Shown: piece after piece, positions 1-64,000 of the stretch | Position numbering within the stretch: position 1 is the first letter of the stretch | Layout: the number at the start of each line of letters is the position of its first letter | The notes under the pieces: generated by a model | What the model saw: the letters and a program-made list of their open reading frames with translations, nothing else | Told to the model about the DNA's origin: nothing | Databases searched by the model: none | Program-made: the position numbers and the translations under genes | DNA from: Eledone cirrhosa | Taxonomy: Eukaryota | DNA: 64,000 nucleotides | Reading direction: 5' to 3' | Assembly: GCA_964016885.1 (NCBI GenBank) | Contig: OZ024742.1 | Span: 370,264,001-370,328,000 of the forward strand

Positions 1-3000
1 ACCACCTCCATATTATAACACTGACATAGCCAACACCACCACCTCCATATTATAACACTGACATAGCCACCACCACCACCTCCATATTATAACACTGACA
101 TAGCCACCACCTCACCCTCCATATTATAACACTGACATAGCCACCACCACCTCCATATTATAACACTGACATAGCCACCACCACCACCTCCATATTATAA
201 CACTGACATAGCCACCACCACCTCCATATTATAACACTGACATAGCCACCACCACCACCTCCATATTATAACACTGACATAGCCACCACCACCACCTCCA
301 TATTATAACACTGACATAGCCAACACCACCACCTCCATATTATAACACTGACATAGCCACCACCTCCCCCTCCATATTATAACACTGACATAACCACCAC
401 CTCCTCCATATTATAACACTGACAGAGCCACCACCACCTCCATATTATAACACTGACATAGCCACCACCTCCTCCATATAATAACACTGACGTAGCCACC
501 ACCACCACCTCCATATTATAACACTGACATAGCCACCACCCCCTCCATATTATAACACTGACATAGCCACCACCACCTCCATATTATAACACTAACATAA
601 CCACCACCTCCTCCATATTATAACACTGACATAGCCACCACCACCTCCATATTATAACACTGACATAGCCACCACCTCCTCCTCCATATTATAAATCTGA
701 CATAACCACCACCTCCTCCATATTATAACACTGACATAGCCATCACCTCCTCCATATTATAACACTGACATAGCCACCACCTCCTCCATATTATAACACT
801 GACATAGCCACCACCACCACCTCCATATTATAACACTGACATAGCCTCCACCTCCCCCTCCATATTATAACACTGACACAGCCACCACCCCCTCCATATT
901 ATAACACTGACATAGCCACCACCACCTCCATATTATAACACTGACATAGCCACCACCACCTCCTCCATATTATAACACTGACATAGCCATCACCTCCTCC
1001 ATATTATAACACTGACATAGCCACCACCTCCTCCATATTATAACACTGTCATAGCCACCACCACCACCTCCATATTATAACACTGACATAGCCACCACCA
1101 CCTCCTCCACATTATAACACTGACATAAACACCACCTCCTCCATATTATAACACTGACATAGCCACCACCACCTCCTCCATATTATAACACTGACATAAC
1201 CACCACCTCCTCCATATTATAACACTGACATAGCCACCACCCCCTCCATATCATAACACTGACATAGCCACCACCCCCTCCATATTATAACACTGACATA
1301 GCCTCCACCACCTCCATATTATAACACTGACATAGCCTCCACCACCTCCATATTATATCACTGACATAACCACCTTCCCCTCCATATTATAACACTAACA
1401 TAGCCACCACCACCACCTGTATATTATAACACTGACATAGCCACCACCTTCCCCTCCATATTATAACACTGACATAGCCACCTCCTCCACCTCCATATTA
1501 TAACACTGACATAGCCTCCACCTCCACCTCCATATTATATCACTGACATAACCACCTTCCCCTCCATATTATAACACTGACATAGCCACCACCACCTCCA
1601 TATTATAACACTGACATAGCCACCACCCCCTCCATATTATAACACTGACATAGCCATCACCTCCTCCATATTATAACACTGATAGAGCCACCACCTCCCA
1701 CTCCATATTATAACACTGACATAGCCTCCACCTCCCACTCCATATTATAACACTGACATAGCCTCCACCTCCCCCTCCATATTATAACACTGATAGAGCC
1801 ACCACCTCCCCCTCCATATTATAACACTGACACAGCCACCACCCCCTCCATATTATAACATTGACATAGCCACCACCACCTCCATATTATAACACTGACA
1901 TAGCCACCACCTCCCACTCCATATTATAACACTGACATAGCCACCACCACCTCCTCCATATTATAACACTGATATAGCCTCCACCTCCCCCTCCATATTA
2001 TAACACTGACATAGCCACCACCTTCCCCTCCATATTATAACACTGACATAACCACCACCTCCTCCATATTATAACACTGACATAACCACCACCTCCTCCA
2101 TATTATAACACTGACATAGCCACCACCTTCCCCTCCATATTATAACACTGACATAGCCACCACCTCCCCCTCCATATTATAACACTGACATAGCCACCAC
2201 CACCCCCTCCATATTATAACACTGACATAGCCACCACCACCCCCTCCATATTATAACACTGACATAGCCACCACCACCACCTCCATATTATAACACTAAC
2301 ATAGCCACCTCCTCCCCCTCCATATTATAACACTGACATAGCCACCTCCTCCCCCTCCATATTATAACACTGACATAGCCACCACCTTCCCCTCCATATT
2401 ATAACACTGACATAGCCACCACCTTCCCCTCCATATTATAACACTGACACAGCCACCACCCCCTCCATATTATAACACTGACACAGCCACCACCCCCTCC
2501 ATATTATAACATTGACATAGCCACCACCACCTCCATATTATAACACTGACATAGCCACCACCTTCCCCTCCATATTATAACACTGACACAGCCACCACCC
2601 CCTCCATATTATAACACTGACATAGCCACCACCTTCCCCTCCATATTATAACACTGACATAGCCACCACCTTCCCCTCCATATTATAACACTGACATAGC
2701 CACCACCACCTCCATATTATAACACTGACATAACCACCACCTCCTCCATATTATAACACTGACATAGCCACCACCTTCCCCTCCATATTATAACACTGAC
2801 ATAGCCACCACCTTCCCCTCCATATTATAACACTGACATAGCCACCACCTTCCCCTCCATATTATAACACTGACATAGCAACCACCTTCCCCTCCATATT
2901 ATAACACTGACATAGCCACCACCACCTCCATATTATAACACTGACATAGCCACCACCACCTCCATATTATAACACTGACATAGCCACCACCTCCTCCATA

Positions 3001-6000
3001 TTATAACACTGACATAGCCACCACCTCCTCCATATTATAACACTGACATAGCCACCACCTCCCCCTCCATATTATAACATTGACATAGCCACCACCTCCA
3101 TATTATAACACTGACATAGCCACCACCTTCCCCTCCATATTATAACACTGACATAGCCACCACCTTCCCCTCCATATTATAACACTGACATAGCCACCAC
3201 CTTCCCCTCCATATTATAACACTGACATAGCCACCACCACCACCTCCATATTATAACACTGACATAGCCACCTCCTCCCCCTCCATATTATAACACTGAC
3301 ATAGCCACCACCCCCTCCATATTATAACACTGACATAACCACCACCCCCTCCATATTATAACACTGACATAACCACCACCACCTCCATATTATAACACTG
3401 ACATAGCCACCACCTTCCCCATATTATAACACTGACATAGCCACCACCTTCCCCTCCATATTATAACACTGACATAGCCACCACCTTCCCCTCCATATTA
3501 TAACACTGACATAGCCACCACCTTCCCCATATTATAACACTGACATAGCCACCACCTCCCCCTCCATATTATAACACTGACATAGCCACCACCTTCCCCA
3601 TATTATAACACTGACATAGCCACCACCTCCCCCTCCATATTATAACACTGACATAGCCACCACCTTCCCCATATTATAACACTGACATAGCCACCACCTC
3701 CCCCTCCATATTATAACACTGACATAGCCACCACCTTCCCCATATTATAACACTGACATAGCCACCACCTTCCCCTCCATATTATAACACTGACATAGCC
3801 ACCACCTTCCCCTCCATATTATAACACTGACATAGCCACCACCTTCCCCTCCATATTATAACACTGACATAGCCACCTCCTCCCCCTCCATATTATAACA
3901 CTGACATAGCCACCACCACCTCCATATTATAACACTGACATAGCCACCACCCCCTCCATATCATAACACTGACATATCCACCTCCTCCCCCTCCATATTA
4001 TAACACTGACATAGCCATCTCCTCCCCCTCCATATTATAACACTGACATAGCCATCTCCTCCCCCTCCATATTATAACACTGACATAGCCACCACCCCCT
4101 CCATATCATAACACTGACATAGCCACCTCCTCCCCCTCCATATTATAACACTGACATAGCCACCACCTTCCCCTCCATATTATAACACTGACATAGCCAC
4201 CACCTTCCCCTCCATATTATAACACTGACATAGCCACCACCCCCTCCATATTATAACACTGACATAGCCACCACCACCTCCATATTATAACACTGACATA
4301 GCCACCACCACCACCTACATATTATAACACTGACATAGCCACCACCACCCCCTCCATATTATAACACTGACATAGCCACCACCCCCTCCATATTATAACA
4401 CTGACGTCACCACCACCACCACCTCCATATTATAACACTGACATAGCCACCACCACCTCCATATTATAACACTGACATAGCCACCACCACCACCTCCATA
4501 TTATAACACTGACATAGCCACCTCCTCCCCCTCCATATTATAACACTGACATAGCCACCACCCCCTCCATATTATAACACTGACATAGCCACCACCCCCT
4601 CCATATTATAACACTGACATAGCCACCACCTTCCCCTCCATATTATAACACTGACATAGTCACCACCTTCCCCTCCATATTATAACACTGACATAGCCAC
4701 CACCTCCCCCTCCATATTATAACACTGACATAGCCACCACCTCCCCCTCCATATTATAACACTGACATAGCCACCACCACCACCTCCATATTATAACACT
4801 GACATAGCCACCACCTTCCCCTCTATATTATAACACTGACATAACCACCACCACCACCTCCATATTATAACACTGACATAGCCACCACCTTCCCCTCCAT
4901 ATTATAACACTGACATAGCCACCACCTTCCCCTCCATATTATAACACTGACATAGCCACCACCTCCATATTATAACACTGACATAGCCACCAACACCCCC
5001 TCCATATTATAACACTGACATAGCCACCAACACCCCCTCCATATTATAACACTGACATAGCCACCACCACCTCCTCCATATTATAACACTGACATAGCCA
5101 CCACCTCCCCCTCCATATTATAACACTGACATAGCCACCACCACCACCTCCATATTATAACACTGACATAGCCACCACCACCACCTCCATATTATAACAC
5201 TGACATAGCCACCACCACCACCTCCATATTATAACACTGACATAGCCACCACCACCACCTCCATATTATAACACTGACATAGCCACCACCACCACCTCCA
5301 TATTATAACACTGACATAGCCACCACCTTCCCCTCCATATTATAACACTGACATAGCCACCACCACCACCTCCATATTATAACACTGACATAGCCACCAC
5401 CACCTCCATATTATAACACTGACATAGCCACCACCTTCCCCTCCATATTATAACACTGACATAGCCACCACCTTCCCCTCCATATTATAACACTGACATA
5501 GCCACCACCTCCTTATTATAACACTGACATAGCCACCAACACCCCCTCCATATTATAACACTGACATAGCCACCACCTCCTCCCCCTCCATATTATAACA
5601 CTGACATAGCCACCACCTTCCCCTCCATATTATAACACTGACATAGCCACGACCTCCCCCTCCATATTATAACACTGACATAGCCACCACCTTCCCCTCC
5701 ATATTATAACACTGACATAGCCACCACCTTCCCCTCCATATTATAACACTGACATAGCCACCACCTTCCCCTCCATATTATAACACTGACATAGCCACCA
5801 CCTCCACCTCCATATTATAACACTGACATAGCCACCACCACCACCTCCATATTATAACACTGACATAGCCACCACCTTCCCCTCCATATTATAACACTGA
5901 CATAACCACCACCACCTCCATATTACAACACTGACATAGCCACTACCTCCCCCTCCATATTATAACACTGACATAGCCACGACCTCCCCTCCATATTATA

Positions 6001-9000
6001 ACACTGACATAGCCACCACCTTCCCCTCCATATTATAACACTGACATACCCACCACCTCCCCCTCCATATTATAACACTGACATAACCACCACCCCCTCC
6101 ATATTATAACACTGACATAGCCACCACCACCCCCTCCATATTATAACACTGACATAGCCACCACCACCACCTCCATATTATAACACTGACATAGCCCCCA
6201 CCTTCCCCTCCATATTATAACACTGACATAGCCACCACCACCACCTCCATATTACAACACTGACATAGCCACCACCACCACCTCCATATTACAACACTGA
6301 CATAGCCACCACCACCCCCTCCATATTATAACACTGACATAGCCACCACCTCCCCCTCCATATTATAACACTGACATAGCCACCACCACCTCCATATTAT
6401 AACACTGACATAGCCACCACCACCACCTCCATATTACAACACTGACATAGCCACCACCTCCCCCTCCATATTATAACACTGACATAACCACCACCCCCTC
6501 CATATTATAACACTGACATAGCCACCACCACCCCCTCCATATTATAACACTGACATAGCCACCACCTCCTGCCCCTCCATATTATAACACTGACATAGCC
6601 ACCACCTCCCCCTCCATATTATAACACTGACATAGCCACCACCACCTCCATATTATAACACTGACATAGCCTCCACCTTCCCCTCCATATTATAACACTG
6701 ACATAGCCACCACCTCCCCCTCCATATTATAACACTGACATAGCCACCACCACCTCCATATTATAACACTGACATAGCCTCCACCTTCCCCTCCATATTA
6801 TAACACTGACATAGCCTCCACCTTCCCCTCCATATTATAACACTGACATAGCCACCACCTCCCCCTCCATATTATAACACTGACATAGCCACCACCACCT
6901 CCATATTATAACACTGACATAGCCACCACCTCCCCCTCCATATTATAACACTGACATAGACACCACCTCCCCCTCCATATTATAACACTGACATAGCCAC
7001 CAACACCCCCTCCATATTATAACACTGACATAGCCACCACCTTCCCCTCTATATTATAACACTGACATAACCACCAACACCCCCTCCATATTATAACACT
7101 GACATAGCCACCACCTTCCCCTCCATATTATAACACTGACATAGCCACCTCCTCCCCCTCCATATTATAACACTGACATAGCCACCACCTTCCCCTCCAT
7201 ATTATAACACTGACATAGCCACCACCTCCCCCTCCATATTATAACACTGACATAGCCACCACCAACTCCATATTATAACACTGACATAGCCACCACCTTC
7301 CCCTCCATATTATAACACTGACATAGCCACCACCACCACCTCCATATTATAACACTGACATAGCCACCAACACCCCCTCCATATTATAACACTGACATAG
7401 CCACCACCTTCCCCTCCATATTATAACACTGACATAGCCACCACCTCCCCCTCCATATTATAACACTGACATAGCCACCACCACCACCTCCATATTATAA
7501 CACTGACATAGCCACCAACACCCCCTCCATATTATAACACTGACATAGCCACCACCTTCCCCTCCATATTATAACACTGACATAGCCACCACCTCCCCCT
7601 CCATATTATAACACTGACATAACCACCACCACCACCTCCTTATTATAACACTGACATAGCCACCAACACCCCCTCCATATTATAACACTGACATAGCCAC
7701 CAACACCCCCTCCATATTATAACACTGACATAGCCACCACCACCTCCATATTATAACACTGACATAGCCACCACCTTCCCCTCCATATTATAACACTGAC
7801 ATAGCCACCACCTCCCCCTCCATATTATAACACTGACATAGCCACCACCACCACCTCCATATTATAACACTGACATAGCCACCACCACCACCTCCATATT
7901 ATAACACTGACATAACCACCACCACCCCCTCCATATTATAACACTGACATAGCCACCACCACCTCCATATTATAACACTGACATAGCCACCACCTTCCCC
8001 TCCATATTATAACACTGACATAGCCACCAACACCCCCTCCATATTATAACACTGACATAGCCACCACCTCCCCCTCCATATTATAACACTGACATAGCCA
8101 CGACCTTCCCCTCCATATTATAACACTGACATAGCCACCGCCACCTCCATATTATAACACTGACATAGCCACCACCTTCCCCTCCATATTATAACACTGA
8201 CATAGCCACCACCTCCTCCCCCTCCATATTATAACACTGACATAGCCACCACCTTCCCCTCCACATTATAACACTGACATAGCCACCACCTTCCCCTCCA
8301 TATTATAACACTGACATAGCCACCACCTCCCCCTCCATATTATAACACTGACATAGCCACCACCACCACCTCCATATTATAACACTGACATAGCCACCAC
8401 CACCACCTCCATATTATAACACTGACATAACCACCACCACCCCCTCCATATTATAACACTGACATAGCCACCACCACCTCCATATTATAACACTGACATA
8501 GCCACCACCTTCCCCTCCATATTATAACACTGACATAGCCACCAACACCCCCTCCATATTATAACACTGACATAGCCACCACCTCCCCCTCCATATTATA
8601 ACACTGACATAGCCACGACCTTCCCCTCCATATTATAACACTGACATAGCCACCGCCACCTCCATATTATAACACTGACATAGCCACCACCTTCCCCTCC
8701 ATATTATAACACTGACATAGCCACGACCTCCCCTCCATATTATAACACTGACATAGCCACCACCTTCCCCTCCATATTATAACACTGACATAGCCACCAC
8801 CACCACCTCCATATTATAACACTGACATAGCCACCACCTCCCCCTCCATATTATAACACTGACATAGCCACCACCTTCCCCTCCATATTATAACACTGAC
8901 ATAGCCACCACCTTCCCCTCCATATTATAACACTGACATAGCCACGACCTCCCCTCCATATTATAACACTGACACAGCCACCACCAACTCCATATTATAA

Positions 9001-12000
9001 CACTGACATAGCCACCACCTCCTCCCCCTCCATATTATAACACTGACATAGCCACCACCTCCACCTCCATATTATAACACTGACACAGCCACCACCTCCT
9101 CCATATTATAACACTGACATAGCCACCACCTCCTCCATATTATAACACTGACATAGCCACCACCTTCCCCTCCATATTATAACACTGACATAGCCACCAC
9201 CTCCTCCATATTATAACACTGACATAGCCACCACCTCCCCCTCCATATTATAACACTGACATAGCCACCACCTCCTCCATATTATAACACTGACATAGCC
9301 ACCACCTCCCCTCCATATTATAACACTGACACAGCCACCACCTCCTCCATATTATAACACTGACATAGCCACCACCTCCTCCATATTATAACACTGACAT
9401 AGCCACCACCTTCCCCTCCATATTATAACACTGACATAGCCACGAACTCCTCCATATTATAACACTGACATAGCCACCACCTCCCCCTCCATATTATAAC
9501 ACTGACATAGCCACCACCTCCTCCATATTATAACACTGACATAGCCACCACCTCCTCCATATTATAACACTGACATAGCCACCACCTCCTCCATATTATA
9601 ACACTGACATAGCCACCACCTCCCCCTCCATATTATAACACTGACATAGCCACCACCTCCTCCATATTATAACACTGACATAGCCACCTTCCCCTCCATA
9701 TTATAACACTGACATAGCCACCACCTTCCCCTCCATATTATAACACTGACATAGCCACCACCTCCGCCTCCATATTATAACACTGACATAGCCACCACCA
9801 CCACCTCCATATTATAACACTGACATAGCCACCACCTTCCCCTCCATATTATAACACTGACATAGCCACCACCTTCCCCTCCATATTATAACACTGACAT
9901 AGCCACCACCTCCCCCTCCATATTATAACACTGACATAGCCACGACCTCCCCTCCATATTATAACACTGACATAGCCACCACCTCCTCCCCCTCCATATT
10001 ATAACACTGACATAGCCACGACCTCCTCCCCCTCCATATTATAACACTGACATAGCCACCACCTCCCCCTCCATATTATAACACTGACATAGCCACGACC
10101 TCCCCTCCATATTATAACACTGACACAGCCACCACCAACTCCATATTATAACACTGACATAGCCACCACCTCCCCCTCCATATTATAACACTGACATAGC
10201 CACCACCAACTCCATATTATAACACTGACATAGCCACCACCTCCTCCCCCTCCATATTATAACACTGACATAGCCACGACCTCCCCTCCATATTATAACA
10301 CTGACATAGCCACCACCTCCTCCATATTATAACACTGACATAGCCACCACCTCCCCTCCATATTATAACACTGACATAGCCACCACCTCCTCCATATTAT
10401 AACACTGACATAGCCACCACCTCCTCCATTTTATAACACTGACATAGCCACCACCTCCTCCCCCTCCATATTATAACACTGACATAGCCACCACCTTCCC
10501 CTCCATATTATAACACTGACATAGCCACCACCTCCCCTCCATATTATAACACTGACATAGCCACCACCTCCTCCATATTATAACACTGACATAGCCACCA
10601 CCTCCTCCATATTATAACACTGACATAGCCACCACCTCCTCCCCCTCCATATTATAACACTGACATAGCCACGACCTCCCCTCCATATTATAACACTGAC
10701 ATAGCCACCACCTCCTCCCCCTCCATATTATAACACTGACATAGCCACGACCTCCCCTCCATATTATAACACTGACACAGCCACCACCAACTCCATATTA
10801 TAACACTGACATAGCCACCACCTCCCCCTCCATATTATAACACTGACATAGCCACCACCTCCCCCTCCATATTATAACACTGACACAGCCACCACCAACT
10901 CCATATTATAACACTGACATAGCCACCACCTCCTCCCCCTCCATATTATAACACTGACATAGCCACCACCAACTCCATATTATAACACTGACATAGCCAC
11001 CACCTCCTCCCCCTCCATATTATAACACTGACATAGCCACCACCTCCTCCCCCTCCATATTATAACACTGACATAGCCACCACCACCCCCTCCATATTAT
11101 AACACTGACATAGCCACCACCTCCCCCTCCATATTATAACACTGACACAGCCACCACCAACTCCATATTATAACACTGACATAGCCACCACCTCCTCCCC
11201 CTCCATATTATAACACTGACATAGCCACCACCAACTCCATATTATAACACTGACATAGCCACCACCTCCTCCCCCTCCATATTATAACACTGACATAGCC
11301 ACCACCAACTCCATATTATAACACTGACATAGCCACCACCTCCTCCCCCTCCATATTATAACACTGACATAGCCACCACCTCCTCCCCCTCCATATTATA
11401 ACACTGACATAGCCACCACCACCCCCTCCATATTATAACACTGACATAGCCACCACCTCCCCCTCCATATTATAACACTGACACAGCCACCACCAACTCC
11501 ATATTATAACACTGACATAGCCACCACCTCCTCCCCCTCCATATTATAACACTGACATAGCCACCACCAACTCCATATTATAACACTGACATAGCCACCA
11601 CCTCCTCCCCCTCCATATTATAACACTGACATAGCCACCACCTCCTCCCCCTCCATATTATAACACTGACATAGCCACCACCACCCCCTCCATATTATAA
11701 CACTGACATAGCCACCACCTCCCCCTCCATATTATAACACTGACACAGCCACCACCAACTCCATATTATAACACTGACATAGCCACCACCTCCTCCCCCT
11801 CCATATTATAACACTGACATAGCCACCACCTTCCCCTCCATATTATAACACTGACATAGCCACCACCACCACCTCCATATTATAACACTGACATAGCCAC
11901 CACCTTCCCCTCCATATTATAACACTGACATAGCCACCACCACCACCTCCATATTATAACACTGACATAGCCACCACCACCACCTCCATATTATAACACT

Positions 12001-15000
12001 GACATAGCCACCACCTTCCCCTCCATATTATAACACTGACATAGCCACCACCACCACCTCCATATTATAACACTGACATAGCCACCACCTTCCCCTCCAT
12101 ATTATAACACTGACACAGCCACCACCAACTCCATATTATAACACTGACATAGCCACCACCTCCTCCCCCTCCATATTATAACACTGACATAGCCACCACC
12201 TCCTCCCCCTCCATATTATAACACTGACATAGCCACGACCTCCCCTCCATATTATAACACTGACATAGCCACCACCAACTCCATATTATAACACTGACAT
12301 AGCCACCACCTCCTCCCCCTCCATATTATAACACTGACATAGCCACCACCTCCTCCCCCTCCATATTATAACACTGACATAGCCACCACCTCCTCCCCCT
12401 CCATATTATAACACTGACATAGCCACGACCTCCCCTCCATATTATAACACTGACACAGCCACCACCAACTCCATATTATAACACTGACATAGCCACCACC
12501 TCCTCCCCCTCCATATTATAACACTGACATAGCCACGACCTCCCCTCCATATTATAACACTGACATAGCCACCACCAACTCCATATTATAACACTGACAT
12601 AGCCACCACCTCCTCCCCCTCCATATTATAACACTGACATAGCCACCACCTCCTCCCCCTCCATATTATAACACTGACATAGCCACCACCTCCTCCCCCT
12701 CCATATTATAACACTGACATAGCCACGACCTCCCCTCCATATTATAACACTGACATAGCCACCACCAACTCCATATTATAACACTGACATAGCCACCACC
12801 TCCTCCCCCTCCATATTATAACACTGACATAGCCACCACCTCCTCCCCCTCCATATTATAACACTGACATAGCCACCACCTCCTCCCCCTCCATATTATA
12901 ACACTGACATAGCCACGACCTCCCCTCCATATTATAACACTGACACAGCCACCACCAACTCCATATTATAACACTGACACAGCCACCACCAACTCCATAT
13001 TATAACACTGACATAGCCACCACCTCCTCCCCCTCCATATTATAACACTGACATAGCCACCACCAACTCCATATTATAACACTGACATAGCCACCACCTC
13101 CTCCCCCTCCATATTATAACACTGACATAGCCACCACCTCCTCCCCCTCCATATTATAACACTGACATAGCCACCACCAACTCCATATTATAACACTGAC
13201 ATAGCCACCACCTCCTCCCCCTCCATATTATAACACTGACATAGCCACCACCTCCCCCTCCATATTATAACACTGACACAGCCACCACCAACTCCATATT
13301 ATAACACTGACATAGCCACCACCTCCTCCCCCTCCATATTATAACACTGACATAGCCACCACCTCCCCCTCCATATTATAACACTGACACAGCCACCACC
13401 AACTCCATATTATAACACTGACATAGCCACCACCTCCCCCTCCATATTATAACACTGACACAGCCACCACCAACTCCATATTATAACACTGACATAGCCA
13501 CCACCTCCTCCCCCTCCATATTATAACACTGACATAGCCACCACCTCCCCCTCCATATTATAACACTGACATAGCCACCACCAACTCCATATTATAACAC
13601 TGACATAGCCACCACCTCCTCCCCCTCCATATTATAACACTGACATAGCCACCACCTTCCCCTCCATATTATAACACTGACATAGCCACCACCTCCCCCT
13701 CCATATTATAACACTGACATAGCCACGACCTCCCCTCCATATTATAACACTGACATAGCCACCACCTTCCCCTCCATATTATAACACTGACATAGCCACC
13801 ACCACCTCCATATTATAACACTGACATAGCCACCACCTCCCCCTCCATATTATAACACTGACATAACCACCACCCCCTCCATATTATAACACTGACATAG
13901 CCACCACCACCCCCTCCATATTATAACACTGACATAGCCACCACCACCACCTCCATATTATAACACTGACATAGCCACCACCTTCCCCTCCATATTATAA
14001 CACTGACATAGCCACCACCTTCCCCTCCATATTATAACACTGACATAGCCACCTCCTGCCCCTCCATATTATAACACTGACATAGCCACCTCCTCCCCCT
14101 CCATATTATAACACTGACATAGCCACCACCACCACCTCCATATTATAACACTGACATAGCCACCACCTTCCCCTCCATATTATAACACTGACATAGCCAC
14201 CTCCTCCCCCTCCATATTATAACACTGACATAGCCACCACCACCCCCTCCATATTATAACACTGACATAGCCACCTCCTGCCCCTCCATATTATAACACT
14301 GACATAGCCACCTCCTCCCCCTCCATATTATAACACTGACATAGCCACCACCACCACCTCCATATTATAACACTGACATAGCCACCACCTTCCCCTCCAT
14401 ATTATAACACTGACATAGCCACCTCCTCCCCCTCCATATTATAACACTGACATAGCCACCACCACCCCCTCCATATTATAACACTGACATAGCCACCACC
14501 CCCTCCATATTATAACACTGACATAGCCACCACCCCCTCCATATTATAACACTGACATAGCCACCACCTTCCCCTCCATATTATAACACTGACATAGCCA
14601 CCACCCCCTCCATATTATAACACTGACATAGCCACCACCTCCTCCATATTATAACACTGACATAGCCACCACCACCTCCATATTATAACACTGACATAGC
14701 CACCACCTTCCCCTCCATATTATAACACTGACATAGCCACCACCCCCTCCATATTATAACACTGACATAGCCACCACCTCCTCCATATTATAACACTGAC
14801 ATAGCCACCACCACCTCCATATTATAACACTGACATAGCCACCACCTTCCCCTCCATATTATAACACTGACATAGCCACCTCCTTCCCCTACATATTATA
14901 ACACTGACACAGCCACCACCCCCTCCATATTATAACACTGACACAGCCACCACCCCCTCCATATTATAACACTGACACAGCCACCACCCCCTCCATATTA

Positions 15001-18000
15001 TAACACTGACATAGCCACCACCAACACCTCCATATTATAACACTGACATAGCCTCCACCTCCCCCTCCATATTATAACACTGACATAGCCACCACCTCCT
15101 CCATATTATAACACTGACATAGCCTCCACCTCCCCCTCCATATTATAACACTGACACAGCCACCACCCCCTCCATATTATAACACTGACATAGCCACCAC
15201 CACCCCCTCCATATTATAACACTGACATAGCCACCACCAACCCCTCCATATTATAACACTGACATAGCCACCACCACCCCCTCCATATTATAACACTGAC
15301 ATAACCACCACCTCCTCCATATTATAACACTGACATAACCACCACCTTCCCCTCCATATTATAACACTGACATAGCCACCACCTTCCCCTCCATATTATA
15401 ACACTGACATAGCCACCACCCCCTCCTCCATATTATAACACTGACATAGCCACCACCTTCCCCTCCATGTTATAACACTGACATAGCCACCACCTTCCCC
15501 TCCATATTATAACACTGACATAGCCACCACCCCCTCCTCCATATTATAACACTGACATAGCCACCACCTCCATATTATAACACTGACATAGCCACCACCT
15601 TCCCCTCCATATTATAACACTGACATAGCCACCACCCTCTCCATATTATAACACTGACATAACCACCACCTCCTCCATATTATAACACTGACATAACCAC
15701 CACCTTCCCCTCCATATTATAACACTGACATAGCCACCACCACCTCCATATTATAACACTGACATAACCACCACCTCCTCCATATTATAACACTGACATA
15801 ACCACCACCTTCCCCTCCATATTATAACACTGACATAGCCACCACCTTCCCCTCCATATTATAACACTGACATAGCCACCACCCCCTCCTCCATATTATA
15901 ACACTGACATAGCCACCACCTTCCCCTCCATGTTATACCACTGACATAGCCACCACCTTCCCCTCCATATTATAACACTGACATAGCCACCACCCCCTCC
16001 TCCATATTATAACACTGACATAGCCACCACCTCCATATTATAACACTGACATAGCCACCACCTTCCCCTCCATATTATAACACTGACATAGCCACCACCA
16101 CCTACATATTATAACACTGACATAACCACCACCTCCTCCATATTATAACACTGACATAGCCACCACCACCACCTCCATATTATAACACTGACATAGCCAC
16201 CACCTTCCCCTCCATATTATAACACTGACATAGCCACCACCTTCCCCTCCATATTATAACACTGACATAGCCACCACCTTCCCCTCCATATTATAACACT
16301 GACATAGCCACCACCCCCTCCTCCATATTATAACACTGACATAGCCACCTCCTCCCCCTCCATATTATAACACTGACATAGCCACCACCACCTCCATATT
16401 ATAACACTGACATAGCCACCACCCCCTCCTCCATATTATAACACTGACATAGCCACCACCACCCCCTCCATATTATAACACTGACATAGCCACCACCACC
16501 TACATATTATAACACTGACATAACCACCACCTCCTCCATATTATAACACTGACATAGCCACCACCACCACCTCCATATTATAACACTGACATAGCCACCA
16601 CCTTCCCCTCCATATTATAACAATGACATAGCCACCACCCCCTCCATATTATAACACTGACATAGCCACCACCACCACCTCCATATTATAACACTGACAT
16701 AGCCACCACCACCCCCTCCATATTATAACACTGACATAGCCACCACCACCACCTCCATATTATAACACTGACATAGCCACCACCACCTCCATATTATAAA
16801 ACTGACATAGCCACCACCACCTCCATATTATAACACTGACATATCCACCACCACCTTCCCCTCCATATTATAACACTGACATAGCCACCACCTTCCCCTC
16901 CATATTATAACACTGACATAACCACCACCTTCCCCTCCATATTATAACACTGACATAGCCACCACCACCTCCATATTATAACACTGACATAGCCACCACC
17001 TCCCCCTCCATATTATAACACTGACATAGCCACCACCTCCTCCCCCTCCATATTATAACACTGACATAGCCACCACCACCCCCTCCATATTATAACACTG
17101 ACATAGCCACTACCTCCCCCTCCATATTATAACACTGACATAGCCACCTCCTCCCCCTCCATATTATAACACTGACATAGCCACTACCTCCCCCTCCATA
17201 TTATAACACTGACATAGCCACCACCACCACCTCCATATTATAACACTGACATAGCCACTACCTCCCCCTCCATATTATAACACTGACATAGCCACCACCA
17301 CCCCCTCCATATTATAACACTGACATAGCCACCACCTCCATATTATAACACTGACATAGCCACCACCTTCCCCTCCATATTATAACACTGACATAGACAC
17401 CACCTTCCCCTCCATATTATAACACTGACATAGCCACCACCTCCTCCATATTATAACACTGACATAGCCACCACCTTCCCCTCCATATTATAACACTGAC
17501 ATAGCCACCACCCCCTCCTCCATATTATAACACTGACATAGCCACCACCTCCATATTATTACACTGACATAGCCACCACCACCTCCATATTATAACACTG
17601 ACATAACCACCACCTCCTCCATATTATAACACTGACATAGCCACCACCACCACCTCCATATTATAACACTGACATAGCCACCACCTTCCCCTCCATATTA
17701 TAACACTGACATAGCCACCACCACCACCTCCATATTATAACACTGACATAGCCACCTCCTGCCCCTCCATATTATAACACTGACATAGCCACCTCCTCCC
17801 CCTCCATATTATAACACTGACATAGCCACCACCTTCCCCTCTATATTATAACACTGACATAGCCACCACCTTCCCCTCCATATTATAACACTGACACAGC
17901 CACCACCACCTCCATATTATAACACTGACACAGCCACCACCCCCTCCATATTATAACACTGACACAGCCACCACCCCCTCCATATTATAACACTGACATA

Positions 18001-21000
18001 GCCACCACCTCCATATTATAACACTGACATAGCCACCACCCCCTCCTCCATATTATAACACTGACATAGCCACCACCTCCCCCTCCATATTATAACACTG
18101 ACATAACCACCACCTCCTCCATATTATAACACTGATATAGCCACCACCTTCCCCTCCATATTATAACACTGACATAGCCACCACCCCCTCCTCCATATTA
18201 TAACACTGACATAGCCACCACCTCCATATTATAACACTGACATAGCCACCACCTTCCCCTCCATATTATAACACTGACATTGCCACCACCACCTCCATAT
18301 TATAACACTGACATAACCACCACCTCCTCCATATTATAACACTGACATAACCACCACCTCCTCCATATTATAACACTGACATAACCACCACCTTCCCCTC
18401 CATATTATAACACTGATATAGCCACCACCCCCTCCATATTATAACACTGACATAACCACCACCTCCTCCATATTATAACACTGACATTGCCACCACCTTC
18501 CCCTCCATATTATAACACTGACATAGCCACCACCTTCCCCTCCATATTATAACACTGACATAGCCACCACCCCCTCCTCCATATTATAACACTGACATAG
18601 CCACCACCTCCATATTATAACACTGACATAGCCACCACCACCTTCCCCTCCATATTATAACACTGACATAGCCACCACCACCACCTCCATATTATAACAC
18701 TGACATAGCCACCACCACCTCCATATTATAAAACTGACATAGCCACCACCACCTCCATATTATAACACTGACATAGCCCACCACCTTCCCCTCCATATTA
18801 TAACACTGACATAGCCACCACCTTCCCCTCCATATTATAACACTGACATAGCCACCACCTTCCCCTCCATATTATAACACTGACATAGCCACCTCCTCCC
18901 CCTCCATATTATAACACTGACATAGCCACCACCACCTCCATATTATAACACTGACATAGCCACCACCTCCCCCTCCATATTATAACACTGACATAGCCAC
19001 CACCACCCCCTCCATATTATAACACTGACATAGTGACCTCCTCCCCCTCCATATTATAACACTGACATAGGCACCACCACCACCTCCATATTATAACACT
19101 GACATAGCCACCACCACACCCTCCATATTATAACACTGACATAGCCACCTCCTCCCCCTCCATATTATAACACTGACATAGCCACCACCTCCCCCATATT
19201 ATAACACTGACATAGCCACCACCTCCCCCTCCATATTATAACACTGACATAGCCACCACCTCCCCCTCCATATTATAACACTGACATAGCCACCACCTTC
19301 CCCTCCATATTATAACACTGACATAGCCACCACCACCACCTCCATATTATAACACTGACATAGCCACCACCACCCCCTCCATATTATAACACTGACATAG
19401 TGACCTCCTCCCCCTCCATATTATAACACTGACACAGCGACCACCCCCTCCATATTATAACACTGATATAACCACCTTCCCCTCCATATTATAACACTGA
19501 CGTCACCACCACCACCACCTCCATATTATAACACTGACATAGCCACCACCTTCCCCTCCATATTATAACACTGACATAGCCAACACCACCCCCTCCATAT
19601 TATAACACTGACATAGTGACCTCCTCCCCCTCCATATTATAACACTGACGTCACCACCACCACCACCTCCATATTATAACACTGACATAGCCACCACCTT
19701 CCCCTCCATATTACAACACTGACATAGCCAGCACCTCCCCCTCCATATTATAACACTGACATAGCCACCACCTCCCCCTCCATATTATAACACTGACATA
19801 GCCACCACCTTCCCCTCCATATTATAACACTGACATAGCCACCACCACCACCTCCATATTATAACACTGACATAGCCACTACCTCCCCCTCCATATTATA
19901 ACACTGACATAGCCACCACCTCCCCCTCCATATTATAACACTGACATAGCCACCACCTCCCCCTCCATATTATAACACTGACATAGCCACCACCACCCCC
20001 TCCATATTATAACACTGACATAGCCACTACCTCCCCCTCCATATTATAACACTGACATAGCCACCACCTCCCCCTCCATATTATAACACTGACATAGCCA
20101 CCACCTTCCCCTCCATATTATAACACTGACATAGCCACCACCACCACCTCCATATTATAACACTAACATAGCCACCACCACCACCTCCATATTATAACAC
20201 TGACATAGCCACCACCTTCCCCTCCATATTATAATACTGACATAGCCACCACCTTCCCCTCCATATTATAATACTGACATAGCCACCACCTTCCCCTCCA
20301 TATTATAACACTGACATAGCCACCACCACCACCTCCATATTATAACACTGACATAGCCACCACCTTCCCCTCCATATTATAACACTGACATAGCCACCAC
20401 CACCTCCATATTATAACACTGACATAGCCACCTCCCCCTCCATATTATAACACTGACATAGCCACCACCTCCTCCCCCTCCATATTATAACACTGACATA
20501 GCCACCACCACCCCCTCCATATTATAACACTGACATAGCCACCACCTCCTCCCCCTCCATATTATAACACTGACATAGCCACCACCCCCTCCATATTATA
20601 ACAGACATAGCCACCACCTCCCCCTCCATATTATAACACTGACATAGCCACCACCTCCTCCATATTATAAAACTGACATAACCACCTCCTCCCCCTCCAT
20701 ATTATAACACTGACATAGCCACCACCTCCTCCCCCTCCATATTATAACACTGACATAGCCACCACCCCCTCCATATTATAACACTGACATAGCCACCACC
20801 TCCCCCTCCATATTATAACACTGACATAGCCACCACCTCCCCCTCCATATTATAACACTGACATAGCCACCACCTCCTCCCCCTCCATATTATAACACTG
20901 ACATAGCCACCACCTCCCCCTCCATATTATAATACTGACATAGCCACCACCTCCTCCCCCTCCATATTATAACACTGACATAGCCACCACCCCCTCCATA

Positions 21001-22298
21001 TTATAACAGACATAGCCACCACCTCCCCCTCCATATTATAACACTGACATAGCCACCACCTTCCCCTCCATATTATAACACTGACATAGCCACGACCTCC
21101 TCCCCCTCCATATTATAACACTGACATAGCCACCACCCCCTCCATATTATAACACTGACATAGCCACCACCACCTCCTCCATATTATAACACTGACAAAG
21201 CCACCACCTCCCCCTCCATATTATAACACTGACATAGCCACCACCTCCCCCTCCATATTATAACACTGACATAGCCACCACCTCCCCCTCCATATTATAA
21301 CACTGACATAGCCACCACCTCCCCCTCCATATTATAACACTGACATAGCCACCACCTCCCCCTCCATATTATAACACTAACATAGCCACCACCACCACCT
21401 CCATATTATAACACTGACATAGCCACCACCTCCCCCTCCATATTATAACACTGACATAGCCACCACCTCCCCCTCCATATTATAACACTGACATAGCCAC
21501 CACCTCCGCCTCCATATTATAACACTGACATAGCCACCACCACCCCCTCCATATTATAACACTGACACAGCCACCACCCCCTCCATATTATAACACTGAC
21601 ATAGCCACCACCTCCCCCTCCATATTACAACAGACATAGCCACCACCCCCTCCATATTATAACACTGACATAGCCACCACCTCCCCCTCCATATTATAAC
21701 ACTGACATAGCCACCACCTCCCCCTCCATATTATAACACTGACATAGCCACCTCCTTCCCCTCCATATTATAACACTGACATAGCCACCACCTTCCCCTC
21801 CATATTATAACACTGACATAGCCACCCCCCCCCCCTCCTCCATATTATAACACTGACATAGCCACCACCTCCCCCTCCATATTATAACACTGACATAGCC
21901 ACCTCCTCCCCCTCCATATTATAACACTGATATAGCCACCTCCTCCCCCTCCATATTATAACACTGACATAGGCACCACCTCCCCCTCCATATTATAACA
22001 CTGACATAGGCACCACCTCCCCCTCCATATTATAACACTGACATAGCCACCACCTCCCCCTCCATATTATAACACTGACATAGCCACCACCCCCTCCTCC
22101 ATATTATAACACTGACATAGCCACCACCTTCCCCTCCATATTATAACACTGACATAGCCACCACCTCCCCCTCCATATTATAACACTGACATAGCCACCA
22201 CCACCTCCTCCATATTATAACACTGACATAGCCACCACCTTCCCCTCCATATTATAACACTGACATAGCCACCACCTTCCCCTCCATATTATAACACT
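1..22298. repeat. Giant compound minisatellite A: 22-bp core CCATATTATAACACTGACATAG plus variable C-rich (CCA/CCT)n linker; units mostly 34/37/40 bp, ~600 copies; continues off the left edge
   Basis: Core recurs continuously from position 1 and ends abruptly at ...ccatattataacactgg (22298). Linkers include ccaccaccacct, ccaccaccttcccct and ccaccacctcctccccct. Confidence 0.98.
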
Positions 22299-22342
22299 GG
22301 ATCAATATATCTGTATTGTCAGGAATTATGGACTTTGAAAGC

Positions 22343-22862
22343 AACAACAACAACAACTGCTAGTAACAACAACTGCTAGTACTACAACAATTATTACAAC
22401 TATGCCTCCCCCCCACTTACAGAAACACACACATTCACACAAACACACAGCCTCACACACATTTACACAAACACAGAAACATACGCAGATTCACATACAT
22501 ACACACATTCTCGTAAACACATACGCACAAACACACATAGCCTCACACACATTTACACAAACACTTACAGAAACAGATTCACATACATACATACACAAAC
22601 ATCCTCACATTCACACACAAAAACAGAGTGACCAAATTTAAGTTAAAAGCAATTGAGATAAAGCTGAAAGCTTGAGATGTGACCCTCACCCTCCAGTTAA
22701 CCCTGACTCCCCCCCCCCCACACACACACACACAGATTCTTTTCTAGAGATATTGATGTGGAGGATAGAGAGATAGATATGAACACGTAGATGTGATAGA
22801 GGGAGAGAGAGTAGATGTGGTTGATGGAGAGAGAGAGAGAGAGAGTGAGAGAGAGAGAGAGG
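22343..22862. repeat. Low-complexity block: (AAC)n, degenerate (CA)n, C-run and (GA)n microsatellites
   Basis: Directly visible simple repeats; the His/Thr- and Ser/Leu-rich ORFs here are their translations. Confidence 0.85.
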
Positions 22863-22945
22863 AGGAAGTGATACATGTTAGTGGACAACTACACCCTTTA
22901 CCAACAACTTCAGTACAAATCAACATGGGACACAATGTGCTCACC

Positions 22946-23175
22946 TAAATCTTCCAAAACAATATCTTCTTGACTATATCTAGAAATAGCAACAAAATCT
23001 TCCTCAAACCACACCTAGAAACCAAGTTAAAATGAGTTCTGTGTGAGCAAGACTTGGTCCTCCGACCTGGCTTATCTCACAACGGGAGAACTCGTCTAAC
23101 CCATGCTAGCGTGGAAAATGGACATTAAATGATGATGATGAATGTCGTCAAGAAGATATTGTTCTGGAAGATTTA
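22946..23175. repeat. 29-bp inverted repeat pair (1 mismatch) enclosing an RTE-type 3' tail fragment; possible MITE or fold-back
   Basis: taaatcttccaaaacaatatcttcttgac (22946-22974) versus gtcaagaagatattgttctggaagattta (23147-23175). Confidence 0.7.
23085..23140 (+). mobile_element. RTE LINE/SINE 3' terminus with (GAT)n tail
   Basis: cgtctaacccatgctagcgtggaaaatggacattaaatgatgatgatg; related 3' ends recur at ~25185, 42650(-), 49550, 50252(-) and 56380. Confidence 0.75.
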
Positions 23176-23388
23176 AAGAATCACAATTAGAAAGCTTCTG
23201 ATCGTAGGCTTTTTTTTATCAGGATTGATATTGGAAGAACAGCCACAAGAAAAACTGTCAACAGACTCAAAGCCACAAGAAGGCCTCTATGTAGTCACTC
23301 AGTTTGCTAGAAATAAATATCAAATTTCCATAAAACCACACACCCTACTATCTTAAAAAAGGAATAAGACACACCTATAGTCAGTGAA

Positions 23389-23530
23389 GGCGCATGGCTT
23401 AGTGGTTAGAGCATTGGGCTTGCAATCAAAAGGTTGTGAGTTCAATTCTCAGACCAGGTAATGTGTTGTTTCCTTGAGCAAGACACTTTATTTCATGTTG
23501 CTCCAGTTTACTCAGCTATAGAAATGAGGC
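23389..23530 (+). mobile_element. tRNA-derived SINE 5' part (Pol III A and B boxes, CORE-like central segment)
   Basis: A box TGGCTTAGTGG (23396), B box GAGTTCAATTC (23438), then ccttgagcaagacactttatttcatgttgctccag; a related segment occurs at ~52890. Confidence 0.75.
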
Positions 23531-23859
23531 GATAGGACTGGGGTCACTATCATTACACCTCCAACGAGATATACCTTGGAGGAGGCCAGCTAAATCTGCA
23601 TAGGTGTGAGCTGTCACACACACAGTGTTGAGATACACTATGTTTGAAATAAAATGATGGGGTAGTCATGTTTGGGATGTCTCAGTTCATTGGTCCAATT
23701 CCTCAAGGCTGACCAAGGGCTAAACAACAAATTCAGTATGATACAGTATGTTCTGGGTTCTAAACTAATGTCAATGTAGAATGCAGTAATTTCCTTTTTT
23801 CATAAATAGAAGTACTTTATTTTCAAAAGATAAATAAAAGCAAAATTAGTGAGAAAATA

Positions 23860-24492
23860 GAGAAGGGGTAGGGATGACCAGATCTGGTAGTATGGAGAAG
23901 GGGTAGGGAAGACCAGATCTGGTAGTATGAAGAAGGGGTAGGGAAGTCCAGATCTGGTAGTATGGAGAAGGGGCAGGGAAGTCCAGATCTGGTAGTATGG
24001 AGAAGGGGTAAGGAAGTCCAGATGTGGTAGTATGGAGAAGGGGTAGGGAAGTCCAGATCTGGTAATATGGAGAAGGGTAGGGAAGTCCAAATCTGGTAGT
24101 ATGGAGAAGGGGTAGGGAAGTCCAGATCTGGTAGTATGGAGAAGGGGTAGGGAAGTCCAGATCTGGTAGTATGGAGAAGGGGTAGGAAAGTCTAAAATCT
24201 GGTAGTATGGAGAAGGGGTAAGAAAGTCTAAAATCTGGTAGTATGGAGAAGGGGTAAGGAAGTCCAGATCTGGTAGTATGGAGAAGGGGTAAGGAAGTCC
24301 AGATCTGGTAGTATGGAGAAGGGGTAAGAAAGTCTAAAATCTGGTAGTATGGAGAAGAGGTAGGGAAGTCCAAATCTGGTAGTATGGAGAAGGGGTAGGG
24401 AAGTCCAAATCTGGTAGTATGGAGAAGGGGTAGGGAAGTCCAAATCTGGTAGTATGGAGAAGGGGTAGGGAAGTCCAAATCTGGTAGTATGG
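23860..24492. repeat. 35-bp minisatellite B (ATGGAGAAGGGGTAGGGAAGTCCAGATCTGGTAGT), ~18 copies
   Basis: Period 35 (ATG at 23892 and 23927); internal palindrome CCAGATCTGG. Confidence 0.95.
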
Positions 24493-24679
24493 GAAAGTAG
24501 AGGAAAGGACTATGAAAGTCATAAATGAGATGAAAAGGAGGGAAAAAGCAAGGACTCTGGGGCCACAGGAGAAAAGTAGAGGGAGGGGGTGATGGGCCCT
24601 GGGAGACAAGACCACTAAAGTGTTAGCATTGGTGCCATGTAAACACCACACCCAGTGCACTCTGTAAAGTGGTTACAAT

Positions 24680-24974
24680 AAGTGTGGATAGACTGAGCAA
24701 AAGCATAAATGAATTGAGAGAGAGACTGAGTATAAGAGGAATCAAATGTGTACAGTAGAGGTGGTTGCGTTGGTATGGACATGTGATGCGTATGAAGGAT
24801 GGCAGCTGCATAAAAAGGTGCAGAGCACTAGAAGTCATTGGAAACTGCGGAGTGGGGAGATCCAGGAAGACCTGGGATGAGGTGATAAAAGCCGACCTTA
24901 CCCAATTACACCTCTCAAAGGCAATGACACACGACCATGACCTCTGGCGTCACGCAGTAATACAGAGTACCTGA
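24680..24974 (+). mobile_element. RTE-clade LINE ORF C-terminal fragment (5' truncated)
   Basis: Translation LRWYGHVMRMKDGSCIKRC...GRSRKTWDEVIKADL...DLWRHAV matches the RTE C-terminal LRWxGHVxRM...GRPRKTW signature. Confidence 0.85.
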
Positions 24975-25038
24975 CCTCCCATGGGTACAAGCTGAAGCAT
25001 ATAGACAATATTCCCTCCACCGCAAGGTGGTCGTGGAG

Positions 25039-25217
25039 GTGCCACGGCAAAAAAGCACCCAGCACTCACTGTAAATGAGGTTGGTGTTAGGAAGGGCATC
25101 CAGCTGTAGAAATCAAGCCAGAATAAGTTCCTGTATGAGTAAGACAAGGTCAGCCGACCAGACACTGCCCACAACAGGACAACCCGTCTAACCCATGCTA
25201 GAACGGACGTAAAACGG

Positions 25218-25248
<31 letters not shown>
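25039..25248 (+). mobile_element. SINE 3' half with RTE-type tail and (GAT)n
   Basis: gtgccacggcaaaaaagcacccagc...ggttggtgttaggaagggcatccagctgtagaaa...cgtctaacccatgctag...(gat)~10; related pieces at 24630, 39530, 42650, 50080 and 51200. Confidence 0.75.
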
Positions 25249-25374
25249 CCTAAGTGTTTTTTCCCCGATTACACCCAACTCCTATGTTCCATTCTGGTGT
25301 CTTCAGTGGGATCTCCTGCCACAGCTTCTATGATGACAGGGTGGACTGAGGGCATGTGTGGGGGAGTATATGTG

Positions 25375-25690
25375 TGGAGAGGGGAGATGGAAGGAGAGGG
25401 AGACAGGGAGAAAGAGAGAGAGGGGAGAGAAAGGGATGGAGAAAGAGAGAGGAGACAGAGAGATGGGGGGAGGGAGGAAGACAGAGAGATGGGGGGATTG
25501 AGAGATGGGGGGGGGATTGGTGGAGAGAAGAGAGGGGGGATGGGGGAGGGGGAGATGTGGGAGGGGGAGATGGGGAGGGGGTGGGGGAGAAAGAGAAAAA
25601 GTGAAAGAAGAGAGGGAGGGAGAGAGAGAGGGAGAAGGAGGGAGAGAGAGAGGGAGAGAGAGAAAAGAGAGGGAGACAGATAGAGGAAAG
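25375..25690. repeat. Purine-rich (GA/GGGA) low-complexity tract with many G-runs
   Basis: Almost only G and A, with multiple G4-G9 runs. Confidence 0.85.
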
Positions 25691-25714
25691 TTGATGTTAT
25701 TGAAGCAATCATTA

Positions 25715-28700
25715 AGAGAGAGAGAGAGGCAGCAGATGTGGGCTACAATATATATGTATAGAAGAGAGAGAGAGAGAGAGGCAACAGATGTGGGCTACAA
25801 TATATATGTATAGAAGAGAGAGAGAGAGGCAGCAGATGTGGGCTACAATATAAATGTATAGAAGAGAGAGAGAGAGAGAGAGGCAACAGATGTGGGCTAC
25901 AATATATATGTATAGAAGAGAGAGAGAGAGAGGCAGCAGATGTGGGCTACAATATATATGTATAGAAGAGAGAGAGAGAGAGAGAGGCAGCAGATGTGGG
26001 CTACAATATATATGTATAGAAGAGAGAGAGGGGGGCAACAGATGTGGGCTACAATATATATGTATAGAAGAAAGAGAGAGAGAGAGGCAGCAGATGTGGG
26101 CTACAATATATATGTATAGAAGAGAGAGAGAGAGAGAGGGCAACAGATGTGGGCTACAATATATATGTATAGAAGAGAGAGAGAGGGGCAACAGATGTGG
26201 GCTACAATATATATGTATAGAAGAGAGAGAGAGAGAGAGGCAGCAGATGTGGGCTACAATATATATGTATAGAAGAGAGAGAGAGAGAGAGAGGGGCAAC
26301 AGATGTGGGCTACAATATATATGTATAGAAGAGAGAGAGAGAGAGAGGCAGCAGATGTGGGCTACAATATATATGTATAGAAGAGAGAGAGAGAGAGAGG
26401 GGCAACAGATGTGGGCTACAATATATATGTATAGAAGAGAGAGAGAGAGAGAGAGAGGCAGCAGATGTGGGCTACAATATATATGTATAGAAGAGAGAGA
26501 GAGGGGCAACAGATGTGGGCTACAATATATATGTATAGAAGAGAGAGAGAGAGAGAGAGGCAGCAGATGTGGGCTACAATATATATGTATAGAAGAGAGA
26601 GAGAGAGAGAGGGGCAACAGATGTGGGCTACAATATATATGTATAGAAGAGAGAGAGAGGGGCAACAGATGTGGGCTACAATATATATGTATAGAAGAGA
26701 GAGAGAGGCAGCAGATGTGGGCTACAATATATATGTATAGAAGAGAGAGAGAGAGAGAGAGAGGGGCAACAGATGTGGGCTACAATATATATGTATAGAA
26801 GAGAGAGAGAGAGAGAGGCAGCAGATGTGGGCTACAATATATATGTATAGAAGAGAGAGAGAGAGAGAGAGGGGCAACAGATGTGGGCTACAATATATAT
26901 GTATAGAAGAGAGAGAGAGAGAGAGGCAACAGATGTGGGCTACAATATATATGTATAGAAGAGAGAGAGAGAGAGAGGCAACAGATGTGGGCTACAATAT
27001 ATATGTATAGAAGAGAGAGAGAGAGAGAGGCAGCAGATGTGGGCTACAATATATATGTATAGAAGAGAGAGAGAGAGAGAGGCAGCAGATGTGGGCTACA
27101 ATATATATGTATAGAAGAGAGAGAGAGAGAGAGGCAACAGATATGGGCTACAATATATATGTATAGGAGAGAGAGAGGCAACAGATGTGGGCTACAATAT
27201 ATATGTATAGAAGAGAGAGAGAGAGAGAGGGGCAACAGATGTGGGCTACAATATATATGTATAGAAGAGAGAGAGAGAGAGAGGCAGCAGATGTGGGCTA
27301 CAATATATATGTATAGAAGAGAGAGAGAGAGAGAGAGAGAGGGGCAACAGATGTGGGCTACAATATATATGTATAGAAGAGAGAGAGAGGCAGCAGATGT
27401 GGGCTACAATATATATGTATAGAAGAGAGAGAGAGAGAGAGAGGGGCAACAGATGTGGGCTACAATATATATGTATAGAAGAGAGAGAGGGGCAACAGAT
27501 GTGGGCTACAATATATATGTATACAAGAGAGAGAGAGAGAGAGGCAGCAGATGTGGGCTACAATATATATGTATAGAAGAGAGAGAGAGAGGGGCAACAG
27601 ATGTGGGCTACAATATATATGTATAGAAGAGAGAGAGAGAGGCAGCAGATGTGGGCTACAATATATATGTATAGAAGAGAGAGAGAGGGCAACAGATGTG
27701 GGCTACAATATATATGTATAGAAGAGAGAGAGAGAGAGGGGCAACAGATATGGGCTACAATATATATGTATAGAAGAGAGAGAGAGAGAGGGGCAACAGA
27801 TGTGGGCTACAATATATATGTATAGAAGAGAGAGAGAGGCAACAGATGTGGGCTACAATATATATGTATAGAAGAGAGAGACAGAGGCAACAGATGTGGG
27901 CTACAATATATATGTATAGAAGAGAGAGAGAGAGGCAGCAGATGTGGGCTACAATATATATGTATAGAAGAGAGAGAGAGAGGCAGCAGATGTGGGCTAC
28001 AATATATATGTATAGAAGAGAGAGAGAGAGGCAACAAATGTGGGCTACAATATATATGTATAGAAGAGAGAGAGAGAGGCAGCAGATGTAGGCTACAATA
28101 TATATGTATAGAAGAGAGAGAGAGAGAGGGGGGCAACAGATGTGGGCTACAATATATATCTATAGAAGAGAGAGAGAGAGGGGCAACAGATGTGGGCTAC
28201 AATATATATGTATAGAAGAGAGAGAGAGGGCAACAGATGTGGGCTACAATATATATGTATAGAAGAGAGAGAGAGAGAGGGGCAACAGATGTGGGCTACA
28301 ATATATATGTATAGAAGAGAGAGAGAGAGAGGGGCAACAGATGTGGGCTACAATATATATGTATAGAAGAGAGAGAGAGAGAGGGGCAACAGATGTGGGC
28401 TACAATATATATGTATAGAAGAGAGAGAGAGAGAGAGGCAACAGATGTGGGCTACAATATATATGTATAGAAGAGAGAGAGAGAGAGGCAACAGATGTGG
28501 GCTACAATATATATGTATAGAAGAGAGAGAGAGAGAGGGGGGGCAACAGATGTGGGCTACAATATATATGTATAGAAGAGAGAGAGAGAGAGGGGCAACA
28601 GATGTGGGCTACAATATATATGTATAGAAGAGAGAGAGAGAGGGCAACAGATGTGGGCTACAATATATATGTATAGAAGAGAGAGAGAGAGAGAGGCAAC

Positions 28701-31700
28701 AGATGTGGGCTACAATATATATGTATAGAAGAGAGAGAGAGAGGCAACAGATGTAGGCTACAATATATATGTATAGAAGAGAGAGAGGCAACAGATGTGG
28801 GCTACAATAGATATGTATAGAAGAGAGAGAGAGAGGGGCAACAGATGTGGGCTACAATATATATGTATAGAAGAGAGAGAGAGAGAGGGGCAACAGATGT
28901 GGGCTACAATATATATGTATAGAAGAGGGAGAGAGAGAGGGACAACAGATGTGGGCTACAATATATATGTATAGAAGAGAGAGAGAGAGAGGGGCAACAG
29001 ATGTGGGCTACAATATATATGTATAGAAGAGAGAGAGAGAGAGAGAGGCAACAGATGTGGGCTACAATATATATGTATAGAAGAGAGAGAGAGAGAGAGA
29101 GAGGCAACAGATGTGGGCTACAATATATATGTATAGAAGAGAGAGAGAGAGGCAGCAGATGTGGGCTACAATATATATGTATAGAAGAGAGAGAGAGAGA
29201 GAGAGAGGCAACAGATGTGGGCTACAATATATATGTATAGAAGAGAGAGAGAGAGGGGCAACAGATGTGGGCTACAATATATATGTATAGAAGAGAGAGA
29301 GAGAGGGGCAACAGATGTGGGCTACAATATATATGTATAGAAGAGAGAGAGAGAGAGAGGCAGCAGATGTGGGCTACAATATATATGTATAGAAGAGAGA
29401 GAGAGAGAGAGGCAACAGATGTGGGCTACAATATATATGTATAGAAGAGAGAGAGAGAGAGGCAGCAGATGTGGGCTACAATATATATGTATAGAAGAGA
29501 GAGAGAGAGAGAGAGAGGCAGCAGATGTGGGCTACAATATATATGTATAGAAGAGAGAGAGAGGGGCAACAGATGTGGGCTACAATATATATGTATAGAA
29601 GAGAGAGAGAGGCAGCAGATGTGGGCTACAATATATATGTATAGAAGAGAGAGAGAGAGAGGGGCAACAGATGTGGGCTACAATATATATGTATAGAAGA
29701 GAGAGAGAGGGGGGCAACAGATGTGGGCTACAATATATATGTATAGAAGAGAGAGAGAGGGGCAACAGATGTGGGCTACAATATATATGTATAGAAGAGA
29801 GAGAGAGAGAGAGGCAGCAGATGTGGGATACAATATATATGTATAGAAGAGAGAGAGAGAGAGAGAGAGGGCAACAGATGTGGGCTACAATATATATGTA
29901 TAGAAGAGAGAGAGAGAGAGAGGCAGCAGATGTGGGCTACAATATATATGTATAGAAGAGAGAGAGAGAGAGAGAGGGGCAACAGATGTGGGCTACAATA
30001 TATATGTATAGAAGAGAGAGAGAGAGAGAGGCAACAGATGTGGGCTACAATATATATGTATAGAAGAGAGAGAGAGAGAGAGTCAACAGATGTGGGCTAC
30101 AATATATATGTATAGAAGAGAGAGAGAGAGAGAGAGGCAGCAGATGTGGGCTACAATATATATGTATAGAAGAGAGAGAGAGAGAGAGGCAGCAGATGTG
30201 GGCTACAATATATATGTATAGAAGAGAGAGAGAGAGGCAACAGATATGGGCTACAATATATATGTATAGAAGAGAGAGAGAGAGGCAACAGATGTGGGCT
30301 ACAATATATATGTATAGAAGAGAGAGAGAGAGGGGGGCAACAGATGTGGGCTACAATATATATGTATAGAAGAGAGAGAGAGAGGCAGCAGATGTGGGCT
30401 ACAATATATATGTATAGAAGAGAGAGAGAGAGAGAGGGGCAACAGATGTGGGCTACAATATATATGTATAGAAGAGAGAGAGAGAGGCAGCAGATGTGGG
30501 CTTCAATATATATGTATAGAAGAGAGAGAGAGAGAGAGGGGCAACAGATGTGGGCTACAATATATATGTATAGAAGAGAGAGAGAGAGAGAGGCAGCAGA
30601 TGTGGGCTACAATATATATGTATAGAAGAGAGAGAGAGAGAGAGAGGGGCAACAGATGTGGGCTACAATATATATGTATAGAAGAGAGAGAGAGAGAGAG
30701 GCAACAGATGTGGGCTACAATATATATGTATAGAAGAGAGAGAGAGAGAGAGTCAACAGATGTGGGCTACAATATATATGTATAGAAGAGAGAGAGAGAG
30801 AGAGAGAGAGGCAGCAGATGTGGGCTACAATATATATGTATAGAAGAGAGAGAGAGAGAGAGGCAGCAGATGTGGGCTACAATATATATGTATAGAAGAG
30901 AGAGAGAGAGGCAACAGATATGGGCTACAATATATATGTATAGAACAGAGAGAGAGAGGCAACAGATGTGGGCTACAATATATATGTATAGAAGAGAGAG
31001 AGAGAGGGGGGCAACAGATGTGGGCTACAATATATATGTATAGAAGAGAGAGAGAGAGGCAGCAGATGTGGGCTACAATATATATGTATAGAAGAGAGAG
31101 AGAGAGAGAGGGGCAACAGATGTGGGCTACAATATATATGTATAGAAGAGAGAGAGAGAGGCAGCAGATGTGGGCTTCAATATATATGTATAGAAGAGAG
31201 AGAGAGAGAGAGGGGCAACAGATGTGGGCTACAATATATATGTATAGAAGAGAGAGAGAGAGGCAGCAGATGTGGGCTTCAATATATATGTATAGAAGAG
31301 AGAGAGAGGGGCAACAGATGTGGGCTACAATATATATGTATAGAAGAGAGAGAGAGAGAGGGGGGCAACAGATGTGGGCTACAATATATATCTATAGAAG
31401 AGAGAGAGAGAGGGGCAACAGATGTGGGCTACAATATATATGTATAGAAGAGAGAGAGAGGGCAACAGATGTGGGCTACAATATATATGTATAGAAGAGA
31501 GAGAGAGAGAGGGGCAACAGATGTGGGCTACAATATATATGTATAGAAGAGAGAGAGAGAGAGGGGCAACAGATGTGGGCTACAATATATATGTATAGAA
31601 GAGAGAGAGAGAGAGGGGCAACAGATGTGGGCTACAATATATATGTATAGAAGAGAGAGAGAGAGAGAGGCAACAGATGTGGGCTACAATATATATGTAT

Positions 31701-34700
31701 AGAAGAGAGAGAGAGAGAGGCAACAGATGTGGGCTACAATATATATGTATAGAAGAGAGAGAGAGAGAGGGGGGGCAACAGATGTGGGCTACAATATATA
31801 TGTATAGAAGAGAGAGAGAGAGAGGGGCAACAGATGTGGGCTACAATATATATGTATAGAAGAGAGAGAGAGAGGGCAACAGATGTGGGCTACAATATAT
31901 ATGTATAGAAGAGAGAGAGAGAGAGAGGCAACAGATGTGGGCTACAATATATATGTATAGAAGAGAGAGAGAGAGGCAACAGATGTAGGCTACAATATAT
32001 ATGTATAGAAGAGAGAGAGGCAACAGATGTGGGCTACAATAGATATGTATAGAAGAGAGAGAGAGAGGGGCAACAGATGTGGGCTACAATATATATGTAT
32101 AGAAGAGAGAGAGAGAGAGGGGCAACAGATGTGGGCTACAATATATATGTATAGAAGAGGGAGAGAGAGAGGGGCAACAGATGTGGGCTACAATATATAT
32201 GTATAGAAGAGAGAGAGAGAGAGGGGCAACAGATGTGGGCTACAATATATATGTATAGAAGAGAGAGAGAGAGAGAGAGGCAACAGATGTGGGCTACAAT
32301 ATATATGTATAGAAGAGAGAGAGAGAGAGAGAGAGGCAACAGATGTGGGCTACAATATATATGTATAGAAGAGAGAGAGAGAGGCAGCAGATGTGGGCTA
32401 CAATATATATGTATAGAAGAGAGAGAGAGAGAGAGAGAGGCAACAGATGTGGGCTACAATATATATGTATAGAAGAGAGAGAGAGAGGGGCAACAGATGT
32501 GGGCTACAATATATATGTATAGAAGAGAGAGAGAGAGGGGCAACAGATGTGGGCTACAATATATATGTATAGAAGAGAGAGAGAGAGAGAGGCAGCAGAT
32601 GTGGGCTACAATATATATGTATAGAAGAGAGAGAGAGAGAGAGGCAACAGATGTGGGCTACAATATATATGTATAGAAGAGAGAGAGAGAGAGGCAGCAG
32701 ATGTGGGCTACAATATATATGTATAGAAGAGAGAGAGAGAGAGAGAGAGGCAGCAGATGTGGGCTACAATATATATGTATAGAAGAGAGAGAGAGGGGCA
32801 ACAGATGTGGGCTACAATATATATGTATAGAAGAGAGAGAGAGGCAGCAGATGTGGGCTACAATATATATGTATAGAAGAGAGAGAGAGAGAGGGGCAAC
32901 AGATGTGGGCTACAATATATATGTATAGAAGAGAGAGAGAGGGGGGCAACAGATGTGGGCTACAATATATATGTATAGAAGAGAGAGAGAGGGGCAACAG
33001 ATGTGGGCTACAATATATATGTATAGAAGAGAGAGAGAGAGAGAGGCAGCAGATGTGGGATACAATATATATGTATAGAAGAGAGAGAGAGAGAGAGAGG
33101 GGCAACAGATGTGGGCTACAATATATATGTATAGAAGAGAGAGAGAGAGAGAGGCAGCAGATGTGGGCTACAATATATATGTATAGAAGAGAGAGAGAGA
33201 GAGAGAGGGCAACAGATGTGGGCTACAATATATATGTATAGAAGAGAGAGAGAGAGAGAGGCAACAGATGTGGGCTACAATATATATGTATAGAAGAGAG
33301 AGAGAGAGAGAGTCAACAGATGTGGGCTACAATATATATGTATAGAAGAGAGAGAGAGAGAGAGAGAGAGAGGCAGCAGATGTGGGCTACAATATATATG
33401 TATAGAAGAGAGAGAGAGAGAGAGGCAGCAGATGTGGGCTACAATATATATGTATAGAAGAGAGAGAGAGAGGCAACAGATATGGGCTACAATATATATG
33501 TATAGAAGAGAGAGAGAGAGGCAACAGATGTGGGCTACAATATATATGTATAGAAGAGAGAGAGAGAGGGGGGCAACAGATGTGGGCTACAATATATATG
33601 TATAGAAGAGAGAGAGAGAGGCAGCAGATGTGGGCTACAATATATATGTATAGAAGAGAGAGAGAGAGAGAGGGGCAACAGATGTGGGCTACAATATATA
33701 TGTATAGAAGAGAGAGAGAGAGGCAGCAGATGTGGGCTTCAATATATATGTATAGAAGAGAGAGAGAGAGAGAGGGGCAACAGATGTGGGCTACAATATA
33801 TATGTATAGAAGAGAGAGAGAGAGGCAGCAGATGTGGGCTTCAATATATATGTATAGAAGAGAGAGACAGGGGCAACAGATGTGGGCTACAATATATATG
33901 TATAGAAGAGAGAGAGAGAGGGGGGCAACAGATGTGGGCTACAATATATATGTATAGAAGAGAGAGAGAGAGGGGCAACAGATGTGGGCTACAATATATA
34001 TGTATAGAAGAGAGAGAGAGGGGCAACAGATGTGGGCTACAATATATATGTATAGAAGAGAGAGAGAGAGGGGCAACAGATGTGGGCTACAATATATATG
34101 TATAGAAGAGAGAGAGAGGGCAACAGATGTGGGCTACAATATATATGTATAGAAGAGAGAGAGAGAGAGGGGCAACAGATGTGGGCTACAATATATATGT
34201 ATAGAAGAGAGAGAGAGGGGCAACAGATGTGGGCTACAATATATATGTATAGAAGAGAAAAGAGAGAGGGGCAACAGATGTGGGCTACAATATATATGTA
34301 TAGAAGAGAGAGAGAGAGAGGGGCAACAGATGTGGGCTACAATATATATGTATAGAAGAGAGAGAGAGAGAGGGGGGGGGCAACAGATGTGGGCTACAAT
34401 ATATATGTATAGACGAGAGAGAGGGGCAACAGATGTGGGCTACAATATATATGTATAGAAGAGAGAGAGAGGGGCAACAGATGTGGGCTACAATATATAT
34501 GTATAGAAGAGAGAGAGAGGCAACAGATGTGGGCTACAATATATATGTATAGAAGAGAGAGAGAGAGGCAACAGATGTGGGCTACAATATATATGTATAG
34601 AAGAGAGAGAGAGAGGCAACAGATGTGGGCTACAATATATATGTATAGAAGAGAGAGAGAGAGGGGCAACAGATGTGGGCTACAATATATATGTATAGAA

Positions 34701-37700
34701 GAGAGAGAGAGAGAGGGGCAACAGATGTGGGCTACAATATATATGTATAGAAGAGAGAGAGAGAGAGGGGCAACAGATGTGGGCTACAATATATATGTAT
34801 AGAAGAGAGAGAGAGAGAGGGGCAACAGATGTGGGCTACAATATATATGTATAGAAGAGAGAGAGAGAGAGAGGCAACAGATGTGGGCTACAATATATAT
34901 GTATAGAAGAGAGAGAGAGAGAGAGAGAGGCAACAGATGTGGGCTACAATATATATGTATAGAAGAGAGAGAGAGGCAGCAGATGTGGGCTACAATATAT
35001 ATGTATAGGAGAGAGAGAGAGAGAGGGGCAACAGATGTGGGCTACAATATATATGTATAGAAGAGAGAGAGAGAGAGGGGCAACAGATGTGGGCTACAAT
35101 ATATATGTATAGAAGAGAGAGAGAGAGGGGCAACAGATGTGGGCTACAATATATATGTATAGAAGAGAGAGAGAGAGAGAGGCAGCAGATGTGGGCTACA
35201 ATATATATGTATAGAAGAGAGAGAGAGGGGGGCAACAGATGTGGGCTACAATATATATGTATAGAAGAGAGAGAGAGAGAGAGGGGCAACAGATGTGGGC
35301 TACAATATATATGTATAGAAGAGAGAGAGAGAGGGGCAACAGATGTGGGCTACAATATATATGTATAGAAGAGAGAGAGAGAGAGAGGCAGCAGATGTGG
35401 GCTACAATATATATGTATAGAAGAGAGAGAGGGGCAACAGATGTGGGCTACAATATATATGTATAGAAGAGAGAGAGAGAGAGAGAGAGGGGCAACAGAT
35501 GTGGGCTACAATATATATGTATAGAAGAGAGAGAGAGAGAGGGGCAGCAGATGTGGGCTACAATATATATGTATAGAAGAGAGAGAGAGAGAGGGGCAAC
35601 AGATGTGAGCTACGATATATATGTATAGAAGAGAGAGAGAGAGGGGCAACAGATGTGGGCTACAATATATATGTATACAAGAGAGAGAGAGAGAGGGGCA
35701 ACAGATGTGGGCTACAATATATATGTATAGAAGAGAGAGAGGCAACAGATGTGGGCTACAATATATATGTATAGAAGAGAGAGAGAGAGAGGGGCAACAG
35801 ATGTGGGCTACAATATATATGTATAGAAGAGAGAGAGGCAACAGATGTGGGCTACAATATATATGTATAGAAGAGAGAGAGAGAGGGGCAACAGATGTGG
35901 GCTACAATACATATGTATAGAAGAGAGAGAGAGAGAGGGGCAACAGATGTGGGCTACAATATATATGTATAGAAGAGAGAGAGAGAGGCAACAGATGTGG
36001 GCTACAATATATATGTATAGAAGAGAGAGAGAGAGAGAGGGGCAACAGATGTGGGCTACAATATATGTGTATAGAAGAGAGAGAGAGAGAGAGGCAACAG
36101 ATGTGGGCTACAATATATATGTATAGAAGAGAGAGAGAGAGAGGGGCAACAGATGTGGGCTACAATATATATGTATAGAAGAGAGAGAGAGAGAGGGGGG
36201 GGGCAACAGATGTGGGCTACAATATATATGTATAGACGAGAGAGAGGGGCAACAGATGTGGGCTACAATATATATGTATAGAAGAGAGAGAGAGGGGCAA
36301 CAGATGTGGGCTACAATATATATGTATAGAAGAGAGAGAGAGGCAACAGATGTGGGCTACAATATATATGTATAGAAGAGAGAGAGAGAGGCAACAGATG
36401 TGGGCTACAATATATATGTATAGAAGAGAGAGAGAGAGGCAACAGATGTGGGCTACAATATATATGTATAGAAGAGAGAGAGAGAGGGGCAACAGATGTG
36501 GGCTACAATATATATGTATAGAAGAGAGAGAGAGAGAGGGGCAACAGATGTGGGCTACAATATATATGTATAGAAGAGAGAGAGAGAGAGGGGCAACAGA
36601 TGTGGGCTACAATATATATGTATAGAAGAGAGAGAGAGAGAGGGGCAACAGATGTGGGCTACAATATATATGTATAGAAGAGAGAGAGAGAGAGAGGCAA
36701 CAGATGTGGGCTACAATATATATGTATAGAAGAGAGAGAGAGAGAGAGAGAGGCAACAGATGTGGGCTACAATATATATGTATAGAAGAGAGAGAGAGGC
36801 AGCAGATGTGGGCTACAATATATATGTATAGGAGAGAGAGAGAGAGAGGGGCAACAGATGTGGGCTACAATATATATGTATAGAAGAGAGAGAGAGAGAG
36901 GGGCAACAGATGTGGGCTACAATATATATGTATAGAAGAGAGAGAGAGAGGGGCAACAGATGTGGGCTACAATATATATGTATAGAAGAGAGAGAGAGAG
37001 AGAGGCAGCAGATGTGGGCTACAATATATATGTATAGAAGAGAGAGAGAGGGGGGCAACAGATGTGGGCTACAATATATATGTATAGAAGAGAGAGAGAG
37101 AGAGAGGGGCAACAGATGTGGGCTACAATATATATGTATAGAAGAGAGAGAGAGAGGGGCAACAGATGTGGGCTACAATATATATGTATAGAAGAGAGAG
37201 AGAGAGAGAGGCAGCAGATGTGGGCTACAATATATATGTATAGAAGAGAGAGAGGGGCAACAGATGTGGGCTACAATATATATGTATAGAAGAGAGAGAG
37301 AGAGAGAGAGAGGGGCAACAGATGTGGGCTACAATATATATGTATAGAAGAGAGAGAGAGAGAGGGGCAGCAGATGTGGGCTACAATATATATGTATAGA
37401 AGAGAGAGAGAGAGAGGGGCAACAGATGTGAGCTACGATATATATGTATAGAAGAGAGAGAGAGAGGGGCAACAGATGTGGGCTACAATATATATGTATA
37501 CAAGAGAGAGAGAGAGAGGGGCAACAGATGTGGGCTACAATATATATGTATAGAAGAGAGAGAGGCAACAGATGTGGGCTACAATATATATGTATAGAAG
37601 AGAGAGAGAGAGAGGGGCAACAGATGTGGGCTACAATATATATGTATAGAAGAGAGAGAGGCAACAGATGTGGGCTACAATATATATGTATAGAAGAGAG

Positions 37701-39320
37701 AGAGAGAGGGGCAACAGATGTGGGCTACAATATATATGTATAGAAGAGAGAGAGAGAGAGGGGCAACAGATGTGGGCTACAATATATATGTATAGAAGAG
37801 AGAGAGAGAGGCAACAGATGTGGGCTACAATATATATGTATAGAAGAGAGAGAGAGAGAGAGGGGCAACAGATGTGGGCTACAATATATGTGTATAGAAG
37901 AGAGAGAGAGAGAGAGGCAACAGATGTGGGCTACAATATATATGTATAGAAGAGAGAGAGAGAGAGGAGCAACAGATGTGGGCTACAATATATATGTATA
38001 GAAGAGAGAGAGAGAGGCAGCAGATGTGGGCTACAATATATATGTATAGAAGAGAGAGAGAGAGGCAGCAGATGTGGGCTACAATATATATGTATAGAAG
38101 AGAGAGAGAGAGGGGGGCAACAGATGTGGGCTACAATATATATGTATAGAAGAGAGAGAGGCAACAGATGTGGGCTACAATATATATGTATAGAAGAGAG
38201 AGAGAGGGGCAACAGATGTGGGCTACAATATATATGTATAGAAGAGAGAGAGAGGGGCAACAGATGTGGGCTACAATATATATGTATAGAAGAGAGAGAG
38301 AGAGAGAGGGGCAACAGATGTGGGCTACAATATATATGTATAGAAGAGAGAGAGAGAGAGAGGGGCAACAGATGTGGGCTACAATATATATGTATAGAAG
38401 AGAGAGAGAGAGGGGCAACAGATGTGGGCTACAATATATATGTATAGAAGAGAGAGAGAGAGAGAGAGAGGGGCAACAGATGTGGGCTACAATATATATG
38501 TATAGAAGAGAGAGAGAGAGAGGGGCAACAGATGTGGGCTACAATATATATGTATAGAAGAGAGAGAGAGAGAGGGGCAACAGATGTGGGCTACAATATA
38601 TATGTATAGAAGAGAGAGAGAGAGGGGCAACAGATGTGGGCTACAATATATATGTATAGAAGAGAGAGGGGGGCAACAGATGTGGGCTACAATATATATG
38701 TATAGAAGAGAGAGAGAGGGGCAACAGATGTGGGCTACAATATATATGTATAGAAGAGAGAGAGAGAGAGAGGGGCAACAGATGTGGGCTACAATATATA
38801 TGTATAGAAGAGAGAGAGAGAGGCAGCAGATGTGGGCTACAATATATATGTATAGAAGAGAGAGAGAGAGAGAGGGGCAACAGATGTGGGCTACAATATA
38901 TATGTATAGAAGAGAGAGAGAGAGAGGGGCAACAGATGTGGGCTACAATATATATGTATAGAAGAGAGAGAGGGCAACAGATGTGGGCTACAATATATAT
39001 GTATAGAAGAGAGAGAGAGAGAGGGGCAACAGATGTGGGCTACAATATATATGTATAGAAGAGAGAGAGAGAGAGGGGCAACAGATGTGGGCTACAATAT
39101 ATATGTATAGAAGAGAGAGAGAGAGGGGCAACAGATGTGGGCTACAATATATATGTATAGAAGAGAGAGAGAGAGGCAACAGATATGGGCTACAATATAT
39201 ATGTATAGAAGAGAGAGAGAGAGAGAGGCAACAGATGTGGGCTACAATATATATGTATAGAAGAGAGAGAGAGGGGCAACAGATGTGGGCTACAATATAT
39301 ATGTATAGAAGAGAGAGAGG
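25715..39320. repeat. Giant compound minisatellite C: core GGCA(A/G)CAGATGTGGGCTACAATATATATGTATAGAA plus variable (GA)n; units ~44-58 bp, ~275 copies
   Basis: Continuous tandem array. All MWATIYMYRRERE / LLYIYIVAHICC ORFs are translations of it. Confidence 0.98.
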
Positions 39321-39509
39321 AGGGCTGAGCGGCTGTTACAGTTATAGAGAAAGAAAACATGGTTAGTAACAAAAGATTAAATATTGGTCCTTCAATTTAA
39401 AATGTAGTTCTCAGATTTAATTCTTGTAAAAGGTGATATGTTCCAGTTGTAGTCACTGCAGGGCTTTTTTAAAGACATGACAAGTGTTCTAGTATGCCAA
39501 AGTGGTAAC

Positions 39510-39830
39510 ATTGGTACCACAATACATAACCCCTAGTCCACTCTGTAAAGTGGTAGTAGTGGTGACAACATATAGCACCCAGTCCACTCTGTAAAGTGGA
39601 AGTACTGGTGACAACATATAGCACCCAGTCCACTCTGTAAAGTGGTAGTACTGGTGCCACAACATTTTGCACCCAGTCCACTCTGTAAAGTGGTAGTACT
39701 GGTGCCACTATAGAAAGCACCCAATCAGGTAGTAGTTGTGATGCCACAATAAAATGTACCCACTACATGAAGTAGCTGGCATTAGGAATGACCACATACC
39801 ATATAAACCATGCTAGAATGGAACATATGG
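39510..39830 (+). mobile_element. SINE 3' fragment with internal 46-48-bp tandem amplification (x4)
   Basis: ctctgtaaagtgg at 39541, 39587, 39633 and 39681; unit gcacccagtccactctgtaaagtggtagtactggtg; followed by ggcattaggaa and aaccatgctagaatggaa. Confidence 0.75.
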
Positions 39831-39884
39831 GCATCACATTAAAGGTACCAGGTGTTAAACTAGGCAACAGATTAAATCTACCAC

Positions 39885-40110
39885 CCAAGTAGGTCTTGGC
39901 AGGATTTGAACTCAGAACACTAAGAACAAATACTGCAAGGCATCTTTCCCAATGTTCTATCAATTCCACCAATTCACCACTCTGAAAAGGAACTTTATTT
40001 TATTGATTCCAAAATGATGAAAGGCAAAGTTGAGCTCAGCAGGACTTATATTCAGAACACAGAGAGCTGGAACAAATACAGAAGGGACCTTGTCTTGTGT
40101 CCTAATGGCA
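39885..40110 (-). mobile_element. Two degenerate copies of a second tRNA-derived SINE family (B box GAGTTCAAATCC; gcctttcatc central motif)
   Basis: ggcaggatttgaactcagaac (39898) and gatgaaaggcaaagttgagctcagcagg (40016); homologous to the copies at 44940 and 54080. Confidence 0.65.
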
Positions 40111-40514
40111 CCAATACACTGCCATTTCACATTTTAGTAACCTGTGATTTCACTTTTCCTCAATTGAAAAGCTGATAAAATATTTACCAGAAAAGGTTCT
40201 GGGATCAATGTATGTAAAGAACCCTTGTTGGCAGTGACTCAGCATGGCTGCAGTCTGATCACTAAAACCAATAATTGATTAACCATCTCTAAAGAGCTGG
40301 TTTCTATTCCACTACAACAATTTCTAGAAATAGAAATGGTTGTATAGTCTTGAAATTCCTGAGAGAGTCGTAGGGGTGGTGTATTGGCAAATGGCATTTC
40401 TTGGGAATTTTTAAGCCTGGCGGAGCCCATCCCCTCCCCAGGTTTGAATACAGAAGATTTCTTCCAGAGAAGGATAGAGCGTGAGAAAATGGAAGTGAGA
40501 AAGAATTAGGAAGA

Positions 40515-40652
40515 ATCAACCCCAGTACTAGATTGGTATTTTTGTTATTGACCTTGAAAGGATGAAAGGCAAAGTTGACCTTGGCAGGATTTGAACTCAG
40601 AATGTGAAGTGTTGTAACCATTCTGAATGTTGTCCGACACTCTACCAATTCT
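40515..40652 (-). mobile_element. SINE copy, second family
   Basis: aaccccagtac...gaaaggatgaaaggcaaagttgaccttggcaggatttgaactcagaatgt...ctctaccaattct. Confidence 0.75.
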
Positions 40653-40918
40653 CTACTTAATAAATAACGTGATGCTGTCCTCTTCCTTCTCTAGGGGTTT
40701 ATAAGATAAACTTGTTAGACTATTCATAGCTTGTGGTTATATGGACACCTAAAGCATGGTAAATGCTACCAAGTCATACTCTACTACAAGTGGTTGATGT
40801 AGTTTTACATATGTTAACATATTGATAGCACCCAATTCCCAACCCAAACCAGCTTTGGTTCTATCAATCAAAACCCATTTCAAAAGGTTCCTGTTTAAAT
40901 TAAAATCTTCAAACATTA

Positions 40919-41407
40919 TCTATATATATAAAGTTGTAGTTCCTGTCTGTTCACGAACTCCTCCTATGGTTTTGGAGATAGACCCCCATAACCATATATA
41001 TTCTGAAACTACATTGCCCAGGGTACTTGGATAAGTATATTTCATTTTAATCAAAGGGTTCCCCGGGGGCACAAAACCCTGCTGAAAAATGTTACCCTTC
41101 GATTTATATGAAATTTAAACCATAGGTAAATGACAAGATATGATGCCTATTCACAAAAGCTTTGAATTGATATTTTGAAAAAAATTATTTACAAGAAACA
41201 AAATAAGAATAAGATTTAATAATGTAATTTTAATTTGATATATTCCAAAAATAATGTTTTCCAATTTTTCATGCATTACATTTTACATTGAGTAATATTG
41301 AAATGCAGAGTTTTTCTCCATAAATTATATCACTGATTTAAAATCAATCATCATTTTCTTACAAAAAAAATGTGTGAAACGCAGCAAGGCGCAGGTAATT
41401 CGGCTAG
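40919..41407 (+). mobile_element. Non-autonomous Helitron-like element (~489 bp)
   Basis: 5' a|TCTATATATATAAAG; 3' GC-rich subterminal hairpin-like cgcagcaaggcgcagg followed by ...ggCTAG|t; sits between A and T with no TSD. Confidence 0.62.
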
Positions 41408-41754
41408 TATATATAAAAACCATGTTTCGTTGCTATCTAGTGCTTAAATAATAATTTCAGAAAATCTCTCAAAATGTTTCATAAATAACAATATAACATA
41501 TTCCATAAGAAATAAGGTCACAAAAGGGTTAACTTCTCTATCACTTCTAGTTAGCTGCATTCATTATACTAACACTAACTTATTATTTCGGAGGAGGAGA
41601 GGGGTGGGGGGTGGGTAATGTTAATGGTTTAATTAGTGGAGGAAGGGTGCAGCCTATGACCCTTTTAAAGAGCTTCCAAAGCAGGAAGAATTTAATACCA
41701 TGTTGGAACACACTAAAGCCACCCTGCACCAGTGGAACGGTTTAGGTTATATGT

Positions 41755-41814
41755 ACACAGAAACACACATACAGATATACACACACACACACAAATACAC
41801 ACACACACACACAA

Positions 41815-41852
<38 letters not shown>

Positions 41853-41906
41853 ACAAATATACACACACAGATATACACACACACAGATATACACACACAA
41901 GACACA
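41755..41906. repeat. (CA)n microsatellite, degenerate
   Basis: Directly visible. Confidence 0.9.
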
Positions 41907-41987
41907 CCAGTAAATGTTGTGTTAACATTGAAACATGTTTAATACTGTATCAGAAAGCTTTTCATGTCAAATCCGTCCAAACCAGGA

Positions 41988-42150
41988 AGGGGCGGGGGTA
42001 GTGTGAGGAAGAGGTGATAGTGACGGGGGGGGGTAGTGTGAGGAAGAGGTAATAGTGACAGGGGAGAGGTAGTGTGAGGAAAAGGTGATAGTGACAGGGG
42101 AGGGGTAGTGTGAGGAAGAGGTGATAGTGGCCGGGGGGGGGGGGGGGGTA
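41988..42150. repeat. 35-36-bp G-rich minisatellite (GGGGTAGTGTGAGGAAGAGGTGATAGTGACAGGGGA), 4 copies, ending in a long G-run
   Basis: gtgtgagg at 42001, 42036, 42072 and 42108. Confidence 0.9.
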
Positions 42151-42649
42151 CGTTCTTGTTTAAACAGGTAATTAAAACAATCTTTTTTTCCTCCCATCTG
42201 TCATGTCACACACACACTGCACACGTCACACACACGCTGCACATGTTACACTGCACACACACACACACACACTGCACATACACACACACAAACTAAACAG
42301 ATGCACACATGCACAATTAGAAACTCATACGTGTGTGTGTGTGTGTGTACATACATATACATGCATATATATATATATACACACACACACAGGAATGTAG
42401 TAATTCACATTCAGTTTTGTCCTATTAAAAACACTGGTGACAAATAATAATACTACTACTACTAATAAGAATGTTTCACCCCAGCCACCCCCAACAGGTA
42501 GCATATGTTACAGATATTAACTGATAAAAATAGCCAGGATGTTTTAACAAAATACCAGACAATCATCAATAATTTTGTCAATTTTGTTGTAGTGACCCTC
42601 ATTGAAACAAGTGACACAATTTGTAATATCTACTCTAAACTCTTGTTAA

Positions 42650-42965
42650 CATCATCATCATCACCATTTAACGTCTATCTTCCATGCAAGCATAGGTTAG
42701 ACGGGAGTTGTCCCACTTGAGGCAAGGCTGGTCGGGTGACTGTGTCTCGCTCATATAGGACTATCAGGCAGGTTTTCTAAGGTTGGATGCCTTTCCTAAA
42801 ACCAACCACATTTACAGTGTGGACTGCAAGCCTTTTTACCGTGTTACCAACATGGCCACATCACAGCGTGGACTGTGTGTTTTTTTGTTGTGACACCTAC
42901 ACGACCTCATTAGTTTGGACTGGATGTTGTGGTACCAACATAACTTTACAGAGAAAGGGTGGTGT
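42650..42965 (-). mobile_element. RTE-tailed SINE copy (reverse), paralogous to 50252-50558
   Basis: (cat)n, tttaacgtctatcttccatgcaagcataggttagacggg ... ggatgcctttcctaaaaccaaccac. Confidence 0.75.
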
Positions 42966-43361
42966 TAACATATTTCTAATAATCCCTTCCTTTTCTGTTT
43001 TTAAATATTTAGGGTGTTTTTCTAATTATTTTAGTCATTCATTCATGTAGTTATTAAATTGGGTATAGTATCAGTAATTGGAAAGACCAATAGAAACATT
43101 GTTTCCTTCGATCTGACAAGTTCCACCCCATGCAGTCTGGGATCTTGTTTAGATTTGCTTTCCCTGAGGAACAGGTAACTTCTAACAAATTCTAATTCAA
43201 CTAAAAGCAAAAGACACCAAAGTGTACGACACCCCAAACAATATGTACAGTTCATAGGCTGACTATGAAGCAATAGTGAGCTGTGAAACCTTACATGCAT
43301 TAATTTCAACTCTTATTAATTACTGCATTGTTTCTTTCTGCGGACAATGTTAAAAAATAAA

Positions 43362-43467
43362 CCTCATTTGGTCATCCCATGAGAGTATCTTGGTCAGCCT
43401 ATGAACCTACCAGGTGACCCTCATTTGGTCAATCCATGAGAGTATCTTGGTCAGCCTATCAACCTAC
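43362..43467. repeat. Direct duplication, 57-bp period, 2 copies
   Basis: cctcatttggtca..ccatgagagtatcttggtcagcctat.aacctac at 43362 and 43419. Confidence 0.9.
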
Positions 43468-43659
43468 TGTAAATTATCAGACACAACTGTACAGTTCTAT
43501 ACTACTATTACAACAGTACCAACATGGTATGTGTTGCAACTGGCCATTCTTCTCAGAGCTCTTAACGACTAGTCTAAAATGTCACTTTTCCTACTATAGA
43601 AAACATTAAACTTATATTTCTTTATTGTACTCTATTGTTTGCTGTTGTTTCCCTATACT

Positions 43660-44282
43660 TGTGTGTGTGTGTGTGTGTGTGTTAGTGAGAGTGTGTGTGT
43701 GTGAGTGAGTGTGTGTGAGTGTGAGTGAGTGAGTGTGAGTGTGTGAGTGTGAGTGTGTGTGTGTGAGTGTGTGTGTGTGTGAGTGTGTGTGAGTGTGTGT
43801 GTGTGTGTGTGAGTGTGAGTGTGAGAGTGTGTGAGTGAGTGTGTGAGTGAGTGAGTGAGTGAGTGTGTGAGTGTGTGTGTGAGTGTGTGAGTGAGTGTGT
43901 GAGTGTGTGTGTGAGTGTGTGAGTGAGTGTGTGAGTGTGTGTGTGTGTGAGTGTGTGAGTGTGTGTGTGAGTGTGTGTGTGAGTGAGTGTGTGTGTGAGT
44001 GTGTGTGTGAGTGTGTGTGAGTGAGTGTGTGAGTGAGTGTGTGAGTGTGTGTGTGAGTGAGTGTGTGAGTGTGAGTGTGTGAGTGTGAGTGTGTGAGTGA
44101 GTGTGTGAGTGAGTGTGTATGTGAGTGTGTGTGTGTGAGTGAGTGTGAGTGAGTGTGTGAGTGTGTGTGTGAGTGAGTGTGTGAGTGTGTGAGTGAGTGT
44201 GTGAGTGAGTGTGTATGTGAGTGTGTGTGTGAGTGTGTGAGTGTGTGTGTGTGAGTGAGTGTGAGTGAGTGTGTGAGTGTGT
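43660..44282. repeat. (GT)n/(GAGT)n compound microsatellite
   Basis: Directly visible; source of the HTHS-rich ORFs. Confidence 0.95.
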
Positions 44283-44563
44283 ACACAAAAATGTGTGGAA
44301 GCAATGAAGGAGTGAAAACAGAATTATTGTAAAAACAAAAGAGTAAAAAATAAATTAGGTTGATTCATGTTAAACTGTTGGTTTAACTGGAGGGAAATAT
44401 ACACACATATACACACACATATATACAGACACACATATATATACACACACATATATACATACACACACACACAGAGCCTTCCACCACCGCCACCCAGTAT
44501 AATTAATCTACTAATCATCTAACAACATATACACCACAACTGACTCAACTAATCACTGACACC

Positions 44564-45500
44564 AATAATGTTTCTACTTTTGGCACAAGGTCAGTAATTA
44601 CCCCAGTGTATTACCGGTACATTATTTTAACAGCGGGATTTGAACTCAGAATGTAAAGGGACGTAACTATGCTGCAAAGCATGGCGTCCGACCCTCTACT
44701 GATTCTGCCAATCCACCTAATAATAATAAGTTTGATTTAGGCTCAAGGCCAGCAATGTTAGGGGAGGGGAAATTAAAACTCCAGTGTATTACTGGTACTT
44801 CATTTTATAGACCTCGTAATGATGAAAGGCAGAGCTAACCTTGACAGGATTTGAACTCAGAAGATAAAGGGCTATAACTATGCCGCTAAACATGCCTGAC
44901 GCTCTACCGATTCTGACAAACCACAGGAATAACAATAATAATTGTTTCTATTTTAGGCACAAGGCCAGCAATTACCCAGTGTATTACTGGTACTTTATTT
45001 TATCGACCCCGTAAGGATGAAAGGCAAAGTTAACCTCGACGGGATTTGAACTCAGATTGTAAAGGGACGTAACTCTATGCTGGAAAGCATGGTGTCCAAC
45101 TCTCTACCAATACTGCCAATCCACAATAATAATGATTTCCAATTTTAGGCACAAGGCCAACAATCTGAAGGGAAAGTTGATTAAATCAACCCCAGTACAT
45201 TACTGGTGCGTAAGGATGAAAGGCAAAGCTAACTTCAGTGAGATTTGAACAGAGAATGTGAAGGGCCATAACTCTACCATGAAGCTTGATGTCTGATGTT
45301 ATGAGGGTAGTGGACTGGCAGTGATTGGTAGGGCATCACAAATAACAACAATGCTTTCTGATTTAGGCACAAGGTCAACAATTTGGAGGGAGGGGAAAGT
45401 TGATTAAATCGACCCCAGTGTATTACTGCTACTTCATTTTATAGACTCAGAATGCAGTGAGTTGGAACAAATACGGAAGCATTTTTAATCCTGCACCATT
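44564..45500 (-). mobile_element. Head-to-tail cluster of ~5 SINE copies (second family) separated by (AAT)n
   Basis: Repeated module tttaggcacaagg...ccagtgtattactggtac...ggatgaaaggcaaag...ggatttgaactcaga...ctctacc starting ~44564, 44720, 44930, 45126 and 45341. Confidence 0.8.
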
Positions 45501-45765
45501 ATGACGATGACGACCACCGCCGCCACCACCACCACCACCACCATGATACTTGCATGGTACTTAATGATTGAACCTTGAACAGGTCTCTCAATTGTTCAGT
45601 GTTAGCCAACTGACATCACCATAAACCACACCAAGACAATCACACGCCCCTCCCACAACCACCTTTCTATAAGTTGTCATTACCAGTAAAAACTAAATAT
45701 CAGTGATAACTCCACTTCACTCATCCTCTACTATTATGTTCAGGTTGTGGCCTGTTTTTCTATAA

Positions 45766-47901
45766 TTCCCTCCTTCAGACATATTCCACCGTCAGACATG
45801 TTGTTCCACCTTCAGACATGTTGTTCCACCGTCAGACATGTTCCCACCTTCAGACATGTTCCACCTTCAGACATGTTGTTCCACCCTCAGACATGTTCCA
45901 CCTTCAGACATGTTCCACCTTCAGACATGTTCCCACCTTCAGACATGTTCCCACCTTCAGACATGTTCCACCTTCAGACATGTTCCACCTTCAGACATGT
46001 TCCACCGTCAGACATGTTATTCCACCGTCAGACATGTTCCCTCCTTCAGACATGTTGTCCCACCGTCAGACATGTTGTCCCACCTTCAGACATGTTGCTC
46101 CACCTTCAGACATGTTGCTCCACCTTCAGACATGTTCCACCGTCAGACGTTATTCCACCGTCAGACATGTTCCCTCCTTCAGACATGTTGTCCCACCGTC
46201 AGACATGTTGTCCCACCGTCAGACATGTTGTTCCACCGTCAGACATGTTGTTCCACCTTCAGACATGTCCCACCGTCAGACATGTCCCACCTTCAGACAT
46301 GTTGTCCCACCTTCAGACATGTTGTTCCACCTTCAGACATGTTGTTCCACCTTCAGACATGTTGTCCCACCGTCAGACATGTCCCACATTCAGACATGTT
46401 GTCCCACCTTCAGACATGTTCCCACCTTCAGACATGTTGTTCCCACCTTCAGACATGTTGTTCCCACCCTCAGACATGTTGTTCCCACCCTCAGACATGT
46501 TGTTCCACCTTCAGACATGTCCCACCGTCAGACATGTTGTCCCACCTTCAGACATGTTGTCCCACCTTCAGACATGTCCCACCTTCAGACATGTTGTCCC
46601 ACCTTCAGACATGTTGTTCCACCTTCAGACATGTCCCACCTTCAGACATGTTGTCCCACCTTCAGACATGTTGTCCCACCGTCAGACATGTTGTCCCACC
46701 GTCAGACATGTTGTCCCACCGTCAGACATGTTGTTCTACCGTCAGACATGTTGTTCCACCGTCAGACATGTTCCACCGTCAGACATGTTGTCCCACCTTC
46801 AGACATGTTGTTCCACCTTCAGACATGTTGTCCCACCGTCAGACATGTTCCACCGTCAGACATGTTATTCCACCGTCAGACATGTTCCCTCCTTCAGACA
46901 TGTTGTCCCACCTTCAGACATGTTGTCCCACCGTCAGACATGTTCTACCTTCAGACATGTTGTTCCCACCTTCAGACATGTTCCCACCCTCAGACATGTT
47001 GTTCCCACCTTCAGACATGTTGTTCCCACCTTCAGACATGTTGTTCCCACCTTCAGACATGTTCCCACCTTCAGACATATTCCCACCTTCAGACATGTTC
47101 CCAACTTCAGACATGTTGTTCCCACCTTCAGACATGTTGTTCCCACCTTCAGACATGTTGTTCCACCGTCAGACATGTTCCCACCTTCAGACATGTTGTT
47201 CCCACCTTCAGACATGTTGTTCCCACCTTCAGACATGTTGTTCCACTGTCAGACATGTTCCCACCCTCAGACATGTTGTTCCCACCTTCAGACATGTTGT
47301 TCCCACCTTCAGACATGTTGTTCCCACCCTCAGACATGTTGTTCCCACCTTCAGACATGTTCCCACCTTCAGACATGTTGTTCCCACCTTCAGACATGTT
47401 GTTCCCACCTTCAGACATGTTGTTCCCACCTTCAGACATGTTCCCACCCTCAGACATGTTGTTCCCACCTTCAGACATGTTCCCACCCTCAGACATGTTG
47501 TTCCCACCTTCAGACATGTTCCACCTTCAGACATGTTGTTCCCACCTTCAGACATGTTCCCACCCTCAGACATGTTGTTCCCACCTTCAGACATGTTGTT
47601 CCCACCTTCAGACATGTTGTTCCCACCTTCAGACATGTTCCCACCTTCAGACATGTTGTTCCCACCTTCAGACATGTTCCCACCCTCAGACATGTTGTTC
47701 CCACCTTCAGACATGTTCCCACCTTCAGACATGTTGTTCCCACCTTCAGGCATGTTGTTCCCACCTTCAGACATATTGTTCCCACCCTCAGACATGTTCC
47801 CACCCTCAGACATGCTGTTCCCACCCTCAGACATGTTCCCACCCTCAGACATGTTGTTCCCACCCTCAGACATGTTCCCACCCTCAGACATGTTGTTCCC
47901 A
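45766..47901. repeat. Minisatellite D: 17-21-bp unit CCACC(T/G/C)TCAGACATGTT(GTT)C, ~110 copies
   Basis: Continuous tandem array with central palindrome ACATGT; no stop codons in any + frame. Confidence 0.97.
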
Positions 47902-47936
47902 GCTTTAGAAGCACCAACTACAGGCCTTACATATTA

Positions 47937-48290
47937 GGGTGGTGGATTGGTAGAATTGGTAGAGTGTTGGACAACAAGTTTCACAGCATACAATTATGGC
48001 CCTTTACATCCTTCATTCAAATCCCACTGAGGTTAGCTTTGCTCTTCATCCAAAGGGGGTTGATAAAATAAAGTACCAGTAATACACTGGGGTTGATAAA
48101 ATAAAGTACCAGTAATACACTGGGGTCGATAAAATAAAGTACCAGTAATACACTGGGGTCGATAAAATAAAGTACCAGTAATACACTGGGGGCGATAAAA
48201 TAAAGTACCAGTCATACACTGGGGGTGATTTAATCCACTTTCTCCTTCCCCCAAAATGTTGGCCATGTGCCTAAATCAGAAACAATTATT
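47937..48290 (+). mobile_element. Full-length-like SINE (second family) with internal 33-bp tandem repeat x5
   Basis: Head gggtggtggattggtagaattggtagag; degenerate B box ttcaaatccc; unit ggggtYgataaaataaagtaccagtaatacact at 48056-48225; 3' end gtgcctaaatcagaaacaattatt. Confidence 0.8.
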
Positions 48291-48321
48291 ACACACATCA
48301 TCTCACTTCCCTCTTAATTCC

Positions 48322-48580
48322 TTACACATATACACACATCTACATATACACATATACACACATCCACACATACACACATCTACATATACACATATACATA
48401 CATTTACATCTACACACACACATATCTACACACACACACATATCTACACACACACATATCTACACATACACATATCTACACATACACATATCTACACATA
48501 CACATATCTACATATACACATATCTACATATACACATATCTACATATACATACATCTACATCTACACATTACACATCTAT
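48322..48580. repeat. Degenerate (CA)/(CATA)/(CATCTA) microsatellite
   Basis: Directly visible. Confidence 0.85.
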
Positions 48581-48584
48581 GAAG

Positions 48585-48913
48585 ATTTCTAGGGGTTCCC
48601 ACCCGTCAACGACCTACTGTCCATTTGGTAAAAGCGATTCTCTTGTATTCAATTCTACAACTTTGAAACTCTGAGCCTGAGATATATTTATTGTCATAGC
48701 AAAACTGGTTCTAACAGGGAACTGAAGTCTTGAGAATGTGAATGGCAGCTTGGGAAGGAAGGGATAAGAGTAATCTTGGGAATAAATGCATTTCCTCCTT
48801 GATTACCTCCAAGAATAGTGACCTCTAGGAGATGTCATCATCCTTATAGCTGCAAAGTGTTTGTCACTGCATAGAAGTGGTTGGTCCATGTTTCTCAAAA
48901 CGATGATGGAAGT
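48585..48913 (-). pseudogene. Helitron RepHel / PIF1-family helicase C-terminal remnant (frameshifted)
   Basis: Manual minus-strand translation: SIIVLRNMDQPLLC ... HLLEVTILGG...AFIPKITLIPS / KLPFTFSRLQFPVRTSFAMTINISQAQSFKVV...NGQ* / RVG. This matches the PIF1 consensus LLRNLD..LCNG / IPRI / QFPVRLAFAMTINKSQGQS / HGQLYVA.SRV. Confidence 0.85.
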
Positions 48914-49437
48914 TAAAATCTTTTATATTATATGTAGATATAGATATAAATGTATAGATAATTGTATATAAGTGTGTGTGCGTGCACACACATGTGTAAA
49001 CCAGCGTCAGAATTGTGTGTTTAATTCTCTATGTATCTGATTAAGTGAAGATGTGTGTGTATGTAACTTACTAAGACGTAATATACACGCAAACGCACAC
49101 ACTCACAGACACATACACAGACACACACACACAAAATGTGACGCCGTCATGTTATAAAATATCCATTTACTTGTCTAAGGTGTGGCAGATAATGTTTAGA
49201 GAACTCAATGCAGTGTTGTTGTGGTAGATTCATCAAGGTAATGCTTTCAATCCTTAAGTTTTTGTGGTAAGCATCAATCACATAAGGTATTTTCAAAGAA
49301 TGTATACAGGCTACAGAGTGTTATCAAATATTGGTACTAAATATACATGGTGATATAACCACTAACTGGTGTTCCATCATTCAATTTACCATGATCAATC
49401 TCTCAAACTATTGTAAAACAATGAAATACTCTTAACT

Positions 49438-49597
49438 TAACGAAAAACATGGGTGGAGGTGCTGAGAGCAAACCTCAGATCGCTGAAGCTCACGGAGGAG
49501 ATGACGAAGGACCGTGACAAGTGGAGAGATGCTGTGCTGAATAGGACCCATTCCACCCTTGCAAGCAGGGAAAAGTGGACATATGATAATGATGATC
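49438..49597 (+). mobile_element. RTE LINE extreme 3' end
   Basis: RKTWVEVLRANLRSLKLTEEMTKDRDKWRDAV followed by cccttgcaagcagggaaaagtggacatatgataatgatgat. Confidence 0.8.
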
Positions 49598-49974
49598 TGA
49601 CTTATTTTATTTTCATTGTTCAAAATATACACACTAATATTTTCTATCAATTTCCTGACACACCATCTTCCATTTCCTATTATTTACAGAGAACAGTTCA
49701 CTGTGAGGAGATGATTGTTTACTGCTCAAAACAGAACAAAGTATCACAGTTCAAATACAGAGCAATGTTCTGTATTGTATTAAGAAAGCCTCACTTCCTC
49801 ATATCATCTCTGTTAATGTTGAACTTTCATTCTCCCCCACCCTGTTTATACCAACCTCACATCATCCTTCATTCCCTACAGTTTCCTTATTTACACCAAG
49901 CCCCCTCCCCTCACATTAATGTCTCCCCAAACTAATAAGTACACACTGAGCACCCTAGTGTTGTAATGATGTAT

Positions 49975-50220
49975 TGCTAGTACCATCATAAAATGCACCC
50001 AGTAAGGTGGTCAACAGTTGTCACAATAAATAACACCCAACCCACCCTATAAGGTGATAGTACAGGCGTCATAATAAAATGCTCCCAGTACACACTGTAA
50101 GGTGGTTGGCATTAGAAAAAGCATCCAGCTGTTGAAATCCAAGCCCAAAATGGAATGTATGAGCATGACATGGTTGACTGATTTGCCTAGCCTCATACTT
50201 TGACAGCCTGTAGACATGTT
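49975..50220 (+). mobile_element. Degenerate RTE-tailed SINE fragments
   Basis: aaaatgcacccagt..., ccagtacacactgtaaggtggttggcattagaaaaagcatccagctgttgaaa. Confidence 0.6.
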
Positions 50221-50251
50221 AAAATTATATGTAATTTTATTTATATATGGA

Positions 50252-50558
50252 ATCATCATCATCAACTTTTAACATCCGTGTTCCACGCTTGCATGGGTTT
50301 GGACGGGGGTTTTCCCACTTGAGGCAAGAGTGATTATCTTGCTCGCATAGGACTGTCTGGCGGGTTTTCTACAGCTGGATGCCCTTCCTAACACCAACCA
50401 CATTTACAGTGTGGGTCTGGGAGGTTTTTACTGTGTTGCCTACATGGCCACATTACAGCGTGGACTGTGTTTTTTTTGTCGTGACACCTACACGATCTCA
50501 TTTGTTTCGGCCTGGATGTTGTGGCACCAACATAACTTTACATAGAAGGGGGCGGTGT
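50252..50558 (-). mobile_element. RTE-tailed SINE copy (reverse), paralogous to 42650-42965
   Basis: (atc)n, ttttaacatccgtgttccacgcttgcatgggtttggacggg ... ctacagctggatgcccttcctaacaccaaccac. Confidence 0.75.
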
Positions 50559-50699
50559 GGATGGGGTGGGGGTGGTGGGACAGGGGTGTATTTTGTTAGA
50601 GAAATACAATTTGATAGAAAATAAATTTAGATTGAGAAGAAAAAAAATGGAATGTAAAATAGGAAAATATAAAGAAAAAAAGAACCCCTGTGATAATAC

Positions 50700-50930
50700 A
50701 AGTAGCCAAAATGGGGTTCCTCTGAAGGGCCTTTCCAGTAACGTTAATAGAGTACGTAACTCGGAGATGAGAAAGTCACTCGAGGTAGAACTACTACTTC
50801 TTCGAATTGAGAAATTACAGCTCTGATACTCGGGACATATGATTACAATTGGAAAGAATTGATGTACAAATTTTATGGGCAAAATCAACTGGCAGGAGAC
50901 CCGAGTGTTTGTGGACTCTGCCCTCATAAC
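50700..50930 (+). mobile_element. Decayed RTE LINE ORF fragment (second RTE family)
   Basis: RVRNSEMRKSLEVELLLLRIEKLQL*YSGHMI ... TGRRP, resembling the RTE consensus DRVRSS.IR..L.VEPLLLRIERSQLRW.GH..RM...GRRP. Confidence 0.75.
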
Positions 50931-51199
50931 CCTCGCAGGAATAAATGGGAGAAGATGTGATGAGACTTATGGTGATGACCCTGATGTGGTGCAAAGATGT
51001 GAAAGTTCAAATATAGTTAAAGTTAGTATTAAGTTTAGATGCACACTTTAACACATGGGGAAAGGAAGCCAGTGTATCAATGAAATTGAGTGACAAGTTA
51101 GATATTGGTCTGAGATAGATACTAAAAGTAAAGGTGATGATAAACTGGAGGTTACAGAATTTAGCAACTCTCTAGTCTGGCCTAGCTTGTGACAACCTC

Positions 51200-51922
51200 T
51201 CTAATGCTGGTGCCACAATATAATATGCACCCAGTACACTCTCCAAAGAGGTTGTTAATAACATGGTAATATGTACCCGGTCCATTTTGTAAAGTGGTAG
51301 TAGTGCTGATGCCACAACAAATGCACCCAACACACTCTGTAAGGCAGTTGTCAAGTTGACATTAAGAAGGGCAGCCAGTTTATTTTCCATGCCTGCATGG
51401 GTTAGATAGGTTGTCCTGTATTTAGGCTATACTAGTCCAGTGATCAATTCTTTCTCATACACTGTTTTGGGGTTGGTTTCTATGCCAACCACTTTACGCT
51501 GTGGACTGGGTTTTTTTTTCATGACATTAGCATTACAGGGTTGTCTGGCTGCTTTGTATTGTGCACCATCACTACCATTTGAAGGAGTGGGTCGGGTCAA
51601 TTATCATTCAAAGTCCATTTTCTACACTTGCATATGTTAGATGGGTTGTCACGTTATGAGACCAATCAGGTCCAGAGGCTAAGTCAGGCTCACAAGGATC
51701 TGTATTCTGGTTTGGTTTCTACAGTTGGATGCCCTTACTATTGCCAACCACATTGCAGAGAGGATTCGGTGCTTTTTATCCTCATTATATGCAGTGGAGG
51801 TGAGGTATGTGATGGCGGTCTCTTCTCTTCAGATTTGAGAAGACACCCGGGAAGGAACCTTTTGCCCAACCAATGCCAGCACGGAAAAAAACAGACATAG
51901 AATGATCATCATGATGATGATG
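51200..51922. mobile_element. Nested degenerate RTE-tailed SINE fragments in both orientations
   Basis: ggtgccac...gcacccagtacactct (+), ttccatgcctgcatgggttaga (-), tttctacagttggatgccctta (-), and a tail ending gatgatgatg at ~51920. Confidence 0.6.
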
Positions 51923-52249
51923 GACCGAAAACTGTTAAATAGAAATGATGCCCAGAAATATCTATATGGGAATCCATGGAGTGGTGGTCAGGGTGCATAT
52001 AGATACATGAAGGAAATATATTCAAAAATTGATACCTTCGTACTTCAGCTTGGAGCCAACAATTTCATGGTGAACTGAACTATAGAGAACTTTCAATAAC
52101 AATTTCTTGCAGAAGACATGAGGTCTTTAAAATTTTCAATTATGAAATCACATTTGCATATACACGCATACACGCACATGCATGTATATGGACATGTGCA
52201 TGCAAATGTGTGTGCAACGTGTTTATGAATATGTATGCAAATGTAACTG

Positions 52250-52371
52250 TGTGTGTATACATATGTAGCTATGTATATACATATATATATATACACACAC
52301 GTGTGTATATACATAGCTACATATGTATACACACACACACATACATGTGTGTATATGCATAGCTACATATG

Positions 52372-52423
<52 letters not shown>

Positions 52424-52459
52424 TGTGTGTCTGGGTGTGTATATATACATATGTATCTC

Positions 52460-52505
<46 letters not shown>

Positions 52506-52515
52506 TATGTATGTG
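52250..52515. repeat. (TA)n/(CA)n compound microsatellite
   Basis: Directly visible. Confidence 0.9.
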
Positions 52516-52887
52516 TTTAACAAAGCAGCAGAAAATATATATATATGTTAATGATGGAGAGTTAGTTCCAGATGTTAGAATATTCAGTTTTTCTCCAACT
52601 AAACAATATATACATTAACTGAACTGGCATTATTTTAATTCTTCCCAGTCTCTGCTATGCCAACATAGCTTATTATTAGCTCAGCTTTTTATAAAATAAA
52701 TCAATTTTCTCAAGTCAGCTGGCAAGAATATAAGGTAAAGTTTATATTTTCTTTGTTACATAGGTGCTCGTTATATAGGTATGGTTGAGAAGTTCATTCT
52801 ACAACAGTGGGGTTTCAAGTTCTTGTGTCACATCTTGGCCATCTCCTACTATATATAAGATTTGGGGTCATGAATGCCTTCTGAGTT

Positions 52888-53662
52888 AATTTGAGCAAAA
52901 CACTTCATTTCACGTTGCACCAGAATATTTAACTGAAAATGAGTACCAGTAATAGCTAGGGGTTTAACCCTGTGATGGACTAGTGTCTTGTACTTTCAGT
53001 CACTTAACACAGCAGAAACCAGGATAAGCACCGGCCCGATGAGCTTCCAGTCTTGTGAGACTTTAACACTGTAATGGACTCGTGTCCTGTACTCTCAGTC
53101 ACTTAACACCAATGAAACTAAGACAGACTTTAACTCTGTAATGGACTGGTGTCCTGTCCAGGGGGTAGTCTTGTACTCTCAGTCACTTAACACCAATGAA
53201 ACTAAGACAGACTTTAACTCTGTAGTGGACTGGTGTCCTGTCCAGGGGGAAGTCTTGTACTCTCAGTCACTTAACACCAATGAAACTAAGACAGACTTTA
53301 ACTCTGTAATGGACTGGTGTCCTGTCCAGGGGGTAGTCTTGTACTCTCAGTCACTTAACACCAATGAAACTAAGACAGACTTTAACTCTGTAATGGACTC
53401 GTGTCCTGTCCAGGGGATAGTCTTGTACTCTCAGTCACTTCACACCAATGAAACTAAGACAGACTTTAACACTGTAATGGACTGGTGTCCTGTCCAGGGG
53501 GTAGTCTTGTACTCTCTGTCACTTAACACCAATGAAACTAAGACAGACTTTAACACTGTAATGGACTGGTGTCCTGTCCAGGGGGTAGTCTTGTACTCTC
53601 TGTCAATGCCATAGAAACCAGGCTAAGCACCAGCTTGAGTCTCCAGTCTTGAGAGACTTAAT
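52888..53662 (+). mobile_element. SINE body whose V-domain-like segment is amplified as an 84-bp tandem repeat (~6.5 copies)
   Basis: ttgagcaaaacacttcatttcacgttgc...aaatgagtaccag...aaccctgtgatggactag; unit starts at 53141, 53225, 53309, 53393, 53477 and 53561; exits via gaaaccaggctaagcacc, matching 53016. Confidence 0.8.
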
Positions 53663-54078
53663 CCATCACTGTATCTTTTGCAAGTAGTTTTGCCAAACAA
53701 GTAGAACACAATATTTGATTTACTTCCTTATTACCATTAGCTTTACTGTCCCCCCATTTCAGCCATTTAATTATAAACCACCCCTACCCCCACCATGCTA
53801 TAGCTTCACACTCCTTACACCTATTTCCTCGTTACCTAGCAACTCCATGAAAATATGGCTAAAATTGTTTTGCCCTCCTCTATGCTTGGTTTGGCCAAAT
53901 ATAAACTGCCCTCTTAAGATGCCAAATTTTTTCTTTTTCCCCTAAAATTGTTCCTATGTGTATAATCTGATGAAATATTAATTACTCTCCTAAATTTTAC
54001 TCTTTCCTGTTATTCTCATTGATTTAAAAGTATTTACATTAAAAATCATTGACATTTTTAGATGCCATTATAGTATCA

Positions 54079-54250
54079 GTAGAGGGTCGGACGCCAGGCT
54101 TTGCAGTATAGAGTTACGGCCCTTTATGGTCCGAGTTCAAATCCCGCCGAGGTTAACTTTGCCTTTCATCCTTACGGGGTCGATAAAATAAAGTACCAGT
54201 AATACACTGGTATAATTGCTGGCCTTGTGCCAAAAGTAGAAACAATTATT
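54079..54250 (+). mobile_element. Well-preserved SINE copy (second family)
   Basis: B box GAGTTCAAATCC, gaggttaactttgcctttcatccttacggggtcgataaaataaagtaccag, 3' ttgtgccaaaagtagaaacaattatt; near-identical to the reverse complement of 44940-45110. Confidence 0.85.
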
Positions 54251-54289
54251 TATATTTAATCATAAAAATAACATTCTTTTAGGCCCATT

Positions 54290-54607
54290 TATTTTTGAGA
54301 GGGTTGTGGGGTCAGTCGTCAGGCACACCCCTTACAGGGTCCTATTTTTGAGAGGGTTGTGGGGTCAGTCCTCAGACACTCCTTACAGGGTCCTATTTTT
54401 GAGAGGGTTGTGGGGTCAGGCGTCAGGCACACCCCTTACTGGGTCCTATTTTTGAGAGGGTTGTGGGGTCAGTCGTCAGGCACACTCCTTACAGGGTCCT
54501 AATTTTGAGAGGGTTGTGGGGTTAGTCAGGCACTCCCTTACAGGGGTCCTATTTTTGAGAGGGTTGTGGGATCAGTCGTCAAGCACTCCCCTTACAGGGG
54601 TCCTATT
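54290..54607. repeat. 50-53-bp minisatellite, 6 copies
   Basis: gagagggttgtggg at 54297, 54350, 54401, 54454, 54507 and 54557. Confidence 0.93.
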
Positions 54608-54639
54608 CAGAAGCAATCATTTTCAAGTGAGACCAACTG

Positions 54640-55060
54640 AACTTATGGATGTTTTTCAACCATCCTGCTCATGGTCTCCTTCTGGTTAACTTTACCTGTA
54701 AAATCTGTCCAGCAATTCTTTCCTTAGACATTCTGACCACATGTCTGTCGTATCAGAGCTGTGATCTCTTGCTGTAGACAAGTAGTGGCTCTACCTGACA
54801 ACTCCATCTCGAAGCTACACACACTTTCAAGTAACATTATTACAAAAAACCTTCAGATTTGCAATCTTTTGGTCGATACCCAAGATTCATGGCCACATGT
54901 AAGAGTAGCCACAAACACCAAATTGAAGAAAACAAATTTGGTTTTTACACCTCTCTCTCCTCATCTGACTCAGTACTGAAGCTGGCACATTATTACACCA
55001 ACTCCATCACTTATAGATGTTGCCCAGATATACTCAAACCCCCTCACCTGCTTCAGTGTA
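54640..55060 (-). mobile_element. Decayed RTE LINE RT/C-terminal fragment (not in ORF track)
   Basis: Manual minus translation: TLKQVRGFEYIWATSISDG ... KTKFVFFNLVFVATLTCGHESWVSTKR ... KRSQL*YDRHVVRMSKERIAGQIL...RRRP*AGWL, resembling RTE QV..FKYLG / PTLTYGHESW / RSQLRW.GHV.RM. Confidence 0.8.
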
Positions 55061-55138
55061 ACTCCACTCACATGTAGAGTGCACTAACTCGACTCACATG
55101 TAGAGTGCACTAACTCCACTCACATGTAGAGTGCACTA
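55059..55138. repeat. 26-bp tandem repeat x3 (ACTCCACTCACATGTAGAGTGCACTA)
   Basis: Three adjacent copies; each contains a CACTC/GAGTG stem around ACATGT and the palindrome AGTGCACT. Confidence 0.9.
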
Positions 55139-55607
55139 CACAGGCTTTCTGATATAACCCTTGCTAAAAACCTCACAATGCAGGTTTGTGGTAGATGAGT
55201 TAGTTTGGTTTAGTAATTTAAAAACAAAAAACGTGTAGTTTATGTGGTATTTGTAGAGAGGACACCTACACATGTGACATACCACTGTTAGCAGGACAGT
55301 CAGTAGAGAGAGGTGGATAGCACCCCTCAACATACTTCACTGGACCAGGGTTAGGTTTAGAAACAAATGACAGTAAAATGTCTATTCTGCAACTCCACCT
55401 TAAAAATTATTACAAATGAGACTAGCTAGCCAGAATGCTCCAAATGGCCCCACTCCTCTGCTAAAGCCAGGAGACATGGCTTTCAGAAATAGCTAGGAAA
55501 ACCTAGGAAAGTTATCTTCTATGCCTGGTCTAACATCCCAGGGTGAGAACAGCTGATTATTTCATACCATAATCAGTTACAGTCATACAGGTGTACAGTA
55601 ATTAACC

Positions 55608-55679
55608 TATATATACACACATATACATAAACACACACCCACACATATATATATACACACACATTTATATGTTAAAATA

Positions 55680-55738
<59 letters not shown>

Positions 55739-55924
55739 TTATATGTAAACATATATATATATATACACATTTATATGTAAACATATATATATACACATTT
55801 ATATGTGGCTAAATGGTTTGTTTTACAATCATTAAGGCCACAGTATACATAGACACATACACGCACATGTATATATAGACACTCACACACATTTATATAT
55901 AGACACACACACACACATACATAT
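55608..55924. repeat. (TA)n/(CA)n microsatellite mix
   Basis: Directly visible. Confidence 0.85.
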
Positions 55925-55925
55925 A

Positions 55926-56074
55926 AATGGCTAAAGGGTTATGAAGTTTATTCTGTAATCATGAAGTTCCTAGTTCAATCCCACCTGGTGTTATCTTGAG
56001 AAAGTGTCATTTACCTTGGGTCGACCCATGTCTTGTGAGAGAAACTGTGTAGACAGAGTGTTTGGAAGCCCACC
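55926..56074 (+). mobile_element. Degenerate tRNA-derived SINE 5' part
   Basis: A-box-like tggctaaagggtt, B-box-like tagttcaatcccac, then cttgagaaagtgtc...ccttgggtcgacc...ggaagcccacc. Confidence 0.55.
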
Positions 56075-56077
56075 AGA

Positions 56078-56116
56078 TGTTTATCACAGGGTCATCTAAT
56101 GACCCTGTGATAAACA
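56078..56116. repeat. Perfect 18-bp hairpin with 3-nt loop
   Basis: tgtttatcacagggtcat-cta-atgaccctgtgataaaca. Confidence 0.95.
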
Positions 56117-56329
56117 GATGAAACTCCAGTGTAACAGAACTCAATATTTAGCATTAATGATTTATTTCGAATGAAACAGTTCTAATCGTGTAGAAGCCAT
56201 ATTCAATATTAAACTTGATATTTACACTCTACCAATGTATTGAGTACCTTACTTCGTGTGGTTACCCCTCGTTGAACCCGTGACGTTATATACATCCGGC
56301 TAAATTTACAGTCCCGTCGGAGCAAGGTA

Positions 56330-56421
56330 CAGTGTGGCCATTTCTGGCCAGACGTGTCTCATGGCGTGGATGACCAGTCTTACCCATGCAAGCGTGGACA
56401 AATGGACGTTAAATGGTGATT
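56330..56421 (+). mobile_element. RTE-type 3' terminus abutting (TA)n
   Basis: cttacccatgcaagcgtggacaaatggacgttaaatggtgat. Confidence 0.65.
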
Positions 56422-56459
56422 ATATATATATATATATATATCTTTGCGTCTCTCCGGTG

Positions 56460-56497
<38 letters not shown>

Positions 56498-56499
<2 letters not shown>

Positions 56500-56645
56500 A
56501 AAAGAGTCCAGAATTAGCTGTCGAAACGGCTTGAGCTCTGCCGTCGGGGTTCTGACTCTTTTCCTATTACCCACTCTACTACCCTAAGTATCGAGTACTC
56601 TGGTGCGTTATGGTCCGCCTGGTTCCTTACCACACTTCCTTCGTT
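56498..56645 (+). mobile_element. ~150-bp insert in (TA)n carrying a partial hammerhead-ribozyme core; probable Penelope pseudo-LTR remnant
   Basis: Outer stem aggaaaagagt(c)cagaa / ttctgactcttttcct encloses CGAAAC-GGC-loop-GCC-GTC; the CUGANGA box is absent. Confidence 0.45.
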
Positions 56646-59128
<2,483 letters not shown>

Positions 59129-59736
59129 TGGTGGCTGCCAACTCGTTTTTCGAGTACGGCCACTACTTTATATCCATGTAGGAGAACTCCTACCGATGTG
59201 CTGAACGAGTGTGACTCTTTAGTCCAGCCAGCGACTTGAAAACTCTGGTACAAACACTACACTTGTGACAATTATTGACACATAGTGCTGGGCCCATGGT
59301 ACCATATGTCGACAAGTGCAGAGAGAGCTCCAGATATAAAGCAATGCCTGTGCCGTGAAGCTTTTATAGTGAGCAAAGGCACTGCACAAAGCCAGTCCCA
59401 CTCTCTTAACCAAGAGGATATTTACCAAAAAGAAGAACAAGTCAACATCATTGGATACCATCAGGGTTGCAGGTGTTATATCAGAGTTTTCCTTCTCCTA
59501 GAATTCTGCCTTGACAAAGGCTAAGGGGTCATCTCTCCCGGTGGTTTTGGATGGCCATTGACTCTTAAGAGCTCCTTTGCCCTTTGACAGGTTTTGTTTT
59601 TAGTCCCGCAGGATGTCCAAAGTCACCCTCCTCACCAAGAAACCTTGGTGGGGTTGCCAGTTTAGTCGCCAACGACCCGACCATGACACAGGTTGTACTG
59701 GGATACAGTACAACCTGTGTCATGGTCAGGTCGTTG
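59129..59736 (-). mobile_element. ~610-bp non-autonomous RTE-derived element (5'UTR-like part + C-terminal C2H2 finger + 3' stem-loop) embedded in (TA)n
   Basis: Minus strand: 31-bp terminal hairpin; ctaggagaaggaaaactctga (RTE 5'UTR-like motif, from recall); [25 protein letters not shown] at 59273-59190; terminal stem-loop 59131-59163. Confidence 0.6.
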
Positions 59737-59851
59737 TATATATATATATACATACATATATATATACATATATACATATATACATATACATATACATATA
59801 TATATATACATATACATATATACATATATACATATATACATATATACATAT

Positions 59852-59904
<53 letters not shown>

Positions 59905-59935
59905 CACATATACATATATACATATATATATATAC

Positions 59936-59983
<48 letters not shown>

Positions 59984-60125
59984 TTATATATACACATATA
60001 CATATACATATATATATATATATATTTATATATACACATATACATATATACATATATATATATATATTTATATATATATATATTTATATATATATATATT
60101 TATATATACACATATACATATATAC

Positions 60126-60171
<46 letters not shown>
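59737..60171. repeat. (TA)n/(TACA)n microsatellite
   Basis: Directly visible. Confidence 0.95.
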
Positions 60172-60175
<4 letters not shown>

Positions 60176-60377
60176 TGTTATATTTGGGGAGGGTCATATT
60201 TGCGTAATATTGCCAGAATTAATAACAGAACACACTCACTGTTTGGTTGGTTTTCGCTTCTCGCTGTCTTTTATATATATATATCTGCGATCTAACTTAC
60301 TCGGTCCTCAATGTTGCCATTGACTGACCGGCGGTCAAAAATAATACAGATACAATATAGACAAACACATATATATA

Positions 60378-60427
60378 TAGTTTACATAAATCTTTCGTTG
60401 CACATCTGCAACATCGTCAGTGGTGTT
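60378..60427 (-). ncRNA. Hammerhead ribozyme-like motif (type I, PLE pseudo-LTR); stem I degenerate
   Basis: Minus strand: aacacca-CTGACGA-t-GTTGCA-gatg-TGCAAC-GAAA-gatttatgtaaa-CTA. Both conserved boxes and a perfect 6-bp stem II are present. Confidence 0.6.
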
Positions 60428-60686
60428 ATATTCATTGTTCCTCCTGTTGTGTTGTATGTCTACGCCATTTTTTTTTTGTTCAGTCTGTCTATATATTTAT
60501 TTATTTATTTGCTTATCTTATTTTATTTTGTCTTCTTTGCGCATGCGTTTGCGTGTGTGTATAGTGTTATGTGTGATGTGTGACTAGTGTGTATAGTGTT
60601 GTGTCTGCTGGGTGACTAGTGTGTGTTTATGTGCTTGTGTATGTATTTATTTATTTTATTTTATTTTATTTAATTTACTTATTTAT

Positions 60687-62273
60687 TTATACTTCTCTTA
60701 GGTCAGTGTTGTTTGTTTGGGTGTTGTTGTTGTTCCACTCATTCTTTCTGTTTAGCTTTGGTCTTCTAATTTCTATTTCACTGGCCTCTCTGATTTGCCT
60801 ATCTGCTGGGTCATTCCTATGTTTAGATATTATTCTAATTTCTATGTTGTCTATGTTACCGTCATGATGTTGTCTAGCATGTTCGTATAGTACTGACCCG
60901 TTTTTTCGTCCTTTTAGTTCCCCCCAGTGTTGGTCTATCCTTTCACCTATGCTACGAGCTGTCTCACCTATGTATGTTGTTGTCGTGTTTCTGCAAGTAC
61001 CCTCTGTACATCTTATGCTATAGACTACGTTTCTAGTTTTACAGTTTATTCGGGGGTTCACCTTACATATGATACATTTCCTATTGGTACAGTGGGTTTT
61101 CTTAAATGGGTAGGTTTTGCTGATCAGGGATTTTATGGTGGTTCCTGGCTTTTCTACCACCTTTATTTTTAAGTGGGTCTTTCTCAGGGCCTTTCTACAC
61201 TGGTTAGCTAATTTCCCTCCAGGGGTGGCGTCCACAAACATGACACTCTGATATCTCTGGTTGTCGTACCATGATGTGGCCTTCCCTATCTTATGTCTAG
61301 CCCTATCTAAGCTATTCCATGATTTGCTCCTGTATAGTGGGCAAATTCCTTTCATGTCCAGTTCTATGAGGGTCTTATACTTTTCCATGGCTCCTTCGTA
61401 TACTCTGACTCTGTCTCTTTGGTTGTAGCCAGAGAACTGCATGCGGTTGATGAAGTGTTGGATGTGTCCTTCCATTTCTGTTGGGTCGCACATGTTGGAC
61501 ACATTCTTCATCACTCGTACCAAATCTGCGATCAGAATATTAAACTTAGCACTACTGGACATTGCTGAGTTTTTGAGTATCAGGTATTTGGAGGCCATGG
61601 GTTTAGCATAGTGTGAGTGGAGAATTTGGGCTCTCTCGTCTATAGTGTTAATCCAGAGTTCTGTGTCTAATACAGGTAGTCTATTGTTAGGGTGTTTGGA
61701 AGGGAAGTCTATAGTTACAGTTATACTCTGGTGTATGGAATTAGCTATCTGCTGGATGCTTTCCATCGTGCTACGTTCTAAATCAAACTTGTTAGTGCTC
61801 TCTAGTGGGGGTGTTCTTATAACTATATTGATATCGTCTACATAACGAGAGTACATGATGAGGTCTATGGAGCTTTCATTAAGGAGATCTTTAAGTCTCC
61901 TTTCCCACCATACCATGAAAAGGTTGGCAACATCGCCAGCTATGCTGACGCCGATGGCTGCTCCCTCATTTTGGGTGTAGATTTTCTCATTGAACTTAAA
62001 TATGTGGCCCTTTAGGGTAGTTTTGATACTAGCCCCTATTGCATGTGCGACCATTTTTCTTACCTGATCAGTGTTTTGGGGGGTCCGTATAGCTTTGGTC
62101 CACCCAATCCACCTTCCTATGGGAGTCTTTTTAGCCATTGAGGTTATGGTGGGGGGTCTACCTCTTATAGGTCTACTAGGGCAGAAACATCTAAGGTCAT
62201 GGCTGTCTAGGTAGTCAGTGTCGTAGGTCCAGTTCGTCTGTGTCGACGTCGCAGAACTCCACCTCACTCTCAA
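60687..62273 (-). CDS. Penelope-like reverse transcriptase + C-terminal GIY-YIG endonuclease (partial; the annotated start is not a true start, and homology shifts frame near 62220)
   Basis: YTQNEGAAIG (motif B'), RYVDD (motif C), LPVLDTELW, linker CTNRKCIIC, VVYSIRC...C...YIGETARSIGERIDQH, LYEH, RQIREA, LNRKNEW. Confidence 0.88.
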   Translation of the reverse strand: MRVRWSSATSTQTNWTYDTDYLDSHDLRCFCPSRPIRGRPPTITSMAKKTPIGRWIGWTKAIRTPQNTDQVRKMVAHAIGASIKTTLKGHIFKFNEKIYTQNEGAAIGVSIAGDVANLFMVWWERRLKDLLNESSIDLIMYSRYVDDINIVIRTPPLESTNKFDLERSTMESIQQIANSIHQSITVTIDFPSKHPNNRLPVLDTELWINTIDERAQILHSHYAKPMASKYLILKNSAMSSSAKFNILIADLVRVMKNVSNMCDPTEMEGHIQHFINRMQFSGYNQRDRVRVYEGAMEKYKTLIELDMKGICPLYRSKSWNSLDRARHKIGKATSWYDNQRYQSVMFVDATPGGKLANQCRKALRKTHLKIKVVEKPGTTIKSLISKTYPFKKTHCTNRKCIICKVNPRINCKTRNVVYSIRCTEGTCRNTTTTYIGETARSIGERIDQHWGELKGRKNGSVLYEHARQHHDGNIDNIEIRIISKHRNDPADRQIREASEIEIRRPKLNRKNEWNNNNTQTNNTDLREV

Positions 62274-62329
62274 TGATCATCTCCACACATCTTTTCACAG
62301 CAAAATCAATGTTAATGGATGGGTACAGT

Positions 62330-62370
62330 GACACCACATCCATGGATGTGGTGTCGGAAGATCTTCCGAC
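62330..62370. other. Double-palindrome junction between the two PLEs
   Basis: Perfect 26-bp palindrome gacaccacatccatggatgtggtgtc (62330-62355) overlaps perfect 18-bp palindrome gtcggaagatcttccgac (62353-62370). Confidence 0.95.
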
Positions 62371-63614
62371 TCAGCTCAGGTAACTGACCTTGTGGGCTTA
62401 TTTTTAATCAATTCGCTACATAGGAAAATACCTGGTACTACCGGAGGTTTATATAGGGATGACATGCTTTTACTTATTAATAATAATAACCCTGAACTAA
62501 ATAGAAAATGTAAACAAATTACAAAATTTTTTAATTACTTTAACCTTAAAATAGAAATTGAGAACAAACAAAGAATAGTCAATTTCCTAGATATAACATT
62601 AAATCTCAACACATGTCTCCACTATCCTTTTCACAAGTTGAATGAAAACTTAAACTATGTCAACTTTAACTCTAACCACCCCAGATCTGTCAAAAACACT
62701 ATAGTAAACTCAGTCCAAAAACGTATCTCTAGGATCTCGTCGAATAGAAAGATTTTTGACGAAAAGGCCCAATACTATAATGATGCACTAGCTAGGGCAG
62801 GGTATGCTGATAAGATTGTGTACATAGATAATGATAAACAAACTAAACAAAGTAACAACTTTTTTTAATTATGGCAACAACATTAACAACTATAATAGAA
62901 AGCATTACAATAATTCCAAAGGACAAAAAAGAAATAGAACTAGGAACATAATTTGGTTTGCCCCCCCCTTTCTCACTAAACATTAAAACCCACATCGCTA
63001 AATTATTTTTCAAAGCTCTTGATAATCGCTTCCCTAGAACACATAGGTACCACTCAATCTTCAATAGGCATACAATTAAATTAACCTACTCATCCACCAA
63101 AAATTTAGCACAAAATATTAATAGAATAAATAATAGGAACTTAAAACCTACTGATAATAGCATAAATAATATACAAGTTAACAAATGTAACTGTAGAGAT
63201 AGATCTAAATGTCCGTTAAATAACAACTGCTTAGTTAAAAATATAGTATACAATTGTAATGTTAATACTGACTCTAATTCTTTTAACTACGTCGGTTCCA
63301 CATCGACGGAATTTAAACTTCGCTATAATAACCACAAGAATTCTTTCACAGATCCAAATAAAAAATCTTCAACGGCACTATCAGGTGTACTCTGGCAACT
63401 TAAGCTAGATAACGTTAGATATTCGACGGCTTGGAATATAGTCTCAAGAGGGATTCCTTTTAATTCATCCTCTGAGACATGTGACCTCTGCGCAGAGGAG
63501 ATATTCTTTATACTAAAATCTAAAAATTCCCTTAACCTACGGACAAATTTATTCAGTTGTTGCAAACATAGATTAAACTCAACGTTTAAATATAAATTTA
63601 AATTTAAAATGTAG
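62362..63614 (+). pseudogene. Penelope-like element 2: RT (from motif B') + GIY-YIG, 5' truncated, with two +1 frameshifts in homopolymers
   Basis: SSDSAQVTDLVGLFL, GLYRDD, VNFLDITLNL, SNHP, RNIIWFAPPFS, CNCRDRSKCPLNNNC, IVY...YVGST..FKLRYNNH, CDLCAEE, LNLR...CKH. ORFs 62392-62868 and 62958-63614 join via shifts at T7 (62860) and C8 (62961). Confidence 0.88.
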
Positions 63615-64000
63615 TATATTTAGTTTGATTTATATTTATATGAGAACTAGCCGATAAATCTTTTGATTCCTAAATCTTTGATTCCCTCTTTTTACTCTTT
63701 TTATTGTTTATTTTATTTTATTTATTTTTATTTTTATTTTTTTTATTTTTATCTAAACATTCCTCATGAAAAATTAAGCTACCCTAAAAGCCGATGCTCC
63801 AAATTTTTTGAATTAACCTTACACTTGATAAACTTATATATTAAATATAGGAACATATGTAGACATTATTGGACATCATAATCTTCTTTGCGATATTCCT
63901 TGCTAGATGTGATTTGATAGATAATTTTTGGCTTTGTCTTGTAGTGAACTTGGCAATATATTGTCAATTAACTTTTGAAGGGTTGTTCTTTGTGGTTTAT

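What the first reader, a model, noticed from the sequence alone, without database searches (positions are those of the whole stretch)
62330..62370. Two different Penelope elements fused head-to-head through twin perfect palindromes (P-nucleotide-like junction)
Seen: PLE 1 (minus) ends at RT motif A and its last 13 nt are mirrored (26-bp palindrome centred 62342/3). PLE 2 (plus) begins in motif B' and its first 9 nt are mirrored (18-bp palindrome centred 62361/2). The two mirrored tails overlap by GTC (62353-62355) with no other filler. Established: hairpin-sealed ends opened off-centre give palindromic additions (V(D)J coding joints, hAT/Transib excision footprints), and fold-back synthesis plus microhomology joining gives similar scars. 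Inference: either two cDNAs from unrelated PLE families were co-integrated at one break, each self-primed by snap-back (seeds TCCATGGA and GATC), or a hairpin-mediated deletion joined two pre-existing elements. This may be a direct trace of how PLE 5' ends are completed, and is the most unusual structure in the window.
Basis: partly seen in the sequence, partly recalled or inferred. Interest (0 to 1): 0.75.

Follow-up and report, generated by a model that had tools for sequence, protein, structure and literature searches.

The report
Repair scar joining two Penelope elements
Two unrelated jumping-gene copies are joined head to head by 15 bases copied from their own ends, likely a DNA-repair patch that fused two separate insertions rather than a hallmark of how these elements normally finish inserting.

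Summary
Both palindromes are real, non-native apart from their central four bases (CATG, GATC), and the junction is single-copy. The partners are a Neptune-like and a Hydra-clade Penelope-like element, both young. The 15-nt filler is 11 nt copied from one end plus 7 nt from the other, overlapping by GTC: the pattern of synthesis-dependent microhomology joining, not of V(D)J-type P nucleotides. Head-to-head pairs are the norm in both families, but same-family pairs carry one short and one long outer end (33 of 33), near-identical arms and mostly a short target duplication. This pair is short+short with no duplication, so it probably joins two separate insertions; one-break co-integration is disfavoured. 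Inverted copies of 10 nt or more occur at 11 of 150 other 5' junctions (controls 1%), never on both ends; one other cross-family pair was found. No reciprocal junction and no read across the joint were found. Fold-back joints and head-to-head Penelope pairs are described in print, and this scan noted the latter in other genomes. A new variant of a known kind; moderate interest.

The parts
60174..62344 (-). PLE1: 5'-truncated Neptune-like Penelope element (RT from motif A, CX4CxxC linker, C-terminal GIY-YIG, 3' tail ending at the family's short end); private 17-bp deletion at 62228
   Evidence: Translation; Pfam RVT_1 E 9e-4, below cut-off; 0.24% from copy L033 and 4 mismatches in 2147 to L119; short end; deletion in 0 other loci against 40 intact hits
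62330..62355 (.). Palindrome 1, 26 bp, no loop; native to 62344
62341..62344 (.). Native CATG, last four native bases of PLE1; likely pairing seed
62345..62359 (.). 15-nt non-native filler: 11 nt of PLE1 sense plus 7 nt of PLE2 antisense, sharing 3 nt
   Evidence: read directly from the sequence against family copies; depth 0-0.29 in four other runs
62353..62355 (.). GTC, microhomology that exists only after both extensions
62353..62370 (.). Palindrome 2, 18 bp, no loop; native from 62360
62360..62363 (.). Native GATC, first four native bases of PLE2; likely pairing seed
62360..64000 (+). PLE2: 5'-truncated Hydra-clade Penelope element (RT from motif B', GIY-YIG); continues beyond the window to its short pLTR end at about 65239, then a TA/CA microsatellite
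   Evidence: 0.40% from nearest sampled copy
59737..60173 (.). TA/CA microsatellite target at PLE1's 3' end; its last bases do not repeat at PLE2's 3' end

Best explanation
This is a single-copy joint between a Neptune-like and a Hydra-clade Penelope element whose 15 added bases are copies of the two elements' own ends, likely laid down by synthesis-dependent microhomology end joining when two separate insertions were fused. Shown: each element ends on a native 4-base palindrome, the filler is 11 + 7 - 3 templated bases, and the pair lacks the short+long ends and target duplication of a normal one-step double insertion. Inferred: each single-stranded 3' end paired through CATG or GATC, either on itself or on the identical sister cDNA that these elements make at every double insertion, was extended 11 and 7 bases, released, and annealed to the other family's end through the newly made GTC/GAC; the DNA between the two target sites, including any long-ended sister arms, was lost. 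Because the families are unrelated, at least one extension must have used its own family's antisense strand as template; RNA template jumping alone cannot build it. Whether the two insertions were simultaneous (cDNA to cDNA) or successive (new cDNA to a trimmed older copy) is not resolved; the polymerase (host Pol theta-like or the element's RT) is not identified.
For: Native boundaries and filler. Both centres on native 4-mers, background 5.3% and 7.7% of positions. Short+long outer ends in 23 of 23 PLE2 and 10 of 10 PLE1 same-family doubles with both ends seen; window short+short. Arms of 7 of 7 testable PLE2 doubles differ by 0-0.52%, closer than at least 88% of other copies. Microsatellite imperfections recur at both ends in 5 of 6 informative doubles of 23 (2 exact), and a flank predicted from the window's PLE2 end picked 4 other doubles whose partner carried it (3 exact, 1 with one difference); the window's two flanks do not match. 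No 5' remainder of PLE1 in 15 kb to the right, so not a nested insertion. Perfect inverted arms >=10 nt near 11 of 150 other junctions (6/68, 4/50, 1/32) against 4/400 and 4/400 shuffled junctions. A fold-back from a 2-bp seed recurs at one site with three lengths in 3 of 20 copies of a neighbouring element. Pol theta extends stem-loops from two base pairs to create microhomology (PMC11292364, passages); cDNA snap-back before 5' joining is reported for R2 (PMC11371274, passages); two distinct 5'-truncated L1s joined head to head by synchronous events are reported (10.1101/2024.08.27.596794, passages).
Against: Self-folding on CATG or GATC needs a loop of 0-2 bases; folding shows no terminal hairpin for the native ends alone, so the in-cis version is strained and the sister-cDNA version is untested. 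None of 150 other junctions has mirrors on both ends, and none has a no-loop mirror in non-microsatellite element sequence. Only 3 of the 11 inverted cases are clear short mirrors of the element's own end (L080, L134, L149); 3 are target-side mirrors on TA, 3 are long arms ending near one point, 1 looks like a template jump, 1 may be a host hairpin. No reciprocal long+long junction was found. The target-duplication rule was derived from same-family pairs. The samples are not random: they favour young copies that reach the RT region.
Confidence: 0.6

Rival explanations
1. The mirrors are stumps of two long perfect palindromes. Each family first made its usual head-to-head double, joined at the self-complementary CATG or GATC; a later deletion through GTC, or cleavage to hairpin-capped ends opened off-centre, removed both inner arms and the tract between them.
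For: Explains no-loop centres with ordinary pairing between two identical cDNA ends, and predicts short+short ends without target duplication, as seen. Doubles whose arms end within about 30 nt of each other exist (L029, L033, L078). Different families often share one TA tract.
Against: None of the sampled doubles is a perfect no-loop palindrome, so two side by side is a rare start, though such palindromes may be lost or misassembled. Both deletion ends must fall within 11 nt of the centres.
Confidence: 0.2
2. Co-integration at one break: a Neptune-like and a Hydra-type ribonucleoprotein each primed one end of the same cut, and their cDNAs were joined after snap-back.
For: Both copies are among the youngest of their families; both 3' ends face outward into microsatellite like a normal double; a second cross-family pair, L142, is short+long with a 1-nt overlap and ages 2.0% and 1.7%.
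Against: Short+short ends and unmatched flanks; near-identical arms show strong same-source preference in doubles; L142 joins two related Neptune-like families (59% amino-acid identity), not two clades.
Confidence: 0.1
3. Assembly or library chimera of two repeat-derived reads.
For: Single copy; indel noise is visible in some palindromic loci of this assembly.
Against: The filler is exactly templated from both ends with a 3-nt overlap; comparable templated fillers occur at many junctions; both elements are otherwise clean on a 379-Mb contig.
Confidence: 0.07
4. True P-nucleotide-type addition: blunt ends sealed covalently into hairpins by a RAG/hAT-like reaction and opened off-centre.
For: No-loop perfect symmetry at both ends.
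Against: Sealing needs no native palindrome, yet both centres have one (joint background about 0.4%); P nucleotides are one to three bases, mostly two (PMC3528771 abstract); no DNA-transposon end is present at the joint.
Confidence: 0.03

Closest known systems
Inverted (head-to-head) insertion units of endonuclease-bearing Penelope-like elements (PMC3846280, passages; PMC8557442, passages and section 11)
   Same: Two 5'-truncated copies joined at their 5' ends, 3' ends outward in (TA)n; palindromes at inverted junctions were noted and read as self-priming; a tail at only one end is described.
   Different: Partners here belong to two clades with unalignable proteins; both ends are short; no target duplication; both ends carry a short mirror.
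Synthesis-dependent microhomology end joining / Pol theta stem-loop extension (PMC5728401, PMC11292364, passages); yeast local fold-back inversions (PMC11724301, passages)
   Same: Short inverted copy of break-proximal sequence, tiny pairing seed, new microhomology that completes the join.
   Different: Both ends extended; no loop at either centre; enzyme untested here.
R2 cDNA snap-back 5' junctions (PMC11371274, passages)
   Same: cDNA 3' end primes synthesis on cDNA or nearby target before the 5' joint forms; target-side mirrors also occur in this genome.
   Different: R2 joins cDNA to target DNA; here two different retroelements are joined.
Synchronous L1 bridges (10.1101/2024.08.27.596794, passages)
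   Same: Two distinct 5'-truncated elements in inverted orientation joined at 5' breakpoints, with flanks from different target sites.
   Different: Somatic, one family, with a reciprocal bridge; here germline, two PLE clades, and no reciprocal was found.
P nucleotides of V(D)J joints (PMC3528771, abstract)
   Same: Perfect no-loop palindromic additions.
   Different: Much longer additions, centred on native palindromes.

Membership tests
Hydra-clade PLE (PLE2) | RWK-type and DKT motifs, single ORF, C-terminal GIY-YIG, no N-terminal endonuclease | tested here: met
   745-aa ORF of copy L027 has IRWRAF and DKT and a C-terminal VYN..YVG endonuclease against the description in PMC8557442 section 11; read by eye, Pfam gives no hit
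Hydra-clade PLE (PLE2) | CxCX5C linker, CxxC and CxH motifs, no CCHH | tested here: met
   CNCRDRSKC, CDLC, CKH in the ORF
Hydra-clade PLE (PLE2) | Insertion into (TA)n | tested here: met
   3' ends abut TA repeats in the doubles and singles examined
Hydra-clade PLE (PLE2) | Canonical hammerhead ribozyme in the pLTR | tested here: inconclusive
   No hammerhead family hit in Rfam at E<=1 over the composite; no dedicated motif search
Hydra-clade PLE (PLE2) | Placement in an RT phylogeny | not tested
   No tree built
Neptune-like PLE (PLE1) | C-terminal GIY-YIG with CX2-5CxxC linker | tested here: met
   CTNRKCIIC before VVYSIRC..YIGET; feature from PMC8557442 passages; Nematis shares it, so the clade name is tentative
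Neptune-like PLE (PLE1) | Placement in an RT phylogeny | not tested
   No tree built
Canonical one-step PLE double insertion | Both arms from one family and source | tested here: not met
   Unrelated proteins; same-family arms 0-0.52% apart
Canonical one-step PLE double insertion | One short and one long (tailed) outer end | tested here: not met
   33 of 33 same-family doubles short+long; window short+short
Canonical one-step PLE double insertion | Short target-site duplication | tested here: not met
   Flank imperfections do not match in the window; they recur in 5 of 6 informative sampled doubles and 4 of 4 predicted ones, exactly in 5 of these 10
SD-MMEJ / theta-mediated joint | Insertion templated from within about 30 nt of the ends, with primer repeat and final microhomology | tested here: met
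   All 15 nt templated; seeds CATG and GATC; GTC overlap
SD-MMEJ / theta-mediated joint | Dependence on Pol theta | not testable with these tools
   Needs genetics or biochemistry
P-nucleotide joint | One to three palindromic bases at a hairpin-sealed end, independent of native palindromes | tested here: not met
   11 and 7 nt added; both centres on native 4-mers
Synchronous retrotransposon bridge | Reciprocal junction carrying the complementary ends and heteroduplicated flanks | tested here: inconclusive
   4 of 4 PLE2 long ends with the predicted flank have their own same-family partner; of 8 PLE1 long ends with predicted flanks none showed PLE2, and the one long arm comes from another variant lineage; only 30 of 115 looser matches were read

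The most novel reading that the evidence does not exclude
Two Penelope-like elements of different clades retrotransposed at the same moment at two sites in one germline nucleus; their short-end cDNAs first primed on their own sister cDNAs at self-complementary 4-mers, then swapped partners and joined, deleting or rearranging the DNA between the sites. The joint would be a germline, cross-clade counterpart of synchronous L1 bridges and direct evidence that both cDNAs of a PLE double exist as free single strands before they are joined.
Probability: 0.3. Interest if true: 0.62.

Novelty: new variant of a known kind. Interest (0 to 1): 0.4.

Why it matters
How Penelope-like elements build their inverted double insertions is open. 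The joint itself is probably a rare repair outcome, but it is informative because two unrelated families cannot be confused: it requires that an element's antisense strand templated its own family's extension. The survey made to test it gives a sharper and more general result: same-family doubles carry one short and one long end in 33 of 33 cases, near-identical arms and a target duplication of about 9-11 bases, which fits both target strands priming at the two initiation sites reported in vitro (PMC11167929) rather than self-priming on an antisense RNA. Pairs that break this rule can be used to find PLE-linked deletions or rearrangements in assemblies.

Tried and rejected
Reads: no record bridged the joint in 8 runs laid (six contig sets, two reduced-representation read sets, apparently other individuals or species); loose ends only gave the native continuations. 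This is no evidence either way. Nested insertion of PLE2 into PLE1: rejected, no 5' PLE1 remainder in the 15 kb to the right. Multi-copy chimeric element: rejected, one match. Native palindromes: rejected. Age difference as an argument against simultaneity: the first identities (86-95%) were misleading; substitution-only distances are 0.24% and 0.40%, and PLE1 has far more copies than searches suggested (1545 candidates). L011 as a second cross-family pair: dropped, its neighbour is an old broken relative. L298 as a long+long exception: dropped, its inverted arm runs on into the next tandem unit. The k-mer walk ran through partner arms and was redone. Reciprocal junction: not found; the 5' end of candidate L316 could not be retrieved but its variants match another lineage. 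Literature searches for cross-family PLE fusions gave nothing relevant; the library lacks most subscription papers, and no supplements were read, so described cases may exist there. Rows dropped before counts: 18 near full-length and 3 repeated or swapped PLE2 loci of 89; 11 of 61 PLE1 loci (no defined 5' end, internal duplication or duplicate); 6 of 38.

Full report
Observation. The window holds two perfect palindromes, 62330-62355 and 62353-62370, overlapping by GTC. They are the longest of 14 non-simple palindromes with arm 6 or more; none of 300 simulated sequences of the region's length reached arm 11. To the left lies a minus-strand Penelope-like element (PLE1) cut in RT motif A; to the right a plus-strand one (PLE2) starting in motif B'. 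A 23-base pattern across the joint matches once in the 3.0-Gb genome at up to one mismatch.

What is native. All 29 other PLE2 copies fetched continue upstream as ...ACTATGG before GATC. None of 22 PLE1 copies covering the site has the mirror; most read GGCAGCATGG and two read GGCACCATGG; 30 of 38 further loci matched the site and none had TCCATGG. Loose ends of public contigs stop at 62344 and 62360. So the added DNA is 15 bases, 62345-62359: 11 bases of PLE1 sense and 7 of PLE2 antisense sharing GTC. Each element ends exactly on a native four-base palindrome, CATG and GATC; such centres make up 5.3% and 7.7% of positions in the two elements.

The partners. PLE2's 745-residue ORF shows the motifs listed for the Hydra clade (against PMC8557442 section 11). 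PLE1 has a CX4CxxC linker before a C-terminal GIY-YIG domain, as in Neptune and Nematis (PMC8557442 passages), and an asparagine-rich N-terminal region. The proteins have no significant BLASTP match. Clade names rest on motifs; no tree was built. Both copies are young: 0.24% and 0.40% substitutions from the nearest sampled copies. PLE2 continues past the window to about 65239 and ends in microsatellite; no 5' part of PLE1 follows, so this is not a nested insertion.

How these families normally insert. Of 68 distinct truncated PLE2 junctions, 51 have an inverted same-family copy directly upstream and 3 more have one after a gap; 18 of 32 young PLE1 junctions do too (read by eye). Joints are short overlaps or fillers, several of them direct repeats of nearby sequence. 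This architecture is described (PMC3846280 and PMC8557442, passages). In these doubles one outer 3' end is short and the other long in 23 of 23 PLE2 and 10 of 10 PLE1 cases with both ends seen. Arms of 7 of 7 testable doubles differ by 0-0.52%. Imperfections in the TA flank recur on both sides in 5 of 6 informative doubles among 23, exactly in 2; a long-end flank predicted from the window's PLE2 end retrieved four other doubles whose short partner carried the same flank, three exactly; the like rule for PLE1 held in loci L312-L314. This fits a single reaction at one staggered cut using two initiation sites, in line with a purified PLE protein that cuts and extends both strands and starts at two sites (PMC11167929, first two of four parts read). 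Earlier notes of this scan also inferred one RNA for both arms; my arm comparison was made before seeing them and tests source identity, not molecule identity.

Why the window is different. Both of its outer ends are short, and the flank that follows PLE2 is not repeated before PLE1. It therefore looks like the outer halves of two separate insertions joined with loss of what lay between. Copies without a partner can be short or long (PLE2: 5 short, 7 long, 2 not found, of 14), so two independent events readily give short+short. A second cross-family pair, L142, joins PLE1 to a related family with a one-base overlap and is short+long; it may be a true shared event, and shows that cross-family pairs are rare but not unique (1 of 150 other junctions).

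How common are mirrors. Perfect inverted arms of 10 or more non-simple bases lie at 6 of 68, 4 of 50 and 1 of 32 junctions, against 4 of 400 and 4 of 400 shuffled junctions. Read by eye, three are short mirrors of the element's own end (L080, L134, L149), three are mirrors of the host flank centred on TA (L028, L103, L114), three are long arms ending near the same point (L029, L033, L078), one is a likely template jump (L201) and one may be a host hairpin (L140). None is mirrored on both ends. A different repeat 2.6 kb to the left shows a fold-back with a 7-base loop that recurs at the same place with three lengths in 3 of 20 copies. Fold-back synthesis at insertion ends is thus a recurrent minority outcome in this genome, not the rule.

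Mechanism. Strands grow only at 3' ends: the top strand from 62344 rightward, the bottom from 62360 leftward. The first piece each must add is its own family's sense sequence, which needs an antisense template of the same family. One strand could have laid both pieces, using the other element's RNA for the second, but at least one own-family extension is unavoidable (inference from the sequence). The template may be the strand itself or its identical sister cDNA; the latter pairs through four ordinary base pairs and avoids a loop of 0-2 bases, which folding does not support for the native ends. Release and annealing at the new GTC/GAC completes the joint. This is the logic of synthesis-dependent microhomology joining (PMC5728401, PMC11292364, PMC11724301; passages) and of R2 snap-back junctions (PMC11371274, passages). 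P nucleotides are shorter and need no native seed (PMC3528771, abstract only).

Timing. Simultaneous events have a precedent in L1 bridges (10.1101/2024.08.27.596794, passages) and predict a reciprocal long+long junction. I looked: all 4 PLE2 long ends with the predicted flank have their own partner; none of 8 PLE1 long ends with predicted flanks, nor 30 of 115 looser matches, is joined to PLE2, and the one long candidate arm belongs to another variant lineage. A deletion would leave no reciprocal, so this does not decide. A later deletion between two perfect palindromic doubles gives the same sequence and stays as the main rival.

Limits. No read spans the joint in the eight runs laid, which seem not to be the assembled individual. 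Samples favour young copies reaching the RT region, and junction classes were partly read by eye. No empty allele was available. No supplementary files were read. Searches for a published cross-family PLE fusion found none, within a library that lacks most subscription papers.

Verdict. Real, single-copy, and best read as a templated repair joint between two separate insertions of different PLE clades. New variant of a known kind; interest 0.4.

Noticed in passing
window 59131-59736: A roughly 600-bp high-copy repeat between TA tracts (1359 candidates) whose window copy ends in a non-native fold-back: 30-nt arms with one mismatch and a 7-nt loop at 59670-59736; the same fold point recurs with shorter arms in L165 and L166.
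   Followed up: partly
PLE2 and PLE1 doubles genome-wide (L236-L275, L118-L156): Same-family head-to-head doubles always pair one short and one long 3' end (33 of 33) and have near-identical arms and a duplication of about 9-11 target bases.
   Followed up: yes
L142:1330-4710 (G000:C3, about 122.71 Mb): Second cross-family head-to-head pair: PLE1 joined to a related Neptune-like family by a one-base overlap, short+long ends, both about 2% from nearest copies.
   Followed up: yes
L028, L103, L114: Target-side mirrors: the host flank is copied back on itself around the TA tract (12-22 non-simple bases) before joining the element's 5' end.
   Followed up: partly
L008 and L102: Two PLE2 doubles 420 kb apart share the same 5' junction (same truncation points) but different flanks, suggesting a copied composite or a recurrent joint.
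   Followed up: no
L226:482-3400 minus; L119: PLE1's ORF has a long asparagine-rich region upstream of the RT, recalling the N-rich inserts described for Adineta Pen2a-Pen4 (PMC3846280 passages).
   Followed up: no
window 62228 and 62860-62961: PLE1 has a private 17-bp deletion in the RT; PLE2 has one-base frameshifts in homopolymer runs near 62860 and 62961 relative to reads, which may be assembly errors.
   Followed up: partly
window 25700-39000, 45690-48070, 53075-53611, 23800-24620: Several large minisatellite arrays giving repetitive open frames; not examined.
   Followed up: no
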